Part shown: piece by piece, positions 1 to 64,000 of the stretch | How the letters are laid out: the number at the start of each line of letters is the position of its first letter | Numbering within the stretch: position 1 is the first letter of the stretch | Made by a program: the position numbers and the translations under genes | Source: Pseudomonadota bacterium | GTDB taxonomy: Archaea > Thermoplasmatota > SW-10-69-26 > JACQPN01 > JAJPHT01 | Length of the DNA stretch: 64,000 nt | Assembly (NCBI GenBank): GCA_021325135.1 | Contig: JAJPHT010000027.1 | Location: 43,336 to 107,335 of the forward strand | Direction: 5' to 3' | Notes under the pieces: generated by a model | Told to the model about the DNA's origin: nothing | What the model saw: only the letters and a program-made list of their open reading frames with translations | The model's database searches: none

Positions 1-681
1 GTTTACGTGAACAACACGCGCCTCAACGACGACACCGAGTCCTTCCCCATCTGGAGCTTCCTCCCCACCTCGATCCCCGACACGCGCTTCTGGCTGAAGC
101 AAGAGAACAGCACGTTCACCCTCACGCCCGACTTCGACGGGCGCATCCTGCTGCCCCGTTTCTTCAGCAGCGAACCCGCCGATTCTCCTGGACGCGTCGT
201 TCTGGAGAACCAGACGTTCAATCGGCTGGAGATCCGCGTCAGCAGCCAGCTCACCCTCGGTACGGTGAGCCTCGCCTACGGCTTCGTCAAGGCCGGCGAG
301 ACCCCCTCGTGGACGCTCGGCAGCCTTCTCACGGACGCGGTGACCACCCTCGGCGGCCTCCTGGGTGGCTTCCTCAACAAAATGCTAGACTTCGTCTTCG
401 GCTTCGTTCCCCAAGGCGACAAGATCATCCTCGTGAAGGACTTCGTCAACGAGCTCGTCGGCGACGCCTACGAGGTCTTCCTCCAGGACCCGCTCCTCTT
501 CTGGCACGTCGTCATCATCGTGAGCCTCAGCTACGGGCTCCTCCTTTTCATCGACCCCATGTTCAAGCACCTCTTCCACGGCCTCTGGATGCCCGTGCGC
601 GCCGTCTGGTGGATTCTCAAGGGCCTCTGGATGATCTTCTTCTGGCTCGCCCAATTTGCCATCAGCAAACTCGCTCCTTAG
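1..681 (+). CDS. Membrane protein, 5'-partial
   Basis: Open from window start; GC3-biased codons; several hydrophobic segments in the C-terminal half; TAG overlaps the GGAGG of the next gene. Confidence 0.7.
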   Translation, partial: VYVNNTRLNDDTESFPIWSFLPTSIPDTRFWLKQENSTFTLTPDFDGRILLPRFFSSEPADSPGRVVLENQTFNRLEIRVSSQLTLGTVSLAYGFVKAGETPSWTLGSLLTDAVTTLGGLLGGFLNKMLDFVFGFVPQGDKIILVKDFVNELVGDAYEVFLQDPLLFWHVVIIVSLSYGLLLFIDPMFKHLFHGLWMPVRAVWWILKGLWMIFFWLAQFAISKLAP

Positions 682-691
682 GAGGACCCCC

Positions 692-1936
692 ATGCACCGC
701 GCCCTTCCCCTCCTTGCGCTCATCCTCCTTGCAGGCCTCCTCCTTGTCCCCCTGGCCCAGGCCACATGGAACACGACCACGAGCGTCCCGAGCAGCTTCC
801 GCCCGGGGCGTAGCGTCACCTTCTCCTACACCGCGCAGAGCACTAGCGGCACCGACCTGCCTCTTCAATGGGGCGTCCGCCTCCTGACGTGCCGCGACTC
901 GAACGCGGATGCCATCTGCTCCCCGAGCGACGCGAGCTACACCGACCGCGGCGAACAGACCCTGAGCCTCAGCGCCTCGCAGAGCGGCACCCTCAGCTGG
1001 ACCGTCAACGAGCCCGGCCCCGAGGGGACGTACACCTACAACTTCAACACGCGCTGCACGGCCACGCCCTGCACCAGCCAGCCCGCCGGCGGCAGCGCCG
1101 ACAAGCACGGCACCTACAGCGTCCAGTATACGAACACCTGGACGCGCACGCTCACCGTCCCCTCGACCGCGCCCACCGGCACCACGCAGACTGTCTCCTA
1201 CCAGCTCACCAGCACCAGCGTGGACGACTTCCCCCTCAGCGGCACCGCGACGCTCTACAGCCGCCCCGCCGGCGGCACGGAGACGCCCGAGACCGCCAAG
1301 CCCTACAGCGTCGCCGCCAACAACCAGGTGACCCTCACCTGGAACGTCGCCTTCAGCAGCCTGGGCCCACAGCAGGAACGCCTCAACGACACGTTCCGCG
1401 CGGACCTCTTCGCCAACGCGACCGTCTTCGTGGTCCACCTCCATGTCCAGCAGCCCCGCGCCGTCTACGCGCCCAGCAGCATCTGGAGCCTCTACCTGAC
1501 CTTGGAGGGCCACAACGGCGGAACGCTCCCCGTCGCGCTCGGCGGCCCCGTCACGATCAACCTGCGGAACAGCTCCTTCCTCGTGGGCACGACGATGCCC
1601 ACCACGGACGCCAACGGCCAGGCCTACGTCAGCTTCGTGGGCGCCGCCGACAGCACGATCCTCAACTGGACCGCCAACGCCACCGGCACCTGGCTGGGCT
1701 ACACCTACGCCGTGACCGCGACGGGCAGCGTCACGTTCCAGAACCAGACCCCGCCGGACCTCTCCGGCAACGTCACGCAGCTCCAGCAGAGCGTGGACGA
1801 CCTGGCTCTCCACGGCGTCCACCTGGACAACCTGGGCCAGCACGACCTCCTCCTCACCACCGGCAAGGCCGCCCTCGCGGCCCTCGCGTTCACCGGCGTC
1901 CTCGCGCTCGTCATCGTGATCGCCACGCGGTTCTGA
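692..1936 (+). CDS. Secreted Thr-rich beta-strand surface protein with C-terminal TM anchor
   Basis: GGAGG then ATG 692; signal peptide MHRALPLLALILLAGLLLVPLAQA; many NxS/T sequons; short coiled segment then TM helix. Confidence 0.8.
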   Translation: MHRALPLLALILLAGLLLVPLAQATWNTTTSVPSSFRPGRSVTFSYTAQSTSGTDLPLQWGVRLLTCRDSNADAICSPSDASYTDRGEQTLSLSASQSGTLSWTVNEPGPEGTYTYNFNTRCTATPCTSQPAGGSADKHGTYSVQYTNTWTRTLTVPSTAPTGTTQTVSYQLTSTSVDDFPLSGTATLYSRPAGGTETPETAKPYSVAANNQVTLTWNVAFSSLGPQQERLNDTFRADLFANATVFVVHLHVQQPRAVYAPSSIWSLYLTLEGHNGGTLPVALGGPVTINLRNSSFLVGTTMPTTDANGQAYVSFVGAADSTILNWTANATGTWLGYTYAVTATGSVTFQNQTPPDLSGNVTQLQQSVDDLALHGVHLDNLGQHDLLLTTGKAALAALAFTGVLALVIVIATRF

Positions 1937-2320
1937 GAAACGCCCGACGACGACCGCACCGCAGCCGGTTGGGCCCGCTCGGCGAAGCCTATTGCCGCGC
2001 CGCGATGCCAACGGCGACGAGCCAAGCCAAGAGCAGGAGGCGTGCGAGCATCGAGGGATCGAGGAAGGCGATCATGGGACCCAACAGTGACGGTGATGCC
2101 CGCGCATCCTTGCGCGCGCTTGTCACCCGGCAGCAACCGGGCAAGTCTTCCCCGTTGACTCGACCCGTTCGGTTCTGACCCCTTGCCCGATAGCGAGGAA
2201 GGTTGTGAATCGAGTCGGAGCCACCTTTGGCCTCCCTTGCTCCGAGTGGTCGGGAGCCCACGCGCCCACAAGACGAACCTCCGGAGCGTTGAGGGCGCCC
2301 GACGCGCACGAGAGGCGCGC

Positions 2321-2944
2321 ATGGTCTCCATCACCGGCAAGCAGTTCTGCATCATCCTGACCCCCGAGGGCCCGCTCAAGTTCAAGTTCCTGGAGAAGGA
2401 GCACGGCCTCCTCCACGACCGCAAGGAGAAGAAGTCCTACGCCATCGTCCGCGAGGCCCGCCCCACCAACTGGCCCCGCCGCTTCGCCAGCGTCTACCTC
2501 GTCCACGAGAGCAGCGCGCAGACCATCGACCTCAACGGCGAGCAGGTCACGATCCACGGCGCCACCGTCCGCATCCTCGACCCCCTCCGGATGGTCGCCA
2601 AGGTCCAGCTCCCCCGCGAGCTTGGCGGGGACGGCGTGGAGCGCGAAATCAACCTCACCGCGGAGGCGATCTTCGACCGCACCAAGAGCACACAACTGCG
2701 CCGCCTCTCGAACCGCCGCTTCCAATGGTACCACGTCCTCCTCTTCGTCTCCCTGGGCTTCACCATCGGCGTGGGCCTCCTCACCGGCATCTTCCTGGCC
2801 GGCGGCGGCGCGCACGCCGCGCCCGCGCCCGCGGACCACCCCGCGGTCTATGTCCCCGTGACCCCGCCCACGGGCGCGCAGAGCGGCCCCGTCAGCCCCA
2901 CGCCCGCGACGCCCACCGTGCCGACGCCCGCCCCCGCCGGGTGA
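2321..2944 (+). CDS. Hypothetical single-pass membrane protein with Pro/Thr-rich tail
   Basis: GAGG before ATG 2321; TM WYHVLLFVSLGFTIGVGLLTGIFL; paralogous remnant at 4228. Confidence 0.75.
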   Translation: MVSITGKQFCIILTPEGPLKFKFLEKEHGLLHDRKEKKSYAIVREARPTNWPRRFASVYLVHESSAQTIDLNGEQVTIHGATVRILDPLRMVAKVQLPRELGGDGVEREINLTAEAIFDRTKSTQLRRLSNRRFQWYHVLLFVSLGFTIGVGLLTGIFLAGGGAHAAPAPADHPAVYVPVTPPTGAQSGPVSPTPATPTVPTPAPAG

Positions 2945-2950
2945 GACCCA

Positions 2951-3235
2951 TTGGACGCGGGCCTCCTGCCGATCCTGGGCACCCTCGCCTTCAGCGGCGC
3001 GAGCCTTCCCTACGTCGCCCGCATCATCCGCCAGAAACGAAGCGACCAGCACAACCCCTGGACCTACGTCTCCGTCATCGCGGGTTTGCTTTCTCAACCT
3101 CGCCTGGGCCTCCTCGTGGACGGCGGCCTCGGCTATTTCTTGGGCGACCGCAGTGGGATTGCCTTCTATGTGTTGGGCCTTGGCGTGGTCTGGTACTATG
3201 GTGCGGAATGGCAGTGCCGAGATCAGATACCTTGA
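2951..3235 (+). CDS. Small membrane protein, PQ-loop/SemiSWEET-like (possibly degenerate)
   Basis: TM followed by LPYVARIIRQKRS resembles the PQ-loop pattern; 3' half loses the GC bias. Confidence 0.4.
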   Translation: MDAGLLPILGTLAFSGASLPYVARIIRQKRSDQHNPWTYVSVIAGLLSQPRLGLLVDGGLGYFLGDRSGIAFYVLGLGVVWYYGAEWQCRDQIP

Positions 3236-3532
3236 AAAACAGGACAAAAACCCCGAGTTTTGTTTTCACAGATCGTCGGCTTTTCCTCGGTAAAGAATCC
3301 CGCAAAGGAATGGGATGAACGGGCCCCCGCCTTGGGCCTTCGTCGTATTTGAATAGACGGGCCGTACAATTCCTGGACCGGTGTTCTTGTCTCGGCGGCC
3401 CGCCGAAGAGTCACATTTCGTGATAGCCACGGTCCGTGCTACAGTTCGCGCAACTGGCCCATCGAGAAAAAAAAGTGCGTGACGAAGGTGGCAGCTTGCT
3501 GCCTGGATGGTCAACGGTGGCGCCGAGCGGTA

Positions 3533-3724
3533 TCAGCATTTGCTCGGATCCTCACGACAAAGCACCGCGGTCGATTCTACGCAGAGCTTCCCTGTCACCG
3601 TTCCGATGCAGAACCCTGGCGTGCAAGTCCAGTTCTGTGGACAGGCCGCGGCAGCGTCTGGCGTCACGAGGACAACCATACACGTCATGAGCGCCCCGAT
3701 CATCACCAAAGTCACAAATCTCAC
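3533..3724 (-). CDS. Small secreted Cys-rich peptide
   Basis: Hydrophobic N-terminus ending AAAA, then a 36-aa segment with 6 Cys. Confidence 0.45.
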   Translation of the reverse strand: MRFVTLVMIGALMTCMVVLVTPDAAAACPQNWTCTPGFCIGTVTGKLCVESTAVLCREDPSKC

Positions 3725-4227
3725 AGGCTCACATGTCCTCGGGCGAGTTTCGCCCGTGGCGTCTATGCTAACTGGTAGTTTGAATTTTTCCCCGAGGTCG
3801 TTCCTGGGAAGAATTCGTCAGGAAGCACTTCGTACATGGTCCCACCTCGCCTGGCTTGCGAGAAATCCTGTGGAATCTGCTCTAGTTCGGTTCTTCAAAA
3901 CTTAAAGGCTGAACAGAACTTGCTCAATTCTTCGCAAGACATCCAGTAAAGGATAGAAGAAAGTTTCCCGTTATAGCCGCACCCGGTCCACGATCTCCTC
4001 ACCTGGCATCGTGAATGCCATGTGAGAATGAAATCGAGTGGGGCGTGGACGGTCCACTGAGACTTTCGCTGCCCTCTCTGTTATTCATAAGGAGCGGGCC
4101 AGCATTCCACTGCTGAGGAGAATCCTCTTCGGGCGCTCTGTCGTCCCGACTTTGTCGGCACAGAGCATGTGAATGCCGGACGAACCTTCGTCGCGTTGAG
4201 GCCATCCGCAGGCCACAAGGACGGTGC

Positions 4228-4575
4228 ATGTTCGCAGCCGCCGGCAAGAAGTTCTGCATCATTCTGACTCTCAAAAGTCCGTCGAACTTCAACTTCCTGC
4301 AGAAGGAGCACGGCCTTCTCCACGACCGCAAGGAGAAGAAGTCCTACGCCATCGTGCGCGGGGCTCGCCCTATGAACTGTCCCCACCGCCTCGCCAGCAT
4401 CTACCACGTCCACGAGGGCAGCGCGGAGACCATCGACCTCCACGGCGAGCAGGTCACGATCCACGGCGCTACCGTCCGCATGCTTGGCCCCCCTGCGGAT
4501 GGTCGCCAAGATCAGCCTGCCCCGTGAGTTGGGCGGGGACGGCGTACAGCGTCAGGTAAACCCCTACCGCCGAGG
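4228..4575 (+). pseudogene. Frameshifted, truncated duplicate of the 2321-2944 gene
   Basis: KEHGLLHDRKEKKSYAIVR and GEQVTIHGATVR shared; +1 C near 4490 shifts the frame; homology (LRMVAKISLPRELGGDGV) continues in another frame and stops near 4575. Confidence 0.85.
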
Positions 4576-4796
4576 CTCGTACCGGCACATTCAGTGCTCC
4601 ACACCTAGGTTATAAGCTCCAGGCCAGCGTTTCCAACTTGAGGAGAAGCCACTCCTACCATTCTGTCCTCTCTGGTGTGCTGGTACAGACCAAGTGATTC
4701 CCGGAGAAAAGCCAAGCCTGGGACGCCCCTCCCACGCGCATGCTTGGAAGCCTGTTGGACACCCTTATGGGCAGGACGCCCCTTGGGCCGAATGCC

Positions 4797-5522
4797 ATGC
4801 GCCTGCCCCTGGGGTGCCCGCCCCTCGACGAGCTGCTCCACGGGGGCGTGGAGTCGGGGGCGCTGACCGAGCTGTTCGGCGAGGCCGGCGCCGGCAAGAC
4901 CAACGTCTGCCTGCAGCTGGCGCGCAACGCCGCGCTGGCGGGGCGCAAGACCGTCTACATCGACACCGAGGGCGTCTCGCTGGAGCGCCTCGCGCAGATC
5001 AGCGGCGACCACGTGGACCGCGTGCGGCAGAACGTCCTCTTCTTCGAGCCCTACAGCCTGCGCGAGCAGGAGGCCATCGTGGAGCGCGTCGCGCGCCTCG
5101 CGGCCGGCACGCCCGAGATCGGCCTCGTCTGCTTCGACAGCGCCACGCTCCACTACCGCATCGCGCTGGGCACGGGGGACGACGTGGGCGGCCGCCGCGC
5201 GCTGGCCGCGCAGCTTCACGTCCTCGCCGGCGTCGCCCGCAAGCGCGACATCCCCGTCGTCATCACCAACCAGGTGACGACCAACCTGGACACCGACGAG
5301 CTTGAGCCCCTGGGCGGCCAGATCGTGCGCCACCTCAGCAAGGCCGTCCTCCGGCTGGACAAGGTCGCCCCCGGCCGCCGTCGCGCGACCATCATGAAGC
5401 ACCGCAGCGTGCAGGAGGGGCTCAGCGCCGAGTTCCGCCTCACCAACGCGGGCGTTGTAGGCGAGGGCGACGCGCCGGCCCTCGTGGCCTCCGGCGCGCC
5501 GATCCGCACGACGGACGCCTGA
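4797..5522 (+). CDS. radB: DNA repair and recombination protein RadB
   Basis: RecA-like Walker A GEAGAGKT, IDTEG, ITNQV; no N-terminal domain; RadB-specific KHR motif. Confidence 0.92.
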   Translation: MRLPLGCPPLDELLHGGVESGALTELFGEAGAGKTNVCLQLARNAALAGRKTVYIDTEGVSLERLAQISGDHVDRVRQNVLFFEPYSLREQEAIVERVARLAAGTPEIGLVCFDSATLHYRIALGTGDDVGGRRALAAQLHVLAGVARKRDIPVVITNQVTTNLDTDELEPLGGQIVRHLSKAVLRLDKVAPGRRRATIMKHRSVQEGLSAEFRLTNAGVVGEGDAPALVASGAPIRTTDA

Positions 5523-5527
5523 GGCGC

Positions 5528-6106
5528 TCAGGGCGCGGCCCGCTCCACGACGGCGAGCCACGCCTGGGCCGGCCCCATGAGCGACTCGAACTGCGCGGGC
5601 TCCACGCGCAGCACGCGCCAGCCGTGGGCGAACGCGTCGCGGATCTCCTTCTCGCGGACGCGCCTCGGGCCCCAGCCGGGCGGCTCCCGGTCGCTGAAGA
5701 CCAGCATGTGATATCGCCCTCCGGGCTCGACGACGGAGGCGAGACTCTCCACGTAGCGGGCGCGGTCCTCGTCGTCGAAGACGTGGAAGAGGCCGACGTC
5801 CAGGACGGACTCGAACTGGCGCCCCAGCGCGCCAAGGTCCAGCGCGTCCGCCACGAGGAGGTCCACCTTGGCGCCGCGCGCCCGGGCCTTGGCCTTCGCC
5901 TTCTCGATGGCGCGGGGCGCGGCGTCGACGCCCGTGACCGCGAGCCCCCGCTGCGCGAGGAGGATCGCGTGCTCGCCCGTGCCGCACCCCGCGTCGAGCA
6001 CGCGGCCGCGGAAGGCGCCTTCGTCGGCGAGGCGCACGACGGCGGGCTGCGGGCGGCCGATGTCCCACGGGGGCGTCCCTTCGTAGCGTTCGTTGAACGA
6101 GGCCAT
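5528..6106 (-). CDS. Class I SAM-dependent methyltransferase
   Basis: PPWDIGRPQP, VLDAGCGTG, DVGLFH motifs. Confidence 0.9.
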   Translation of the reverse strand: MASFNERYEGTPPWDIGRPQPAVVRLADEGAFRGRVLDAGCGTGEHAILLAQRGLAVTGVDAAPRAIEKAKAKARARGAKVDLLVADALDLGALGRQFESVLDVGLFHVFDDEDRARYVESLASVVEPGGRYHMLVFSDREPPGWGPRRVREKEIRDAFAHGWRVLRVEPAQFESLMGPAQAWLAVVERAAP

Positions 6107-6167
6107 GGCCCCTCATCGTCCCGGGGAAGCAAGAGTTCATGCTCGCGCCGCGCGAGGCGGGCCCCCG

Positions 6168-6692
6168 ATGCTGGACGCCTACGCCGACGCCCTCCTGCGC
6201 GAGCGCCGCGAGAAGGACCGCGCGTTCAAGACCGACCCCCATTCGCCCATCCCGCGGGCGGAGCGCGCGTCGTTCCAGGGGCTTCGCTACTACGATCCCG
6301 ATCCGTCGTACCGCGTCGTCGCGCGCTGGGAGCCCGCCGCGGCGCCCAAGCCCGTCCGCGTGCAGACCAGCACGGGCGAGGTGCGTGAGTACCTGGACGC
6401 GGGCGTGCTGCGCGCGACGCTCCCCGTGGGCGAGGTCGCGCTGCACGGCTACGAGGGCGTGGGCGACGGCCTCTTCGTGCCCTTCCGCGACGCGACCTCG
6501 GGGAAGGAGACCTACGGCGCGGGGCGCTACCTCGACCTGGAGCGGCCCCACGGCGGCGCGCTGGAGGTCGACTTCAACCGCGCCTACAGCCCGTACTGCG
6601 CGTACAGCGAGGACTACTCGTGCCCCTTTCCGCCGCCGGACAACTGGCTGAAGCTCCCCATCCGCGCGGGCGAGCGGAGCTATCACGAGTGA
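6168..6692 (+). CDS. DUF1684 family protein
   Basis: FRDATSGKETYGAGRYL and DFNRAYSPYCAYS...CPFPP..N motifs. Confidence 0.9.
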   Translation: MLDAYADALLRERREKDRAFKTDPHSPIPRAERASFQGLRYYDPDPSYRVVARWEPAAAPKPVRVQTSTGEVREYLDAGVLRATLPVGEVALHGYEGVGDGLFVPFRDATSGKETYGAGRYLDLERPHGGALEVDFNRAYSPYCAYSEDYSCPFPPPDNWLKLPIRAGERSYHE

Positions 6693-6698
6693 GCAGGC

Positions 6699-7259
6699 TC
6701 AGCAGGTGACGCCGCAGTGGATGCTGTTCACGGCCCACGTCATGGCGCCGATGGCGATGGTGCCCATGAGGACGCTGGTCATGCTCGCCATGCCCAGCTC
6801 CTTGCCCAGCTTCGCCATCTCCGCCTGCACCTCGGGGGCGGGCGGCGTCGGCGGGGCGCCGGGCTCGGGCGTGGGGAGCGCCTGCATCATGGCGAGGAGC
6901 TTCTTCGCCGTGGGCGTGATGATCCACACGCCCTCGATGAGCATGCCCACGGCCATGACGACGCCGAGGCCCAGCGCGGTGCCGTACCCCTTGATGCGGA
7001 ACGCGGAGCCGATGTTGGAGAAGCCGCCCAGGAGGCCCAGCACCCAGAAGCCGGTGACGATGGTCATGGCGCCCGCGACGTAGAAGTAGCGCGTCACGCC
7101 GCCCAGCACGGCCTCCAGGAACGGCCTCCGGAGGGGCGGCGGGCCCCGGGCGAGCACGCGGGGCGCGATGACCATGGCCCAGAAGAACGCGCCGCCCACC
7201 CAGGCGACGCCGCTGAGGACGTGGAGGAACCGGATGACCCAGATGTACCAGGCGGCCAT
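6699..7259 (-). CDS. Four-helix membrane protein (CopD-like N-terminal motif)
   Basis: RFLHVLSGVAWVGG plus 4 TM segments. Confidence 0.7.
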   Translation of the reverse strand: MAAWYIWVIRFLHVLSGVAWVGGAFFWAMVIAPRVLARGPPPLRRPFLEAVLGGVTRYFYVAGAMTIVTGFWVLGLLGGFSNIGSAFRIKGYGTALGLGVVMAVGMLIEGVWIITPTAKKLLAMMQALPTPEPGAPPTPPAPEVQAEMAKLGKELGMASMTSVLMGTIAIGAMTWAVNSIHCGVTC

Positions 7260-7285
7260 GTCCGCCGGAGCCCGGCTGGGGTGCT

Positions 7286-8140
7286 TCAAGCCCTCGGTCC
7301 GTCTTGGGTCTCCTTCCCCACAAGCTCGCCCACGTCAAGCTCCGCGGTGCCCCAAAGCTCCTCGAAGCGCGCGGAAAGCTCGCCCGCGAACTTGGGGTCC
7401 CAGATGTAGACCGTCGCGAAGTACGCGCGGGGGTTCACCGGGTTCTTCACGCCCACGATGGCCTTCTCGCCGTCCACCACCGCGAAGGGCACGACCTCGC
7501 CCTCGATGACGCGCACGTGGAGGCGCTTGCCCAGATGCGGGATCATGGTGCGCGCGATGACCTCGTTGAGCGGCGAGTCGAGGATGGTGGGGATGTCGGC
7601 CTCGCGCAGGAGGATGCGCGTGCGCACGCCGCGCTCCACCGCCGCGACCAGCGCGTCGAAGAGGTCCTTGTCCTGCGCCTGGTAGGTGGGGACCTCCAGG
7701 TTCACGTCCATGCTCTGCGCGGCCTCGGCGAGCTTCTCCACCAGGAAGCTGCGGCTCTGCTCCTCGCCTACGCTCGCGCTGTAGAAGCTGGAGGGGTCCT
7801 TCTTGACCTTGGGCGAGAGGCGCTTCTCCAGGTCGCTGGCGAGGCGCGTCAGGTCCGCGTAGCGGTCGTCGAGCTCCCGCTTGCGCTGCGCGAGGAGGAG
7901 GCTCATGGCGACGCGGGGCTGCACGGCGCGGTACTGCTTCGGGCGCCCCTCGTGGAGCGTGAGGAGGCCGCGGTCCACCAGGGAGTTGAGCACGTCGTAC
8001 ACGCGCCCGAAGGGGATGCCCGCCTTGTGCGCGACCAGCGACGCGTCCGCGCTGCCCAGCCGCAGGAGGACCGAGTAGGCGCCCGCCTCGTAGCTCGACA
8101 GGCCGAAGCCCTTCAGCTCCTCCGCCGCGTCGACGTCCAC
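7286..8140 (-). CDS. TrmB family transcriptional regulator
   Basis: FGLSSYEAGAY..LL, IPFGRVYDVLNSL, GRPKQYRAV. Confidence 0.9.
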   Translation of the reverse strand: MDVDAAEELKGFGLSSYEAGAYSVLLRLGSADASLVAHKAGIPFGRVYDVLNSLVDRGLLTLHEGRPKQYRAVQPRVAMSLLLAQRKRELDDRYADLTRLASDLEKRLSPKVKKDPSSFYSASVGEEQSRSFLVEKLAEAAQSMDVNLEVPTYQAQDKDLFDALVAAVERGVRTRILLREADIPTILDSPLNEVIARTMIPHLGKRLHVRVIEGEVVPFAVVDGEKAIVGVKNPVNPRAYFATVYIWDPKFAGELSARFEELWGTAELDVGELVGKETQDGPRA

Positions 8141-8289
8141 GCCTCCGGATCGGGGCGGCCGAGGGTAAGGCTTCCGTCCTTACAACCCGGGCCGGGTTGG
8201 AAGCGCCTGGGGGGAGAAGGGTTTCCAACTCCGGCCACGTTGATGGGCGAGGCGCAGCTTTATGCCGGCTCCCGGGCTCCCCGCACACC

Positions 8290-9261
8290 ATGAGCCGGCT
8301 CCGGGCAGCCGCGGCCTTGGACGTCGAGGGCGCGCTGAAGCAGGTCGAGGCCGCCATCGCGCAGGCGGTCGACTGCCAGGAGCCCCTTCTGCGCCAGATG
8401 GTGGCGGAGCTCGTCCGTGCTGGCGGCAAGCGCATGCGCCCCCGCATCGCGCTGCTGGCGTTCGACGCGTGCGGCGGTGGCGAGGCCGACCTGGACAAGG
8501 TGGTGGACGCCGCGGCGGCCTTCGAGCTGATCCACACCGCGAGCCTCGTCCACGACGACATCATCGACCAGAGCCCGCTGCGCCGCGGCCGCCCCACGGT
8601 CCACGTGAGCTACGGCACGCCCCACGCCATCGTGGCGGGCGACTTCCTCTTCACCCAGGGCTTCGCCCTCTCCGGCCGCCTGCCCAAGGAGGTCATCCGC
8701 GTGACCGCCGAGGCGTGCGTGCGTCTCGCGGAGGGCGAGGTCATGGAGCAGCGCCTCCTGGCGGAGGAGGTGGACGAGGAGTCCTACCTCACCATCATCG
8801 CCAAGAAGACCGCGGAGCCCATCCGCGCGTGCGCCATGACCGGCGCGCTGCTGGCGGGCGCGCCCAAGGAGGTCGTCGAGGCGCTGGGCCACTACGGCCT
8901 GGAGATCGGCATCGCCTTCCAGATCGCGGACGACGTGCTGGACATCGCGGGCAACCCGGCCGAGACCGGCAAGGCCGTGGGCCAGGACGCCAAGACCGGC
9001 GTGCTCACGCTCCCCGTGGGGCTGAACGAGGCCGGGACGGACCCCGGCTGGGACGCGAAGACGTTCCGCTCCATGGCGCGGCAGACCGACCCCGAGGAGC
9101 TTCGTCGCCTCCTCCAGGAGACCGGCGCCATCGACAAGGCGCGCGGCGTCGCCCAGAAGTACAGCGACCGGGCCAAGGCGCGCCTCGCCGTGCTGCCCCC
9201 CGGCCCCTCCAAGGACGCCCTCGTCGCGCTGGCCGATTCGGTCGTGAAGCGGCGCTCCTGA
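8290..9261 (+). CDS. Trans-polyprenyl diphosphate synthase
   Basis: GGKRMRP, HDDIID...RRG, KT and QIADDVLD motifs. Confidence 0.93.
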   Translation: MSRLRAAAALDVEGALKQVEAAIAQAVDCQEPLLRQMVAELVRAGGKRMRPRIALLAFDACGGGEADLDKVVDAAAAFELIHTASLVHDDIIDQSPLRRGRPTVHVSYGTPHAIVAGDFLFTQGFALSGRLPKEVIRVTAEACVRLAEGEVMEQRLLAEEVDEESYLTIIAKKTAEPIRACAMTGALLAGAPKEVVEALGHYGLEIGIAFQIADDVLDIAGNPAETGKAVGQDAKTGVLTLPVGLNEAGTDPGWDAKTFRSMARQTDPEELRRLLQETGAIDKARGVAQKYSDRAKARLAVLPPGPSKDALVALADSVVKRRS

Positions 9262-9370
9262 GGCGCGGCCGTCGCATCCAGCGGGGCAAAGAAGATCGCT
9301 CCCCCAGCCTCCACCCCCCTCGTGACGGCCCTTCCACGCCCCCACGCCATGCCCCCTGGACCCTCATTCA

Positions 9371-9395
9371 GCCCCAAGTTTCCAAAAAGTGGGGC
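9371..9395. promoter_or_regulatory. Inverted repeat upstream of the antitoxin, candidate operator
   Basis: GCCCCA-N13-TGGGGC immediately before an AT-rich TATA-like ACATTAAG. Confidence 0.4.
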
Positions 9396-9429
9396 AAACA
9401 TTAAGGATGCGGGGCAACGATCCCTCCTC

Positions 9430-9630
9430 ATGCCAGCCGAAGCCGTCGAGCACCTGGACGCCCGAGGCCGCGTCACCGTGAAGGCCGCGTTCCGCGACCG
9501 CCTCAAGGACGGCTACGTCCAGATCCTCACCCCGGACGGCGTGCTCTTCCGCCGCGTCTCCACGACGCCGCTAAGGACGAAGGCGCCCGCCCTGGACGAC
9601 GTGGACGGCGAGGCGATGGCGGACCTCTGA
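9430..9630 (+). CDS. AbrB/MazE-like antitoxin (VapB)
   Basis: LDARGRVTV..FRDRL AbrB-type motif; TGATG coupling to a PIN gene. Confidence 0.75.
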   Translation: MPAEAVEHLDARGRVTVKAAFRDRLKDGYVQILTPDGVLFRRVSTTPLRTKAPALDDVDGEAMADL

Positions 9631-10049
9631 TGCCCGACGCGGCCCCCCACGGGGGCGGGCTGCCGGTCCCTTCTGTGGACGGGCCCGACCTCGCCGACCT
9701 CAACCTCGTCCTTGCGCACCTCAAGCAGGCCGACGCCCTGAAGGCGCGCGCCGAGAAGCACCTCCGCGCCGCGGGCGCGCCCCTCGTGACCTTCGCCGTG
9801 GGCATCGAGCTTCTCCTCTGGTGCCGCAAGCACTCCCTGAGCCCCCTGGACTTCGTGGAGCGGTGCGTCACCACCTTCGAGGTGGAGGGGAGCGACGTGC
9901 TGCTGGCCGCGGCCTACGCCATGGAGCGCGACGGCATCGCGAGCCCTTTCGACGCCGTGCATCTCGCCGAGGCGATGCACCGCAGGGCGCGGCTCGTCAC
10001 GGCGGACGACCGGCTGCTGCGCTCGAAGTACCCGACCCTGGCCTACTGA
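9630..10049 (+). CDS. PIN domain toxin (VapC-like)
   Basis: DLN, E, FDAVHLA, LVTAD acidic PIN motifs. Confidence 0.8.
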   Translation: MPDAAPHGGGLPVPSVDGPDLADLNLVLAHLKQADALKARAEKHLRAAGAPLVTFAVGIELLLWCRKHSLSPLDFVERCVTTFEVEGSDVLLAAAYAMERDGIASPFDAVHLAEAMHRRARLVTADDRLLRSKYPTLAY

Positions 10050-11143
10050 GGGAAGAGCGCGGCGCGCACGCGCTCCAGCCCGGCGAGGTCGTGGACGCTC
10101 CCCTGCATCGCGGGCACGACGCGCACGGGGACGGGCATCTCCTCGCGCAGCTTGTCGGCGTAGCGCGCCTGGTCGCGGGCGAGGCCGTCGTAGAAGCGCG
10201 CGGCCTTGATGGCGTCGTCCAGGAAGCGCTCCGCCGCGTCGGGGTCCACGCGCGCGGCGGCCCCGATGCGCTTCACCGACCCGGCGCGGAAGGCGGGGTT
10301 GTCCAGCATCTCGGTGACCTCCATGCCGGGCAGGCGCGGGTGATAGCGATTCACGATGGCGGAGTCCACGCGAAGGCCGAGCGTCTGCGTGATGTCCCGG
10401 TAGAGGCGCGTGGCGCGGGGGACCGACTCCTCCTCGGCGGTGGCGACGACGTGCAGCGACGTGCGGGCGGGGTCGTTGAGCACCTCGTCCATGGCGCGCA
10501 CGCGCGTCTCCATGTCGCGGAACATCTGGTCGAAGGTGACCATGAACTCGGCCATCTCCTCGACGTACTCGTTGCTGGTCCAGCGCGTGAGGAGCTGCAT
10601 CATGGCGCCGCCCCCGAGGCGCAGGAAGCGCGTCGGCTTGAAGAGGTACTTCACGACGCCGCTCTCGAAGACGCGGATGAGCCGGCGGTTCACGCGAAGG
10701 AACTCCACCGCGTGCGCGCTGGGCGGCGTGTCCACGACGACGAGGTCGTACTGCCCGTCGGCGATGAGGTCGTGCAGGGCGCCCATGGCGACGAACTCCT
10801 CGCTGCCGGCGAACGCGTCGGAAAGCTGCTCGTAGAAGCGGCTGTTGAGGATGCGGTGGAGAGTGCGGGCGTCGTGCGCGTAGCGCTTCACCAGCGCGTC
10901 CAGCGCGGCCTTGGTGTCCAGCATCAGGGCGTCCAGGTTGGGCCGCACGTTGACGATCTCGCTGCCCAGCTTCACGCCCAGGCTGTCCGCGAGGCGGCGC
11001 GCGGGGTCGACGGTGAGCACCAGCGTCTTGCGCGTGCGCGAGGCGTGGAGCGCGCTGGCGGCCGCGATGGTGGTCTTGCCCACGCCGCCCGTGCCCAGGA
11101 AGACGACGAGCTTCTTGGTGGCGAGGGCCTGCTCCAGGTTCAT
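10043..11143 (-). CDS. ArsA/Get3-family ATPase
   Basis: GTGGVGKTT, VDPARRLADSL, DTPP. Confidence 0.9.
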   Translation of the reverse strand: MNLEQALATKKLVVFLGTGGVGKTTIAAASALHASRTRKTLVLTVDPARRLADSLGVKLGSEIVNVRPNLDALMLDTKAALDALVKRYAHDARTLHRILNSRFYEQLSDAFAGSEEFVAMGALHDLIADGQYDLVVVDTPPSAHAVEFLRVNRRLIRVFESGVVKYLFKPTRFLRLGGGAMMQLLTRWTSNEYVEEMAEFMVTFDQMFRDMETRVRAMDEVLNDPARTSLHVVATAEEESVPRATRLYRDITQTLGLRVDSAIVNRYHPRLPGMEVTEMLDNPAFRAGSVKRIGAAARVDPDAAERFLDDAIKAARFYDGLARDQARYADKLREEMPVPVRVVPAMQGSVHDLAGLERVRAALFPQ

Positions 11144-11186
11144 CCGGGGGGCCTCCTCGTCTCTGCGTCACCACTGGACACGACGG

Positions 11187-12116
11187 TCAAGCGAACGCCT
11201 CCGGGGGCTGCTGCATCGCCTCCGCGACCCGAAGCAGGCGCCGCGAGGACTCGGCGATGTAGGGCACGACCGAGAGCTTGACGCCCTCCAGCCCGCGAAG
11301 CTCTCCGAGGTAGCCTTGCGCCTCGGCGCGCTGCGCGGCCACGAGGTTGAGCGCCGCGAGCCACGGGCCCACCTGGATGGGGGCGCGCCCCTCGGCGGAG
11401 CGCTCGAAGGCCTCGCGCGCCTTGGCATCGCGGGTGAGCTTGTCCAGGACCGCGCGGCTCTGGCCGTCCACGAAGACGCGGGGCAGCCACTTGTTCACCG
11501 CGACGTTGTCCAGCGGGAAGCCCTGCCGGCGCAGGCTCGCGGCCAATTCCATCGTCTCGCGCACGGGCATCTCCTCAGGGAGCGTCACGATGACGACGTC
11601 CGTCACGGTGGGGTCGTGCAGCATGTCGCGAAGCTCCTCGGCGCGGGCGCGCAGCGGGCCCGCCAGGATGCGCGCGGACTTCTCGGGGGCCTCCAGGAAG
11701 TGGATGCCGTGGCCGGTGGCGGGGGGATCGAGCACGATGCGGTCGTACCCTTCGCCGCGCTTCTTGGCGAGGGTGTGGAGGATCGCCAGTTCGCGCACGC
11801 CGGGCACGATGTCGATCATCCCCTCGTAGCCCGGGTGCTTGACGACGTAGTCCGCCAGGGCGCCCAGGCGCGTGACGCGGCGCACGAGGTCGTCCACGAG
11901 CGCCCGCGCGTCGAGGTTGAGAAGCTCCAGCCGGCCGCGCGTGTCGATGCCCGCGGCCTCGTGCGTGATGCGCGACGCGGGGTTGTCCTCGTCGATGACG
12001 CTCACGAGGAGCACGCGCTCGCCGGCCGCGGCGCGGTCCACGGCGAACGCGCTGGCGAGCGTCGTCCTCCCGACGCCGCCCTTGCCCAGGAAGATCGACA
12101 GGCGCGCGCCGGGCAT
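11187..12116 (-). CDS. ArsA/Get3-family ATPase, deviant P-loop
   Basis: GKGGVGRTT, PGVREL, DPPATGH, VTLPEEMPVRET. Confidence 0.85.
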   Translation of the reverse strand: MPGARLSIFLGKGGVGRTTLASAFAVDRAAAGERVLLVSVIDEDNPASRITHEAAGIDTRGRLELLNLDARALVDDLVRRVTRLGALADYVVKHPGYEGMIDIVPGVRELAILHTLAKKRGEGYDRIVLDPPATGHGIHFLEAPEKSARILAGPLRARAEELRDMLHDPTVTDVVIVTLPEEMPVRETMELAASLRRQGFPLDNVAVNKWLPRVFVDGQSRAVLDKLTRDAKAREAFERSAEGRAPIQVGPWLAALNLVAAQRAEAQGYLGELRGLEGVKLSVVPYIAESSRRLLRVAEAMQQPPEAFA

Positions 12117-12157
12117 CGGAGGCGCCTACTGGCGTCCGGGGCAAGAAGGTGTTGGTG

Positions 12158-12982
12158 TCAGAGGTCCTGCTCCTGCCACCATCCCAGCTCCAGCGCAGTA
12201 AAGACCTGCTTGATCTCGGCGGGGATCGCCTCCACCTGCTTCGCGTCGGCGAAGTAGCCCTGGCAGCCGGGCGTCGCGCGGATCGCCTCCAGCACCGTCG
12301 CGGGGTCGACGCCGCGCTCCAGCGCGTAGGAGGGGAGGACGTGCCCCACGTTCGCGCGCGCCTTGCGCACGAGGTCGGTGGCGCGGGGCGCGTAGTGCGA
12401 GCCGCCCAGCGCGAGGAGCGTGGGCGCGGCGTCGCCCGCGCTGGGCGTCCGCGCGGCGAGGAGGCTGCGCGCGACGCGGGTCCCGAGGTCGGGGTCGGCC
12501 CACGCGCGCTCGTCGGTGCCGATCTCGACGAACATCGCAGGCGTGTCGAGCCACGGGCCGTGGTGCGTCGCCTCCAGCGTGACCTCGTGCTTGAGCCCCG
12601 CGGCCTCGGCATGCAGGCGGCGCAGGATGCGCCCCATGACGACGGGCGCGGTGGGGACCACCGTGCGCGCCTTGCCCCCCAGCGCGGCGTCGCCCCAGTT
12701 GCCGAGGGGATGCACGGTGAGGGCGGGCTTGCCGCTCTCGGCGCGGTGCCGGCTGGCGAAGAGGACGACCTCCGCGGGGACGCCCGCCTTGCGAAGCTCT
12801 GCGTCGATGCCGTCGCACTCCAGGTGCAGGCGCTCCGTCTCGGCCATGGCGAAGCCGCCGTAGCGGCGCACGGGCAGGCCGTGGAACGCGCCCTCCTCCT
12901 TCCAGGGCGCCATGGCGAGGAGGGCGTCGCGGATGGTGACGCTCGCGCGGTCGGCGCGCGAGACGAGGATGAGGGTCGTCAT
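12158..12982 (-). CDS. dtdA: Archaeal D-aminoacyl-tRNA deacylase (DTD2)
   Basis: SRH, LTVHPLGN, EATHHGP, FVEIG, GGSHYAP motifs. Confidence 0.93.
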   Translation of the reverse strand: MTTLILVSRADRASVTIRDALLAMAPWKEEGAFHGLPVRRYGGFAMAETERLHLECDGIDAELRKAGVPAEVVLFASRHRAESGKPALTVHPLGNWGDAALGGKARTVVPTAPVVMGRILRRLHAEAAGLKHEVTLEATHHGPWLDTPAMFVEIGTDERAWADPDLGTRVARSLLAARTPSAGDAAPTLLALGGSHYAPRATDLVRKARANVGHVLPSYALERGVDPATVLEAIRATPGCQGYFADAKQVEAIPAEIKQVFTALELGWWQEQDL

Positions 12983-13276
12983 GGCAAGGGCTCCGCTGGG
13001 GGGAAGTCAAATAAGATGGGCATGACCGGACGAGCCTGGGACGTTGGCTTTCCGACGGAGACCCATCCCCCCCACGCCAAAGCGGTTGGCCGACACCCCC
13101 CGTCAGAGGGCGAGGCTCCGGTGCGTGGATGCGTAAAGAACGGATCGCGTAGGGGGCAGTCCTGCTTAACGCTGCCGGCATCCTCCTGGCAAGCGTCGAT
13201 GGAGGGTTTTTCTCGTGGGAAACCGGCCTGGGCAGTCGCCGATCGGCGGAGCCTGGAACGGCGATCGCCGTTGCCG

Positions 13277-14149
13277 TCAGGCGAGCCGTTCCGGGCACAG
13301 GTCGCGCCGCGAGCAGCCGCGGCACTTGCCCGGGCGCTCGTGGTTGCGGTGGACGACGCCCGTCATGTCCGAGAGGCGCATGCGCAGCGTGGTCTCCAGC
13401 ACGCGGTCGCGGAACTCGTCGGTGAAGGGCACCTCGAAGGTGCGGCCCGAATACTGGAGCACGCCGTGGGGCGGGCGGATGCCATAGTTCTCCTCCACCA
13501 GCAGGCAGTAGACGCCAAGCTGCATGAGGTGCGAGTCGTGGGGCGTGTCGGGCGTGCGGCCCGTCTTCAGCTCCACGGGGATGTAGTGGTCGTGGCGGCG
13601 CACGATGTAGTCGGGGCGGCCGGAAAGCTCGTACTTCTCGCTGCGCAGCGTCTCGGCGGGCCGGTCGAGGTCGCTGTACGCCAATTCCCCCTCCACGAGG
13701 CCCGCCTCCGCGACGACCTCCTGGGCCTCCTTTTCCTTTAGGATCGCGCGCAGAAGAAAGCCCAGCGCGATGAAGAGCCACAGGAGGCTCATCATGACGA
13801 GGAGCGTGTGGTACGCCCAGTGCGCGTCGAGGAACACGACCTCCAGCGCGAGCGTCATGGCGCTGGCCGCGGTGAGGGCGAGGTAGAGCGCGATGCGCAG
13901 CGACTCGTGGTGGTCTGCCAGGATGCGCCGCCACTTGGCGATGCGCTGCCCCACGGCCGCGTGGTCCGCCTCGCCGCGCTGGAGCGCCTCGTCCACGCCG
14001 CTCATGCCGCGGCGCGCGAGGGCCCAGCTGAGGGGGCAGTAGACGTAACGCTCCACGTCGGCGGCGCTGTACCCCATGACCTCCTTGCCTGGGGTGCCCC
14101 TCGGCTTGAACCCGATGGGGACTTCCCTCTTGGGGCCCGCCCCCGACAC
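13277..14149 (-). CDS. Solo Cas4-like Fe-S nuclease with two TM helices
   Basis: YVYCP, GRPDYI, PVELKTG, QLGVY, CxxC-x5-C; two TM segments after the first Cys; GTG 14149 has an RBS (alternative ATG 14077). Confidence 0.85.
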   Translation of the reverse strand: MSGAGPKREVPIGFKPRGTPGKEVMGYSAADVERYVYCPLSWALARRGMSGVDEALQRGEADHAAVGQRIAKWRRILADHHESLRIALYLALTAASAMTLALEVVFLDAHWAYHTLLVMMSLLWLFIALGFLLRAILKEKEAQEVVAEAGLVEGELAYSDLDRPAETLRSEKYELSGRPDYIVRRHDHYIPVELKTGRTPDTPHDSHLMQLGVYCLLVEENYGIRPPHGVLQYSGRTFEVPFTDEFRDRVLETTLRMRLSDMTGVVHRNHERPGKCRGCSRRDLCPERLA

Positions 14150-14226
14150 GTTCCCCTCGCTGAGGGCGTCCGCCAGGGGGCCCCGTCGCCTCTGGCCAGC
14201 ACGGCGCGGAGGTCGGGCCCCAGGGT

Positions 14227-14658
14227 TCAGGGCGCGTGGGTGGGGGCAAAAGACGGCTGGGGCTCCTCGGAAGGGGGCGGCTCCGCGGGGATCTCCACCA
14301 CCCGCGGCGCGCCGAAGCCGCCGGGGCCCCGCAGCAGGAGGACCCGCCCCGCGGCGTCCTCGAAGAGGAGGCCTTCGCCCTCGGGGCCCGCATGCTCCCG
14401 CACCGTGGCGCCCGGCCGCTCGTCGCGCAGCCGCCGCTCCTCGGCGCGGAAGCGGGCCCGCGAGCGGCCGTCCATGACGGCGAGGGGCACGGCGAGCACG
14501 ATGAACAGGATGGCGAGCCCCGCCAGCCAGACGGCGTCCTTGTGGCCGTTGTCCGGGCGGTCCACCTCGCGGAACGCGCCGCGGTCGTAGGCGTAGAAGA
14601 TGCCGCCGCCCACGACGGCCATGGCGATGAGAAGCGCGGCCACGCCTTCCTTGTCCAT
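14227..14658 (-). CDS. Two-TM hypothetical membrane protein
   Basis: Two hydrophobic helices; directly downstream of deoxyhypusine synthase. Confidence 0.7.
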   Translation of the reverse strand: MDKEGVAALLIAMAVVGGGIFYAYDRGAFREVDRPDNGHKDAVWLAGLAILFIVLAVPLAVMDGRSRARFRAEERRLRDERPGATVREHAGPEGEGLLFEDAAGRVLLLRGPGGFGAPRVVEIPAEPPPSEEPQPSFAPTHAP

Positions 14659-14664
14659 GGCGCC

Positions 14665-15744
14665 TCACGCGTGGCGCAGGGGCTTCAGCTCGTCGCCTTC
14701 GTAGTCGAGGACGAGGCGCTTGCGGCCCTGCCAGAGGTGCTTCTTCTGGATCAGCGACGTCGCGAGCAGCGGCAGCGCGACGGTGATGTCCACGTGCGCC
14801 TGCACGAAGTCGGCGTCCTTGGCGATCTTGCCCCAGGACTGCGCCTCCTTGAACGTGCAGCCCGAGAGCGCGCCCCAGTCGGGCATGTCCATGGTGAGCT
14901 GGATCGCGTACTGGTGGCCCCCGGCGTCGTGCCCCAGGACCTCGGAGATGACCTCGGTCTGCTGGATGTAGTTCTTCGGCACGCCGCCGCCCAGGTAGAT
15001 GATGCCCGTCTTGTCGGACTTGTACTTGACCTGCGCCAGCTCGTAGGCGTCGCGGATCATGTCCAGCTTCGGATACGGTCTTCCCGAGGCCTTGGCCTTG
15101 GTGTAGTTGTAGATCATGCCGATCCCGATGCTGCTGTCGTGGATCGTGGGCACGAAGATGGGGACCTTCTGGCGCGCGGCCTCGGCGACCCACGAGTCCT
15201 GGTCGCCCTTGAAGTGCTCGCCGAAGAACTGCATGATCTCGCGCGTGGAGTACGTGCGCGAGGGGTCGAGCTTCGCCACGAGCCCGCCCAGGTAGTCGTC
15301 GGTCTCGCGGAACTTCTCCTCGTCCACGATGGTGTCGTAGAGGCGGTCCAGGAAGTGCTCGCGGAGCTCCAGGTCGTCCACCTCGGGCGCGGCGCGCCAG
15401 AAGTTGTAGCCCCGCGCGGCGTACATGTCCTGGTAGGGCTGGCTGCCCACGGTGACGATGACGTCCACGAGCTTGTGGCGGATGAGGTCGCGCAGCACCT
15501 TGCGCTGGCCGCCGGCCATGAGGCTGCCCGCGACGCCCAGGATGATGGTGGGCCGCGCGGGGTCCTGGAGCATGTTCTCCCACACCTGGAGCGCCGTGCC
15601 CAGGTTGCGGCCCTGGAAGCTGATGTTCTTGTACGCGTCCATCAGCTCGGCGACGGTCTGGATCTTGGAGGGCTCGAACTGCTGGATGGGCGTGTTGAGC
15701 CAGTCCTGCTTCTTGGTCCTGGGCGCCAGGGGAACCACCGACAA
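14665..15744 (-). CDS. Deoxyhypusine synthase family protein
   Basis: FQGRNL, DSSIG, LGGGVPKNYIQQ, GALSGCTFKEAQSWGK. Confidence 0.92.
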   Translation of the reverse strand: MSVVPLAPRTKKQDWLNTPIQQFEPSKIQTVAELMDAYKNISFQGRNLGTALQVWENMLQDPARPTIILGVAGSLMAGGQRKVLRDLIRHKLVDVIVTVGSQPYQDMYAARGYNFWRAAPEVDDLELREHFLDRLYDTIVDEEKFRETDDYLGGLVAKLDPSRTYSTREIMQFFGEHFKGDQDSWVAEAARQKVPIFVPTIHDSSIGIGMIYNYTKAKASGRPYPKLDMIRDAYELAQVKYKSDKTGIIYLGGGVPKNYIQQTEVISEVLGHDAGGHQYAIQLTMDMPDWGALSGCTFKEAQSWGKIAKDADFVQAHVDITVALPLLATSLIQKKHLWQGRKRLVLDYEGDELKPLRHA

Positions 15745-15872
15745 GCCGCGCGAGGGGGCGGAGCTTCAAGAAGGTTTGCCCGGCGTGGCGCCCTGCTCCG
15801 CCTCCCTTCCGTCCCCCCGTTTCCGACGACCCTGCGACAATCGCTATCGGCCCGCGCCCCGAGGATCCGCGC

Positions 15873-16214
15873 ATGGCCGACAAGCAGGAGAAGGGCTGGA
15901 TCAGCAACGAGGACGAGCGCGACCGCGCGGCGGTGCTGCGGGAGAAGGAGCGGCGCGGCGAGCCGCTGACGCCCACGGAGAAGGGCTGGCTGGGCGCCTA
16001 CGAGTCGCGGCGCTCGACGCGGCACGACCCCGACAGCGAGCACCGGACCCGCTCGTGGATGGCGGGCGAGGAGACACGCAGGCCCGAACTCTCCGAGGAC
16101 ACGGAGGCCGAGGTCGAGCGCATCAAGGCCAAGGAGGCGCGCGGCGAGACGCTGACGCGCCACGAGGCGGGCGTGCTGGGCGGCGCCGCGCGGGCGAAGG
16201 GCGGGAAGCCCTGA
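15873..16214 (+). CDS. Small hydrophilic protein with an internal duplication (KGG/hydrophilin-like)
   Basis: KERRGEPLTPTEKGWLG repeated as KEARGETLTRHEAGVLGG. Confidence 0.7.
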   Translation: MADKQEKGWISNEDERDRAAVLREKERRGEPLTPTEKGWLGAYESRRSTRHDPDSEHRTRSWMAGEETRRPELSEDTEAEVERIKAKEARGETLTRHEAGVLGGAARAKGGKP

Positions 16215-16219
16215 GGCGC

Positions 16220-16777
16220 CTACCCTCGCCCCGGCGGCTGCTCGCTGCGCGTCGGCCTCGTCACGGGCCGCGTCTCGGGCTCGGGGGGCAGCCGGCCCTC
16301 CTTGGTGGGGCGCCGGATCTCCTTCACGAGGCGCTTGGCGCCGGTGGGCACGTGCGCGGCCTTGATGGCGTTGTGCGTCTCCTCCAGGAGGACGCCGTCC
16401 ACGAGGTCCTTGGCGACGACCGCGATGTCGCTGATGCTCACGATGCCCAGCAGCTCGCGGCTCGCGTTGACCACCGGCACGCGCCGCACGACGCCCGCGC
16501 TGCGCATGGTGTCGAGCGCGCTGAACACCGTGTCCTCCAGCGTGAGGCACGCGGGGTCCGGGTGCATGACCTCCTCGACGGGCGCGTCGGGACCCAGCCC
16601 GTCGGCGAGCGCCAGGATGGCCAGCATCCGGTCGGTGACGAGGCCGGCGACCTTGCCCGCGCGGAGGACGACGACGCAGCCGACCCCCTTGTCCCGCATG
16701 AGCCGGGCGACGCCGCGGACGGGCTCGTTCACGTCGCAGGCGACCGGGTTCTTCGTCATGACGTGCTCGACGTGCAT
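16220..16777 (-). CDS. CBS domain pair protein
   Basis: VEHVMTKNP, GLVTDR, VRRVPVV, GIVSISDI. Confidence 0.9.
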   Translation of the reverse strand: MHVEHVMTKNPVACDVNEPVRGVARLMRDKGVGCVVVLRAGKVAGLVTDRMLAILALADGLGPDAPVEEVMHPDPACLTLEDTVFSALDTMRSAGVVRRVPVVNASRELLGIVSISDIAVVAKDLVDGVLLEETHNAIKAAHVPTGAKRLVKEIRRPTKEGRLPPEPETRPVTRPTRSEQPPGRG

Positions 16778-16854
16778 GGCGCGCGCTGGGCGCTCATGCT
16801 GCAAATGCGGCGCGCGCTGGCCCTCTGGCTGGGGGCTCCATCGCCTTGGAGCGA

Positions 16855-19671
16855 TCACGCCTTCCGGAGCAGCAGCGTCGCGGACCCGGCCTCCAGCGCC
16901 TCGACCTCGGCGCCGTGCAGCGTGGGGCGGCTCTTGACCTCGTACTCGCCCGGCTCCACGCGGAACGTCGCGCCGCTCGCGAGCTTGACCGTGATGCCCT
17001 CCGGGCCCGCGTGCCTGGGGTCCATGGCGCGGATGGCGTCCGCGATGGCCTTGGCGTCCTGGCGGTACTTGGGGCCCAGCTTCGCCTGCACGGGCTCCAC
17101 GGCGTAGGGCACCATGTGGATCTCCTTGGCGTCGACGAAGCGCACGTCGGCCACCTTGGTCGTGCCCACGATGTCGCCCTTGCCGCGCAGCAGCGCCTCG
17201 CGCACGAGGGGTGGCGCCACGACCTCCAGGGCGGGAAGCTCCTGGTTGAGCGCCATCTTGGACTGGCTCTTCCAGTTGCGCACGGCCGCGACCACGTCGC
17301 GCACGTGCTGGCCAAGCTCCCGCGCCTCCTTGTCGGCGCGCGGCGCCTCGGGCCACGCGCTGACGTGGATGCTGATGGCATGCTCGTGGCGGCGGTAGAC
17401 CTCCTGGTACACGTCCTCGGTGGAGAAGCAGAGCACGGGCGCCATCATCTTCAGCACGCCCAGGCCCACGGTGTAGAGCGTGTGGCGCGCGGCGGGGTCG
17501 CCCGCGTAGAGGCGGTGCTTCACCAGCTCCAGGTAGTGGTCCGCGAGGACGTGCCAGAGGAACTCCTCGGTCTGCTTCACGGCCTTGGTGTAGTCGTAGC
17601 CGTCCCACCCTTCGGTCGCGCTCTTCACGACCTCGGCGAACTCGGCGAGGACCCACTGGTCCATGAGGGGGAGGCTCTCCCAGGCGACCGGGGCGGGCTT
17701 CTCGCTGCCCAGCCCCTTGGCGATGAGCCCCTCCACGTTGCGCAGCTTGGTCACGAGGCGCATCGCGCGGGTCAGCTCCTTGGGGTTCCAGATGATGTCC
17801 TCGCCCAGGTTCGCGCCGGTGGCGCTCCAGTAGCGCAGCGCGTCGCCCGAATACTGCTGGATGACGTCCAGGGGCTCCACGATGTCGCCCTTGGACTTGC
17901 TCATCTTCTTCCCCTTGCCCAGCTTCACGAAGCCGCTGATCTGCGCGTGGCGCCACGGGATCTTCCCGTGGTGGAAGCGCGCCTTCACGATGGTGTTGAA
18001 CGCCCAGAAGCTGATGATCTCGTGGGCCTGCGGGCGCACGTCCATGGGCAGCAGCGCCGCGAGCTTGGGGTTGGTGTTGACGTCGGCGAGGCGCGCGTGG
18101 GGGACGCCCATGCGCTCGGCCGCGGCGAGGATGGCGATCTGCGGCGTGAGGCTGCTGGTCGCCCACGTGTCCATGACGTCGGTCTCGCCGCGGAACTCGT
18201 GGCCGCCGCACTTGGCGCAGGCGCCCTTCGGCCTGTCCACGGTGGGGTCCACGGGAAGCTCGTCCAGCGTGGCCAGCTTCGGCTCGTGGCAGCTCTGGCA
18301 GTACCAGACGGGGAAGGGCACGCCGAAGTAGCGCTGGCGCGAGATGCACCAGTCCCACTTGAGGCCCTTCACCCAGTTGTCGTAGCGGACCTTCATGTAA
18401 GGCGGGTGCCACTCGACCTTCGCGCCGTCCTCCAGGAACTGCTCCCTCATGTCGAGGTACTTCACGAACCACTGCTTCGTGACGAGGAACTCGACGGGCG
18501 TGCCGCAGCGCTCGTGCACGTTCACGGCGTGCTCGATGTGCTTCTGCGAGAGGAGCCTGCCTTCGCGGTTGAGGTCCTGGAGGACGTGCTCGCGCGCGTG
18601 CGTGATGCTCTGGCCCGCGTACTTGCCGGCGGCGTCCGTCATGGTGCCCTTGGGGCCGATGACGAGGCGCATGGGCAGCTTGTTGCTCTGCCACCAGTCG
18701 ATGTCCGTCTGGTCGCCGAACGTGCAGTTCATGACGACGCCGGTGCCGGTCTCCTTGTCCACCTTCTCCGAGGTGAGCACGGGCACGATGGCGCCGCCGA
18801 TGGGCACGCGCACGCTCTTGCCGATGAGGTGGCGCGTCCGCTCGTCGTCGGGGTGGACGAAGATGGCGACGCACGCGGGGATCAGCTCGGGGCGCGTCGT
18901 GGAGATCACGATCTTGCTCTCGGCGCCCTGCTGGTAGGTGACGATCTCGCGCGGCTTGCTGTTGGCCTCGGGCCCGGGCACCGTCGTGCGCTTCACGAGG
19001 TGCTCGTGGCCGCTGCGCGCCATGCCGTGCCCGTGGTCGTCCATGAGGTCGAAGCTGATGTCGTTGAAGGTGCTGGGCAGGACGCGGTCCTCGGTCTCCA
19101 CCTGCGCGATGGCCGTCTGGCACTCGGGGCACCAGATGCCGGGGCGCTCGGCGCGGTACGCGCGGCCCTGGTGGTAGAGCTCCAGGAACGACTCCTGGCT
19201 GACCTTGATCACGGGCTTGTCGATGGTGCGATACACCAGCGTCCAGTCGCACGAGGTCCCGATGCGGCGCCAGGAGCGCTCCATGAACTCCTCGCCCTTC
19301 TTCGTCTCCTGGAGGCAGAGGCGGATGAACTCCTGGCGGCCCACGTCTGATAGCTTCTTGCCGACCGCCTTCTCCGTGTAGCGCTCGGTGGGCAGGCCGT
19401 TGTCGTCGAACCCGAAGGGGTAGAACAGGTTGTGGCCGCGCATCCGCTTGTAGCGGGCGGTGAAGTCCATCTGGTTGTAGCTGTACGCGTGCCCGATGTG
19501 CATGCGGCCGCTCACGGTGGGCGGCGGCGTGTCGACGCTGAAGACCGGCTTCGTCGAGCGCGGATCGAAGCGGTAGACGCCCTCCTCCTCCCAGAAGCGG
19601 AGCCACCTCTCCTCCATGGCCTGGATCGTGGGGTCGGGCTCGGGCTCGGCCGTGTCGGCGGCGTCGGGCAT
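16855..19671 (-). CDS. valS: Valine--tRNA ligase
   Basis: DTPPPTVSG, HIGH, TTRPE, WCISRQR, KMSKS. Confidence 0.96.
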   Translation of the reverse strand: MPDAADTAEPEPDPTIQAMEERWLRFWEEEGVYRFDPRSTKPVFSVDTPPPTVSGRMHIGHAYSYNQMDFTARYKRMRGHNLFYPFGFDDNGLPTERYTEKAVGKKLSDVGRQEFIRLCLQETKKGEEFMERSWRRIGTSCDWTLVYRTIDKPVIKVSQESFLELYHQGRAYRAERPGIWCPECQTAIAQVETEDRVLPSTFNDISFDLMDDHGHGMARSGHEHLVKRTTVPGPEANSKPREIVTYQQGAESKIVISTTRPELIPACVAIFVHPDDERTRHLIGKSVRVPIGGAIVPVLTSEKVDKETGTGVVMNCTFGDQTDIDWWQSNKLPMRLVIGPKGTMTDAAGKYAGQSITHAREHVLQDLNREGRLLSQKHIEHAVNVHERCGTPVEFLVTKQWFVKYLDMREQFLEDGAKVEWHPPYMKVRYDNWVKGLKWDWCISRQRYFGVPFPVWYCQSCHEPKLATLDELPVDPTVDRPKGACAKCGGHEFRGETDVMDTWATSSLTPQIAILAAAERMGVPHARLADVNTNPKLAALLPMDVRPQAHEIISFWAFNTIVKARFHHGKIPWRHAQISGFVKLGKGKKMSKSKGDIVEPLDVIQQYSGDALRYWSATGANLGEDIIWNPKELTRAMRLVTKLRNVEGLIAKGLGSEKPAPVAWESLPLMDQWVLAEFAEVVKSATEGWDGYDYTKAVKQTEEFLWHVLADHYLELVKHRLYAGDPAARHTLYTVGLGVLKMMAPVLCFSTEDVYQEVYRRHEHAISIHVSAWPEAPRADKEARELGQHVRDVVAAVRNWKSQSKMALNQELPALEVVAPPLVREALLRGKGDIVGTTKVADVRFVDAKEIHMVPYAVEPVQAKLGPKYRQDAKAIADAIRAMDPRHAGPEGITVKLASGATFRVEPGEYEVKSRPTLHGAEVEALEAGSATLLLRKA

Positions 19672-19929
19672 TGGGCCGCGTCAAGGGCTCCGGGCTTTAA
19701 GAATTTGGACCCGGGGGGCTTGGCGGCAGGCCCCTCGGTCCCCCGCCGGGAGCGCCGACCTGGAGAGCGTGGCTCGTCCTGTCCTGGCCGGAGGGGCGCC
19801 CTTTCGTCCGGTGGTCGCTGCGCCGCCGCGACGATCCCGCCCCCCGCGCGGTCGTCCTTGAGGTAACCCGGTTCCCTGCGCGACCCCGAGAGAACGGGCC
19901 CTGGAGCCGCGCCCGAGCGTTCACGCATT

Positions 19930-19959
19930 CCTCGGATCGGCGTACCACAATGGGCAACC
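19930..19959 (+). promoter_or_regulatory. Shared upstream motif of the sortase locus, copy 1
   Basis: CCTCGGA-N4-CGTACCACAATGGGCAACC. Confidence 0.6.
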
Positions 19960-19985
19960 CCGACGCCAGGCAAGAGGTTGCCTGC

Positions 19986-20630
19986 ATGAATCGCGCCCCC
20001 CTCGTGGTCCTCCTCCTGTGCGCTGCGCTCGCGTTGACGCCGGTCTCCCTGGCCGGCGGCAACGGCCCCTCCAAGTGCGGGCCGTCCATCACCGCCGTCG
20101 GCCTGAAGCTCGGCGGCGACGACTGTCCCCCTTCGTGCGACGGCAAGGACAAGAAGGACTGCAACCCCTGTGACGAGAAGGATGGCAAGGACTTCAAGTC
20201 CGACGACAAGAAGGACTGCAACTCGTGCGACGAGAAGGATGGCAAGGACTTCAAGTCGGATGACAAGAAGGACTGCAACCCGTGCGACAAGCACGACGGG
20301 AAGGACTTCAAGTCCGACGACAAGAAGTGCCACCCCTGTGACTGCAACCCGTGCGACAAGGACGGCGGTCCCGCCATCTGGAGCGACGACAAGAAGGACT
20401 GCAACCCCTGCGACGAGAAGGACGGCAAGGACTTCAAGTCCGACGACAAGGACTGCCACCCCAACCCGTGCCCCGAGCAGGACAGCAGCACCGTCAAGTC
20501 CGACGGGAACGAGAAGTGCCCGCCCACGCCCCCCACCCAGATCCCCTTCTTCCCCAGCGCGGGCTCGCTGGTGCTGGGCCTCCTGGGCGCGGCCGGCTCC
20601 GTGGGCGCCATCATCCTGAAGCGCCGCTGA
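19986..20630 (+). CDS. Secreted Asp/Lys/Cys repeat protein with IPFFP C-terminal anchor
   Basis: Signal peptide; repeats; PPTPPTQIPFFPSAG + TM + KRR. Confidence 0.85.
   Translation: MNRAPLVVLLLCAALALTPVSLAGGNGPSKCGPSITAVGLKLGGDDCPPSCDGKDKKDCNPCDEKDGKDFKSDDKKDCNSCDEKDGKDFKSDDKKDCNPCDKHDGKDFKSDDKKCHPCDCNPCDKDGGPAIWSDDKKDCNPCDEKDGKDFKSDDKDCHPNPCPEQDSSTVKSDGNEKCPPTPPTQIPFFPSAGSLVLGLLGAAGSVGAIILKRR
20148..20444 (+). repeat. 57-bp coding tandem repeat (DKKDCNPCDEKDGKDFKSD): 4 copies plus 1 variant
   Basis: Units at 20148, 20205, 20262, variant 20319, 20388. Confidence 0.9.
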
Positions 20631-20772
20631 ACGGATGATATCACCGGCGGCGCCCTCGCGCGCCGTCGGCTGCCTCTTTTTTTTTCCTTTTTTTCCGCTT
20701 CCCCATTCCGCTCGCCTGGCCGTTTTCTCGGGGAAGGCGGCCCTTCACGCGAGCGCGCGCGGCTGCGGCTCA

Positions 20773-20785
20773 CGTACCACAACGG
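20773..20785 (+). promoter_or_regulatory. Shared upstream motif of the sortase locus, copy 2
   Basis: CGTACCACAACGG. Confidence 0.55.
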
Positions 20786-20823
20786 CGTTCCACCGATCAA
20801 AGGACCGGGCCCCTGCGATCCGC

Positions 20824-21375
20824 ATGATCCGCCGCTCCCGCATCACCGCAGGCCTCCTTGCTTTCCTCGTCGTGCTCGCTTTGCCCATGGTCGTGGGCGT
20901 GGCGGCGGCGAAGTCCACCGACAACAACGCGGGCACCATCAAGGTGCACGACGACATGAGCGCCGACCCCGACGAGAAGAACCAGCCCCACGTCTCGTGC
21001 GACTTCTGGATCGAGGGCTTCAACATGCAGGACAGCTCGGGCGCGCTGCGCTTCCAGGCGTGGCCGCCCACGGGCAACAAGACCGTGGTGACGCCCACTG
21101 GCGACGGCCTCAACTGGACCGCCGACTCGGGCAACAAGCACGGCAACTACCACTTCCTCAACGGGCCCTACGAGCTGCCCGCGGGCCACTACAAGGTGAC
21201 CGCGATCAACGAGGGCGGCGAGAAGACGAAGTCCAAGGTCTTCTGGGTCGACGACTGCGTGACGCCGCCGACGCCGCCCACGGAGATCCCCTTCTTCCCC
21301 AGCGCGGCCTCCATGGCGCTTGGCGTCGTGGGCGCCCTGGGCGCGGTGGGCGTCGTCCTGCTGAGGCGCCGCTGA
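20824..21375 (+). CDS. Secreted protein with IPFFP C-terminal anchor
   Basis: Signal peptide; NNAGTIKVHD..NQPHVSCDF domain; PPTPPTEIPFFPSAA + TM + RRR. Confidence 0.85.
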   Translation: MIRRSRITAGLLAFLVVLALPMVVGVAAAKSTDNNAGTIKVHDDMSADPDEKNQPHVSCDFWIEGFNMQDSSGALRFQAWPPTGNKTVVTPTGDGLNWTADSGNKHGNYHFLNGPYELPAGHYKVTAINEGGEKTKSKVFWVDDCVTPPTPPTEIPFFPSAASMALGVVGALGAVGVVLLRRR

Positions 21376-21376
21376 G

Positions 21377-21631
21377 GTGCAGGCCCCCTTGGACGCGCTC
21401 CGCTCCTGGGCCCTCCTCGCGCTCCTTGGCCTCCTGGCGGGGGCCGCCCCCGCCGGGGCGTCCCCCGTGGACTGCGCTGAAGGGTGCGAGGCGCCCGCCG
21501 CCTCGCTCGCTCCCGCCCCCCACGCCGCCTCCCCCAGCCCGTGGGGGGTGGCGCTGGCCGAGAGCCTGGGCCTCTGCGCGCTGGCCGCCGCGGGCGTCGC
21601 GGCGGGCGTGCTGCTCGCCAGGCGCGCGTGA
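21377..21631 (+). CDS. Small secreted protein with C-terminal TM and basic tail
   Basis: Signal-like N-terminus, CxxxC, TM + RRA. Confidence 0.55.
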   Translation: MQAPLDALRSWALLALLGLLAGAAPAGASPVDCAEGCEAPAASLAPAPHAASPSPWGVALAESLGLCALAAAGVAAGVLLARRA

Positions 21632-21632
21632 T

Positions 21633-21662
21633 CCTCGGACCTTCGTACCACAACGGGCAACC
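21633..21662 (+). promoter_or_regulatory. Shared upstream motif of the sortase locus, copy 3
   Basis: CCTCGGA-N4-CGTACCACAACGGGCAACC. Confidence 0.6.
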
Positions 21663-21701
21663 GTCCTTCGAGCGACGCGCACCCGCGTTTGAGGTGAGCC
21701 T

Positions 21702-22574
21702 CTGCATCCGACCCTCGCCCGCATCCTCGCCCTTCTGGGGCTCGCGTCGCTGGGCGAGGGCCTCTTCATCCTCCTGCGTGTCGTCCCCCACGAGAGCGTC
21801 CTCCTGGGCGCCATCCTCGCGGCGGCCGGCGCGGTGGCGCTCCTCTTCGCGCCGCTGCCGCGCGTCTCCCGCCTCCCGCGCTGGCCCCTCGCCGCCGCGG
21901 GCGCTGCCGCGGCCCTGGTGGTGATCGGCTACGACGCGATCCACCACGCGCCCCTCGACCCGCCCAAGGTGGGCATCATCGCCCTGGGCCTTGGCCTCGC
22001 GGCGGCGTCCCCCTTCGTCCACCGCCCGCGCGTCGCGAACCCCGTCGCCTGGACCGCCGCGCTCGTGGGCGCCCCCCTTCTCGTCTGGGGCGTCCAGGCG
22101 CTATCAAAAGCCACCGTCGCGGGCATGACGCCCATGGAGCTGTTCATCCGATACGCGCTCCTGGCACCCATGGCCGCGGCGCTATCAGTGTTGGGGCGCC
22201 ACCCCGCCATCGCGGGGCAGGTCATCACCTACGACACGCCGCACGGCCCCTTCGCGCTGGAGGTGGGCGTCGCGTGCAGCGGAATCCAGGCCATGGCGCT
22301 CTTCGGCGGCGTGGTCCTCGTCTTCGTGCTCGCGGAGAAGCCGGGCTGGCGGCGCGGCCTCTTCTGGAGCGCCATCGGCCTCGCGGGCGTGTACGTCATC
22401 AACGTCGTGCGCCTCGTGGTGCTGGCCCTGGTGGGCTCGCGCTGGGGCGCGGACGCGCTGGAGTGGGTCCACGCCAACGCGGGCTGGGCCTTCTTCGTGG
22501 CGTGGAGCGCGGCCTTCGCGTGGATGACCATGGGGCGGCGCAAGGCGGGGGCGTCCGAGGGCGCAGCCCCCTGA
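21702..22574 (+). CDS. Archaeosortase/exosortase family protein
   Basis: Multi-TM; ACSG, NVVRL, WVH match the Cys-Arg-His triad; probable CTG start at 21702 after GAGGTGA. Confidence 0.88.
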   Translation: MHPTLARILALLGLASLGEGLFILLRVVPHESVLLGAILAAAGAVALLFAPLPRVSRLPRWPLAAAGAAAALVVIGYDAIHHAPLDPPKVGIIALGLGLAAASPFVHRPRVANPVAWTAALVGAPLLVWGVQALSKATVAGMTPMELFIRYALLAPMAAALSVLGRHPAIAGQVITYDTPHGPFALEVGVACSGIQAMALFGGVVLVFVLAEKPGWRRGLFWSAIGLAGVYVINVVRLVVLALVGSRWGADALEWVHANAGWAFFVAWSAAFAWMTMGRRKAGASEGAAP

Positions 22575-22590
22575 TGCGCGCGCACCAAGA

Positions 22591-23928
22591 CTAGGAGCCG
22601 TCCCAGCGGTCCGCGGGCCCCGAGAACTGGATCAGCAGCCCTTCGCGCAGGTCGAACGTGAGGCGGCCCGGGACGACGGCGGCCGAGCACGCGCCCAGGC
22701 CGCACGTCTCGTCCTGCGAGATGGCGTACTCCACCGACGCCTGCCACGTCCCGCCGACGCGCAGAAGCTCCAGCCCGACGGGGTCCTCATGGGGGAGAAG
22801 CATCGCGAACCACTCCTGCGCGCCCGCGAGGGTCGCCGGCGGCGCTGCAGAGGGGGCTCCCCACGCCGCGGGTGCAGGGCACGCCTCGAGGCCGGAGGAG
22901 CTAACCTTGTCCTGCTGGGTCTGCGCCACGCCCAGCATCGTGGTGCGGACGACCCGCGTCATCCAGCACGCGCCGTCCGATCCGCCCAGGTGGAGGTCCC
23001 AGTCGAGGAAATCCTCCGCCGTCGTGGGCACGTGGGACTCGGTGGCCTTCACCAGCACGACGGAGGCGTGGGCCGCGGCGAACTGCCGCGTGGCCGCGTC
23101 CCCCTGGGCGACGCGCAGCGCGTCGTCCAGCGGGAAGCCGTCCGCGTCGCGCCCGTCGCGCGGGGCGTCGAAGGGGCCCGCGTCCTGGCGCGGGAGGGGG
23201 GGCAGCGGCGCGGCCGCGGAGGCGGACGGGACGAGCGGGGTCGTGCCGATGTCCGCGTGCTGGAGCGTGGCCCGCACGCGGGCGCCCCCGGGGAGCAGGT
23301 CCGCCGGCATGTCCACCTGCACGGGGCAGGGGAGGTCGGGCGCCACCCACACGCGCGCGTCCAGCGTGGCGTTCTCGAACTCTTGCGCGCTCCACGACCC
23401 CACGCGGGCGGAGCCGACGAGACGCCAGGCGATCTCCTCGGGGGCGCGCCTGTCGTAGCGGACCAGCGTCGCCGGTTGCGCGTCCCCCACGCCCAACCCT
23501 CCGGTGAAGCACCACGCCGTCGGTGCGGCCCAGAGGAAGCGCAGGGGGCCGTGGGGCGCGGGCACCATGTCGTCCGCGCGCGCCGCCACGAGGCCGCGGG
23601 AGCCTGCGAGCGCCACGTCCAGGAGCGTGGCAGGGCGCTCGTCGCCGACGCGCACCTCCACGGTGGCCACCGCGTGCGGGGCGCCCGTGGCGTCGCGCGC
23701 GACGGAGGAGCCGGTGACGCGGAACGCGACCTCCGTGGGGCCGTCCAGGGAACGCGACTGCGGGAAGGCGGGCGAGAGGGCGGGGAGCGATCCCTGGACG
23801 ACGTAGCGGAAGGAGTCCCCGACGCGGACGCCCGCGGGCCAGTGGGACTCCTCCGGCGGGGACTCGGCGCCGGCGAGGCAGCCGCTGACGAGCGCGAGCA
23901 GAAGCGCGAGCGCGAAGGGGCGTCGCAG
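22591..23928 (-). CDS. Lipoprotein of unknown function
   Basis: Frame extends upstream of the listed ORF to (L)RRPFALALLLALVSGC lipobox; probable CTG start after GGAGG. Confidence 0.7.
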   Translation of the reverse strand: MRRPFALALLLALVSGCLAGAESPPEESHWPAGVRVGDSFRYVVQGSLPALSPAFPQSRSLDGPTEVAFRVTGSSVARDATGAPHAVATVEVRVGDERPATLLDVALAGSRGLVAARADDMVPAPHGPLRFLWAAPTAWCFTGGLGVGDAQPATLVRYDRRAPEEIAWRLVGSARVGSWSAQEFENATLDARVWVAPDLPCPVQVDMPADLLPGGARVRATLQHADIGTTPLVPSASAAAPLPPLPRQDAGPFDAPRDGRDADGFPLDDALRVAQGDAATRQFAAAHASVVLVKATESHVPTTAEDFLDWDLHLGGSDGACWMTRVVRTTMLGVAQTQQDKVSSSGLEACPAPAAWGAPSAAPPATLAGAQEWFAMLLPHEDPVGLELLRVGGTWQASVEYAISQDETCGLGACSAAVVPGRLTFDLREGLLIQFSGPADRWDGS

Positions 23929-23940
23929 GGGGCTCCCTCC

Positions 23941-24354
23941 TCAGGCGCAGTGGACGTCCGAGGTGTCGGAGGCGACGAGGACGGCGTTGGCCAGGTAGAG
24001 GCCCGCCTGCGTGTAGATGCAGCTCTCGATGAAGTCCCCTTCCCGGGGCGTGGAGTCCCCGTTGCAGTCGTTCATGGGGACGTCGAACTCCCCCTGGACG
24101 ACGCCCGCGCCGGAGGGCTCGAAGCCGAGGTACCGGACGTGGCCCCCCAGGGGCGCGCAGGAGAACGCCCCTGCGGTGAGGATCGTGGAGCAGGCGGAGG
24201 TCGTGCAGACCTCATAGGCGTCGGCGAGGGCCTTGACGTAGCCCAGCGGCGTGTTCCTTCCCCCGTGGCCCTCCAGGCTGGGCGGCTCGCGGGCCGCGGC
24301 GGCAGGAGCGAGCAGCGCGAGCGCGATGACGAGCGTGGTTCCCCCAATCCTCAT
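23941..24354 (-). CDS. Small secreted Cys-containing protein
   Basis: Signal peptide ending AAAA; 6 Cys. Confidence 0.7.
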   Translation of the reverse strand: MRIGGTTLVIALALLAPAAAAREPPSLEGHGGRNTPLGYVKALADAYEVCTTSACSTILTAGAFSCAPLGGHVRYLGFEPSGAGVVQGEFDVPMNDCNGDSTPREGDFIESCIYTQAGLYLANAVLVASDTSDVHCA

Positions 24355-24426
24355 TGTTACTCCCGGCCGCCTAACAATCCAGGCATCATATAACCCCTCG
24401 CTCGCCGGGGGTGGATGGGTTATTCC

Positions 24427-25029
24427 TCAAGCGGCCCGCGTGCGAGGCGCGGCGCGCATCGCCATCGCGGCGCCCGAGACGACCCACGCGATGAGGACGA
24501 CCCAGTAGACGCGCTGCGTCAAGGCGGGCCAGGGGGTGAGCCATTCCATGCGGGCGATGCCCATGGCCGTGAGCACGGTGAGGGTCCACGAGAGGATGGC
24601 GAAGGTCCTCCAGCCGGCGCGCTCGCGGGCGCTCACGGCGAACGCGCCCACGGCGCCCAGCATGACGACCTGCCCGACGTGGACGAGGCCCAGGTGGACG
24701 ATGCCGTCGGGCCACACGGCGAGGCCCAGGATGGTGGCGCCCGCCAGCACGAGGAGGTAGGCCCCGGCGCGCGTCGCGCGGCTTTCGGGCCGCTGGAGGG
24801 CCAGCGCGCACGCCGAGAGGACGCCCGCGCCGCCGATGGTCAGCTCCGCCAGCGTGAGCACGGGGCGGTGCGGCGTGTCGCCGTAGTCGCTGAGCATGCG
24901 ATAGCGCGGATCGAGGGCGGGCTCCAGCGCGTGGAGCCCCAGGGCGGCGAGCGCGCCCACGGTGACGAGGACGAGGGCCAGCAGCGCCAGCGCACGGGCC
25001 AGGGGTGTCCGCCACGTCGCCGCTCGCAT
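24427..25029 (-). CDS. DUF998-like membrane protein
   Basis: LHALEPALDP...MLSDYG, conserved H, TQR; about 6 TM. Confidence 0.7.
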   Translation of the reverse strand: MRAATWRTPLARALALLALVLVTVGALAALGLHALEPALDPRYRMLSDYGDTPHRPVLTLAELTIGGAGVLSACALALQRPESRATRAGAYLLVLAGATILGLAVWPDGIVHLGLVHVGQVVMLGAVGAFAVSARERAGWRTFAILSWTLTVLTAMGIARMEWLTPWPALTQRVYWVVLIAWVVSGAAMAMRAAPRTRAA

Positions 25030-25055
25030 CTGCCTGCGCCACTGGGGGTGGACGA

Positions 25056-25541
25056 TTATAACTCCCTCGGAACCGCCCAGATCGGACTCCCGGGCTCCTC
25101 CAGGGCCAGCCGCTCGACGCGGGCCAGCGAGGCGACGACGAGGTCCTCCAGGGCGCGCCGGAAGGGGCGGCGCGCGACGCGCGGGGCCTTCAGGTCGTAG
25201 CGCACCTCCCAGCGCAGCGTGGCGAAGCCGCGGCCGGGAATGATCTCAAAATGCTGCGCCCACCGCCTCTGGCCCGGGGTCCGGACGCCCTCCCACGCGA
25301 CGGCCTCCCCCGGGGCCCAGCGCGCGACGCGCTCGTCCCACGAGGGGAGGCCCGTGAAGTGGAGGCGCCGCGCGACGCCGGGCCCGTCCGCGCTCGCGCC
25401 CTCCAGGTACTCGACGGCGCGCAGGTGGCCCGCCTCGCCGGGCGTCGCGTAGAAGTCGGGCCAGCGCCGCGTGTCGCTCACGACGCGCCAGAGGGCGGCG
25501 GGCGTCGCGGCCGCGTCGCGCTCCTCCGAGACGGTGGTCAC
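25056..25541 (-). CDS. SRPBCC/polyketide cyclase-like protein
   Basis: ATPAALWRVVSDTRRWPDF; GTGA overlap with the upstream gene. Confidence 0.7.
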   Translation of the reverse strand: MTTVSEERDAAATPAALWRVVSDTRRWPDFYATPGEAGHLRAVEYLEGASADGPGVARRLHFTGLPSWDERVARWAPGEAVAWEGVRTPGQRRWAQHFEIIPGRGFATLRWEVRYDLKAPRVARRPFRRALEDLVVASLARVERLALEEPGSPIWAVPREL

Positions 25542-26623
25542 TCCCGATCGCCGCCCCGGCCCACGGGCACGAGGGCCGCGCGCTCGCGCTTCCAGCGCTT
25601 GGCCAGCTCGGGCGCCGCGTCGAGGACGCCTTGGAGGTCCTTCAGCGGCGTGTCGGCGAGGCGCTCGACGCCGTACTCCTCCGCCACGACCTCCGCGGCG
25701 CGGCTGCCGGCGAGGCGCTTGCGGTCGCCCAGCAGCTCCTTCCATTGGCGGTGGAGGTGCGCCTGGACCTCCTCGTCCAATTCCACCCCGACGTTGGGCA
25801 TCTCGGTGGGCAGGTCGCGCACGTTGGGAAGCTCGCTCTCGTGCTCGGGGTCGACCCACACGGCGAAGTCCGAGGCGTCGGGGTCGCGCCGCGTGCGGAT
25901 GATGGGGGCGAGCGACTCGATGAAGCGCAGGAAGGAGGAGAAGCCGAAGTCGCGGTAGCTGAAGTCGGGCCGGATGCGGCGGATGCTCTCGTGGAGAGGC
26001 CCGCCGTACACGCGGCCCTCGTCGTCGGCCGCCGCGGGCATGGCCTCCAGCACGATGCGGTGGCCCTCGCTGAGCTTCGTCTTCCCGGCCGGCGCGGCGT
26101 GCTTCGCGGGCGAGGCCGCGGCGCGGCGCGCCTCCTCGGCGTAGGCGGCCTCGGGGAGCGCCGCGACGATGGGCGCGGCGGGCGCCTGGTCGTAGTAGAT
26201 GAACTGGTCGCACGACTGCACGAGCGCGCGCCCCACGCGCTTGCGGCTGCCCAGGCCCACGACGCGCTTGCCCCCCTCGCGCAGCCGCCGCGCGAGCTTG
26301 GCGAAGTCGCTGTCCGCCGTGACAAGGATGAACGTGTCGATGGGGCGCGTGTAGAGCAGGTCCATGGCGTCGACGGTGAGCATGATGTCCGTCGCGTTCT
26401 TGGTGCCGCTGCCCGTGGTGAACTGGTGCAGTTCCTCGAAACCCGCCTCGCGCAGCGCGCTCTGCGCCTTGGCGTGGCGCGTCCAGTCCGCGTAGGCGCG
26501 CCGCACGATGACGCGCCCGAACGCCGCCGCCTCGGCGAGCACGCGGTTGAGGTTCACGTCGCGCGCGTTCTCGTAGTCCATGAGGATGGCGACCGTCGGC
26601 TCGCTGGAGCCTTCGCGGACCAT
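25538..26623 (-). CDS. NYN domain RNase-like protein with OST-HTH/LOTUS domain
   Basis: DYEN, YADW, KNATDI.L.VDAMD, DSDF; PDFSYRDFGFSSF. Confidence 0.9.
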   Translation of the reverse strand: MVREGSSEPTVAILMDYENARDVNLNRVLAEAAAFGRVIVRRAYADWTRHAKAQSALREAGFEELHQFTTGSGTKNATDIMLTVDAMDLLYTRPIDTFILVTADSDFAKLARRLREGGKRVVGLGSRKRVGRALVQSCDQFIYYDQAPAAPIVAALPEAAYAEEARRAAASPAKHAAPAGKTKLSEGHRIVLEAMPAAADDEGRVYGGPLHESIRRIRPDFSYRDFGFSSFLRFIESLAPIIRTRRDPDASDFAVWVDPEHESELPNVRDLPTEMPNVGVELDEEVQAHLHRQWKELLGDRKRLAGSRAAEVVAEEYGVERLADTPLKDLQGVLDAAPELAKRWKRERAALVPVGRGGDRE

Positions 26624-26825
26624 GGGCAGGGTAGCCGGGACCTGGCTGAAAAAGGCATCCGGAGCGGAGGGGGATGCCAGGCGGGAGACTTGCCCTTCCC
26701 GCCTGGCTACGGGCACACCTCCTCGCCCGGCCGGGCGGACCGGCGTGGGCCGGGCCGCGCGACGCCGCCCCCAAGACGCCTCAAGGGGATAACCTCCGTT
26801 GGCGGGCCTTGCCGCGCCCCCGGTC

Positions 26826-26843
26826 AGCAAACTTCGCCAACAA
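26826..26843 (+). promoter_or_regulatory. RiPP-locus motif copy 1
   Basis: AGCAA-ACTTCGC-CAACAA. Confidence 0.55.
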
Positions 26844-26891
26844 TGTTGATCATGCACAGAACGCGTCGTTCTCCCTTGGAGGCATACCTCA

Positions 26892-27143
26892 ATGCTCCGA
26901 CTTGCCATGATCGTGTTCGTGATTGCCTACGCCGTCTCTGGGCTGGGAATCGCTGCCGCGTCCGGGAACCCGGCCGTCCTGAGTCCTGTCATTGACAACG
27001 TCATCATTGACAACGTCAACGTGGAGCGTTTCGTCGAGATCCACTGCCCCATCCACGTGTCCTACCTCTGCGGCGAATGCCCCCTGTCAAGCTCGGCCAT
27101 CATGGGCGACCCCGTGGGCTACGTCGAGACGTGCGCGTGGTAA
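26892..27143 (+). CDS. Small secreted Cys-containing protein
   Basis: GGAGG RBS; signal peptide; 4 Cys. Confidence 0.65.
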   Translation: MLRLAMIVFVIAYAVSGLGIAAASGNPAVLSPVIDNVIIDNVNVERFVEIHCPIHVSYLCGECPLSSSAIMGDPVGYVETCAW

Positions 27144-27160
27144 GGCCTGGACGTGTCGCC

Positions 27161-28678
27161 ATGGGACCCCGCTTCCTCCTGATCGTGGCCGCCCTGCTCG
27201 CCCTGGCGAGCCCGTGGGCCGCGGCAGGGGGGCGCCTGGACGCGCCCGTGGCAACCCTCATCGTCAAGGACAGCCACCCCGACTCCTGCGGCCTGCCCGG
27301 ATTCTGTCCGGCCGAGGTCAACGCCTCGGCGGAGGACCCGGGCAACGCGACCGTCGACCTCTCGGACCGCTTCGAGTACGTCGGCGTCGCCACCAACGAC
27401 AGCCTCGTGGAGGACACCACGGGGTACCCGCTCCTGCCCGACTCCGGCCTCGTCGTCCACGGCCGCGACCTCTACGTCCGCCACCCGCTCACCAGCACGG
27501 CGACGCACGCCTACAACAACCACGTCCCGGACTACCCCGGGCGCGACCACGCGGGCGTCGAGATGAGCCCCCAGAACGTCACCCTCAACACGCCCGGCGT
27601 CGCCGGGAACCTCCAGACGACCTACCTCCCCTACAGCAACGACGGGGTGGGCTACGACCAGGAGGGCCCCTTCAACACGCCGGGCGGCAACGACACGGAC
27701 ACCTACCTGGGCCACCCTGAGCTGCCCTGCCACTACGTCGACACCGCCTCCTGCTGGGAGACGAGCGACGGCGCGGACGCCCAGCGCCGCAACGCGACGC
27801 CCGACGTGAACCTCGGCTTCTCCTTCAACACGACGCAGCTGGCCACCGACCCCGCGCGTCTCAACGCGTCGAACCAGTCGGGCTCGTACCCCATTGGCCC
27901 CTCGGTCCCCCCCTGGTCCTACGAGGCGCCCCAGACGATCCCGCTCCCCCTGCCGGGCCAGGCCCCGATCCCCTCCCAGGCGCTCCCCCCGGCCCCGCCC
28001 CCGGCCTCTGCCCCCGCGGCGGCGCACGGCCGCGCGCCCGCGGGCGGCCCGCGCGCCTCGGTCGCGACCGCGCTCATCGCGCCCGCGGCGCCGCGCCTCG
28101 GCGCGGCCCCCCTCGTCGCGGGGCTCGTGGGCGGCAGCGTCGTGCAGGCGCTGCTGAGCCTCTACTCCCGCATCGCGAGCCGCGAGGAGGTCCTGGACTC
28201 CCGGCCGCGCCGCGAGATCCTGGAGCGCGTCGGCGCGCACCGCGTCTGCTCGCTGGCCGAACTGACGCGCGCGACGGGCATGAACCGCAACGCCGTCACG
28301 CACCACCTCCGCAAGCTCGCGGGCTTCGGCCTCGTCCGCCTCGTGCGCGAGGACCGCCAGCTCTTCGTCATGCCCGTGGGCGAGCCCGCCCCCGGCGGCG
28401 ACGTGCCGCTGCGCGTCTCGCGCCACACGCTGCGCAGGCGCATCGTGGACGCGCTGGAGGCGCAGGGCGGGCAGATGGCCCGCGTCGCGCTCCACGATGC
28501 GCTCTCCGACGCGCCCGAGCGCACGCGCAACTACACGCTGCGCCGCATGGAGCAGCTTGGCGTGCTGCGAAGCTGGGAGGACGAGCGCGGCGAGCGCCAC
28601 GTCGCCCTCGCGCGCGCCCCCGCGGCCTCCGCCCCCGGCGCGGCCCGCGGCGCGCTCTCCTCGCCCAACCACGTCTGA
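27161..28678 (+). CDS. Membrane-anchored winged-helix regulator with large extracellular domain
   Basis: Signal peptide, Pro/Ala linker, weak TM, then LYSRI.SREEVLDSRPRREI..SLAELTRATGMNRNAVTHHLRKL and a second degenerate wHTH. Confidence 0.8.
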   Translation: MGPRFLLIVAALLALASPWAAAGGRLDAPVATLIVKDSHPDSCGLPGFCPAEVNASAEDPGNATVDLSDRFEYVGVATNDSLVEDTTGYPLLPDSGLVVHGRDLYVRHPLTSTATHAYNNHVPDYPGRDHAGVEMSPQNVTLNTPGVAGNLQTTYLPYSNDGVGYDQEGPFNTPGGNDTDTYLGHPELPCHYVDTASCWETSDGADAQRRNATPDVNLGFSFNTTQLATDPARLNASNQSGSYPIGPSVPPWSYEAPQTIPLPLPGQAPIPSQALPPAPPPASAPAAAHGRAPAGGPRASVATALIAPAAPRLGAAPLVAGLVGGSVVQALLSLYSRIASREEVLDSRPRREILERVGAHRVCSLAELTRATGMNRNAVTHHLRKLAGFGLVRLVREDRQLFVMPVGEPAPGGDVPLRVSRHTLRRRIVDALEAQGGQMARVALHDALSDAPERTRNYTLRRMEQLGVLRSWEDERGERHVALARAPAASAPGAARGALSSPNHV

Positions 28679-28785
28679 GCCCGATAACGGCCCGTGCGTT
28701 TTGATATCAGATTTGCCTTAGCCGCGGCCCCGGGCCCCTTTTCGGATCGCCTCGGGGCGCCCGGGGGCCCGGAAAGGCGCCTCGC

Positions 28786-28803
28786 GGCAACCGTGGACAA
28801 CAA
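28786..28803 (+). promoter_or_regulatory. RiPP-locus motif copy 2
   Basis: GGCAA-CCGTGGA-CAACAA. Confidence 0.55.
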
Positions 28804-28896
28804 TCGGCGCGCGAAATATCCATGTACGTGACGCCTATACGGAGTGGGTCGCGCCCGCGGCGGTCGCCCGGACGCACCATCTCAGAGGTTTCGCCT

Positions 28897-29250
28897 ATGG
28901 GTGTCAAGAAGAAGCTGAAGGCTCGAGACATCGAGCAGCTGGAGAACACGAGCATCGCGTCCGCCCTCGTCGGGAACGAGATTCTCGACGTGAACAGGCT
29001 CGTCAACGTGGACATCATCAAGACGACCTGTCAGCAGGACTCGGTCTGCGAAGAGACGGTGGAGTGCGTCGTGGTCATCACGTGCGGCTTCACGAGCTGC
29101 GTCAACACCTGCTGCCACAACTGCAGCGTCGGCACGTGCTTCTGCACCGCGGCCTGCACGCTGGTGAGCTGCGACGCCGGCACGGTCTGCGCCTGCACCA
29201 AGGGCGACTCGTGCAACGACGGCTCGGTGTGCGTCGCCCCCACCGGATAG
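28897..29250 (+). CDS. RiPP precursor A1 (117 aa, 16 Cys)
   Basis: Leader KKKLKARDIEQLENTSI; core with 16 Cys and 18 Ser/Thr. Confidence 0.88.
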   Translation: MGVKKKLKARDIEQLENTSIASALVGNEILDVNRLVNVDIIKTTCQQDSVCEETVECVVVITCGFTSCVNTCCHNCSVGTCFCTAACTLVSCDAGTVCACTKGDSCNDGSVCVAPTG

Positions 29251-29332
29251 ACCTGCCCCCACGACGTGAGAAGCATGCAGACACCCTCCTCGCCCGCACG
29301 CTCATCCGCTCCCCTTCCGGAGGACGCCCTCC

Positions 29333-30238
29333 TTGCCTGAGATCGGCGTCCTCGACTTCGGCCTCCACGAGCCTGGCGACGCCCAGCGCTCGCTGCGCAA
29401 CACCATCGCCCTCGCCCAGGGCGTCGAGCCCCTGGGCTTCTCCTCCTTCTGGGTGACGGAGCACCACCAGGAGGGCTACGCGCAGGCCAGCCCCTCCGTG
29501 CTCGCCGCCGCCGTCGCCGCCTCCACGCGCCACATCCAGGTGGGCGTGGGCGGCGTCCTCCTGCCCTACCACCCCCCCTACCGCGTCGCCGGCGACTTCC
29601 GCCTCCTCTCGGCCCTCTACCCCGGGCGCATCCACCTGGGCGTGGGCCGCGGACCCGGCGCCGGGCCCGAGGTCATCCGCGAGCTCGTCCCCGAGGGCAC
29701 GCCGGTCTCCGACCCCGCCTTCTTCGAGGCCCACGCGCGACGCCTCCTGGAGCTTCTCCACGACGAGGACCCCGCCGTGCGCGTGCGCCCCGAAGCGGCC
29801 GCGCCCCCCATGTGGGTCCTCGGGCGCAGCCCCGAGGCCGCGGCCTTCGCCGGGCGCCTGGGCGTCGGCTACGCCTACCCCGAGTTCATCATCCCCGACG
29901 ACCCCGCCGGCTCCCGCACGGGGCGCTGCTTCGACGCGTACCGCCGCGCGTTCACGCCGCGCCCAGGCTCCGAGAAGCCCCGCGCCTGCCTGGGCATCAC
30001 GGCGTACTGCGCCGCGCCCGGCGAGCCCGTGCCCGCGGCGTCCGACGCCAACGTGCACGGCACCGCCGCCCAGTGCCGCGCGGACATCCGCGAGCGCATC
30101 GAGCGCCTCGACCTCGACCTCCTCCTGCTGGGCACGCTGCGCAGCCTCTCCCTGGAGAGGCAGGTGGCCAACCTCGGCCGCCTCGCCCGGGCCCTCCGTC
30201 TCCCCCAGAACCTCCCCCCGCAACGGGTGACCCCATGA
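29333..30238 (+). CDS. Luciferase-like (LLM) flavin-dependent oxidoreductase 1
   Basis: WVTEHH, VGVGGVLLPYH.PYRVA, PGRIHLGVGRG. Confidence 0.9.
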   Translation: MPEIGVLDFGLHEPGDAQRSLRNTIALAQGVEPLGFSSFWVTEHHQEGYAQASPSVLAAAVAASTRHIQVGVGGVLLPYHPPYRVAGDFRLLSALYPGRIHLGVGRGPGAGPEVIRELVPEGTPVSDPAFFEAHARRLLELLHDEDPAVRVRPEAAAPPMWVLGRSPEAAAFAGRLGVGYAYPEFIIPDDPAGSRTGRCFDAYRRAFTPRPGSEKPRACLGITAYCAAPGEPVPAASDANVHGTAAQCRADIRERIERLDLDLLLLGTLRSLSLERQVANLGRLARALRLPQNLPPQRVTP

Positions 30239-31374
30239 CTGCCGCCACCACCTCCGCACCCGCACGCCGAAACGCGACCCTGGACAGCCTGCCCGACATC
30301 CTCGTGAAGCGCGGGCTCGTCGACCGCGCGCGCTTCGTGGACAGCTACGTCTCCATCGAGGACCGCTCGCGCCGCAACCGCAACTTCAAGGTCGTCGTGC
30401 CCGACGGCCCCAAGCTCCTCGTGAAGCAGGGCTCGGAGGGGGCCAACGGAAGCTGGGCCGCCGTCGAGAGCGAGGCGCGCCTGCTGCGCACCGCCGCCAC
30501 CGACCCCGCGTTCGCCTCCATCCGCTGGTTCTCGCCCAAGATCGTCGACTACGACGAGGAGAACCAGATCCTCGCCACCGAGCTGATCCAGCCCGCGACG
30601 ACGCTCACCAAGTACCACGTGAACCTGGGCAACATCCACTTCCCCTCCGAGGCCGGCGACACGCTGGGCCGCCTCGTCGCCTCGTGGCACAACGCCGCGC
30701 GCAAGGCGTGGAAGGGGGGCCGCCTGGAGTACGTCCACCGCTCGCAGCCCTTCGTCGCGCCCACGCTGGAGCAGCTTCGCCGCGCGCCCGCCCAGCCCAC
30801 CGACGTCCGCTCGTCGTACCTCAAGCTCGTCAAGGAGATCGTGCCCTACGAGCGCCACGTCGCGCAGATCGCCGAGTGGGAGAAGGAGCACAAGGGCGTC
30901 GGCCACGGCGACATCCGCTGGGACAACGTCCTCATCACCGAGGGCGGCGGCCGCGGCGGCAACATGAACTTCCGCCTCATCGACTGGGAGATGGCCTACG
31001 TGGGCGACCCCGCGTGGGACGTCGCGTGCTACCTGGGCGAGTACCTGCGCCTCTGGTTCATGAGCACGCTGGGGCGGCAGGTCACCAGCGTCGCGGAGGT
31101 GGAGTCCAAGGCGAAGTTCAAGCTCGCCGACACGCACGAGTCCATCGCCGCCTTCCTCGACAGCTACAGCCGGAAGTCGGAGATCGCCGCAGGCAAGAGG
31201 CCCAACCTCGTGCCGCGCCTCCACGCCTACCTCCCCTACGTCGTGCTGCTCATCTGCTACGAGTCGCTCCAGCGCCAGGCCCAGTTCCCGCCGGTCTGCA
31301 AGGTCGCCATCGAGATGGCCCGCGACGCGATCGAGGACCCCCAGACGAAGCACCACGAGTGGTTCGGCCTTTGA
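30235..31374 (+). CDS. APH-family Ser/Thr kinase, LanK-like dehydratase subunit
   Basis: SRRNRNF, LVKQ, HGDIRWDNVL, IDWE...GDPAWD; ATGA-coupled to LLM1. Confidence 0.88.
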   Translation: MTAATTSAPARRNATLDSLPDILVKRGLVDRARFVDSYVSIEDRSRRNRNFKVVVPDGPKLLVKQGSEGANGSWAAVESEARLLRTAATDPAFASIRWFSPKIVDYDEENQILATELIQPATTLTKYHVNLGNIHFPSEAGDTLGRLVASWHNAARKAWKGGRLEYVHRSQPFVAPTLEQLRRAPAQPTDVRSSYLKLVKEIVPYERHVAQIAEWEKEHKGVGHGDIRWDNVLITEGGGRGGNMNFRLIDWEMAYVGDPAWDVACYLGEYLRLWFMSTLGRQVTSVAEVESKAKFKLADTHESIAAFLDSYSRKSEIAAGKRPNLVPRLHAYLPYVVLLICYESLQRQAQFPPVCKVAIEMARDAIEDPQTKHHEWFGL

Positions 31375-31384
31375 GGTGATTGTC

Positions 31385-32392
31385 ATGAATCCTGTCCAAA
31401 AGCTCTGCGAAGAGGTCTCGTTCGTCTCCGAGACGCGCGTCCGCATCCGAACCATGGAGATCGACGGCGAGCGCCTCCAGAACCGCTTCACGAAGTCCGT
31501 CGAGGGCTACCCCGCCATCGTGGGGGGCCTGGCCCAGCTCGTCTACGACGAGTTCTACTGCGAGCGCGACCCGGGCCGCGGCGCCTACGCGTTCGTGGAG
31601 GACCGCATCCTGCGCGACGAGTTCCACCTCGCGCTGCGCCGCGCCAGCGCCTCGCGCCACATCTGGACCTCCGGATGGACGCAGGAGGCGGACCAGGGGG
31701 ACAAGCTCCTCCTGCGCAACCGCAACGGCGCCGCCGTGCTCGCGAACCGGGACGCCGTGCGCCCCGCCGCCGACGGGACGATGGCCGTGAAGGTCACGCC
31801 CGACTCCGTGCCCACGCAGGCCGGGTGGGTCTACTTCTTCGGCGAGACGGCCCACCCCGCCGAGGCCCAGACGACGGTCCGGCTCTACTGGAACCTCTGC
31901 GCGCAGGGCGCCGTGCCCTTCGCGGGGACGCTCACGCGCGTCCTCAACAAGGCCGAGGTCCCCTTCCAGATGAAGGTCGTCGAGGACCCGCAAGGGTTCC
32001 GCCGCGCGGACGGCGGCGTGCTCTACGTGCCCCAGACGAGCTGGGACGCGCTGCGCGCGAACCTCCCCGAGATCTACGCGCAGATCGGCCCCTACCTCAA
32101 GCGGAAGACGCCCCTCTTCGCGCTGGAGATGGCGCCCGGCCTGGGCCTCGCGGAGGACCCCGGCAACGGCGAGAGCTTCGGCATGTCCCGCTCGCGCCTC
32201 GTCGCGGAGGGCCTCTACGACGCGCTCAACGTCGGCGCGACCGACGCCGACGCGCGCCGCGAGGCCATCGAGCGCCGCTTCTCCCGCGCCGGGCTCGACC
32301 CCGCGCGCCCCCACCTCAACCCCGGAAGCCGCGCCGAGTACGTCGCGGCCCTTCCCGCGAACCCCATCCTTGCCCTGGGTGACCTGCCATGA
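31385..32392 (+). CDS. HopA1-like phosphoSer/Thr lyase, LanY-like
   Basis: RLYWN, FQMKV, RADGGVLY, GLGLAEDP..GESFGMSR, P.LN motifs of the HopA1 family. Confidence 0.88.
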   Translation: MNPVQKLCEEVSFVSETRVRIRTMEIDGERLQNRFTKSVEGYPAIVGGLAQLVYDEFYCERDPGRGAYAFVEDRILRDEFHLALRRASASRHIWTSGWTQEADQGDKLLLRNRNGAAVLANRDAVRPAADGTMAVKVTPDSVPTQAGWVYFFGETAHPAEAQTTVRLYWNLCAQGAVPFAGTLTRVLNKAEVPFQMKVVEDPQGFRRADGGVLYVPQTSWDALRANLPEIYAQIGPYLKRKTPLFALEMAPGLGLAEDPGNGESFGMSRSRLVAEGLYDALNVGATDADARREAIERRFSRAGLDPARPHLNPGSRAEYVAALPANPILALGDLP

Positions 32393-33705
32393 GCATCTAC
32401 CTCGAGAACGCCGCCGCCATCGCCGACCAGCTCTGCGAGGACGCCCACGTGGCCAACGGCCGCGCCAACTGGGTGTCCCGCTCCGTGCCCTACGCCCAGC
32501 GCAGGCCCGACGGGAAGTCCCCCGACCTCCTGCCCGCGCTGGAGCCGCTCAACCCGTCGTTCTATTCTGGGACCGCGGGCATCGCGGTCTTCCTCGCGCG
32601 CCTCCACCAGTACACCAAGGACCCGCGCCACGCGCGCATGGCGAAGGCGGCCATCCGCCACTCCATCGAGCACGCCTTCGACGTGGTCCCCGCCTCCGAG
32701 CGGCCCATGCCCATCGGCACGAGCTGGCAGAAGGGGTTCTACATCGGCAGCATGGGCATCGCGTGGGCCACCGAGGAGGTCGGCCGCGCGCTGGGCTCCG
32801 ACGACATCCGCCGCGAGGGGCGCAGCCTCTTCGCGCGCGTCGCCAGCGAGCCCTCCGCCACCGAGTTCGACCTCATGTTCGGCGTCGCGGGCTCCGTCGC
32901 CGCGTCGCTGAGCCTCGCCGAGCAGGGCTACCAGGGCGCCCAGGAGTTCGCCGTGGCCATGGGCGACTGGCTCCTCTCCAACGCGCGCAAGGAGGAGCAG
33001 GGCTGGTCGTGGCTCGGCTACGGCTCGTCGCCCAACGCGCCCGCGCTGCTGGGCCTCAGCCACGGCACCTCCGGCGTCGCGGTCGTGATGCAGCGCCTCT
33101 ACGAGGCCACCAAGGACGAGCGCTACCTGGAGGCGGTGGAGCAGTCCATCGCCTACGAGCGCGCGAAGTTCGACGCGCAGGAGGGCAACTGGCCCCACTT
33201 CGGCATCCCCGCGCAGCAGGACGGGCGGCCCGGCTTCTTCTCCACCTGGTGCCACGGCGCGCCCGGTGTCGGCCTCGCCCGCGCCTTCCTCTACCCCCGG
33301 ATGCGCGACGCGCGCATGCTCGACGAGATCCGCGACGCGTGGAAGAACACCGTGCGCTCCGTGGAGCTGGACCTGGAGCGGCCCGGACGCGACTTCCAGT
33401 ACTGCCACGGCGTGGGCGGCAACACCGAGTGCCTCTGGGAGATGGCCAGCGTCCTCGACCCCGCCAAGGGCGCCAAGCTCGCGCGCGACGTCGCGCAGTA
33501 CGGCGTCGAGCGCTACGGCAAGGGCGCGGCGGGCAAGTGGGGCGGGTGGGCCGGCTGGCCGACGGCCGTCTCGCACCGCTACCACCCGCCGCTGATCACC
33601 GGCCTCGCGGGCGTCGGGTACTTCCTGCTGCGGGTCCACGACCCGGCCCGCGTGCCCACCGTCCTGCTGCCCGCCGTCTCCATGGACTACGCCGCTGCGC
33701 GTTAG
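32389..33705 (+). CDS. Stand-alone LanC lanthionine cyclase
   Basis: GxxG repeats: YSGTAG, GLSHGTSG, WCHGAPG, YCHGVGG, LITGLAG; Zn ligands present. Confidence 0.92.
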   Translation: MSIYLENAAAIADQLCEDAHVANGRANWVSRSVPYAQRRPDGKSPDLLPALEPLNPSFYSGTAGIAVFLARLHQYTKDPRHARMAKAAIRHSIEHAFDVVPASERPMPIGTSWQKGFYIGSMGIAWATEEVGRALGSDDIRREGRSLFARVASEPSATEFDLMFGVAGSVAASLSLAEQGYQGAQEFAVAMGDWLLSNARKEEQGWSWLGYGSSPNAPALLGLSHGTSGVAVVMQRLYEATKDERYLEAVEQSIAYERAKFDAQEGNWPHFGIPAQQDGRPGFFSTWCHGAPGVGLARAFLYPRMRDARMLDEIRDAWKNTVRSVELDLERPGRDFQYCHGVGGNTECLWEMASVLDPAKGAKLARDVAQYGVERYGKGAAGKWGGWAGWPTAVSHRYHPPLITGLAGVGYFLLRVHDPARVPTVLLPAVSMDYAAAR

Positions 33706-33708
33706 CCA

Positions 33709-33726
33709 GGCAAGGTCCGCAAACAA
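33709..33726 (+). promoter_or_regulatory. RiPP-locus motif copy 3
   Basis: GGCAA-GGTCCGC-AAACAA. Confidence 0.5.
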
Positions 33727-33791
33727 TGGAGAAGTAGGCTCGGGACGCTATCCGGCGGGGCAGATCGCTGCCCCGTTTCAGAGGTTCGCCT

Positions 33792-34151
33792 ATGGGTGTC
33801 AAGAAGAAGCTGAAGGCTCGAGACATCGAGCAGCTGGAGAACACGAGCATCGCGTCCGCCCTCATCGGGAACGAGATCCTCGACGTGAACAGACTGGTCA
33901 ACGTCGACATCCTCAAGACGACGTGCCAGAAGGATTCCGTGTGCGAGGAGACCGTGGAGTGCGTCGTCGTCGTCACGTGCGGCATCACGAGCTGCCTCAA
34001 CACGTGTTGCCACGATTGCAGCTTCGGCACGTGCGTCTGCACGCAGGCGTGCACGGCCATCAGCTGCGACGCGGGCACGCTGTGCGCTTGCACGAAGGAG
34101 AACACGTGCAACAACGGCTCCGTGTGCGTCGCCCCCACCGGATCGTTCTAG
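33792..34151 (+). CDS. RiPP precursor A2 (119 aa, 16 Cys)
   Basis: Paralog of A1 with all 16 Cys positions conserved. Confidence 0.9.
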   Translation: MGVKKKLKARDIEQLENTSIASALIGNEILDVNRLVNVDILKTTCQKDSVCEETVECVVVVTCGITSCLNTCCHDCSFGTCVCTQACTAISCDAGTLCACTKENTCNNGSVCVAPTGSF

Positions 34152-34215
34152 GCTTGCCCCCTTCCAGCCCGAACACCTCCACCTTTCCCCCCTTGCCCCT
34201 TGCTGGTGACCGACG

Positions 34216-35187
34216 ATGGACGTAGGAATCCTCGACTTCGGAACGCGACGCGACCGATCCGACCCCCGGAGCCGGATGGAGCTCATGCTGGAGCGCGCGC
34301 TGCGCGCCGAGGCGTTGGGCTTCGACGAGTTCTGGGTCACGGAGCATCACAATCCCGAGGCCCACCACTCGGCGCCCCTCGTCGCCATCACCTACCTCGC
34401 CTCCCGCACCACGACGCTGCGCGTCGGCTCGGGCGGCATCCTCCTCCCCTACGTGAGCCCGTACCGCGTGGCGGAGGACTTCTTCGCCCTCCACTCCCTC
34501 TTCCCCGGCCGCATCGAGCTTGGCGTGGGGCCCGGCCCCGGGACGTACCCGGAGGCCGTGCGCGCCATCCTGGATCGCGCGCCCTCCGAGCCGCCGCAGG
34601 GCGAGTACCACCAGAAGGCGCGCCGCCTGGCGTCGTACCTGCGCCGCGAGACGCCCGAAGGCTTCGAAGGCCTGGAGCCCACGCCGCCCGTGGAGGCCAA
34701 GGCCCCGCCCCTCACCATCCTGGGCGTGAGCAAGCGCGCGGTGGACCTCGCCATCGAGCTGGACGCGAGCTTCACCTACGGCTTCTTCATCGCCGACCCC
34801 GACCCCCTCTACTCGCGGGCCCACGAGATCCTCTCCGACTTCCGCGCCCGCCGCCGCAGCGCGGGCCAGCGCGCGGGCGTCGCCTTCATGGCGCTGGCCG
34901 GGCGCAACGAGGCGCAGGCCGCCGAGTGGGAGCGCGTGAACCGCGGCACCGGCAGCCGCGGCCACCTCTTCGTGGGCTCCGTGAAGCAGGTCCGCACGGA
35001 GTTCGAGGAGCTTCGCGCGGCCCTCCAGCCGGACCTCGCCCTCCTGGGCATGAGCCCCGGCGTCCCCCACGCCCACCAGATGCTGTCCATCGAGGGGCTC
35101 GCGAAGGCGCTCCTCCCCGGCCAGAGCCGCAAGCAGGCGCCCGAGCCGCCCCTCGCCGTCGCACGCACACAGGAGAGCATGACATGA
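34216..35187 (+). CDS. Luciferase-like (LLM) flavin-dependent oxidoreductase 2
   Basis: WVTEHH, VGSGGILLPY.SPYRVAEDF, FPGRIELGVG. Confidence 0.9.
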   Translation: MDVGILDFGTRRDRSDPRSRMELMLERALRAEALGFDEFWVTEHHNPEAHHSAPLVAITYLASRTTTLRVGSGGILLPYVSPYRVAEDFFALHSLFPGRIELGVGPGPGTYPEAVRAILDRAPSEPPQGEYHQKARRLASYLRRETPEGFEGLEPTPPVEAKAPPLTILGVSKRAVDLAIELDASFTYGFFIADPDPLYSRAHEILSDFRARRRSAGQRAGVAFMALAGRNEAQAAEWERVNRGTGSRGHLFVGSVKQVRTEFEELRAALQPDLALLGMSPGVPHAHQMLSIEGLAKALLPGQSRKQAPEPPLAVARTQESMT

Positions 35188-35390
35188 AGCGAAGGCTGAC
35201 CGCCAAGGATGTGGAATCGCTGGAGAACACGAGCATCGGAGGATCCCTCGGCGTCCTCGACGTCGGCGTGGTCGACGCCGTCGTCACCCCCAACGTCTGC
35301 GCTGCCGGACCGGGCCCCGTCGGCCCGATCTGGGACGAGGTGACGGCGTGCATCTGCCGCTACTCGTGCGGCTACCGGAGCTACGCGTGA
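35184..35390 (+). CDS. RiPP precursor A3 (68 aa, 4 Cys)
   Basis: Leader MKRRLTAKDVESLENTSIGG; ATGA overlap with LLM2. Confidence 0.85.
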   Translation: MKRRLTAKDVESLENTSIGGSLGVLDVGVVDAVVTPNVCAAGPGPVGPIWDEVTACICRYSCGYRSYA

Positions 35391-35415
35391 GCCGGCAAGG
35401 GGACGCTCGGTCGCT

Positions 35416-35433
35416 GGCAACCGTCGCCAACAA
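35416..35433 (+). promoter_or_regulatory. RiPP-locus motif copy 4
   Basis: GGCAA-CCGTCGC-CAACAA followed by GCGTTAGGC. Confidence 0.6.
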
Positions 35434-35480
35434 GCGTTAGGCGACTGCGCCCCCATGGCGCAGCCACAGGAGAGGCTGTC

Positions 35481-35765
35481 ATGAAGCGAAGGCTGAGCGC
35501 GAAGGACGTCGAGTCGCTGGAGAACACGAGCATCGGAGGCGTCCTGGGCCTCCTTGACGTCGGGACGGCCGTCGGCGTCTACCCCGGGTTCGTCTGCGTC
35601 GGCCACACGTCGCCCCCCTGCCGGCAGGACACGACCATCGGCGTCCCGTGCCCGGTCGCCTCCGTCTGCGGCGAGACGGCGCCCTGCACCGTCGTGGTCT
35701 GCCCCGACACGTGCGCCGACACCTGCTGCGCCCACAGCGACGTGATCCGCCCCCTGGAGCCGTAG
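35481..35765 (+). CDS. RiPP precursor A4 (94 aa, 9 Cys)
   Basis: Shared leader; Cys/Thr-rich core; AGGAGAGG RBS. Confidence 0.9.
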   Translation: MKRRLSAKDVESLENTSIGGVLGLLDVGTAVGVYPGFVCVGHTSPPCRQDTTIGVPCPVASVCGETAPCTVVVCPDTCADTCCAHSDVIRPLEP

Positions 35766-35778
35766 GCGCAGAGGCCTC

Positions 35779-35796
35779 GGCAAGGGTCGGCAACAA
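35779..35796 (+). promoter_or_regulatory. RiPP-locus motif copy 5
   Basis: GGCAA-GGGTCGG-CAACAA followed by GCGTTAGGC. Confidence 0.6.
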
Positions 35797-35842
35797 GCGT
35801 TAGGCATCCAGTTTCCCATCGGGCGCCCACAGGAGAGGTTGC

Positions 35843-36121
35843 ATGAAGCGAAGGCTGAACGCGAAGGACGTCGAGTCGCTGGAGAACACGAGCATCGGAA
35901 GCGTCCTGGGCGTCATCGACACCGGCGTCGCCGACAAGCTCCTCACGGGCATCGTGTGCGCCGCCAACACGACGCCCATCTGCGATCACGGGACGGCCTG
36001 CCCCGTCGACTCGGTCTGCCACGAGACGGCGGAATGCACCATCGTCGTCTGCACCAACTCGTGCCACGACACCTGCTGCGCCTACGACAGCACGAACCTG
36101 TTCCGGCCCCTGGGGCCGTAG
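35843..36121 (+). CDS. RiPP precursor A5 (92 aa, 9 Cys)
   Basis: Shared leader and core motif. Confidence 0.9.
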   Translation: MKRRLNAKDVESLENTSIGSVLGVIDTGVADKLLTGIVCAANTTPICDHGTACPVDSVCHETAECTIVVCTNSCHDTCCAYDSTNLFRPLGP

Positions 36122-36142
36122 GTTGACCGGAGGAATGACCAC

Positions 36143-36427
36143 ATGAAGCGAAGGCTGAGCGCGAAGGACGTGGAGTCGCTGGAGAACACGAGCATCGGAG
36201 GCGTGCTGGCGATTCTGGACACGGGCGTGACCAACGTCACGACCTTCATCTGCGTCGCCAACACGACGCCCATCTGCGAGCACGGCACCGGCGTCGGGTG
36301 CCAGATCGACTCGATCTGCCACGAGACTGCGGAGTGCACCATCGTCGTCTGCACGAACTCATGCCACGACACCTGCTGCGCCTACGACAGCACGGGCGCG
36401 ATCCGGCCCGCGCTGACGTCGCCGTAG
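36143..36427 (+). CDS. RiPP precursor A6 (94 aa, 9 Cys)
   Basis: Shared leader; core nearly identical to A5; GGAGG RBS. Confidence 0.9.
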   Translation: MKRRLSAKDVESLENTSIGGVLAILDTGVTNVTTFICVANTTPICEHGTGVGCQIDSICHETAECTIVVCTNSCHDTCCAYDSTGAIRPALTSP

Positions 36428-36456
36428 GACGTCCGGAGCACGCCGAGGGGTGACGA

Positions 36457-37833
36457 TTGGAGATCGAGCGCGTGGAACTCGGGCTGGCCTCGCGGCTGGC
36501 GTTCCGGGACCTGGTCTACACGTCGGACCGGGGCATTCCCCTCGTGGGGTGCCCCGCCGTCCACCGCTACCTGGAGGTGGACCAGGACACCATCCACGGC
36601 ATCCGGGCCCTCCAGTCGACGGCCACCATCGGCGAGGCCGAGAGCCGCATCCTCGCGGAGACGGGCGAGGAGGTCGACCTCGTCTACCTCGCCAACGTCC
36701 TCCTGGACCGCGGCTTCATCGCCACCGTGGACGGCGAGGAGGTGGGGGCCGACCTGGTGAAGAAGACGCCCTCGCTCCTCACCCGCGTCCCCCCCGAGCG
36801 CGTCGCGTTCCTCCGCAACCCCGTCTTCGTGGCCGCGGTCGTGGGCCTCACCGCCTTCGCCATGCTCCTCCTCGCGACGGAGCCCACGCTGCGCCCCCGG
36901 CGCGAGGACCTCTTCCTCCTCGACAATCCGCTGGAATCGTTCCTGCTGAGCTTCGGGACCCTCCTTCTGCTCGCGGGGCTCCACGAGCTTTCCCACTACT
37001 TCATGGCGTGGAGCTACGGCGTCCGCTCCTCGTTCAGCCTGTCCCACCGGTTCTACGTCATCGTCATGCAGACGAACGTGACCAACGTCTGGACGCTCCC
37101 GCGCCGCCAGCGCATCGCCGTCTTCCTGGCGGGCATCGGGTTCAACCTCGTGGTCCTCAGCGCGGCCGTCGTGGCGCTGGCCGTCTCCGACGCGGGCTTC
37201 CATCAGCTCTCCTTCACCCAGGAGGCCGTCCTGCGCTGGATCGCCTACCTCAGCTGGATCCCCGTCATGTTCCAGTTCTTCGTCTTCGCGCGCACGGACT
37301 TCTACTACGTCCTCATGACGCTCGTGGGGGAGCGCAACCTCACGGCGGACGCGCGCGCCTACCTCCGGTTCCTCGCGGGGCGCCTGTGGCGCTCCATCCG
37401 CTCGCGCGAGCGCCGCGCCTGCCCCCACTGCCAGCGCGCCGGCATCCCGGAGGACCCGTTCTGCTACGGCTGCAAGCGGCCGCTGCCGGTGTCGGACCCC
37501 AACCTCTACCCCTTCACGTACAAGAGCCAGTGGCGGCTCCTCGTCTTCTCGGTCGTCCTCTTCCTGGGCACCATCCTGGGCACGATGTTCTTCGTGTTCT
37601 TCGTGCTCAGCAGCATGCCCAAGCTCCTCCTCTCGGGCGCCTTCGTGACGATGTACGGCTATCGCACGGGCCACTGGACGCAGATGGCGGAGGGGCTCCT
37701 CGTCGTCGCCATCGTGGGCTTCCAGGGCGCGTTCATGGCGCGCTCCATGGGCGGCAAGGTCAAGGGCTGGATCGTGGGCGCGCGCAAGCGCTGGCAGGAC
37801 CGCCGCGCAGGCAAGGCTCGCCAACAATCGTGA
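36457..37833 (+). CDS. M50/site-2-like membrane metallopeptidase with possible N-terminal RRE and a Zn ribbon
   Basis: HELSH in a TM, AGIGFN, RTDFYY, CPHC..CYGC; N-terminal strands plus three helices ending LLDRGFI. Confidence 0.8.
   Translation: MEIERVELGLASRLAFRDLVYTSDRGIPLVGCPAVHRYLEVDQDTIHGIRALQSTATIGEAESRILAETGEEVDLVYLANVLLDRGFIATVDGEEVGADLVKKTPSLLTRVPPERVAFLRNPVFVAAVVGLTAFAMLLLATEPTLRPRREDLFLLDNPLESFLLSFGTLLLLAGLHELSHYFMAWSYGVRSSFSLSHRFYVIVMQTNVTNVWTLPRRQRIAVFLAGIGFNLVVLSAAVVALAVSDAGFHQLSFTQEAVLRWIAYLSWIPVMFQFFVFARTDFYYVLMTLVGERNLTADARAYLRFLAGRLWRSIRSRERRACPHCQRAGIPEDPFCYGCKRPLPVSDPNLYPFTYKSQWRLLVFSVVLFLGTILGTMFFVFFVLSSMPKLLLSGAFVTMYGYRTGHWTQMAEGLLVVAIVGFQGAFMARSMGGKVKGWIVGARKRWQDRRAGKARQQS
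37810..37827 (+). promoter_or_regulatory. RiPP-locus motif copy 6 (inside the M50 3' end)
   Basis: GGCAA-GGCTCGC-CAACAA. Confidence 0.55.
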
Positions 37834-37868
37834 TGGCCGCCAAGGCGATTCCCCGGGCGGTGACGACC

Positions 37869-38156
37869 TTGCGTGCCATCGCCAGCATCTCCTTCGTGCT
37901 CTTCGCGCTCCTCCTGGGCGCCGTTCCCGCCGCCTCGGCGGAGCCCGTCCTCTCCAGGATCATCGACGACAACGGCCTTCCCACCGTCATCCCCCAGTTC
38001 GACTGCAACAGCAACACGCTCTGGTGTCACGTCCCGTGCGACAACGGCCCGGTGTCCGCCTTCTGCGACTACTACGGCACCCACGGCGGCGCGAGCTGCA
38101 TCATCCTCATCCGCCTCACGAGCACCTGCATCAACCCGCTCCCCGGGCAGGGGTGA
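37869..38156 (+). CDS. Secreted 6-Cys miniprotein B1
   Basis: TTG after GGTGA (alternative ATG 37833); signal peptide; ends TSTCINPLPGQG. Confidence 0.85.
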   Translation: MRAIASISFVLFALLLGAVPAASAEPVLSRIIDDNGLPTVIPQFDCNSNTLWCHVPCDNGPVSAFCDYYGTHGGASCIILIRLTSTCINPLPGQG

Positions 38157-38161
38157 TGCCG

Positions 38162-38437
38162 ATGCGCGCCCTCCTGAGCGTCTCCCTCGTTCTCCTCGCG
38201 CTCCTGCTGAGCGCGGTCCCCGCCTCCGCGGCGCAGACCGTCTCCGACCTCGGCGGCCCCCTGGACCAGTTCGTCCGCCTCGACTGCAAGACCCGCGATC
38301 CCTTCTGCCACTTCCGTTGCACGGGCGGCCCGGTCGGGCTCCTGTGCGACTACGACTCCACGCACGGCACGGTGAGCTGCGTCGTGCTGATCCGCCTCAC
38401 GAGCACCTGCATCAATCCGCTCCCCCAGCACGGGTGA
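38162..38437 (+). CDS. Secreted 6-Cys miniprotein B2
   Basis: MRALLSVSL signal peptide; GPV, HG, TSTCINPLP. Confidence 0.88.
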   Translation: MRALLSVSLVLLALLLSAVPASAAQTVSDLGGPLDQFVRLDCKTRDPFCHFRCTGGPVGLLCDYDSTHGTVSCVVLIRLTSTCINPLPQHG

Positions 38438-38442
38438 TCTCC

Positions 38443-38721
38443 ATGCGCGCCCTCCTCGGCATCCCCCTCGTCCTCCTGATCCTCCTGAGCGTCGTCCCCG
38501 CCGCCTCGGCGGACTCCGTCGTCCTCACGGACGTCCTGGACAACGGCCTCCCCACCGTCGTCCCGCGCTTCGACTGCGGCAGCAACACGCTCTGGTGCCA
38601 CTTCCAGTGCGACGGAGGCCCCGTCTCGACCTTCTGCGACTGGAACGGCTCCCACGGCCCCGCGAGCTGCATCATCCTCATCCGCTTCACGAGCACCTGC
38701 GTCAACCCGCTTCCCCAGTGA
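38443..38721 (+). CDS. Secreted 6-Cys miniprotein B3
   Basis: Close paralog of B1. Confidence 0.88.
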   Translation: MRALLGIPLVLLILLSVVPAASADSVVLTDVLDNGLPTVVPRFDCGSNTLWCHFQCDGGPVSTFCDWNGSHGPASCIILIRFTSTCVNPLPQ

Positions 38722-38741
38722 TCCCCCCAAGAGGCAAGACC

Positions 38742-38996
38742 ATGCGAACCCTGACCACCCTCTCCATCGTCCTCCTCACGATCTTCTGCGCCGTGCCCGC
38801 GTCCGCCGCGCCGGTCGCCCACGCCACCGACCTGCTCAGCCTCGACTGCGCGGCGGCGACCTCGTACTGCTGGGTCCCCTGTCGGCCCGGCCCCGTGGGC
38901 ATCATGTGTGGCCACGACACCCCGGACCACGGCTACGCCGGCTGCATCGTCTTCATCACCTACACGAGCACCTGCATCAACCCGACCCCCCTCTGA
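38742..38996 (+). CDS. Secreted 6-Cys miniprotein B4
   Basis: Signal peptide; same Cys frame; TSTCINP. Confidence 0.88.
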   Translation: MRTLTTLSIVLLTIFCAVPASAAPVAHATDLLSLDCAAATSYCWVPCRPGPVGIMCGHDTPDHGYAGCIVFITYTSTCINPTPL

Positions 38997-39007
38997 GGCC
39001 TGATATC

Positions 39008-39283
39008 ATGCGCGCCACGATCGGAATCGCCCTCGCCCTGCTGACGGTCCTCTTCGCCGGCCTCGCCTCGGCGGAGCCCCTCGCCTACGTGATCGAAAGG
39101 TCCGTGATCGATCCCTCGCAGATCGACGCCGTCTGCGTCGTGCCCTCCTGCTGGCCGACCTGCGATCCCGGCCCCGTGGCCGTCTGGTGCAACCACGACA
39201 CGCCCGGGCACGGCCGTGCGGCCTGCCTGGTGTTCGTCACGTTCACGAGCACCTGCATCAACCCGCTCCCCCAGGGCTCGTGA
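39008..39283 (+). CDS. Secreted 6-Cys miniprotein B5
   Basis: Signal peptide; GPV, HDTP.HG, TSTCINPLP. Confidence 0.88.
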   Translation: MRATIGIALALLTVLFAGLASAEPLAYVIERSVIDPSQIDAVCVVPSCWPTCDPGPVAVWCNHDTPGHGRAACLVFVTFTSTCINPLPQGS

Positions 39284-39499
39284 GGCGGCCGCCGGCGGCC
39301 GGGCCCTGCAACCGGGCCTGAGCGCGGGCGCACCCCACGCGGTGGGAGGAGCGTGGCTTTACCTCCGGCGGGCGCAGAAGACCTCGGGATTCCTCCTGGG
39401 ATCGGCCCGCCGCCAGGCCCCCGATGTCTCCCCCACAATGCCTCGACAGCCTCCCCCGTTCTCCCTCGCCTGGCGGCGGGCCGAGCGCCCCCTTTTTCT

Positions 39500-39904
39500 T
39501 CACGGACACCTCGACCCGGGATCGTCCGGATCGAGGACCGTCACGCTCGCCTGCCCCGCCATCACGCGGGGCCCCTGCGCGAAGAGGGTCCACCGCCCGG
39601 GGAGGTCGATGGAGCCGCGCAGCGTGACGTTCCGCGTCTCGTGGGCGCCGAGATCGACGTCCGCCTGCGCGACGTAGCCATATTGCTGCGCGTAGACGCC
39701 CACCGACGCCCGGCCAGCGCCGCCCCCGGGGTTCCGGAGCGCGAGCGTCGCCTCCAGGGGCGCCCCCCGCCCGATGCACGCGGAGGCGACCGTGAAGGAG
39801 ACGACCTGCGCGTCGGAGAGCGGAGGCGGCGCGGCCGCGTCCGGCGTCGGCGCGAGGCACCCCGCGAGGGGAAGGGCCACGAGGAGGCCAAGCGCCGGAC
39901 GCAC
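39500..39904 (-). CDS. Small lipoprotein, Ig/CARDB-like
   Basis: LAGC lipobox; LRNPG and LGAHETRNVT beta-sandwich pattern. Confidence 0.65.
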   Translation of the reverse strand: MRPALGLLVALPLAGCLAPTPDAAAPPPLSDAQVVSFTVASACIGRGAPLEATLALRNPGGGAGRASVGVYAQQYGYVAQADVDLGAHETRNVTLRGSIDLPGRWTLFAQGPRVMAGQASVTVLDPDDPGSRCP

Positions 39905-40029
39905 TCTCCCCCGGTCTCTCGCGCCGGGCTGATATCTCTTCCGGCGGGACCCCCCAGGGGTGAGCCCCGCTGGTCGTTCGACCGGCCGCGAAGGGGAAAC
40001 GGCTTTGAGCCTCAGGCGGATCCGGCCGC

Positions 40030-40944
40030 ATGCGCCGCTTCCGCTACGTCGTGCTGGACGTCTTCGCCGACCGGCCCTTCGCCGGGAACCCCCTCGCCGT
40101 GTTCCCCGACGCGCGGGGCATCGGGCCCTCCGAGATGCAGGCCATCGCGCAGGAGATGAACCTCAGCGAGACGACGTTCGTGCTGCCGCCCACGAATCCC
40201 GCGGACGCGGCCGCGCGCGTGCGCATCTTCACGCCCCACGAGGAGCTGCCCTACGCGGGGCACCCCAGCGTGGGCACGCACTGGGTCCTCGCCGAGGAGG
40301 GCGGGCACTCGGGGCACCGCAACGGGCGGACGCGCATCGTGCAGGAGGTGGGCGCGGGCCTGCTGCCCATCCACGTCGACCGGCGCGATGGCGCGGTCGT
40401 GAACGTCATGACGACGCAGGCGCCGCCGCGCTTCGGCCCCGTCCTCGCGGCCGCGAAGGTCGCGCCCATCCTCGGCGTCCCCGAGTCTGATATCATGGGC
40501 GACCTCCCCGCCCAGGTGGTCAACACGGGCATCGACTGGCTGCTGGTGCCCATGCGCTCGCTGGACGCGCTGAGGCGCGTGAGCCTCGTCTCGGACGCCG
40601 CGGCGCGGCTGCGCGCCATGGGGCTGAGGCAGATGGTCTACCCCTTCGCGCTGGAGGGGTTCGACAAGGACGCCATGACCGCGGCGCGCGGCCTGCTGGC
40701 GGGCGAGTTCGAGGACCCCGTCACCGGGAGCGCGTCGGGCTGCCTGGGCGCGTACCTCGCCAAGCACCAGCGCGTGAAGCCCGGCGCGGACGGCACGGCG
40801 CGCTTCACGCACACGCAGGGGCACGTCATGGGGCGGCCGGGCCGCGTGGAGATCGAGGTGGACGTGAAGGGGGGCGAGCCTACGGAGGTGCGCGTCGGGG
40901 GCCAGTGCGTGCGCATTATGGATGGCCAGGCGACGCTGCCGTAA
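40030..40944 (+). CDS. PhzF family isomerase
   Basis: DVF....AGNPLAV, EMNLSETTF, RIFTP..EL..AGHP, EDPVTGSA. Confidence 0.93.
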   Translation: MRRFRYVVLDVFADRPFAGNPLAVFPDARGIGPSEMQAIAQEMNLSETTFVLPPTNPADAAARVRIFTPHEELPYAGHPSVGTHWVLAEEGGHSGHRNGRTRIVQEVGAGLLPIHVDRRDGAVVNVMTTQAPPRFGPVLAAAKVAPILGVPESDIMGDLPAQVVNTGIDWLLVPMRSLDALRRVSLVSDAAARLRAMGLRQMVYPFALEGFDKDAMTAARGLLAGEFEDPVTGSASGCLGAYLAKHQRVKPGADGTARFTHTQGHVMGRPGRVEIEVDVKGGEPTEVRVGGQCVRIMDGQATLP

Positions 40945-40946
40945 GC

Positions 40947-41270
40947 TCACGGCGGCGAGGGCAGCGACCCGGTGAGCCACGCCAGCACGAGGCCCACGGC
41001 GCCGGCCGCGGCGAGGACGCCCCAGACGGCGGGCTTGCCGCCGCGCCAGTACGCGACGATGCCCACGGCCAGCGCGGCGAGGGCGCCCACCATGGGCCAG
41101 CCCGAGAGCGAGACGCGCGGCGTGTAGCCGTCCAGGCTGTACGCGTCCCACGCCAGCGCGACGAGGGCCACGAGGGCGACGGTGACGACGAACGCCGCGA
41201 GGAAGGGCCCCGAGGCCTTGCCTCCCGACCCCTTTCCGGGGGACGCGGCGCGCTTCGCCTTCTTCGGCAT
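40947..41270 (-). CDS. Small three-TM membrane protein
   Basis: Basic N-terminus and 3 hydrophobic helices. Confidence 0.65.
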   Translation of the reverse strand: MPKKAKRAASPGKGSGGKASGPFLAAFVVTVALVALVALAWDAYSLDGYTPRVSLSGWPMVGALAALAVGIVAYWRGGKPAVWGVLAAAGAVGLVLAWLTGSLPSPP

Positions 41271-41359
41271 GAAGGTCCTTCATCGGAGCCCCGGGCATAA
41301 GGGCGCGCAACGGCGCTCGAACCGCAACGCTCAACTGGGCGCTCGCCGGCCAGGCGCGC

Positions 41360-41854
41360 GTGACCCTCGCGGACTTCTGCGCCCGCTGCGGGAAGCCCAC
41401 GGCGCGCTTCGAGGAGCACGGCCGCCCCAGGGCGCGGTGCGGCGCGTGCGGCTGGGTGGACTACGATGGCCCCAAACCCGCCGTGGGCGCGATCCTCGTC
41501 CGTGGACGCCAGGTGCTCCTCTCGCGCCGCGCCCGCGAGCCGCTTCGCGGGCTCTGGGACCTGCCGGGGGGCTTCCTGGAGCCGGGCGAGGACCCGGAGG
41601 CGGGCATCGTGCGCGAGCTTCGCGAGGAGACGGGCCTCGCGGCGCGCGTCCTGGGGCTCGTCCATGTCGCGGCGGGCCAGTACGACGGGGCCGGCACGCT
41701 GAACCTGGTCTATCGTTGCGAGGCCGAGGGCGAGCCGCGCGCCATGGACGACTCGGCCGAGCTTCGCTGGCACGACCCGCGCCGGCTGCCGGAGATGGCG
41801 TGGCCCCACGAGGTGGCGGCGATCCGCGCCTGGCTCGCAGGGCAAGCGGAGTGA
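41360..41854 (+). CDS. NUDIX hydrolase with N-terminal Zn ribbon
   Basis: CxxC..CxxC; GGFLEPGEDPEAGIVRELREETG Nudix box. Confidence 0.92.
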   Translation: MTLADFCARCGKPTARFEEHGRPRARCGACGWVDYDGPKPAVGAILVRGRQVLLSRRAREPLRGLWDLPGGFLEPGEDPEAGIVRELREETGLAARVLGLVHVAAGQYDGAGTLNLVYRCEAEGEPRAMDDSAELRWHDPRRLPEMAWPHEVAAIRAWLAGQAE

Positions 41855-41985
41855 GCGGGAGCCTCGACGGCCAGGGGAACGGGTCCTTCGACGCCATCCC
41901 CCTTCCTTGGGTCCGCGCAGCCCGCGCGACGGGAAACGCATTTGAAGGGGCGAGCAATCCCGAAGCCCATCCACGAGGGACCAAG

Positions 41986-43008
41986 ATGGACAGGAACCAG
42001 CTCGCCCAGACCGCGAAGCAACTCGTCTCGCCCGGCCGCGGCATCCTCGCCGCCGACGAGAGCACGAGCACCATGGGGAAGCGCCTCAAGAGCATCGGCG
42101 TGGAGAACACCGAGGCGGCGCGCATCGGCTTCCGCGGCGCGATGTTCACGGCGCAGGGCTGGGAGAAGCACGTCAGCGGCGTCATCCTCTACGACGAGAC
42201 GCTGCGCCAGTCCGTGGACGGGACGCCCGTGCCCAAGCTCCTCGCGAGCCACGGCGTGATCCCCGGCATCAAGGTGGACAAGGGGAGCAAGCCCCTGGCC
42301 TTCGCCGAGGGCGAGGAGGTCACGGAAGGGCTGGACGGGCTGCGCGAGCGCCTCCAGGAGTACCACGGCCTCGGGGCCCGCTTCGCCAAGTGGCGCGCCG
42401 TCATCAACATCACCGACAAGACCCCCTCCCGCTACGGCATCGAGGCCAACGCGCACGCCCTCGCGCGCTACGCGGCCCTCTGCCAGGAGGCCGGCATCGT
42501 GCCCATCGTGGAGCCGGAGGTCATCATGGACGGCAACCACACCCTGGAGCGCAGCTTCGAGGTCACGGACTGGATCCAGCGCGCGGTGTTCGACGAGCTG
42601 CACCTCCAGCGCGTCCACTTCCCCGGCATGCTGCTGAAGCCCAACATGGTGGTCCCCGGCTACGGCAGCGGCCAGAAGACCAGCGCCCAGCAGGTGGCCG
42701 AGAAGACCCTGGAGGTCCTGCGCCGCAACGTGCCCGCCTCGGTCCCGGGCATCGTGTTCCTCAGCGGCGGCCTCTCCGACGAGGACGCCACGGAGTACCT
42801 GGACGCCATGAACAAGGCCCCGGGCCCCAAGCCGTGGGCGCTCTCCTTCTCCTACGGCCGCGCCCTCCAGCACGCCGCCCTCCAGACCTGGGCGGGCAAG
42901 GCGGAGAACAAGGCCGCCACCCAGCGGGCGTTCCTGAAGCGCGCCCGCCTCAACGGCCTCGCCGCCAAGGGCGAGTACGACCGGAAGATGGAGTCCGAGG
43001 CGCAGTAA
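41986..43008 (+). CDS. Class I fructose-bisphosphate aldolase (eukaryote/bacterial type)
   Basis: GILAADES, PGIKVDKG, FAKWR, VPIVEPE, LLKPNMV, FLSGG, SFSYGRALQ. Confidence 0.95.
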   Translation: MDRNQLAQTAKQLVSPGRGILAADESTSTMGKRLKSIGVENTEAARIGFRGAMFTAQGWEKHVSGVILYDETLRQSVDGTPVPKLLASHGVIPGIKVDKGSKPLAFAEGEEVTEGLDGLRERLQEYHGLGARFAKWRAVINITDKTPSRYGIEANAHALARYAALCQEAGIVPIVEPEVIMDGNHTLERSFEVTDWIQRAVFDELHLQRVHFPGMLLKPNMVVPGYGSGQKTSAQQVAEKTLEVLRRNVPASVPGIVFLSGGLSDEDATEYLDAMNKAPGPKPWALSFSYGRALQHAALQTWAGKAENKAATQRAFLKRARLNGLAAKGEYDRKMESEAQ

Positions 43009-43166
43009 CGCAACAGCCGTCGCGGGGCGGCGCCGTCAAGCTGAGGGCTTGCCCCCGAGGCGTCATTTCCTGCTCCGACGACCTAACGTCAGGGGGGGCT
43101 CGCCCCCCTGAAGCCCCCCTCGGCAAAGGGCGTCAAACTTGCTTATGCACCCCCCGGCCACCCTAC

Positions 43167-43335
43167 GGGCTGGCCGCCGGTGCGGGCCGCGTCGCCCATA
43201 CCCCACCCGCACCCGCGACCTTGCGAGGAGGCTCACGCCGAGGCGGGGATTCCCCTTCCGGACCCCACGCCCCGCCTCGGCATGGCCCCGTCTCCGCGGA
43301 CCCGCGGGGGCGGAGGTCTCCCGCTTCGCCAGTCC
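43167..43335 (+). ncRNA. Candidate multi-stem structured RNA
   Basis: Closing helix plus three long hairpins, about 20 nt downstream of a TATA-like CTTATG; family not recognised. Confidence 0.35.
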
Positions 43336-43376
43336 CTGCCCCCTTCAAATCCTCCCGCTGCAGACCGTAACCCCCG

Positions 43377-44051
43377 ATGGGACGGCGCCTTGCGGCCCCG
43401 GAGGAGATCCACACCCTGCTGCCCGCCACGGAAGGGCACGCGCTCCGCGGCCGGTCGCAGCCCCGCGTGCAGGCCGACGCCATCGAGGCGTGCCTGGACC
43501 GCGTGGCGCCCCTGTATCGCGCCAGCCTGGCCACGCGCCGCGAGCACGGCTTTCTCGCCTACGCCCCCCGCGCCGCCGAGGGCTACGTCCTGGAGAAGGA
43601 CGCCGTGGGCACTCGCGACGCCATCGCCTGGCACTGGGCCCACCCCGACGCGACGGTCGCGTTCAGCTTCCACACGCACCCCAGCCCCCGCGCCGCGGTC
43701 GCCCCCAGCGGCATCGACGCCGTGGGCGCCCTCATCCGGGGCGACCACCTCGTCTACGTGCTGACCATGGACGGCCGCCTCGCGGGGTGGCGCTTCCGGG
43801 ACGACACGCCCCACGCCCGCGCCGTGGAGGACGCCGTGCGGGCCCTGGACGACGCCAAGCGCTTCGAGGGGCGCTACGTCCGCTTCCTCTACGACGCTTT
43901 CGACGCCCTGAGGCCCCGCGTCATGGAGCCGGTCTACGCCGCCCGCCTCACCCTGACGCGGGACGACGGCATGCGCCTGGAGCGGGCGCAGCCGGGCCGC
44001 CCCTTCCTCACGCCGTGGGAGGAGCACGGCGACGGGCCCGCGCAACGATGA
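43377..44051 (+). CDS. JAB/MPN-like metalloprotein
   Basis: EHGF ... FHTHPS..PSGID fits E..HxH..SxxD. Confidence 0.6.
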   Translation: MGRRLAAPEEIHTLLPATEGHALRGRSQPRVQADAIEACLDRVAPLYRASLATRREHGFLAYAPRAAEGYVLEKDAVGTRDAIAWHWAHPDATVAFSFHTHPSPRAAVAPSGIDAVGALIRGDHLVYVLTMDGRLAGWRFRDDTPHARAVEDAVRALDDAKRFEGRYVRFLYDAFDALRPRVMEPVYAARLTLTRDDGMRLERAQPGRPFLTPWEEHGDGPAQR

Positions 44052-44079
44052 TGCACGCGGGCGGACCTGGCGCGGACGC

Positions 44080-44520
44080 ATGATCGTCTTCGGAGACGTC
44101 GCCGTGGTCGTGAGCGACGGCAAGGCCGCCGCGAAGTGGTGGAAGGAGAAGCTGGGCTTCGAGGTGCGGGACGACGAGGGGCACTGGATCACCGTGGCCG
44201 CGCCCGGCAGCAGCACGCTCCTGCACCTCTGCGCCAACGGCACGCACGAGGAGGGCAACACCGGCATCGGCTTCGTCGTGGACGACGTGGCCGCCACGGA
44301 GAAGGCGTGGGCCACCAAGGGCGTGCGCTTCACCCGGCCCACGACGCGCAGCGACTGGGGCACCTCCGCCGTCTTCGCGGACCCCGACGGCAACGAGTTC
44401 ACGCTCAGCGAGGACCCCGACCTCAAGCCGAAGCCCAAGCCGCGGCGGAAGAAGGCCGCGGCGAAGAAGGGCGCCAAGAAAGGCGCCAAGAAGGCGGGGA
44501 AGAAGGCGCGCCGCCGCTAG
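44080..44520 (+). CDS. VOC/glyoxalase family protein with Lys-rich tail
   Basis: VVSD...A..WW.EKLGF, F.VDDV, FADPDGN. Confidence 0.9.
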   Translation: MIVFGDVAVVVSDGKAAAKWWKEKLGFEVRDDEGHWITVAAPGSSTLLHLCANGTHEEGNTGIGFVVDDVAATEKAWATKGVRFTRPTTRSDWGTSAVFADPDGNEFTLSEDPDLKPKPKPRRKKAAAKKGAKKGAKKAGKKARRR

Positions 44521-44555
44521 CCAAGATTGATGGCATCGCTGGCGCCATCGCCCCC

Positions 44556-45920
44556 GTGCGAGGCCTCGCGTGGCTTCTCCTGGCGCTCCTCCTCGCGGGG
44601 TGCGCCGTTCCAGGCGCAGGGCTGCATCCGGCGTCGGTGACCCAGGCCCCGGCGCTCTCGTGCCCCGCTCCATGCGTGCGGCTTCTTTCCACCTCCGCCC
44701 GCCCGTGGGAGCCCACGATCGCCGTCGACCCGCGCGACCCGGGGCGCGTCGTCGTGGCCAACGCGGTCTTCGAGGGGCTCGACGGAACGCCCGTCGCCAC
44801 CTCGTGGATCGAGACGCACGCCACGAACGACGGAGGGGCCTCGTGGACCTCCACGCGCATGCCGCCCCTGGGCATGCACGACGCCATGGGGGACGCCTTC
44901 GTGGCGTTCCTGCGCGACGGGACGCCCCTCGCGGCGGGGCTGGCGTTCGACCACGCGGGCGCCGGGGCCGGGCAGGCCTACGCCTCGGCGCGCTCCGCGT
45001 ACTCCTTCTTCGTCGCGCGCTCCTCCGACGGGGGCGCGTCGTGGGAGGGCCCGGCGGTCGTGCGCGCGGGGCAGGGCGCGCTGGCGCTCGCCCTCGCGCC
45101 GCAGCCGGTGGGCGAGCAGGCCGCGGCCGCCGCGTGGGATGCCAACGACAAGGAGTGGATCGCGGAGGGCCCCGACGGGACGCTCCTCGCGACGTGGGCC
45201 GACATCCGCATCATCGACCCGCCGCAGGAGACGGTCAGCCGCCAGGACCTCGTCGCGGCCACGTCGCGCGACGGCGGGCGCACCTGGTCCACGCCCTCCC
45301 TCGTGGAGACGGGGGGCCAGTGGCTTGGCGCCGCACCCGCGATCCTCCCCGACGGGACGATGGCGGTCGCCTACGTCGACGCGCTCAGCCTGGACCTCCA
45401 CGTCGCGACCTCGCGCGACGGCGGGGCGACGTGGCGCGCGCAGCCCGTGGGCTCCGCTGCGTTCTTCCCCGCCCTCGCGGCGTCGGGCGCCCGGCTGGTC
45501 CTCGCCTACGCGGACTCGGACGAGCGCGCGCCCGACGTCGTCCAGATGGACGGCAAGCCGCAGCGCGTCGTCGTGCGCGTCTCGGACGACGCGGGCGCGA
45601 CGTGGAGCGCGCCGCGCACCGTGGACGCGCCCGAGGCGCCAGGGCGCGCGACGCCGCGGCTCGCGATCGCCCCGGACGGAACGGCACTCCTGAGCTGGAT
45701 GCACGCCACCTCCGCAGGCGCCGAGCTTCGCGTCGTCGCGATGCGCGGGGACTCCATCTCGACCCCTCTCGCCCTCGACCGGCCGCAGGCGCCTTCGAGC
45801 CTGCTGGGCGACTACATGGGGCTTGCCGGGACGCCCGACGGGGCGTGGGCCGCGTGGGTCACGAGCGCCGACGGGAAGGAGTTCCGGCTGGCGGTCGCGC
45901 AGATGACGTTCGCTCCCTGA
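44556..45920 (+). CDS. Lipoprotein with BNR/Asp-box repeats (sialidase-like propeller)
   Basis: LAGC lipobox; repeated S.DGG.(T/S)W; GDYMGL. Confidence 0.88.
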   Translation: MRGLAWLLLALLLAGCAVPGAGLHPASVTQAPALSCPAPCVRLLSTSARPWEPTIAVDPRDPGRVVVANAVFEGLDGTPVATSWIETHATNDGGASWTSTRMPPLGMHDAMGDAFVAFLRDGTPLAAGLAFDHAGAGAGQAYASARSAYSFFVARSSDGGASWEGPAVVRAGQGALALALAPQPVGEQAAAAAWDANDKEWIAEGPDGTLLATWADIRIIDPPQETVSRQDLVAATSRDGGRTWSTPSLVETGGQWLGAAPAILPDGTMAVAYVDALSLDLHVATSRDGGATWRAQPVGSAAFFPALAASGARLVLAYADSDERAPDVVQMDGKPQRVVVRVSDDAGATWSAPRTVDAPEAPGRATPRLAIAPDGTALLSWMHATSAGAELRVVAMRGDSISTPLALDRPQAPSSLLGDYMGLAGTPDGAWAAWVTSADGKEFRLAVAQMTFAP

Positions 45921-45972
45921 GGATCGACGGCAAAGGCAAAGGTTATTGACTTCTTTCGTAATTTCGAAAATC

Positions 45973-46710
45973 GTGCTTTCAGGGGCAGACTTCGACCTGC
46001 TTCAGCGCGTGGCCCAGCTCCAGAAGGGCGAGCCGTTGCACTTGGAGGAGCTGGCGCGCCGCCTGGAGATGTCCCCCTCCCTTCTCCAGCGCAAGCTGAA
46101 GAAGCTCGCGACCGAGGGTTGGATCGAGCGGCGTCAGGAGGCCAGCCCCCACGGCCGGATCGTGCGGTACGTCCCCGTGGCCCGGGTGAGCGTTCAATGG
46201 GTTTCTCCCTGGCACGGCGCCGCCATCGCCTGGTCGATGCAGGGAGAGGCCAACTGGGAGTTCCCGCTGATCGGCCAGGTCCCCGACGAGCCCGCCAGGA
46301 TCGCTCTCCAGCGCTTTCTTTCGGTCTTGTCCGAGGAGGGGCTTCTTGCTCCTGGGGCTGGGTTCGAGGGTCCCATGCTCTCCCTTGGGTCCGAGCCCCG
46401 CTTGGCCGTCGTGGTCTACGGCTCCGCCGCCCGAGGGCAGGCGCGCGCGGACTCCGACGTCGACGTGGTCGTGGTCGTCGAGTCCAAGAAAATCGAGGAG
46501 AAGATTCTCGACGCCGCAGCGTCCGCGAGCCTGGAGACGCCGCGAGACGTCCAGGTCAAGGTGCTGGCGATGGGTCAGGACGGGCGCCTCCCCAGGATGA
46601 CGCCCCAGATCGATCAGGCGATCCGCGAGGACGGACTGATCGTCTTCGACACGCTGCACGACCCCCGGCTCTGGTCGCTTGTCTACGGAGGCAGGCGCCG
46701 TGGACCTTGA
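45973..46710 (+). CDS. HTH-fused minimal nucleotidyltransferase (MNT antitoxin)
   Basis: N-terminal wHTH; YGSAARG....DSDVD. Confidence 0.85.
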   Translation: MLSGADFDLLQRVAQLQKGEPLHLEELARRLEMSPSLLQRKLKKLATEGWIERRQEASPHGRIVRYVPVARVSVQWVSPWHGAAIAWSMQGEANWEFPLIGQVPDEPARIALQRFLSVLSEEGLLAPGAGFEGPMLSLGSEPRLAVVVYGSAARGQARADSDVDVVVVVESKKIEEKILDAAASASLETPRDVQVKVLAMGQDGRLPRMTPQIDQAIREDGLIVFDTLHDPRLWSLVYGGRRRGP

Positions 46711-47047
46711 GGAGCAGCTTTGGGACGGGGCCGCGGAATGGCTTGCGGCCGCGCAGCAGGAGCGAGCCAGCGGCCGGCTGCGGGTGGCGTTCGAAGCCGC
46801 GCGCCACTCCGCCGAGCTGTCCGCGAAGGCCCTCCTGGTGCGGGCCACGGGAAGCTTCCCGAAGTCGCACACCGTCGCCGGGCAGCTTCACCGGGCGGGG
46901 CTCGTCCCTGCTGGCGTCGAACCGAAGGTCCTTCACCGGCTGCTCTCGGACTTCACGCTCGGGACCTATGGCTTCGAGCGCCCCCTGGAGGATGCGGAGG
47001 TCGCGAACGCCATCGCGCTCGCCCGCGCCATGCTCTCGGCCCGCTGA
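46700..47047 (+). CDS. HEPN domain protein
   Basis: F.A.HSAELSAKALL...FPKSH; overlaps the MNT gene. Confidence 0.85.
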   Translation: MDLEEQLWDGAAEWLAAAQQERASGRLRVAFEAARHSAELSAKALLVRATGSFPKSHTVAGQLHRAGLVPAGVEPKVLHRLLSDFTLGTYGFERPLEDAEVANAIALARAMLSAR

Positions 47048-47051
47048 GCGG

Positions 47052-48293
47052 TCAAGCCTTCGCCAGTGCGCCGTAGCGCTCCTTGGCCTGCTGCGGCTCC
47101 AGCTTCGCGGCCTTGGCGAGCCTCGTGAGCCGCTCCCCTTCCAGGTCCTCAGGCCGCAGGCGCGCCTGGAGCGCCAGCGCGCTGCGCCACACGCCGCCGT
47201 GGGGGTCGACGCGGCGGATGCGCACCTTGCCGGTGGCGGGGTCGCGCAGGTCCTCGAACTGGATGGGCACGAGCTTGCCGTCCTGGAGCGAGATGAGGCC
47301 GTTGCCCTGCCCGTTGGCGAGGAACTCCACGGCGCCGACGCCCAGCGTGCGCGTGTACTGCACGTCGAAGGCCACCGGGTCCGCGCAGCGAAGCTCGTAG
47401 CCGATGATCTTGGTGATGAAGCCCACGTCGAGCTTGCGCTCCTTGAAGCGTGATAGCAGAACGTCGCGCACGACGCGGCCCAGGTCGATCTCGCTCAGGC
47501 GCGGGTTGTTGTGCTCGTCGTACTCCAGCGTGACGAAGGAGGCGAGCTCCTGCGGGTCCATGCGGTCCAGCAGGCCCTCGGCGAGCACGACGACGCCCCA
47601 GTCGGAGCCCTCGGCCTTGCGCTTCGCGATGGCGGCCTCCACGAGGTCCGCGATCTCGGCGAGGCGGATCTTGCCCGCGGGGAACTCCTCGGGGATGACG
47701 CAAAGCTGCGAGCCCGAGCCCACGGCCATGCTCAGGGCCAGGTGCCCCGCGCTGCGGCCCATGGCGGTGATGAGGTACCAGCGCGAGGTCGTCTGCGCGT
47801 CGACGCGGAGGTTCTTGCAAAGCTCGCTGCCCCAGTGCTTCGCCGTCTCGAAGCCGAACGTGGGCGCGTTGCCCGGGAGCGGCAGGTCGTTGTCGATGGT
47901 CTTGGGGACGTGGACCGCCCTCATGCCTCCGCCCGCGGCCGCGGCGACCTTGGTGGCGGAGGTGGCCGTGTCGTCGCCGCCCAGCGTCACGAGGTCCGTG
48001 ACGCCCAGCGACCGGAGCGCCGCGACGACGGCCTGCATGTCCTCGGACTTCTTCGTGGGGTTCGCGCGGGACGTGAAGAGGATGCTGCCCCCCTTCGTCT
48101 CGATGCCCGCGACGTCCTTCTCGGTGAGCTCGCGCACGCCGCCCACGTCGCCCTTCATCAACTGGCTGAAGCCCTTGGGCACGCCGAGGACCTTCCAGCC
48201 TCGGGCGCGCGCCGACAGGGTGACCGCGTTGATGACGCCGTTCAGGCCGGGGGCCGGGCCGCCGCCGACGAGCATCGCGAGGGTGCGGGTCAT
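47052..48293 (-). CDS. pfp: PPi-dependent phosphofructokinase
   Basis: GGGPAPGLN, GGDD, PKTIDND, MGR, GYELR. Confidence 0.9.
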   Translation of the reverse strand: MTRTLAMLVGGGPAPGLNGVINAVTLSARARGWKVLGVPKGFSQLMKGDVGGVRELTEKDVAGIETKGGSILFTSRANPTKKSEDMQAVVAALRSLGVTDLVTLGGDDTATSATKVAAAAGGGMRAVHVPKTIDNDLPLPGNAPTFGFETAKHWGSELCKNLRVDAQTTSRWYLITAMGRSAGHLALSMAVGSGSQLCVIPEEFPAGKIRLAEIADLVEAAIAKRKAEGSDWGVVVLAEGLLDRMDPQELASFVTLEYDEHNNPRLSEIDLGRVVRDVLLSRFKERKLDVGFITKIIGYELRCADPVAFDVQYTRTLGVGAVEFLANGQGNGLISLQDGKLVPIQFEDLRDPATGKVRIRRVDPHGGVWRSALALQARLRPEDLEGERLTRLAKAAKLEPQQAKERYGALAKA

Positions 48294-48407
48294 GAGGCGC
48301 GGGACCCCGAGGGGCAGGAAAAGGGTTTCTCCTGGGGTTTCGGGGCCGGCGCTTCGTTCAAGGAGCGAGCCAAAGGAGCTTAACCGGGCCTTTTGCGTCC
48401 GGCGGCC

Positions 48408-49844
48408 ATGCGCGCGGCGCTAGCATCCCTCGTCCTTCTCGCCCTCGTCCTCTCCGGGTGCGCCGCCCCGGCGGCGCGCGTGGCGCCCGCCTCCGCCACG
48501 GTCGACGCCTCGGGGCTCTCGGCGACGATCCTCGACGTCAAGGCCACCGGCTCTGAGCCCACCATGGGCGTCACCAAGGACGGGAGCCTCTACGTCACGG
48601 GGGGCGGCGCGAAGGTCTGGAAGTCCAGCGACCACGGCAAGACGTGGGCCAACGTCGCGGACGCGAGGCCGCGCCCCGACCTCGACCCCTACCTGTGGGT
48701 CGACGCGCGCACCGACCGCATCTTCAGCTCGCCCGACAACGTCGTCTGCTCGAACCTCATGTGGAGCGACGACGGCGCCAAGACGTGGAGCTGGAACCCC
48801 GCCGGCGGCTGCGGGCTCCCTGGCCACGACCACCAGAGCCTCGTGACGGGTCCTCCCCCCAAGGGCGTCTCGACGCAGGGCTACCCCGACGTGGTCTACT
48901 ACTCCTACAACTCCTTCCGGAGCCTCGCGCTCCCCGCGCCCCTGGAGCAGGACGGCACCTGGGTCACCGAGAGCCTCGATGGCGGCATGACCTGGGGCGT
49001 CGGCGTCGACGTGCTCCCCAGCGACGCCTGCGAGGACGGGCTCAACGGCGCGCCGGCCGTGGCGCCCGACGGCACGGTCTACGTCCCCATCCCGCGCTGC
49101 GACGGCATGCACGTCGCCGTCTCCAAGGACGCCGGGAAGACGTGGACGGTCCACGACATCCTCGACGCGGGCACGCTGGGCGCCAACGAGCCCCAGGGCC
49201 AAGGCCTCGTGGGCACGTCCAACCCCTACGAGCCCAACCCGGGCATGGGCGTCGACGCCGCCGGCAACGCCTTCGTCGCGTTCGGCGGGAAGGACGGCCG
49301 CATGTACCTCGCCCGCAGCGTCGACTCGGGCGCGACGTGGAGCAAGCCGATGGTCGTGTCGCCCCCCGACGTGACCAGCACGGCCTTCAGCGCGCTGGTG
49401 GCCGGCGACGCCGGGCGCATCGCCATCGCGTACCTGGGCACCAACGCCTCCACCGACAACTGGCCCGGCAAGGCGGCGCAGAACGCGCCGGACGGCGTGG
49501 CCTGGCACCTCTACCTCACCTACGTCACCGACGCCCTGGCCCCTGTGCCGACGCCCGTCTCGCTGCGGGCGACGCCCGCCGACGACCCCGTGCAGGTGGG
49601 CTGCATCTGGCAGAGCGGCGGCAGCAACGCGTGCCGCAACCTGGGCGACTTCATCGGCATGGCGCAGCACGATGGGCGCGTCTACGTCGTCTACTCGGAC
49701 GGCTGCGCGCGGTGCGCCGACGCCGCGAATTCCCACGGCGACGCGCTGAAGGTCGCGGTGGAGGACGCGGGGCCCAGCCTCGTGGGAAGCGGCGCGCTGG
49801 GCGCCTACTCCTTGGGCTTCACCACGAACACGCAGCGGTCGTAG
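48408..49844 (+). CDS. Lipoprotein with BNR/Asp-box repeats
   Basis: LSGC lipobox; five S.D.G.TW boxes. Confidence 0.88.
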   Translation: MRAALASLVLLALVLSGCAAPAARVAPASATVDASGLSATILDVKATGSEPTMGVTKDGSLYVTGGGAKVWKSSDHGKTWANVADARPRPDLDPYLWVDARTDRIFSSPDNVVCSNLMWSDDGAKTWSWNPAGGCGLPGHDHQSLVTGPPPKGVSTQGYPDVVYYSYNSFRSLALPAPLEQDGTWVTESLDGGMTWGVGVDVLPSDACEDGLNGAPAVAPDGTVYVPIPRCDGMHVAVSKDAGKTWTVHDILDAGTLGANEPQGQGLVGTSNPYEPNPGMGVDAAGNAFVAFGGKDGRMYLARSVDSGATWSKPMVVSPPDVTSTAFSALVAGDAGRIAIAYLGTNASTDNWPGKAAQNAPDGVAWHLYLTYVTDALAPVPTPVSLRATPADDPVQVGCIWQSGGSNACRNLGDFIGMAQHDGRVYVVYSDGCARCADAANSHGDALKVAVEDAGPSLVGSGALGAYSLGFTTNTQRS

Positions 49845-51673
49845 CCCTGGGACTGGCAGCGCACCTCGCTGCCCAGCGCCTTGCCGCCGGTGAGCTTGCC
49901 CACGGCGCCCTCCAGGAAGCCCACGGCGAGGTGGCACGTCGGCTGGAGGGAGGAGGGGCGGCGCTCCAGCAGGTCGTCGGCCGAGAAACGATAGCCCGCC
50001 TCGTCGCTGCGCTCCAGCGCGATGGCGCCCAGGCCCATGGTGGCGAAGGCGGCGAGGAAGGCCTCGGGCTCCTTGGCGTCGATCTCGGCGGCGAGGCTGC
50101 GCCCCATCTCGGCGATGGAGAAGCGCGTCGCGCTGGCGTCGCCCACGACGTTGAGCAGCATGCGCCGCACGATGGGGCGCGTGACGCCCTGGGCTTGCAG
50201 CGCCTCCTGAGCCTCGCGGCGGCCGGTCACGTCGTGGAAGAGCACGACCGCGCCGCGGCCGCCCTTGAAGCCGCCCAGCGGCACGCCCGACACCATGAAG
50301 GTCCGGCCGTCGAGGAGGGCCTCCAGGTTGCCGAACGCGCGCCCCGCGCGCAGGCCTTCGATGGCGCCGCGCAGCGCGTCGTCCTTCTCCACGAGCGGCA
50401 GCGAGGCGAGCTTCGCGCCTTCGGGGAGGGGCTTGCCCTGGCCCAGCGCGCGGTGCAGGCCGGAGTTGAACTGGAGGAGGAGCCCCTGGCCGTCGAGGCG
50501 CGCGACGCCCGCCGGGACGTTCTCCACGATGCCCTGGTGGAGGTCCTTCATCGCGGCGATCTCGTCGAGGGCCCACGCGTTCTCCGCCGCCGCGGCGACC
50601 TGCCCCGCGACGACGTGGAGAAGCTGCGGGTCGACGTTGCGCGAGGCGTCCACGACGCGGCGCGCGGGGTCCACCCGGATCTCGCCGAGCACGTCGCCGT
50701 CCTTGCCGCGGATCACGGCCTCCAGCGCGGGGACGCCGGGCGCGGGGCCGCCCTCGTACTCGCGCGCCCACTCGCGGGGCGCCTCGCCCGGGCGGCGCAG
50801 CGTGAGGCGCACGCGCCCCGCCACGAAGAGGTCGCCGCACGCATCCAGGGCGCCCGCCGCGACCTCGTCGATGCTGCGCGTGCCCGCGAGCTTCGCGCCC
50901 ATCTCGGCGAGGCGCCGGTGCGCGCCCACCTCGCGCTCCGCGCGCGCGGAGAGGCGCATGAAGCTCACCGCCATGAGGCCCAGCGGCAGCACGATGAGCG
51001 TGGCGAGAGGATGATAGCTCCACAGGGCGACGATGGCGACGCCCAGCGCCACGCCCAGGACGACGTGCCACACGGTCGCGAGGAGGAAGCGCTCGCGGAA
51101 GACGTTCGCGACGGAGCGCCGCTCCAGCCCCGCGAAGAGGGTCGCCACGAGCGAGTTGGAGGCGAGCGTGTACGCCGCGAGGCCCGCCGTCGCCGCCGCG
51201 AGGCGCGGCCAGCCCAGCGAGCCGCCCAGCCACGCGGCGAGCGCCGCGGCGACGGCGGCGGCCGTCGTGTAGGCGCCCACGTTGAAGAACGCCTTGATGG
51301 CGACGCGGCGCGCGGCAAGCTGCACGATGGTCATGCTGCACGCGACCAGCGGCACGAGGGCGAAGGGCGGCAGCAGCGCCAGCGCGAGGAGCACCACGGG
51401 CTCGTCGAAGGAGCTCACCGTGCGCAGGTTGCGGAAGTGGAGCACGAGGGCGCGGCGCTCCAGCAGGAACGCGAAGCCCACGAGGATGGCGAAGAGGCCG
51501 CCCAGGAGCGCCCCCGTGGGGTCGCGCGGCCAGAGGTAGGCCGCCGACCAGACGCCCGCGGCGAGGGCGATGCCGCCCAGGGCCGAGAGGAGCGTCACGT
51601 AGGCCCGCACGGGCAGGGGCGTGGACGTGGCGACGCGCGTGGCGGGATCGGCCAGCGTGGCAGTCTGGGCCAT
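49805..51673 (-). CDS. Membrane sensor: multi-TM + GAF-like + PAS + V4R
   Basis: About 6-7 TM; IVENVPAGV..LD PAS; FHDVT; CHLAVGFLEG..EVRC..QG..RCVF. Confidence 0.8.
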   Translation of the reverse strand: MAQTATLADPATRVATSTPLPVRAYVTLLSALGGIALAAGVWSAAYLWPRDPTGALLGGLFAILVGFAFLLERRALVLHFRNLRTVSSFDEPVVLLALALLPPFALVPLVACSMTIVQLAARRVAIKAFFNVGAYTTAAAVAAALAAWLGGSLGWPRLAAATAGLAAYTLASNSLVATLFAGLERRSVANVFRERFLLATVWHVVLGVALGVAIVALWSYHPLATLIVLPLGLMAVSFMRLSARAEREVGAHRRLAEMGAKLAGTRSIDEVAAGALDACGDLFVAGRVRLTLRRPGEAPREWAREYEGGPAPGVPALEAVIRGKDGDVLGEIRVDPARRVVDASRNVDPQLLHVVAGQVAAAAENAWALDEIAAMKDLHQGIVENVPAGVARLDGQGLLLQFNSGLHRALGQGKPLPEGAKLASLPLVEKDDALRGAIEGLRAGRAFGNLEALLDGRTFMVSGVPLGGFKGGRGAVVLFHDVTGRREAQEALQAQGVTRPIVRRMLLNVVGDASATRFSIAEMGRSLAAEIDAKEPEAFLAAFATMGLGAIALERSDEAGYRFSADDLLERRPSSLQPTCHLAVGFLEGAVGKLTGGKALGSEVRCQSQGYDRCVFVVKPKE

Positions 51674-51832
51674 GGGACTTCCAGCCTTCCGCGCCGGGGA
51701 GCTATAAAGAATGGACCTGCTGCCCACGCGCCGGCTTCGTGAAAGTCCGGAAAAGCGCAAGGGGAATATACGGGACGATTTTACCGCGGGGAGGCCCCTC
51801 GGGCGCCGGCCCGGGTGCGGAGCGTTGCCCCC

Positions 51833-53359
51833 ATGAGATCCATTCGGTTCCCCAGGGACCCCTCTCGCGCGATCGCGGCGATCGGGATCGTGACCTTCCT
51901 CCTCCTCGCCTCGACCGCCGCCGCGGACCTCCCGGCGCCCCCCGCCCCGCCCGCGCCCCCCTCGGTGAGCGCGAACCTCATCGTGGGCTTCCAGACGCCC
52001 GGCGTCAACCTCACGCTCATCGCCGCCATGGGCGGCGTGGTCACCAAGAGCGGCGACTCCATCGGCGTCGCCGCCGTCTACGCCGCCAACGTCACCGCCT
52101 TCATGGCCGCGGCGATGGCCAACTCGTCCCTCATCGCCTTCGTGGAGCCCAACGGCCCCACCGGCCTCGACTCCTCCGGCTGGGACAGCAGCGGCTGGGA
52201 CTCGTCCGGATGGGATTCGTCTGGTTGGGACTCCAGCGGATGGGACAGCAGCGGCTGGGACTCCTCCGGTTGGGACTCGTCTGGTTGGGACTCCAGCGGA
52301 TGGGACAGCAGCGGCTGGGACTCGTCCGGATGGGACTCCTCGGGCTGGGACAGCTCCGGCTGGGACTCCAGCGGTTGGGACAGCAGCGGGTGGGACTCGT
52401 CCGGCTGGGACGCCACCACCGGCAACCACTCCATCTTCGACGCCGCGTGGGTCAGCGCGACGGGCACGCCCCTCCTCAACAAGGGCGTCGACCCGCTGCT
52501 CCACCGCCAGTGGGGCCTGCGCGCCGTGAACGCCTCGCCCGCTACCCTCCGCGTCGGCAGCGGCGCGCCCATCTGCGTCGTCGACTCGGGCGTGGACTTC
52601 ACGCACCCCGACCTCGCGGGCGCCATCTGGACCGCCGCGGACGGAAGCCACGGCTACAACTTCGTCGCCATGACCAACAACACCATGGACGACGCGGGCC
52701 ACGGCACGCACGTCGCGGGCATCGCCGCCGCCATCGCCGGCAACGGCAAGGGCATCGCGGGCCTCTCGCGCGAGAAGATCATGGCCGTCAAGGTGCTGGC
52801 CGCCAACGGCACCGGCACCGAGGACAACCTCGCGCTGGGCATCGCCTGGTGCGCGGACCACGGCGCCAAGGTCATCAGCATGAGCCTCGGCACGCCCCTG
52901 GACAGCAAGGCCGTCCACCGCGCGGTCAGCTACGCCTTCAACAAGGGCATCCCCCTGGTCGCCTCCGTGGGCAACTCGGGCCCCTGCTCGGGCGGCTGCA
53001 CGCGCTACCCCGCCTCGTACCCTGAAGTGGTGGGCGTCACGGCGCTCGCCCCCAACGGCCAGCCCCTCTCGTCCGACGCGACGGGGAAGATCGTCTCCAT
53101 CGCGGCGCCCGGCTGGGGCATCGTGTCCACGTGGGCCGGCGGCAGCTACCGCGCCATGAACGGCACCAGCATGGCGGTGCCCTTCGTGAGCGCGACGCTG
53201 GCGCAGGTCCTGGACCTCAAGCCGAGCCTCGGCGCGGCGGGGGCGGACAACCTCGTCGTCCACGCGGCGAGGGACCTGGGCCCGGCGGGCCGCGACCCCT
53301 ACGTGGGCTTCGGCGTCGTGGACCAGGGCGCGGCCCTCCGGGCGGCAGCGACCCCCTAA
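51833..53359 (+). CDS. Secreted S8 subtilase with DSSGW repeat tract
   Basis: Signal peptide, prodomain, VVDSGVD, HGTHVAG, GN, GTSMA. Confidence 0.93.
   Translation: MRSIRFPRDPSRAIAAIGIVTFLLLASTAAADLPAPPAPPAPPSVSANLIVGFQTPGVNLTLIAAMGGVVTKSGDSIGVAAVYAANVTAFMAAAMANSSLIAFVEPNGPTGLDSSGWDSSGWDSSGWDSSGWDSSGWDSSGWDSSGWDSSGWDSSGWDSSGWDSSGWDSSGWDSSGWDSSGWDSSGWDSSGWDATTGNHSIFDAAWVSATGTPLLNKGVDPLLHRQWGLRAVNASPATLRVGSGAPICVVDSGVDFTHPDLAGAIWTAADGSHGYNFVAMTNNTMDDAGHGTHVAGIAAAIAGNGKGIAGLSREKIMAVKVLAANGTGTEDNLALGIAWCADHGAKVISMSLGTPLDSKAVHRAVSYAFNKGIPLVASVGNSGPCSGGCTRYPASYPEVVGVTALAPNGQPLSSDATGKIVSIAAPGWGIVSTWAGGSYRAMNGTSMAVPFVSATLAQVLDLKPSLGAAGADNLVVHAARDLGPAGRDPYVGFGVVDQGAALRAAATP
52169..52408 (+). repeat. 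16 x 15-bp coding repeat, (DSSGW)16
   Basis: Counted unit by unit; differences are synonymous only. Confidence 0.97.
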
Positions 53360-53367
53360 GGAGAAAC

Positions 53368-53392
53368 GGGGAGAGGGACCGAGCCCTCTCCC
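53368..53392 (+). terminator. Hairpin after the subtilase
   Basis: GGGAGAGGG..CCCTCTCCC. Confidence 0.35.
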
Positions 53393-53478
53393 CACTCCCG
53401 ACCATACGTTCAAGAATCCCGTCGCGCACTCCACCCTCCGTCCGCGGTTTCGAGGCCCGCGGTGGGAGCGCAGCGAGG

Positions 53479-53718
53479 TTGATTGCGAAGCTTCTCCTGG
53501 CCATCACCATGGCCGTCTCCGCCCTGCTGGGCGCCTCGGGGCCCGCGCCCCACGCCCAGGACGGCGTGAGCGCCGTGGGCGCCTTCTATCTCCACACCGA
53601 CGAGCACGGCGTCCCCACCCTCTGGAGCGAGACCAACGGCGCTCCCGGTCTCCAGACCGGCGTCTCCCTGGGGCACGGGGGCCTCGTCGTGCCGCCCGAC
53701 ACGCGGTTGACGGTCTAG
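53479..53718 (+). CDS. Small secreted protein
   Basis: TTG start; signal peptide; WSETNG.PGLQ motif. Confidence 0.6.
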   Translation: MIAKLLLAITMAVSALLGASGPAPHAQDGVSAVGAFYLHTDEHGVPTLWSETNGAPGLQTGVSLGHGGLVVPPDTRLTV

Positions 53719-53740
53719 CCTGATCGGGGCCGCTTCCGGG

Positions 53741-53801
53741 TCTTCTCCCCCTGGTCTTCCCTTGGGGGCGGCAGCCCCCAGGCAGACCCCAGAGGAGAAG
53801 A
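53741..53801. repeat. Long imperfect hairpin between convergent genes
   Basis: TCTTCTCC...GGAGAAGA enclosing TGGGGGC-GGCA-GCCCCCA. Confidence 0.5.
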
Positions 53802-53819
53802 CAAGAGAAGCAGCCAGCG

Positions 53820-54329
53820 CTACGGGCAATCCGCCGCGTCGTGCGTCCGGATGCGCAGGCGCCCCAGGAGCGCGCGAAGCTCGGCGACCTCCTCGGAGGT
53901 CCACCCCTCGAAGGCGTCGGCGAGCACGCGGTTGGCCCCCTCCTTCTGGAGCGTCTCCATGCGGCGGTGGCCGTTCTCGGTGAGGCGCACGAAGACGACG
54001 CGGCGGTCCTCGCCGCTGCGCGCGCGGGTGACGAGCCCCTCGCGCTCCAGCCGGTCGACGATGCCCGTCACGTTGGCGGGCGTCACCTCCAGCGCGTCGG
54101 CCAGCTCGCGCACGGTGAGGCGGCCCTGCCCGCGCAGGTGCTTCATGAGCATGACCTGGGCGAAGGTCAGGCCGTGGGCGCGCATCGCCTCGGCGAAGCG
54201 CGCGCGGATGCCCAGGCCGATGGTGCGGAAGAGGGCGAAGGTCTCCTCCAGCTCCTCGGACGTGGGCGGAACGCCCCCCGCCGAAGGGGGGGAGGAAGCA
54301 GGGAGCACGGCTCCCGGTAGATCGTTCAC
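53820..54329 (-). CDS. MarR family regulator
   Basis: GLTFAQ, ELADAL.VTPANVTGIVDRLE..GLV.R....DRR....LT. Confidence 0.93.
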   Translation of the reverse strand: MNDLPGAVLPASSPPSAGGVPPTSEELEETFALFRTIGLGIRARFAEAMRAHGLTFAQVMLMKHLRGQGRLTVRELADALEVTPANVTGIVDRLEREGLVTRARSGEDRRVVFVRLTENGHRRMETLQKEGANRVLADAFEGWTSEEVAELRALLGRLRIRTHDAADCP

Positions 54330-54403
54330 ACCTTAAATGATCTGGGGCTACCGCTTGGCAGGCCAGGCGTGCGACCGGATCGCACTCTGGAGCGTCCGAA
54401 TTC

Positions 54404-54417
54404 GTTAATCGATTAAC
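54404..54417. promoter_or_regulatory. Perfect palindrome, candidate MarR operator
   Basis: GTTAATCGATTAAC between the divergent marR and MFS genes. Confidence 0.6.
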
Positions 54418-54450
54418 TATTTACGGGGAGCCTGGCTTCCGGCGCTCCAT

Positions 54451-56154
54451 ATGGCGGCTCCCGCGAACGCCGGCGCGAAGTCCAAGGGCTTCGGCGGCCA
54501 CGGCCTCATCCTCGCCGGCCTCATGCTCGGCGTCCTGCTCGCCGCCCTCGACCAGACCGTCGTGGGCACCTCGCTCCCGAAGATCGTGGCCGACCTCCAC
54601 GACTTCCAGCACTTCAGCGCGCTCGTGACGGGCTACCTGCTCGCGAGCACCATCGTCATCCCGCTGGCGGGCAAGTTCAGCGACCTCTACGGCCGCCGCC
54701 CCATCTACCTCACGGGCATGGTCGTCTTCCTGCTGGGCAGCGCGCTCTGCGGCCTTGCCGGCGAATGGGGCGACTTCCTCTTCCCGCACCTGGGCAACTT
54801 CCTCTTCACCGGGATGGACCAGCTCATCCTCTTCCGCTTCATCCAGGGCCTGGGCGGCGGCGCCATCTTCCCCGTCGCGCTGGCCACCATCGCGGACCTC
54901 TACTCGCCCGCCGAGCGCGGCCGCGTGCAGGGCCTCTTCGGCGCCGTGTTCGGCCTTAGCAGCGTGATCGGCCCCTTCATCGGCGGCTGGATCGTCGACT
55001 ACGTCCACCTGGCGGACATCTCCTCGTGGCGCTGGGTGTTCTACGTGAACCTCCCCGTGGGCCTCGTGGGCATCTTCATGGTGGCCACGCACTTCCCGCG
55101 CAAGACGCCCAACAAGGGCATCCGCATCGACTGGGGCGGCCTCGCCACCATCGTCGCGGCCCTCACCTCCATGATCCTCGTCGCGGAGTGGGGCGGCAGC
55201 CAGTACGCGTGGGGCTCCTGGCAGATCCTCAGCCTCATCGCGTTCACGCTGGTCATGGTGGCGGCGTTCGTCTGGGCGGAGAGCCGCGCGCACGACCCGA
55301 TCATCCCCCTCGTGCTCTGGAAGGAGCCCATCTTCACGGTCTCCGCCATCGCGAGCATCCTCATGGGCAGCGCGATGTTCGGCGTCATCGCCTTCATGCC
55401 GACCTACATGCAGGGCGTCGTGGGCATCAGCGCGACCTACTCGGGCGCCGCACTCGTCCCCCTCTCGCTGGCCATCGTGGGCGGCAGCATCGCCAGCGGC
55501 CAGCTCATGAAGCGCTTCGGCTACAAGCCGTTCACCGTGAGCGGCACCATCATCTGCGGCGTCGCGTTCGTGATCCTCTTCTTCCTGAGCCGCAACAGCA
55601 TCCCCCCCATCTGGCAGGCCGTCCTCGTCATGGTCCTCCTGGGCGTGGGCATCGGCTTCACGATCCAGACGTTCACCGTCGCCGTGCAGAACGCCGTCGA
55701 GCGCCGCCACGTCGGCGCCGGCACCGCGAGCATCACGCTCTTCCGGACGCTGGGCGCCACGGCGGGCATCGCCGCGCTGGGCGCGATCCTGAACCGCCGC
55801 ATGGAGTCCGACCTTCCGCCCAACATCGCGTCCTCCGCGCCCCCCGTGCAGGGCATCTACCAGAACGTCCTCTCGAACCCCAACATCGGCGGCCAGATCT
55901 CCAACACGCCGCAGCTCCTCGTCACGCAGCCGTTCCTCGACGCGATGCACGCGATCCCGGGCGGCGCGGGCGACGCGTTCGTGGAGGTGCTCAAGAGCAC
56001 GTTCAGCAACAGCATCGCCTACGTGTGGCTCTCGGGCGCGTTCATCGCGGCCGCGGGCTTCCTGGTCGTCCTCTTCCTGCGCTCGAAGCCCCTCAAGAGC
56101 GCCGAGGAGTACCACGGCGAGGGCGGGGCGCCCGCCAGCGCGGCGATGCATTAG
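54451..56154 (+). CDS. MFS DHA2 (EmrB/QacA) efflux transporter
   Basis: LDQTVV..SLP, GKFSDLYGRR, WRWVFYVNLPVG. Confidence 0.93.
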   Translation: MAAPANAGAKSKGFGGHGLILAGLMLGVLLAALDQTVVGTSLPKIVADLHDFQHFSALVTGYLLASTIVIPLAGKFSDLYGRRPIYLTGMVVFLLGSALCGLAGEWGDFLFPHLGNFLFTGMDQLILFRFIQGLGGGAIFPVALATIADLYSPAERGRVQGLFGAVFGLSSVIGPFIGGWIVDYVHLADISSWRWVFYVNLPVGLVGIFMVATHFPRKTPNKGIRIDWGGLATIVAALTSMILVAEWGGSQYAWGSWQILSLIAFTLVMVAAFVWAESRAHDPIIPLVLWKEPIFTVSAIASILMGSAMFGVIAFMPTYMQGVVGISATYSGAALVPLSLAIVGGSIASGQLMKRFGYKPFTVSGTIICGVAFVILFFLSRNSIPPIWQAVLVMVLLGVGIGFTIQTFTVAVQNAVERRHVGAGTASITLFRTLGATAGIAALGAILNRRMESDLPPNIASSAPPVQGIYQNVLSNPNIGGQISNTPQLLVTQPFLDAMHAIPGGAGDAFVEVLKSTFSNSIAYVWLSGAFIAAAGFLVVLFLRSKPLKSAEEYHGEGGAPASAAMH

Positions 56155-56196
56155 GGCCGCCACAAGACCCTAAACCCCCCGCGGCGCTCCGGGCGC

Positions 56197-57198
56197 GTGC
56201 GCCGCGCCTTGGCCCTCCTCGTCGTCGCCCTGGTCCTCAGCGGATGCGCGGCCCTCCCGGGGGGCCTGGGCGGCGTGCAGCGCACCGGCTGGGCGTTCTC
56301 CAAGACGGGCCTCGACGCGCTCAAGGCGCGCGGGCTCGACGGGCGCGGCGTCACGGTCGCCATCGTGGACACGGGCGTCGACGCCACGCACCCGGACCTC
56401 CAGGGCGCGCACATCGTCGCGTGGAAGGACCTCGCGGGCGGCAAGGCGTCGCCCTACGACGACGAGGGGCACGGCACGCACGTCGCGGCGCTGGTCGCGG
56501 GGCAGAGCCCGCTGCGCGGCGGCGCGCCCGCGGTGAACCTCATCGTCGTCAAGGTCTTTGACAGCACGGGCAACGCCACGGACCAGCGCGTCGCGGACGG
56601 CATCCAGTTCGCCGTGGACCACGGCGCGCAGGTGATCGGCCTCTCCCTGGGCGGCGGCTCGTTCCCCCTCCTGGGCACGCAGTCCGAGAACGCCGCCAAG
56701 GCCGCCGTCAACCGCGGCGTGCTCGTGGTCGCGGCGGCCGGCAACGCGGGGCCCAACAGCGGCGACGTGTCCGCGCCCGCCGACGTCCAGGGCGTCATCG
56801 CGGTGGCCGCCGTGGACGAGGGCTTGCGCGTCGCGGACTTCTCCAGCCGCGGCAGCGACGGCTCGCCCCTCGTGGCGGGCATCGGCCTGCCGCGCCAGGC
56901 TCCGGACCAGAAGCCCGAGATCGCCGCGCCGGGCGTCAAGATCGCGAGCGCCTGGCCCAACGGGGGCTACGCCGTCGCCAGCGGCACCTCCATGGCGGTG
57001 CCCTTCGTCGTGAGCGCGCTGGCCCTCATGCTCCAGGCGCACCCGGGCGCGGCGCCCGCCGACGCCAACGGCGTCGAGAAGGTGAAGGGCTGGCTGGCCT
57101 CCACCGCGAGCCCCGCCGCCGGCGCGCAGCGGCCGCACGACTCCCTGGCGGGCTACGGCGTCCTCGACGCGGCCGCCCTCGTGGACGCCGCGGGCTGA
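56197..57198 (+). CDS. S8 subtilase lipoprotein
   Basis: LSGC; DTG, HGTHV, AAGN, GTSMA. Confidence 0.92.
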   Translation: MRRALALLVVALVLSGCAALPGGLGGVQRTGWAFSKTGLDALKARGLDGRGVTVAIVDTGVDATHPDLQGAHIVAWKDLAGGKASPYDDEGHGTHVAALVAGQSPLRGGAPAVNLIVVKVFDSTGNATDQRVADGIQFAVDHGAQVIGLSLGGGSFPLLGTQSENAAKAAVNRGVLVVAAAGNAGPNSGDVSAPADVQGVIAVAAVDEGLRVADFSSRGSDGSPLVAGIGLPRQAPDQKPEIAAPGVKIASAWPNGGYAVASGTSMAVPFVVSALALMLQAHPGAAPADANGVEKVKGWLASTASPAAGAQRPHDSLAGYGVLDAAALVDAAG

Positions 57199-57935
57199 TC
57201 GGCCCACCCGTCCCAGAAGCCCGCCATCGCGCCGCCCATGAACGTCACGAGGTCGGGCGACGGGTTCCAGATGGCGCGCACGGGCGCGGCCGCCGACGCG
57301 GGCGCCGCGACCATGCCCGCGCGCCCGTCCACGAAGAGGACGCGCGGCGGCACGAACCCCTCGCGCACCTGCGCGCCCGGCACCGCGAGCGCCCGCGCAT
57401 GGGGCGCGCGCCGGTCGGGCACGACGAGGCGCACGCGCGCGCCGCGGCGCAGGGCGCCGCGCAGCGCGCGGGGGAGCGCCTTCTCGTCCATGCGCATCGG
57501 CCACGAGGCGACGAGGAGCACGTCGCTCTTCGCGCCCTCCACCATCTCCAGCGCGCGCTCCGCGATGGGCTCCTCCCCCTCGAGGATCCACAAGGGCCCC
57601 GCGAAGCGCGTCGCGCGCTCCTGGAACTGCGCCTCCAGCGCGGGGAGCGCCGCGTCCAGCGCGGCGTCGATGCGCGCCCGCTCGCGGGCGACGCACTCGC
57701 GGGGCGGCAGCGCGCGATAGCGGCGCGGGCGGCCCCCTTCGCTCTCGATCCAGCCGCGCCGCGCCAGGTCCGCAAGCACCGTGTAGACCTTCGTGCGCGG
57801 CACGGGCGCGGCGCTGGCGACGACGGCCGCGCCGGAGGGGCCCAGCGACGCGAGGGCGACGTAGGCCTTGGCCCCGTACTCGGTGAGGCCGAGCATGCGG
57901 AGCGCCTGGTGGGCAGGAGGCATGTCCCGAAACAT
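57153..57935 (-). CDS. TrmB family transcriptional regulator
   Basis: LGLTEYGAKAY, VPRTKVY.VL..L, GRPRRYRA. Confidence 0.88.
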   Translation of the reverse strand: MFRDMPPAHQALRMLGLTEYGAKAYVALASLGPSGAAVVASAAPVPRTKVYTVLADLARRGWIESEGGRPRRYRALPPRECVARERARIDAALDAALPALEAQFQERATRFAGPLWILEGEEPIAERALEMVEGAKSDVLLVASWPMRMDEKALPRALRGALRRGARVRLVVPDRRAPHARALAVPGAQVREGFVPPRVLFVDGRAGMVAAPASAAAPVRAIWNPSPDLVTFMGGAMAGFWDGWADQPAASTRAAASRTP

Positions 57936-57985
57936 ACCCGCGTAGTTACATGAGCTTTATCCAGGCCCGCGGCGAAGCCGGAGCC

Positions 57986-58714
57986 GTGGCGGACGCGGTC
58001 GTCTTCGAGGACGTGGTCAAGGCCTACGGCAAGTTCCACGCGCTGGACGGGCTCGCGTTCCGGGTCCGGGAGGGCGAGATGTACGGCCTGCTGGGCCCCA
58101 ACGGGGCGGGCAAGACGACGGCCATCCGCATCCTGGCGGGCCTCCAGCGCGCGACCTCGGGCCGCGTCGAGGTGCTCGGCCGCAAGCCCAGCGACCCCGA
58201 GGTGCGGCCCCTCGTGGGCTACATGCCCCAGGAGACGGCGCTCTACCTCGACCTCACCGTGCGCGAGAACCTCGACCTGTTCGGCAGCCTCTACGGCATG
58301 TCGCGCGAGGCGCGCGCGAAGCGCATCGACGACCTCCTGGAGTTCGTGGAGCTGACGCGCTGGGCCGACGAGCTGATCACCAAGCTCTCGGGCGGGATGA
58401 AGCACCGCGCGAGCCTCGCCGCGGCGCTCCTGCCCAAGCCGCGCCTCCTGGTGCTCGACGAGCCCACGGTGGGCGTCGACCCCGAGCTTCGCGCGGGCTT
58501 CTGGCAGCGCTTCGAGCGCATGGGCCGCGAGGGGACGACCATCCTTCTCACGACGCACTACATGGACGAGGCGCGCCGCTGCGCGAGGGTCGGCCTCATG
58601 CGCCGCGGCCGGCTCCTCGCCGAGGGGTCGCCCGCCGAGATCATGGCCGCCGCGGGCGTGGACAACCTGGAGGACGCGTTCCTCCGCCTCGCGGGCCGGG
58701 GGGCGGAGGCGTGA
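57986..58714 (+). CDS. ABC transporter ATP-binding protein
   Basis: GPNGAGKT, LSGG, LDEPT, TTHY. Confidence 0.93.
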   Translation: MADAVVFEDVVKAYGKFHALDGLAFRVREGEMYGLLGPNGAGKTTAIRILAGLQRATSGRVEVLGRKPSDPEVRPLVGYMPQETALYLDLTVRENLDLFGSLYGMSREARAKRIDDLLEFVELTRWADELITKLSGGMKHRASLAAALLPKPRLLVLDEPTVGVDPELRAGFWQRFERMGREGTTILLTTHYMDEARRCARVGLMRRGRLLAEGSPAEIMAAAGVDNLEDAFLRLAGRGAEA

Positions 58715-58769
58715 AGACCGCAGCGAGCGGAGCGAGCGAGGAGCCCGACGGATCGCCGGAGGCGATGCG

Positions 58770-59867
58770 TTGAGGCCGACGCGCGTCCTCGCCGTCACGC
58801 GCAAGACGCTCTCCGCGCTGCGGCACGACCCGCGCACGGTGGCGCTCATGCTGCTGGCGCCCATCATGGCGATGCTCATCTTCGGCTTCGCCTTCGGCAG
58901 CGAGACGAAGCACGTCCCCGTCCTCGTGGTCAACGAGGACCAGGGCCCCCTGGCGGGCCAGCTCGTCTCGCAGCTCGACCACGTCGCGCTGGACCTCTCC
59001 AACGCGACCGACCTCGCGGCGGCGCGGGACGACGTGCGCGAAGGGCGCGCCGTCGCGGTGCTCCACTTCCCCGCAGGCTTCTCGGCGGGCGCCTCGTCGG
59101 GGGGCGCGCATCTCGACCTCCTCCTGGACACGACCAACAGCCAGCTCTCCGGCGCGGTCGTGCGCGAGATGGCCGCCGCGGCGCAGCGCCTCCTCCAGTC
59201 GCGCGGCGCGCCGCTCCCCGTGACGACCGACGTCACCTACGCGCACCCCGAGGCGAAGGACGCGCGCTTCATCGACTCGTTCGTCCCGGGCATCATGGCC
59301 TTCGCCGTGACCCTCTTCACGACGCTCCTCACGCTCCTCGCCTTCGTGGGCGAACGCACCACGGGCACGCTGGACCGCCTGCGCGTCACGCCCGCGACCG
59401 AGGCCGAGATCGTGCTGGGCTACGAGATCGCCTTCGGCGTCATCGCCGCGGTGCAGGCGACGCTCCTCCTCGCCGTCGCGATCCTCCTCTACCACGTCCT
59501 GGTCGTGGGCCCGGTCCTCGTGGCGGCGCTCCTGGTGATCCTCACCGCCATCGACGCGCAGGCCATCGGCATCCTCATCAGCGCCGCCGCGCAGCGCGAA
59601 GGCCAGGCCGTGCAGATGATCCCGTTCATCATCCTGCCCGTCTTCCTCCTCTCGGGCATCTTCGTCCCCGTGGAGACGCTGCCCTCCTGGCTGCGGCCCC
59701 TCTCCTATCTCCTCCCCCCGACGTGGGCCATCCAGGGGCTTCGCGACGTGATGCTGCGCGGCTGGGGGCTGGAGCACGTCTGGCTCCACGTCGCGGTCCT
59801 CCTGGGCTTCGCGCTCCTATTCACGCTCCTGGCCATCGCCGGGCTGCGACGATCGCGGGCGGCGTAG
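58770..59867 (+). CDS. ABC-2 permease
   Basis: ERTTGTLDRL.VTP, FLLSGIF.P. Confidence 0.92.
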   Translation: MRPTRVLAVTRKTLSALRHDPRTVALMLLAPIMAMLIFGFAFGSETKHVPVLVVNEDQGPLAGQLVSQLDHVALDLSNATDLAAARDDVREGRAVAVLHFPAGFSAGASSGGAHLDLLLDTTNSQLSGAVVREMAAAAQRLLQSRGAPLPVTTDVTYAHPEAKDARFIDSFVPGIMAFAVTLFTTLLTLLAFVGERTTGTLDRLRVTPATEAEIVLGYEIAFGVIAAVQATLLLAVAILLYHVLVVGPVLVAALLVILTAIDAQAIGILISAAAQREGQAVQMIPFIILPVFLLSGIFVPVETLPSWLRPLSYLLPPTWAIQGLRDVMLRGWGLEHVWLHVAVLLGFALLFTLLAIAGLRRSRAA

Positions 59868-59936
59868 ACGCCCATCAACCCCGCGTGCCGGCAGAGCCAA
59901 GAGGTCCGAGGCCCACGAGGCGCGCGAGGGAACGTG

Positions 59937-60416
59937 ATGAACGTCGTTCGTTGTGCGATGGCGCTGGGATGCTTGGCTCTGCTCGCCGCCCCCGGGGCGA
60001 TGGCCCGGGACCTGACCTACGAGGACGCAAGGGACGCCGTGGTGGGGGCCGAGGTCTCCGCCCTGGACGCCGTCTACGGCGCCTTCGACGGCCCGGTCCA
60101 CGACGCGGTCGAATCGGGCTATCAATCCGCCGTGCGCGCGGAGGACGACGCCTACGACGCCGGCTGGCAGGGCGCCTCGGACGCGATGGTCTCCACCGAG
60201 GCCCAGGTGTCGGGGGCGTACAACGGTGGCTTGACCGTGGCACTCGGCGCGGCCGGGGCGATCGAGGCCTTCGCGTGGGGCTCCGGGGCGGAGCCCGCCC
60301 TCGCGGCCGCCGGGGACGCCCAGCAGGCCGTGGAAGGGGCCCAGCCGTGCGGCCCGGTCCCCCCGCTCTTCCTCCCCGCGCAGTGCGTCGAGTGGGCCTT
60401 CGGCCTCCTCCCGTGA
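59937..60416 (+). CDS. Secreted Ala-rich hypothetical protein
   Basis: Signal peptide; acidic helical body. Confidence 0.6.
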   Translation: MNVVRCAMALGCLALLAAPGAMARDLTYEDARDAVVGAEVSALDAVYGAFDGPVHDAVESGYQSAVRAEDDAYDAGWQGASDAMVSTEAQVSGAYNGGLTVALGAAGAIEAFAWGSGAEPALAAAGDAQQAVEGAQPCGPVPPLFLPAQCVEWAFGLLP

Positions 60417-60467
60417 CCGGGGCCCGGCTTCAAGCAGCCTGCCGCGTTTTGGGCCCTTCGGGGAACC

Positions 60468-61487
60468 ATGAGGCTCGTCATCGTCACCTTGGGGGCTCTG
60501 CTCCTGCTCGCCGCCCTGCCGCCCTCCGCGCCCGCCGCGGGGGCCACCTACGAACGATATCAGGTCACGGTCGACGGGGAGACCGCCTACGGGGACCTCG
60601 CGTACCCCAGCGTCGGAACGCCCACGACGCTGCTGGTCTTCGGCCACGGCTGCTGCGGCCACTTCAACCAGAGCGGCACCGTCATCCCCATCGCGTCGGC
60701 CTACGGCGCGGTGGCGGTCGCGATGGAGTACCGCGGCAGCGGCGGCTGGGACGTGATGAAGGGGCACGAGGACCTCATCGCGGCGACCTTGGACCTCAAG
60801 GCGCGCTTCCCCACCATCACGCGCACCATCCTCTGGGGCGCCAGCATGGGCGGCGAGACGACGGGCATGGCCGTCGCGGAGCGCCCCGACCTCTTCGACT
60901 ACTGGGTGGACGAGTTCGGCGTCACGAACCTCGTGGAGGAGTTCGGCACGCTGGGGCTCTACCCGTGCGCGTGCGCCGACTCGTGGATGATCCAGGAGAC
61001 GGGCGGCACGCCGGCCACCGCGCCGCAGGCGTACCTCGACCGCAGCCCCGCGCTGCACACGGACCAGATGGTGGGCATCCGGCACGCGTACATCTCCCAC
61101 GGCCTGGGCGACCCCATCGTGCCGTACACCATGAGCCGCGAGACGTTCGCGGGGCTCGTCGCGCACGGCATCCCCGCGAGCTTCTACACTGTCGTCTCGG
61201 GATGCTGCGGCGCGCAGGGGCCGTGGACGCCGCTGGGCTTCACGGGCGTCCCCTACTGCACGGGCGCCACGGGCACGTACACGTGCGTGCCGCCCAGCGC
61301 GTGCGAGGCGCTGCCCACGGGCGGCTACGCCTGCATGCCGGGCCCGGCGGCGCACGACGGGCGCGGCGGCGGCCCCGCGGTGGGCGTCGTCGACGCGCTG
61401 CTGCGCGGCCTCGAGCCCGACGCTGGACAAGCCGCGACTGAACACTTCGTGGACTACACCACCGGGCAGACGGTGGGCGCCCCGTAG
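60468..61487 (+). CDS. Secreted alpha/beta hydrolase
   Basis: Signal peptide; HG, GASMGG, HG..D..VP, H. Confidence 0.85.
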   Translation: MRLVIVTLGALLLLAALPPSAPAAGATYERYQVTVDGETAYGDLAYPSVGTPTTLLVFGHGCCGHFNQSGTVIPIASAYGAVAVAMEYRGSGGWDVMKGHEDLIAATLDLKARFPTITRTILWGASMGGETTGMAVAERPDLFDYWVDEFGVTNLVEEFGTLGLYPCACADSWMIQETGGTPATAPQAYLDRSPALHTDQMVGIRHAYISHGLGDPIVPYTMSRETFAGLVAHGIPASFYTVVSGCCGAQGPWTPLGFTGVPYCTGATGTYTCVPPSACEALPTGGYACMPGPAAHDGRGGGPAVGVVDALLRGLEPDAGQAATEHFVDYTTGQTVGAP

Positions 61488-61525
61488 GCCGAAATTTCAT
61501 ATTCCCTCCGTCGCGCTCACGATTC

Positions 61526-61903
61526 GTGGTCAAGGTCCTCATCGTGGACGACGAGGCCCCCATCCTGCAGAGCACGGCGGTGATCCTCCGCGCCTACGGC
61601 TTCCAGACGGCGACCGTCTCCGAGGCCCGGCACATCCTCCCCACGCTGGAGGCGGAGCGCCCCGATGTGCTGCTCCAGGACGTGAGGATGCCTGGCCTGG
61701 CCCTTCGGGAGCTGCTCGAAGGGCTCCGCGCGGGGCCCCATCGCGACCTCCCCGTCGTCCTCTTCTCGGCAAGCATCAGCCTGCCCGACCTCGTGGACGC
61801 GTTCGACGTGGACGCGGTGGTGGAGAAGCCGTTCCGCCCCGAGGCGCTCGTCTCCGCGCTCCGGGGCGCCATCGAGAAGCGCCGCCCCGCGGAGCCGGCG
61901 TAG
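61526..61903 (+). CDS. Stand-alone response regulator receiver
   Basis: VDD, QDVRMP, SA, KPF. Confidence 0.9.
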   Translation: MVKVLIVDDEAPILQSTAVILRAYGFQTATVSEARHILPTLEAERPDVLLQDVRMPGLALRELLEGLRAGPHRDLPVVLFSASISLPDLVDAFDVDAVVEKPFRPEALVSALRGAIEKRRPAEPA

Positions 61904-61934
61904 CTTCATCCCGGAGGGCCCGTCTTGGCCCCTC

Positions 61935-62417
61935 GTGGCCACGCCGCCGCGCCCCGCGCAGTTCGCGAACCTCGTCGCGTACCACGTCCTCATCTCGCTG
62001 GTGAACCTGCTCAACCTGCCCCTGCCCCACGGGACCTTCATCCCGCGCCGCTCGTGGCAGCTCACCGTGCTGGACAAGGACGTGGAGCGGCTGCGCATGC
62101 TCAAGCGCGAGCTGGACGTGGACGACCCCGCCGCGGTGGCGGGCTACCTCGTGGGCACCAAGGCGCTCCTCTTCGAGCTGGAGGTCGCGCTCCACCAGTG
62201 GCCCGACCTGCCGCGCAACGAGGCCTTCTTCGCGGACCTCGACCGCCTCGCGGTGCTCCTCTCGGGGACGCGCGACCTGGGCGACGCGGAGGGCGTGCGC
62301 GACCTCGCCTACAAGCTGAGCATCATGCTCCCGTACTACGAGGTGGAGGAGAGCATGCGCGAGCGCAACGCGACGGCGGAGAAGTGGTTCCGCTCCCGCG
62401 AACGGGCACGGGCCTGA
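61935..62417 (+). CDS. Hypothetical helical protein
   Basis: Strong GC3 codon pattern; no recognised motif. Confidence 0.65.
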   Translation: MATPPRPAQFANLVAYHVLISLVNLLNLPLPHGTFIPRRSWQLTVLDKDVERLRMLKRELDVDDPAAVAGYLVGTKALLFELEVALHQWPDLPRNEAFFADLDRLAVLLSGTRDLGDAEGVRDLAYKLSIMLPYYEVEESMRERNATAEKWFRSRERARA

Positions 62418-62477
62418 CCGCGCCATGCCGCCGCAGCAAGGCTTATGGAGCCGCCCCCAGGGTGGCGTTCGAGGCTG

Positions 62478-64000
62478 ATGACCGCCCTCCGGCTCCGCAA
62501 GACGTCGCTCCTCCTGGGCGTCGCCCTCCTCGTCCTCGCTCCCGGCTGCTTCGGCGCGCTCCAGGGGCAGGCCCCCGCGTCCCCGACGCCGCAGGCCTCC
62601 ACGGAGGGCGGCGACTGCCTCGCCACCGTGGGCGGGCTCGACCTCCAGAGCGCCACCCTCGCGGAGATCCAGGACGCGCTCGCCGCGGGCCGCGTGACCA
62701 GCGTGCAGCTCGTCGACGCCTACACGGCCCGCATCGCGGCCTACGACGCGGCGGGCCCCAAGCTCAACTCCGTGCAGATGGTCAACCCCCACGCCCGCGA
62801 GCAGGCGGCGGCGCTGGACGCCGAGCGCGCGGCGGGCCACGTGCGCGGCCCCCTGCACGGCATCCCCATCCTGCTGAAGGACAACGTGGGCACCAACGAC
62901 GAGCCCACCACCGCGGGCTCCATCGCGCTGGCCAACAACACGCCGCCCCTCAACGCCACGCTCACCGACAAGCTCGTCGCGGCGGGCGCCATCATCCTCG
63001 GGAAGACCCACCTCTCGGAGTTCGCCCAGTGGATCTCCCTCAACAACCCCAACGGCTACAGCTCGCTGGGCGGCCAGGTCGTGAACGCCTACAACATGGG
63101 CGACCCCAGCGGGTCCAGCAGCGGCTCGGGCGTCGCGGGCTCCATGGCGTTCGCCGCCGCCACCATCGGCACCGAGACGCAGGGCAGCATCCTCGGCCCA
63201 TCCGACGCCAACAGCCTCGTGGGCGTGAAGCCCACCGTGGGCCTCGTCTCCCGCGCGGGCGTCATCCCCCTCGCCGCGAGCTTCGACACGCCCGGCCCCA
63301 TGGCGCGGCACGTCGCCGACGCGGCGGCCGTGCTCTCCGCCGTCGCGGGGCCCGACCCCAAGGACTCCGCCACCGCGGACGCCGCGTCGCACCTCCCCCC
63401 GGGCGGCGACTACCGGACCGCGCTCACCGCGGACGCGCTCAAGGGCAAGCGCATCGGCTACGACCCCAACTACAACGACGCCGTCTTCCTGCGCGCGCTG
63501 GATGATATCAAGAAGGCGGGCGCCACGCTCGTGCAGGTCACCACCAGCGCCTCCGCCCCCGCGGGCGGCGCCAGCGCGCAGGGCGACACCGTGGGCACCT
63601 CGGAGCTGGGCGTCATCCCCAACGAGTTCAAGCAGGGCATCAACGACTACCTCGCCCACGAGGCGGGGCCGGGCCTCCCCGTGAAGACGCTCGCGGACAT
63701 CATCGCGTACAACAACCAGCACCCGGACAAGGTCAAGTACGGCCAGGACCTGCTCCAGGCCTCCGACGCGACGCCCGGCGACCCCACCTTCTCCCTCGCC
63801 ACCGCCACGGCGGCGCAGCGCGCGGCGCAGTCCTATGATGACGCGCTCTTCGCGCAGAATGGCCTCGACGCCATCGCGGGCCCCTCGCTCGCGTACTACC
63901 AGATGGGCGCCGAGGCGGGCTATCCCACCGTCATCGTGCCCGCGGGCTACAACGGCCACAACCCCGAGGGCGTCAGCTTCTTCGGCCCCGCGTGGAGCGA
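62478..64000 (+). CDS. Amidase-signature family lipoprotein, 3'-partial
   Basis: APGC lipobox; GPLHGIPILLKDN, GSSSGSG, IGTETQGSI. Confidence 0.92.
   Translation, partial: MTALRLRKTSLLLGVALLVLAPGCFGALQGQAPASPTPQASTEGGDCLATVGGLDLQSATLAEIQDALAAGRVTSVQLVDAYTARIAAYDAAGPKLNSVQMVNPHAREQAAALDAERAAGHVRGPLHGIPILLKDNVGTNDEPTTAGSIALANNTPPLNATLTDKLVAAGAIILGKTHLSEFAQWISLNNPNGYSSLGGQVVNAYNMGDPSGSSSGSGVAGSMAFAAATIGTETQGSILGPSDANSLVGVKPTVGLVSRAGVIPLAASFDTPGPMARHVADAAAVLSAVAGPDPKDSATADAASHLPPGGDYRTALTADALKGKRIGYDPNYNDAVFLRALDDIKKAGATLVQVTTSASAPAGGASAQGDTVGTSELGVIPNEFKQGINDYLAHEAGPGLPVKTLADIIAYNNQHPDKVKYGQDLLQASDATPGDPTFSLATATAAQRAAQSYDDALFAQNGLDAIAGPSLAYYQMGAEAGYPTVIVPAGYNGHNPEGVSFFGPAWS

Follow-up and report, generated by a model that had tools for sequence, protein, structure and literature searches.

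A probable class Vb lanthipeptide pathway of a Thermoplasmatota family on a mobile island in an uncultured soil archaeon

A 64,000-nucleotide stretch of contig JAJPHT010000027.1 (the window), from an uncultured soil archaeon of the Thermoplasmatota, carries a gene cluster that, judged from gene content, motifs and structure models, probably encodes a lanthipeptide pathway of class Vb, belonging to a Thermoplasmatota-specific family and located on a mobile island (Table 1). An earlier note on this DNA had set out a run of genes on one strand with three ATGA overlaps, and this layout is borne out: 18 of 18 open reading frames are real, lie on the + strand in the order given, and overlap at 30235, 32389 and 35184. 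M50 and B1 overlap by 1 nt at 37833, and two further genes within the range, unnamed in that note, encode B0 and a membrane-anchored winged-helix regulator.

Table 1. Features of the island, in window positions.
Feature	Position	Strand	Remarks
Accessory island	26630..39490 (approximate bounds)	.	Missing between NYN gene and 39500-39904 gene in congener G002
Upstream motif RGCAA-N8-AACAA, copy 1 (before B0)	26826..26843	+	6 copies in all, 0.03 expected
B0, 83-aa peptide, weakly B-like	26892..27143	+	Hydrophobic N-terminus, 4 Cys
Membrane-anchored winged-helix regulator	27164..28678 (approximate); longest ORF from 27077	+	Signal peptide, outer domain, TM, ArsR-type HTH
Motif copy 2 (before A1)	28786..28803	+	
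Precursor A1, 117 aa	28897..29250	+	Core 16 Cys + 18 Ser/Thr
LLM1, MsnO8-family flavin monooxygenase	29333..30238	+	TTG start; TIGR03558 192.6 bits
LanK, APH-fold Ser/Thr kinase	30235..31374	+	HGDIRWDN, IDWE
LanY, HopA1-type phospho-lyase	31385..32392; alternative GTG start 31376	+	R166, K197, R207, Y214
LanC, stand-alone zinc cyclase	32389..33705	+	LSHG, WCHG, YCHG
Motif copy 3 (before A2)	33709..33726	+	
Precursor A2, 119 aa	33792..34151	+	Core 16 Cys + 18 Ser/Thr; 85% identity to A1
LLM2, MsnO8-family flavin monooxygenase	34216..35187	+	TIGR03558 162.9 bits; 36% identity to LLM1
Precursor A3, 68 aa	35184..35390	+	Core 4 Cys + 4 Ser/Thr
Motif copy 4 (before A4)	35416..35433	+	
Precursor A4, 94 aa	35481..35765	+	9 Cys + 10 Ser/Thr; C-terminal DVIRP tail
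Motif copy 5 (before A5)	35779..35796	+	
Precursor A5, 92 aa	35843..36121	+	9 Cys + 11 Ser/Thr
Precursor A6, 94 aa	36143..36427	+	9 Cys + 12 Ser/Thr
RRE-fused M50 intramembrane metalloprotease, proposed leader peptidase	36457..37833	+	N-terminal RRE, HELSH, RTDFYY Asp, Cys4 ribbon
Motif copy 6 (end of M50, before B1)	37810..37827	+	
B1, secreted 6-Cys peptide, not LanA	37833..38156	+	
B2, secreted 6-Cys peptide	38162..38437	+	
B3, secreted 6-Cys peptide	38443..38721	+	
B4, secreted 7-Cys peptide	38742..38996	+	
B5, secreted 6-Cys peptide	39008..39283	+	

The three core enzymes match the Pfam families APH (3e-14; 53.6 bits, above the cut-off), HopA1 (1e-35) and LANC_like (6e-47). LanK is related to LxmK (NF038156, 5e-20; also PDB 9dk1_A), though it reaches only 72 bits where the equivalog cut-off for LxmK is 315, far higher; its catalytic motifs are intact. 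In LanC the His acid is conserved, as are the three zinc ligands (Cys/Cys/His). LanY matches LxmY (9dk1_B, 4e-10) and its four listed residues are spaced like R187/K219/R229/Y236 of CaoY, mutation of which harms the lyase (PMC9486802). These matches and catalytic residues agree with the earlier proposal of a class V split dehydratase acting with a LanC, including the HopA1 assignment on which that proposal had been said to stand or fall. A class II pathway is ruled out, the TIGR03897 match in the cluster covering only model positions 549-932, the cyclase part, with no LanM dehydratase domain fused to it. Class Va (lanthidin) is ruled out likewise: with every island ORF accounted for, there is no LanD, LanX or methyltransferase, and no precursor ends in the Cys needed for AviMeCys. 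A 2022 study by Pei et al. in JACS (144:17549) is said to have shown that SmoK, SmoY and SmoC make mSmoA. In PMC12328550 and PMC12291118 this system represents subclass Vb, namely kinase, lyase and LanC without LanD, LanX or methyltransferase; it shares with the present cluster a stand-alone APH kinase (PF01636), a HopA1 lyase (PF17914) and a zinc LanC, and only (Me)Lan rings are expected. By gene content and motifs the cluster would therefore be of this class Vb type, so that its core chemistry is known and a missing decarboxylase is no oddity. The absence of LanD and methyltransferase noted earlier is thus real but not unusual, and the lack of LanD does not mark a departure from class V. The cluster differs from the Smo type in its archaeal host, its unrelated LENTS leader, its six precursors with 4-16 Cys, its RRE-M50 protease and its two MsnO8-family oxygenases. 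Class Va systems (lexapeptide, cacaoidin, pristinin A3, rosins) have the LanK/LanY dehydratase with the same lyase residues in common with it; unlike them, it has a LanC, lacks an N-methyltransferase and has LLMs that are not of the F420 type.

The two LLMs match Pfam Bac_luciferase (8e-28 and 1e-28). Against TIGR03558, the MsnO8 family (cut-off 166.95), LLM1 passes and LLM2 falls just short, and both homologues in a related cluster on a forest-soil contig pass; LLM1 and LLM2 show no one-to-one pairing with this second MsnO8 pair. F420-type models score at most 49 bits, against 163-193 for TIGR03558, and no F420 ligase was found in the 94%-complete host genome, which argues against LanJc; identity as LanJc-type F420H2-dependent reductases was rejected on these grounds. 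Two flavin reductases are present in the genome. The LLMs are missing from the related clusters of genomes G246 and G312 and so appear to be optional. By analogy they may oxidise thioethers, which would be the commonest oxidisable groups, and for which actagardine offers a precedent: its GarO, likewise a luciferase-like monooxygenase of a lanthipeptide cluster, forms a sulfoxide, although it is a single enzyme of a class II pathway. Within the same pathway the LLMs might instead make no sulfoxides, and epoxidise or hydroxylate leftover dehydro residues or, like LanJc, reduce Dha to D-Ala. The best structural match is PDB 4us5 (MsnO8, an alkene epoxidase), and the cores carry 0-3 surplus Ser/Thr. 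Class Va clusters, moreover, use an F420 reductase of the LLM fold (PMC9486802). Given the F420 results and the likely abundance of thioethers, we regard this alternative as possible but doubtful.

A1-A6 share an invariant leader, K-x2-L-x-A-x-D-x-E-x-LENTSI, followed by Ser/Thr-rich, Cys-rich cores, in keeping with their earlier description as Cys-rich precursors; that they are substrates of K, Y and C is supported at the level of sequence. Across 24 precursor cores there are 233 Cys and 238 Ser/Thr, a ratio of 1.04 +/- 0.16 with a partial correlation of 0.69 once length is removed, figures that overstate independence since the precursors are related sequences. Ser/Thr make up 23% of the non-Cys core residues as against 9.5% in the enzymes encoded nearby. 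A comparison of A1 with A2 shows that every one of the 16 Cys is kept, and 18 of 18 Ser/Thr positions retain their class, compared with 28 of 42 other positions (p=0.006). Many Thr immediately precede a Cys and must therefore pair with other Cys. Because Ser/Thr to Cys is near 1:1, the sequences suggest that most Cys end in (methyl)lanthionines, and the many thioether rings earlier ascribed to the K/Y/C route are likely. The description of the peptides as unusually large does not set this locus apart, as bacterial K-Y-C loci encode precursors of 412 aa with 41 Cys. The LanCs characterised to date form, as a rule, only a few rings rather than 16. The products would be acidic and hydrophobic, and nisin-like cationic antibiotics are unlikely. 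It might be argued that the A peptides are modified only in part, with few lanthionines and most Cys held in disulfides or bound to metal as in metallothionein- or knottin-like mini-proteins, since the acidic cores have a very high density of Cys, including CxC and CC motifs, and the genome is rich in secreted Cys-rich peptides. This is rendered improbable by the near 1:1 tracking of Cys by Ser/Thr over divergent cores, Ser-rich (G246: 16 Ser, 4 Thr) and Thr-only (locus L044) alike, by the conservation of hydroxyl positions as a class and by a cytoplasmic route lacking a signal peptide, which disfavours disulfides.

The place of the missing LanT appears to be taken by the RRE-fused M50 protease, a gene that the earlier note listed but left uninterpreted. 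Its Pfam Peptidase_M50 match is weak (1.6e-4), but it has the features of a site-2 protease, HExxH in a membrane segment and a distal Asp, with HEL-x-H and D281 invariant in five homologues, and the protein has five hydrophobic segments. The N-terminus is modelled (pLDDT 91) as three strands and three helices in a PqqD-like fold whose best structural matches are RREs (6jx3_B, Z 8.7, rmsd 2.8, 79 aligned; TbiB1, Z 8.0; PqqD, Z 7.6), and it is predicted to bind the A leader at strand 3 and helix 3, with modelled contacts at residues 32-37 and 66-77. The leader-RRE model scored 0.66 against 0.02 for the best control (contact agreement at least 86%, partner pLDDT at least 53), passing a mark reached by 58 of 80 solved pairs and 2 of 110 mismatched pairs, although, as RRE-leader complexes have already been solved, this pass may come from likeness. 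A quite different role is conceivable, in which the M50 is a signalling site-2 protease, leader or product bound by the RRE triggering cleavage of the winged-helix regulator and feedback on the six motifs, with the leader removed elsewhere. A membrane-anchored HTH gene lies in the island and also adjoins the G312, L048 and L050 clusters, and hardly any copy of the motif lies outside the island. The G246 insert showed no regulator of this kind, however, and with about nine regulator paralogues in the genome the adjacency may be chance. The N-out topology of the regulator is atypical for site-2 protease substrates. RRE-M50 fusions remove leaders in daptides (PMC10036551), and overall a mainly signalling role seems improbable. 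The daptide peptidase MpaP/DapP and the epipeptide protease EpeP likewise fuse an RRE to an intramembrane M50 that takes off a leader, and the daptide leader ELExMEAP resembles DIExLENT here (PMC10036551, PMC10885120). The present cluster is nevertheless not a daptide one, having no DapB/C/D/M enzymes and no C-terminal Thr; its M50 has an extra Cys4 ribbon, and scores against NF041824 are only 49-72 bits (cut-off 300), with 49 for the M50 here. No lanthipeptide paper with an RRE-M50 was found in the literature searched.

The motif RGCAA-N8-AACAA occurs six times where 0.03 copies are expected (seven in the whole genome), before B-type and A genes alike, and the winged-helix regulator is a candidate binder of it. 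B1-B5 are not lanthipeptide precursors: they have signal peptides, lack the LENTS leader and resemble some 61 small secreted Cys-rich ORFs of the host genome. As a second substrate set for K, Y and C they could claim translational coupling to M50, the shared motif, six invariant Cys and a TSTC motif, but with classic signal peptides, no leader and no counterpart in any sister cluster this is very improbable. No homologue was found among 5.8 billion clusters, and at most one marginal match in 151 genomes. B0 and B1-B5 are probably co-regulated secreted disulfide peptides of the island, perhaps immunity or partner factors, and not substrates.

The archaeal host and the integrity of the contig, on which the earlier reading depended, are both confirmed. 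A profile search of the window found RadB and an archaeal ValRS above cut-offs, in agreement with a deoxyhypusine synthase 94% identical to that of a Thermoplasmata MAG, while a second assembly has the identical gene set in identical order and contigs of the source run tile the cluster at even depth (16-24) with zero differing letters. Bacterial contamination or mis-assembly, at which a genome contamination estimate of 5.6% and the bacterial origin of the nearest named LanY relatives might hint, is refuted by the archaeal markers that this contig carries, synteny of its flanks with those of a congener, even depth, native codon use and homologous clusters in four other Thermoplasmatota MAGs. 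The view that the cluster was not recently acquired stands as to composition, codon adaptation of its genes falling at the 28th-92nd percentile. A 12.9-kb block is missing, however, from the same site in the 99%-complete genome of the sister species G002, and recent gain or loss of the island is therefore likely.

Nine loci carry the leader of A1-A6 (LxAKDIExLENTS); wherever the host is named, it belongs to the Thermoplasmatota, and an M50 of the same type is encoded in all six loci long enough to judge. The order precursor-M50-K-Y-C is kept in G246, G312 and the forest-soil contig, and two truncated contigs hold precursor(s), M50 and K together, interrupted in one of them by an extra gene. 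The archaeal enzymes form a group separate from the sampled bacterial ones, and neither RRE-M50 nor LENTS leader was found in 18 bacterial loci within the DNA fetched. On sequence grounds these loci form a distinct Thermoplasmatota family of class Vb loci, described here as new. Of the 1,340 HopA1 proteins mined by Eyles et al. in 2021, about 20% have a LanC close by or fused to them, described for bacterial phyla only (PMC8153245), and the soil-bacterial K-Y-C loci found here share that layout. The reviews PMC12328550 and PMC12291118 list class V products from actinobacteria only. The archalans of haloarchaea (PMC10105419, PMC12144867) are also archaeal lanthipeptides but, unlike those predicted here, depend on LanM, combine short cores with leaders of the form Kx(Y/F)(D/E)xx(F/Y) and occur only in Halobacteria; class V and LanC go unmentioned in both papers.

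In the proposed pathway, by homology with characterised enzymes, LanK would phosphorylate core Ser/Thr of A1-A6 and LanY would eliminate phosphate to give Dha/Dhb, to which the zinc LanC would add Cys thiols, closing up to 16 rings in A1/A2, 9 in A4-A6 and 4 in A3; the rings would probably interlock. In the least certain step, evenly poised in our judgement, LLM1 and LLM2 may convert some thioethers to sulfoxides in the manner of GarO in actagardine, with FMNH2 supplied by reductases encoded outside the cluster. The models make it fairly probable that the M50 RRE grips the first 10-13 leader residues and that the protease then cleaves the leader at the membrane, possibly in step with export, an arrangement that has been proposed for EpeP. 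More speculatively, and with somewhat less than even confidence, the Thermoplasmatota may have a lanthipeptide lineage of their own in which one LanC closes 9-21 rings per chain on precursors of up to about 200 residues, yielding thioether-locked, partly sulfoxide mini-proteins released by an RRE-guided site-2 protease that takes off the leader and perhaps also a C-terminal follower.

Enzymes of this kind have already been described in Streptomyces, and bacteria have comparably large or larger precursors. Characterised archaeal lanthipeptides are all class II and haloarchaeal, and genome surveys report no class V. If the more speculative reading is correct, Archaea would have their first lanthipeptide pathway without LanM, and its products would rank among the most heavily cross-linked lanthipeptides on record. 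The pairing of RRE and M50 would represent a way of maturation absent from the lanthipeptide papers searched. For testing, the family offers a complete kit of six substrates and three core enzymes, together with a protease predicted to bind the leader and oxygenases that are optional. If the 1:1 stoichiometry holds, it tests the reach of one LanC in ring closure (9-16 rings here and 21 in a relative) and provides a scaffold for highly constrained peptides. The family would place class V chemistry in uncultured Thermoplasmatota of soil and sediment.

All of the genes that the earlier note had listed were found to exist, in one orientation and with the couplings it claimed, and its family calls (an APH kinase, a HopA1 protein, a LANC_like protein and two luciferase-like proteins) were borne out by domain search, in which the match of the M50 membrane protease was weak. 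The top NCBIfam match of the kinase (LanK) is the class V kinase LxmK and its single PDB match is the kinase of entry 9dk1, the lyase of which is matched by the HopA1 protein (LanY). LanY residues R166, K197, R207 and Y214 are invariant in 11 archaeal-clade homologues and are spaced as R187, K219, R229 and Y236 of CaoY, the first three of which have been shown by mutagenesis to be important (PMC9486802). LanC carries the motifs SHG, WCHG and CHG. As presented in two papers, subclass Vb comprises a kinase, a lyase and LanC without LanD or LanX (PMC12291118; PMC12328550). Since this subclass is published and HopA1-LanC clusters had been noted across bacteria (PMC8153245), the biosynthetic route itself is known. 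Every class Vb feature open to testing was found in the cluster, which is likened in mode of action to SmoKYC, and it is probably a real class Vb lanthipeptide cluster.

Positions of features in the window, on other contigs of the host genome and at related loci
Feature	Source	Position
Precursors A1-A6	window	28897-36427 (+)
LanK kinase	window	30235..31374
LanY HopA1 lyase	window	31385..32392
LanC	window	32389..33705
RRE-fused M50 protease	window	36457..37833
Gene with homologue adjoining NYN gene in congener	window	39500-39904
Small Cys-rich ORFs with signal peptides	window	19950-20630; 23941-24354
Tail of contig C39 region (GC lower, 0.63-0.67)	window	1-4000
Region with seventh motif copy	host, C39	about 18000-47000
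Seventh motif copy	host, C39	37781
Further K-Y-C loci (L037-L039)	host, C42; C7; C50	65385-68953; 36311-39737; 64357-67512
Cluster between dnaK and dnaJ	L034 (G246)	5633-11260
Five precursors	L035 (G312)	5112-5735; 11070-12618
K-Y-C locus with YcaO	L049	1024-11686
Giant bacterial precursors	L013; L010; L022	1383-2621; 735-1976; 5866-6498
Deinococcus sp. QL22 plasmid cluster	L098	2673-8780
M50 fusion protein	L064	8855-11359

The archaeal origin assumed for the contig was upheld by marker genes, with RadB and an archaeal-type ValRS above cut-offs in the window, the deoxyhypusine synthase of which is 78-94% identical to those of Thermoplasmatota MAGs. Gene order is the same in a second assembly, the cluster is tiled, at an even depth and with zero differences, by contigs of the soil run that is its probable source, and mine metagenomes from another study contain short pieces identical to it.

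The Cys-spanning cores of 24 precursors contain 233 Cys and 238 Ser/Thr (ratio 1.04 +/- 0.16; rho 0.91), and at fixed length the partial r between the two is 0.69 across these 24 cores of related sequence. The match holds in Ser-rich and in Thr-only cores. Between A1 and A2 residue class is kept at 16/16 Cys and 18/18 hydroxyl positions, against changes at 14 of the 42 others (p=0.006), and A4 compared with A5 or A6 displays the same trend (p about 0.02). Such a pattern, in sequences that are non-independent, would be expected if nearly every Cys paired with a dehydrated Ser or Thr. The cores differ from cationic lantibiotics in being acidic, with a high content of Val and Ile. In many members of the family the C-terminus is a tail containing Arg and two hydrophobic residues (DVIRP in A4; LLDxIRRG in the distant Thermoplasmatota genome G312), which is possibly a follower. 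Atlas matches for A1 and B3 lay below useful scores. Large polycyclic precursors are not confined to archaea: bacterial loci encoding LanK, LanY and LanC (K-Y-C loci) have precursors of 412 aa with up to 41 Cys. These giant Thr/Cys/Pro repeat proteins of Verrucomicrobiota, Chloroflexota and Acidobacteriota (412 aa, 41 Cys, 50 Thr) carry a leader unrelated to the LxAKDIExLENTS (LENTS) leader of A1-A6 and are possibly an undescribed family; an N-terminal domain of roughly 110 aa is common to L010 and the second L013 ORF.

The HExxH motif, distal Asp and Cys4 ribbon of the M50 protease are kept in five homologues. Its N-terminal domain, present twice in one relative, was modelled with high confidence as a fold of three strands plus three helices, with lasso-peptide B1 RREs and PqqD as top structural matches (best Z 8.7, rmsd 2.8 A, 79 aligned); Foldseek with this domain gave no matches under 0.001. 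In a predicted complex, leader residues 1-10 lie on strand 3 and helix 3 of the RRE, which is the usual RRE site (score 0.66 against 0.02 for the best control, with a contact agreement of 86% or more and a partner pLDDT of 53 or more). On calibration the procedure passed 58 of 80 solved pairs and 2 of 110 mismatched pairs, and the pass obtained here may stem from resemblance to RRE complexes already solved. Daptide leaders are removed by RRE-M50 fusions, and EpeP is thought to both cleave and export; a search of the genome for a C39 peptidase found none. At L064 an 834-aa protein has a radical-SAM-like CxxxCxxC near its start fused to an M50-domain relative, and a similar M50 match is present in Zixiibacteriota (L067).

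The luciferase-like monooxygenases LLM1 and LLM2 are both closest to the MsnO8 family. As the genome yielded two flavin reductases and no F420 ligase, it is more likely that they oxygenate than that they reduce to D-Ala, and actagardine provides a precedent for sulfoxide formation. A LuxAB-like heterodimer of the two is unsupported, LLM pairs appearing to be independently duplicated. A K-Y-C-type cluster on a Deinococcus plasmid is similarly paired with an LLM; it also encodes a kinase, a HopA1-LanC fusion and an S8 protease, and is a bacterial counterpart to tailoring by an oxygenase.

B1-B5 carry signal peptides, and six of their Cys are invariant, but they lack the leader; they have zero detectable homologues and their counterparts are absent from sister clusters. 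The structure predicted for B3 was unusable (pLDDT 46). The motif RGCAA-N8-AACAA occurs upstream of B0, A1, A2, A4, A5 and B1 (6 copies against 0.03 expected), with one further copy in the genome, and B1-B5 still belong to the same unit as the A genes. This motif could serve as a promoter element or as the binding site of the membrane-anchored HTH protein; a bacterial promoter scan returned nothing relevant. The seventh copy lies among ORFs judged by eye to be integrase-like, primase-like and antirestriction-like. About 61 similar small ORFs in the genome encode a signal peptide and 4-18 Cys, and there are about nine membrane-anchored winged-helix proteins; this large secreted Cys-rich repertoire, together with the winged-helix proteins, is an unexplained trait of the lineage.

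In the congener (G002) an NYN gene directly adjoins the homologue of the gene at the far side of the island, so that the block from B0 to B5 represents a 12.9-kb gain or loss. Codon use of the island is native. The earlier note had held that the cluster did not look recently acquired; its native composition stands, but recent gain or loss is likely, as G002 is without the block at the same site. The island contains no integrase gene, and no target-site duplication was identified in it. In G246, another distant Thermoplasmatota genome, enzyme-gene GC3 is 0.63-0.75 against 0.92 for the adjacent dnaK, suggesting a recent insertion. The empty G002 site, the rarity of the leader, the native codons and the G246 GC3 values point to exchange among archaea more than to long residence.

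HopA1 was found in 5 of the 401 Thermoplasmatota genomes searched, at four loci in the host, two in the congener and one in each of three distant-family genomes. The three other host loci and both congener loci have short precursors and no RRE-M50. Leaders at the three host loci have in common a DIExLE/ME helix, and the LanC on C50, orthologous to a G002 locus, has CCG in place of CHG. The LENTS leader recurs at two distant-family loci; their precursors, one of 181 aa with 21 Cys and one of 207 aa with 18 Cys, precede genes for M50, K, Y and C. Further matches from profile searching and from look-ups of contigs raised the total of LENTS loci to nine; the four hosts that have names all belong to Thermoplasmatota, M50 is encoded at 6/6 loci of judgeable length, and a forest-soil contig carries the complete set of precursors, M50, K, Y, C and two MsnO8-family LLMs. 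Relatives of the A peptides were found solely by exhaustive profile search and genome scans: word-index searches returned zero A or B homologues, a leader-based metagenome scan gave no confirmed match, and the leader was not found in 20 further genomes of the class. The five G312 precursors have a common C-terminal LLDxIRRG-type tail, the largest having CRSVDGD-type heptad repeats with one Ser for each Cys, and the G246 precursor has SCDCxSNLAN repeats. L049 combines archaeal-clade K-Y-C with four 2OG-Fe(II) oxygenases, a YcaO and an M50 that bears a tandem pair of RREs; of its precursor just a 30-aa leader-like fragment was seen.

In trees, archaeal kinases and cyclases were separated from 17 soil-bacterial homologues with support of 100/100 and 100/99. 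When plasmid sequences were added to these unrooted trees the split was mostly kept, with two long-branch bacterial rows among or beside the archaeal enzymes; because these blur the split and the trees are unrooted, neither archaeal monophyly nor a donor is claimed. Surveys of archaeal RiPPs describe class II lanthipeptides in Halobacteria, with class V and LanC unmentioned, and our searches turned up no paper that describes class V in archaea or RRE-M50 alongside LanK/LanY, with the primary report of class Vb (Pei et al., 2022) represented by papers that cite it. With its LENTS leader, RRE-M50 protease, optional MsnO8-type oxygenases and cores with 1:1 Ser/Thr to Cys, the Thermoplasmatota family is probably a new variant.

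Follow-up and report, generated by a model that had tools for sequence, protein, structure and literature searches.

Six short genes (A1 to A6), each encoding a Cys-rich peptide behind a common LENTS-type leader, lie on the forward strand around a class Vb-type set of lanthipeptide enzymes in a Thermoplasmatota archaeon (Table 1). This arrangement raises the question of whether the peptides become thioether-bridged products and, if so, how many rings they carry and in which direction these are closed. The DNA analyzed, referred to here as the window, is 64,000 nucleotides long.

Organization of the locus

Each of A1 to A6 is preceded by a purine-rich, SD-like stretch, and a six-frame scan of the 3.77-Mb genome found LENTS-type motifs in these six genes alone. 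Since 20 synonymous and 17 non-synonymous codon changes separate A1 from A2 while all Cys are fixed, A1 to A6 are coding genes. A second assembly record of the region showed one difference in 20,354 bases and Logan contigs from a possible source run covered nearly the whole region with none, neither being an independent source; a second study holds, in three of its runs, short pieces identical to parts of A1 and A4 to A6. These records give no sign that the locus is an assembly artefact.

Table 1. Features of the locus, in window coordinates.
Feature	Position	Strand	Properties
GCAA-N7-MAACAA repeat, 6 copies	26827, 28787, 33710, 35417, 35780, 37811 (span 26827..37827)	+	
Small protein, signal-peptide-like N-terminus	26892..27143	+	4 Cys; downstream of one GCAA-N7-MAACAA copy
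Membrane-anchored protein, C-terminal winged HTH	27161..28678	+	PF12840, E 2e-10
A1	28897..29250	+	117 aa; 16 Cys; 15 Cys-first C-x2..4-[ST] pairs
Luciferase-like monooxygenase 1	29333..30238	+	TIGR03558 (MsnO8), 192.6 bits (cut-off 166.95)
LanK, APH-fold Ser/Thr kinase	30235..31374	+	PF01636, E 3e-14; LxmK model E 5e-20, below equivalog cut-off
LanY, HopA1-type phospho-lyase	31376..32392 (start may be 31385)	+	PF17914, E 1e-35
LanC, stand-alone cyclase	32389..33705	+	PF05147, E 6e-47
A2	33792..34151	+	119 aa; 16 Cys; the 15 pairs of A1; 85% identity to A1
Luciferase-like monooxygenase 2	34216..35187	+	TIGR03558, 162.9 bits, just under cut-off
A3	35184..35390	+	68 aa; 4 Cys; two C-x2/3-S pairs; core unrelated to the others
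A4	35481..35765	+	94 aa; 9 Cys; 7 pairs
A5	35843..36121	+	92 aa; 9 Cys; 8 pairs
A6	36143..36427	+	94 aa; 9 Cys; 8 pairs
RRE-fused M50/site-2 intramembrane protease	36457..37833	+	daptide_HExxH, E 5e-13, below cut-off
Five tandem 6-Cys secreted-type mini-proteins, ending TSTCxNP	37833..39283	+	behind a GCAA-N7-MAACAA copy

A first-pass annotation of this DNA had proposed the leader consensus K[KR][KR]LxA[RK]D[IV]ExLENTSI..L..[LI]D, which fits all six peptides through LENTSI; its tail, SI..L..[LI]D, matches no peptide in the form given, the gap from I to L being three residues in A3 to A6 and longer in A1 and A2. The annotation had not recognized the leader, and indeed it matched no Pfam or NCBIfam family. 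A precursor profile run against PDB sequences reached E 0.45 at best, a single-sequence AlphaFold model of A1 (pLDDT 38) was meaningless, and the ESM Atlas gave no usable match for A1 or for one secreted mini-protein. The proposed core motif, C-x2-[DA]S[VI]C-x-ET with TCC, is carried by all precursors but A3 (as C-x2-[DA]S[VI]C-x-ET-x2-C plus TCC), but did not hold as a family motif: it is confined to the paralogs found here, and locus L023 shows no more than echoes of it. The Cys counts claimed for A1, A2 and A4 to A6 were correct, whereas the 18 Ser/Thr counted against 16 Cys in the A1 core include two Thr that precede the first Cys; from that Cys on, the ratio is 16:16. The cores are acidic, nearly devoid of Lys and Arg, and ~18% Cys, with CC and CxC motifs; the C-termini of A1 to A6 vary and none ends in Cys.

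Every copy of the GCAA-N7-MAACAA repeat lies just upstream of a peptide gene, the first five at 46-93 nt, and the six copies compare with 0.01 expected. Five copies (0.04 expected) occur in the independent locus L029, which also has an ortholog of the winged-HTH membrane protein (E 4e-33). The repeat may be an operator, and the membrane protein may regulate the locus. Scans for sigma-70 promoters and terminators returned nothing, such models being unsuited to an archaeon. The five 6-Cys mini-proteins have neither the LENTS leader nor the ring register described below.

Modifying enzymes and related systems

The catalytic motifs of LanK are intact (K64, HGDxxxDN at 224, DWE at 250). LanY has R169, K200, R210 and Y217, spaced 31/10/7, as compared with R187/K219/R229/Y236 of CaoY, spaced 32/10/7. 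In LanC, the motifs SHG 224, WCHG 287 and YCHG 338 supply the Zn ligands C288, C339 and H340 and the catalytic H225, with ligand roles taken from NisC (PMC9889658). Both luciferase-like monooxygenases score far higher with MsnO8 models than with F420 models, and the best PDB match of monooxygenase 1 is 4US5, an MsnO8-type enzyme (E 2e-34). No ABC transporter or LanT was found in the cluster.

Judged by its genes, the locus would fall within class Vb, having a LanK, a LanY, a Zn-LanC and adjoining precursors with leader and core. A class Vb product for comparison is mSmoA, which we take to be PDB entry 8CWX. In the mSmoA system (Pei et al., 2022, via PMC11186320 and PMC12328550), SmoK, SmoY and SmoC resemble the split LanK and LanY and the stand-alone LanC seen here, and AviMeCys enzymes are absent from both; the present locus differs in its archaeal host, its six precursors, a leader without a library-model match, and its additional RRE-site-2 protease and MsnO8-like monooxygenases. 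The sole class Vb product characterized as of 2024, mSmoA from Streptomyces, has 3 rings (PMC11186320), whereas LENTS-family cores have 4-21 Cys and the register at the present locus is tandem and Cys-first. Class Va systems (cacaoidin, lexapeptide, pristinin A3, triantimycins) likewise combine an APH kinase with a HopA1 lyase bearing the CaoY catalytic residues, and have a short, acidic/hydrophobic leader. However, our locus has a LanC and is without LanD, an AviMeCys end, an evident F420-dependent LanJ or a conserved leader Tyr like Tyr-17 of CaoA; PF02441 (LanD-type) genes occur on other contigs of the genome only, and no CofE/F420 ligase was found in the genome (94% complete).

The rings of geobacillin I and maddinglicin are Ser/Thr-first. 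These class I peptides are also ring-rich and closed by a stand-alone Zn-LanC, but they use a LanB dehydratase and have half the ring number predicted for A1 and A2 (PMC9889658). The up to 15 rings predicted here would be about twice the 7 predicted for MadA (PMC9889658); a literature search gave no ring-number records. Archaeal thioether peptides are known as the class II archalans, ciblans and larlans, which are made by LanM, were restricted to Halobacteria in that survey, and have structures with 2-3 rings; class V, HopA1 and LanC go unmentioned there (PMC12144867). Single Cys-first rings do occur among them (Cys7-Thr9 of ciblan A1, Cys3-Thr9 of larlan A2; PMC12144867), while in helical lanthipeptides with NMR structures Cys follows its partner (PMC12359204).

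An RRE-fused protease and the distribution of the leader

The protease combines an RRE (residues ~6-94) with HExxH at 176, D281 and a CxxC..CxxC ribbon; HExxH and D281 are invariant among 10 orthologs. Foldseek with the whole protease returned nothing at E 0.001 and fold matches needed VIA-align, by which the predicted model (pLDDT 83.9) matched a lasso B1 RRE (Z 8.7, rmsd 2.6, 79 aligned), PqqD (Z 8.1, rmsd 2.4, 87 aligned) and RseP (Z 8.3, rmsd 5.0, 164 aligned). The daptide proteases DapP/MpaP share this RRE-M50 HExxH architecture, along with several precursors per cluster and an acidic leader motif (ELExMEAP in daptides; 10.1101/2023.03.08.531785). However, our protease scored 48.9 bits against an NCBIfam cut-off of 300, DapBCDM genes and the invariant C-terminal Thr are absent, and the RRE-M50 protease is here coupled to lanthionine enzymes. 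The predicted complex of leader and RRE scored 0.38 (best control 0.07), graded as weak support, a mark reached by 58 of 80 solved pairs and 2 of 110 mismatched pairs, although at scores of 0.60 or less by just 7 of the 80 solved pairs and by both mismatched ones. At least 79% of contacts agreed between runs, with partner pLDDT of at least 49; since RRE-leader complexes have already been solved, the pass may stem from likeness to these. The protease is absent from three short-precursor LanK/LanY/LanC (K/Y/C) loci of the same genome and from two of genome G002. We consider it a candidate leader peptidase.

Forty LENTS-leader precursors were collected from 13 contigs; those contigs that can be assigned are mostly archaeal, and at least one is bacterial. 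The invariance of LENTS among these precursors partly reflects the pattern used for the search. Searched with an initial profile, the 5.8-billion set returned only the window's own peptides, and homologs were obtained from LanY neighborhoods and the 50% library. A degenerate DNA pattern of the leader matched once in genome_contigs and nowhere in metagenome or viral contigs. A scan of 401 genomes from the phylum gave strong leader-profile matches in 4, all with HopA1; two of the four had not contributed to the profile, and the very high M50 scores of all four arise by construction. A weak match in G339 was rejected as a false positive within a HAD-like ORF. The first-pass annotation had named leader homologs lying mostly away from modifying enzymes as the contrary outcome; instead, all nine other contigs of sufficient length carry the RRE-M50 protease and LanK, with LanY and LanC wherever the contig extends that far. 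Five of these (L023, L024, L028, L029, L030) were retrieved through the peptide alone, L017 and L018 through LanY, and L034 and L035 by both genome searches. In a quick LanY tree the LENTS loci do not form one clade.

Register of Cys and Ser/Thr in the cores

Of the 16 Cys in A1 and in A2, 15 have a Ser/Thr of their own 3-5 residues downstream, as compared with 9 upstream and 8.6-8.9 in shuffled cores. Such near one-to-one pairing makes a very high ring count plausible, as the first-pass annotation had supposed, but the 16 rings it allowed are unlikely because one Cys of a CC pair has no partner, and 15 is the maximum under the best register. Across the window, Cys-first pairing covers 55 of 63 Cys (shuffle 51%, z 8.7; Ser/Thr at -3..-5, 60%), the paralogs A1 to A6 not being independent for this statistic; in 25 precursors of other loci it covers 168 of 246 (shuffle 44%, z 9.7; -3..-5, 47%). 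In-register partners serve 11/13, 10/11 and 9/9 Cys in the L023 precursors, whereas 19 other Cys-rich stretches of the genome were flat (22% vs 23%). By the same test, the usual Ser/Thr-first direction applies to 97% of Cys in L019 and 15/18 in L035. Pairing is only weakly Cys-first in L018, L028 and L030, and f30-family loci show the opposite register.

Between the paralogs A1/A2 and A4/A5 there are no Cys changes and register Ser/Thr are never lost, changing only by Ser/Thr swaps (1/16 and 3/7), while 15/43 and 22/39 of the remaining core residues changed. From the sequences, the leader appears conserved and the cores free to vary apart from local core likeness and the Cys/Ser-Thr register. 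In a quick LanC tree, Cys-first loci fall in one branch (95 SH-aLRT), apart from Ser/Thr-first loci, a separation that lends weak support because kin share register labels.

Alternative explanations

That the peptides are unmodified metallothionein-like or disulfide peptides, merely neighbors of the enzymes, is hardly credible. Their Cys content would suit it, but linkage to K/Y/C and the M50 protease is constant, the leader is conserved over a variable core, and the Ser/Thr hydroxyls are under selection; the Cys-first register and Ser/Thr-only swaps favor a core with many Cys-first thioether rings in tandem rather than a metallothionein. No Pfam metallothionein model matched 24 members to E 1, and none was found in Pfam, NCBIfam or PDB up to E 1-10, although such absence does not exclude one. 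Very improbable, too, is that the same enzymes close tiny Ser/Thr-first rings, with Ser/Thr 1-3 residues before Cys as in archalan gamma. SC and TC dipeptides are common, adjacent Ser-Cys rings are known in haloarchaeal class II peptides (PMC12144867), and -1..-3 pairing likewise exceeds chance (12/16 in A1; z 2.8 and 5.8). However, with Cys spaced 4-6 apart, +3..+5 overlaps the -1..-3 of the next Cys, and where the registers are separable +3/+4 prevails over -1..-3, both in the window (11/12 vs 3/12) and elsewhere (26/49, 20.0 expected, vs 14/54, 21.7 expected). Ser/Thr stands at +3/+4 of 11/12 window Cys without a close downstream Cys (5.0 expected) and of the last Cys in all six precursors, and under Ser/Thr-first closure these conserved residues beyond the last Cys would be left without partners.

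The long cores could be cut after cyclization into several mono- or bicyclic peptides, so that no many-ringed molecule forms, a scheme that we find improbable. Few of the predicted rings of A1 to A6 overlap (0-4 overlaps), 7-residue repeats make up the L034 and L035 cores, and an L010 precursor has two cores in tandem; against this, the rings of A1 to A6 are not set apart by any recurring spacer or cleavage signal, most being just 0-2 residues apart, and the cluster has one protease only. An unlikely but more serious alternative is a partly cyclized hybrid, in which K/Y/C close a few rings and the remaining Cys either pair as disulfides or are left to bind Cu, Zn or Cd, with leftover Dha/Dhb. 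The CC/CxC motifs and acidic cores are in keeping with it, as are archalan gamma, which combines thioethers with a disulfide (PMC12144867), and the 1-2 Cys of A4 to A6 without partners. Across the 40 precursors the median (S+T)/Cys is 1.08, but Ser/Thr are fewer than Cys in 10 (ratio as low as 0.55), and therefore not all Cys can be thioethers there. On the other hand, nearly all Cys are paired in A1, A2 and L023, register Ser/Thr stay hydroxyl residues between paralogs, and odd and even Cys counts are at parity (20:20).

Proposed pathway and significance

We regard it as probable that A1 to A6 feed a class Vb-type lanthipeptide pathway with tandem Cys-first rings, release by the protease and optional tailoring. 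The acidic D[IV]ExLE leader helix, which is also found at the start of the short precursors in the other K/Y/C loci of this genome, would recruit the LanK-LanY pair, as judged from the binding of CaoA by CaoK. Core Ser/Thr would be phosphorylated by LanK and eliminated by LanY to Dha/Dhb, an established chemistry for which the catalytic residues are present. Each Cys would then be joined by the Zn-LanC to a Dha/Dhb located 3-5 residues downstream, so that small and mostly separate rings follow one another along the core: up to 15 in A1 and A2, 7-8 in A4 to A6 and 2 in A3, with closure presumed from a statistical register. The flavin monooxygenases, which not all loci possess, may be optional tailoring enzymes, most likely oxidizing thioethers to sulfoxides. 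Monooxygenase 1 is a candidate sulfoxidase by analogy with GarO of actagardine (10.64898/2026.08.26.747419), also a luciferase-like flavin enzyme inside a lanthipeptide cluster; the analogy is one of enzyme type, and the best solved match is 4US5. The protease RRE would bind the LENTS-[IV]AxAL extension, binding being weakly predicted and co-occurrence observed, and cleavage would occur at the membrane within the hydrophobic spacer that follows. The products may be a small set of acidic, polycyclic peptides that share control by the membrane-bound winged-HTH protein with the secreted Cys mini-proteins. These peptides would most likely act outside the cell, in antagonism or signaling, which is the weakest step; no transporter was found in the cluster. 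How many rings the products of A1 to A6 carry, in which direction these run, and whether sulfoxidation and export take place are inferences, as is the biological role. A further reading, possible but somewhat doubtful, is that one LanC branch, mainly of Thermoplasmatota, closes Cys-first rings processively, so that A1 and A2 each yield a single ~75-residue peptide with ~15 tandem thioether rings, some as sulfoxides, released at the membrane by the RRE-site-2 protease; direction would be set by cyclase lineage and switched within the leader family.

These results suggest that the LENTS locus is a variant of the class Vb-type pathway with a leader family absent from Pfam and NCBIfam; the archaeal lanthipeptides surveyed are class II and from halophiles (PMC12144867). 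Its 40 precursors are natural substrates that share one leader, vary freely in their cores and fall into two groups of opposite register on separate LanC branches, making control of ring direction and pattern by cyclase or substrate directly testable. Peptide stapling would benefit from a tolerant three-enzyme set able to install many small rings in a row. Finally, the locus points to an RRE-site-2 protease as a candidate lanthipeptide leader peptidase, and to specialized metabolism in uncultured Thermoplasmatota.

The locus and its enzymes

The six precursor ORFs (A1-A6) lie on the + strand as the first-pass annotation had placed them, with 16, 16, 4, 9, 9, and 9 Cys, respectively. All six fit its leader pattern as far as LENTSI, and the core motif it had assigned to five was present in those five and absent from A3. 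Synonymous differences among the paralogs show A1-A6 to be coding, and the locus is reproduced in other assemblies. A six-frame scan of the 3.77-Mb genome (G000) showed no further LENTS-type motifs, and the precursors fit no Pfam or NCBIfam model, in keeping with the annotation's failure to recognize the leader.

The genes are ordered A1, LLM1, LanK, LanY, LanC, A2, LLM2, A3-A6, protease. LanK, an APH-fold kinase, has intact motifs (ATP-site Lys, HGDxxxDN, DWE), and the HopA1-type phospho-lyase LanY carries R169/K200/R210/Y217 spaced like R187/K219/R229/Y236 of CaoY, where mutagenesis showed the importance of R187, K219, and R229 (PMC9486802). LanC, a stand-alone cyclase, has the Zn ligands and catalytic His. 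No LanD occurs near the cluster. This complement, LanK, LanY, and LanC but no LanD, is that of class Vb, for which mSmoA, with three rings, was the single characterized product as of 2024 (PMC11186320). Phosphorylation-elimination and Zn-dependent Cys addition, established by precedent, would be the expected chemistry. The luciferase-like monooxygenases LLM1 and LLM2 score best as MsnO8 and were therefore read as flavin oxygenases in preference to D-amino-acid reductases; F420 ligase was not found in the genome. A luciferase-like enzyme oxidizes methyllanthionine in actagardine (10.64898/2026.08.26.747419), and sulfoxidation here is conceivable, if rather doubtful.

Structure alignment of the last enzyme's predicted model (pLDDT 83.9) showed an N-terminal RRE fold (lasso B1, Z 8.7; PqqD, Z 8.1) and a site-2 protease fold (RseP, Z 8.3), the same architecture as the daptide leader peptidase, and this enzyme probably removes the leader. 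A predicted leader-RRE complex (contact agreement at least 79%, partner pLDDT at least 49) scored 0.38 vs. 0.07 for the best control. Of 80 solved pairs, 58 attained such a mark, as did 2 of 110 mismatched pairs; at 0.60 or under, however, it was attained by only 7 of the 80 and by both mismatches. The model thus lends weak support to leader-RRE binding, and its score may be due to likeness to solved RRE complexes. The cluster contains no transporter; on balance, the product would seem to act extracellularly, in antagonism or signaling. Likelihoods expressed here for the mechanism are our own estimates.

The motif GCAA-N7-MAACAA has six copies in the window, where 0.01 would be expected; they precede A1, A2, A4, A5, and two secreted-peptide units. 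Locus L029 has five copies (0.04 expected) and encodes an ortholog of the window's membrane-anchored wHTH protein; exact copies are absent from other loci. Five secreted mini-proteins behind a motif copy showed no family match or ring register and are possibly immunity or co-secreted factors.

Coordinates of features in the window and related loci
Feature	Location	Remarks
Archaeosortase-like gene	window 21834-22574
Five paralogous 6-Cys mini-proteins	window 37833-39283	signal peptide, TSTCxNP end
Seventh GCAA-N7-MAACAA match	G000:C39:37782	~5.5 kb before window, lower-GC stretch; no link to cluster seen
LanK/LanY/LanC cluster	L009:7419-10951	G000 C42; short precursors
LanK/LanY/LanC cluster	L010:9315-12663	G000 C7; short precursor with two tandem cores
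LanK/LanY/LanC cluster	L011:9361-12680	G000 C50; one short precursor per strand, each with C-x3-[ST] twice
LanK/LanY/LanC cluster	L014:8529-13340	G002, same genus as G000; ABC transporter adjoins; no precursor spotted
LanK/LanY/LanC cluster	L015:8713-12000	G002; three short precursors
LanK/LanY/LanC operon	L019:5343-10342	46% GC contig; behind 467-aa precursor; PatG-like, tyrosinase, ferritin-like genes upstream
LENTS precursor	L017:5285-5590	frameshifted (sequencing error or decay)
RRE-protease gene	L017:7200-8824	frameshifted (sequencing error or decay)
57-aa lanthipeptide-like precursor	L018:6204-6377	other leader type (LxLxKET-like), just before LENTS precursors
Apparent universal-stress-protein start	L026:1445-1576	after four LENTS-type precursors; 1.6-kb contig, enzymes, if any, beyond its ends
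LENTS precursor	L034:6133-6678	181 aa, 21 Cys, 7-residue repeats
LENTS precursor	L035:6112-6735	207 aa, 18 Cys, 7-residue repeats; four further precursors, SECSCGC in three

Ring register

Across the family, (S+T)/Cys is near 1 (median 1.08), with Ser/Thr recurring 3-4 residues after Cys. One-to-one matching in A1 and A2 paired 15 of 16 Cys with Ser/Thr at +3 to +5 (C45-S49 through C112-T116), vs. 9 at -3 to -5; shuffles gave 8.6-8.9, and none of 200 reached 15. Unrelated cores of L023 gave 11/13, 10/11, and 9/9, vs. 2 each. By the same test, no Cys-first bias appeared in the genome's other Cys-rich proteins or the neighboring mini-proteins, and the usual direction, Ser/Thr 3-5 residues upstream, was read in the 39-Cys precursor of L019 (97% of Cys) and in L035 (15/18), indicating that the test can detect direction. 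Because Cys are spaced 4-6 apart, +3 to +5 partly coincides with -1 to -3 of the next Cys; at isolated Cys in the window, which allow the two to be told apart, 11 of 12 had Ser/Thr at +3/+4 (5.0 expected) and 3 of 12 at -1/-2 (5.1 expected); the corresponding counts in other loci were 26 of 49 (20.0 expected, P = 0.044) and 14 of 54 (21.7 expected).

Between paralogs, no Cys changed and register Ser/Thr exchanged only with each other, while one third to over half of other core residues changed. This pattern reflects selection for the beta-hydroxyl, which is needed for dehydration and not for metal or disulfide binding. Cys-first ring closure is likely, and the chances of ten or more rings in A1 are about even. 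A single LanC branch (SH-aLRT 95, quick tree) unites the Cys-first loci and also takes in L011 and L015, whose short precursors are C-x3-[ST], with Ser/Thr-first loci outside; since kin share labels, it is only suggestive that register tracks LanC branch. Archaeal class II lanthipeptides are known to contain single Cys-first rings (PMC12144867); for a stand-alone LanC making an entire chain of such rings, we found no precedent in the literature searched.

Host and spread of the family

The host belongs to the archaeal phylum Thermoplasmatota (71.6% GC; class of 21 genomes): the window encodes archaeal-type ValRS and D-aminoacyl-tRNA deacylase; RadA, TFB, and EF2 motifs occur in the genome, and a RecA motif does not. 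Cys-rich proteins without ring register are common across the genome (contigs C6, C15, C21, C23, C38, and C44). Among sequencing runs, a soil run best matched the locus DNA and is a possible source of the assembly; mine metagenomes from another study hold short identical pieces.

Homologs came from LanY neighbors (L017, L018), peptide profiles (L022-L024, L026, L028-L030), and a phylum-wide search (leader homologs in genomes G247 and G313), bringing the family to 13 contigs that together encode 40 precursors of 4 to 21 Cys. Leader homologs lying mostly away from modifying enzymes would have counted against the reading in the first-pass annotation; instead, the enzymes adjoin them, with RRE-protease and LanK on all nine other contigs of telling length and LanY and LanC where the contig extends (L022, L026, and L039, under 2 kb, are too short to judge). 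The core motif does not characterize the family as proposed, being local to this locus apart from echoes in L023; cores elsewhere do not align. Strong leader matches occurred in 4 of the phylum's 401 genomes, all four with HopA1; a fifth HopA1 genome, G002, has short precursors only and no RRE-protease match.

In L017, which has one precursor on the opposite strand, bacterial-type aspartate kinase and ASD genes begin 180 nt after LanC, so hosts of the family extend beyond archaea. The L017 enzymes group among archaeal ones in quick trees; this arrangement suggests transfer between archaea and bacteria, in a direction the trees do not fix.

Precursors of the other LanK/LanY/LanC loci (three in G000, two in G002) are 36-83 aa long with an acidic D/E-I-E-x-L-E helix, and these loci are without the NTS-[IV]AxAL extension and RRE-protease. 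The helix may serve LanK and the LENTS extension the RRE. RRE-M50 genes of more distant kinship, matched at E 1e-29 to 1e-68 and in several cases within long open frames (800+ aa), occur at G006:C144, G007:C22, G010:C93, G012:C270, G162:C133, G278:C13 and C25, and G313:C31; these genomes, except G313, had no HopA1 or LENTS-leader match, and the genes perhaps belong to other archaeal RiPP classes.

The LENTS precursors are a real family of the class Vb kind, of which we found no description in the literature and libraries searched. Its chemistry is known and its hosts include archaea; the leader and the peptidase coupling are new, and the family yields a testable prediction, long chains of Cys-first rings.
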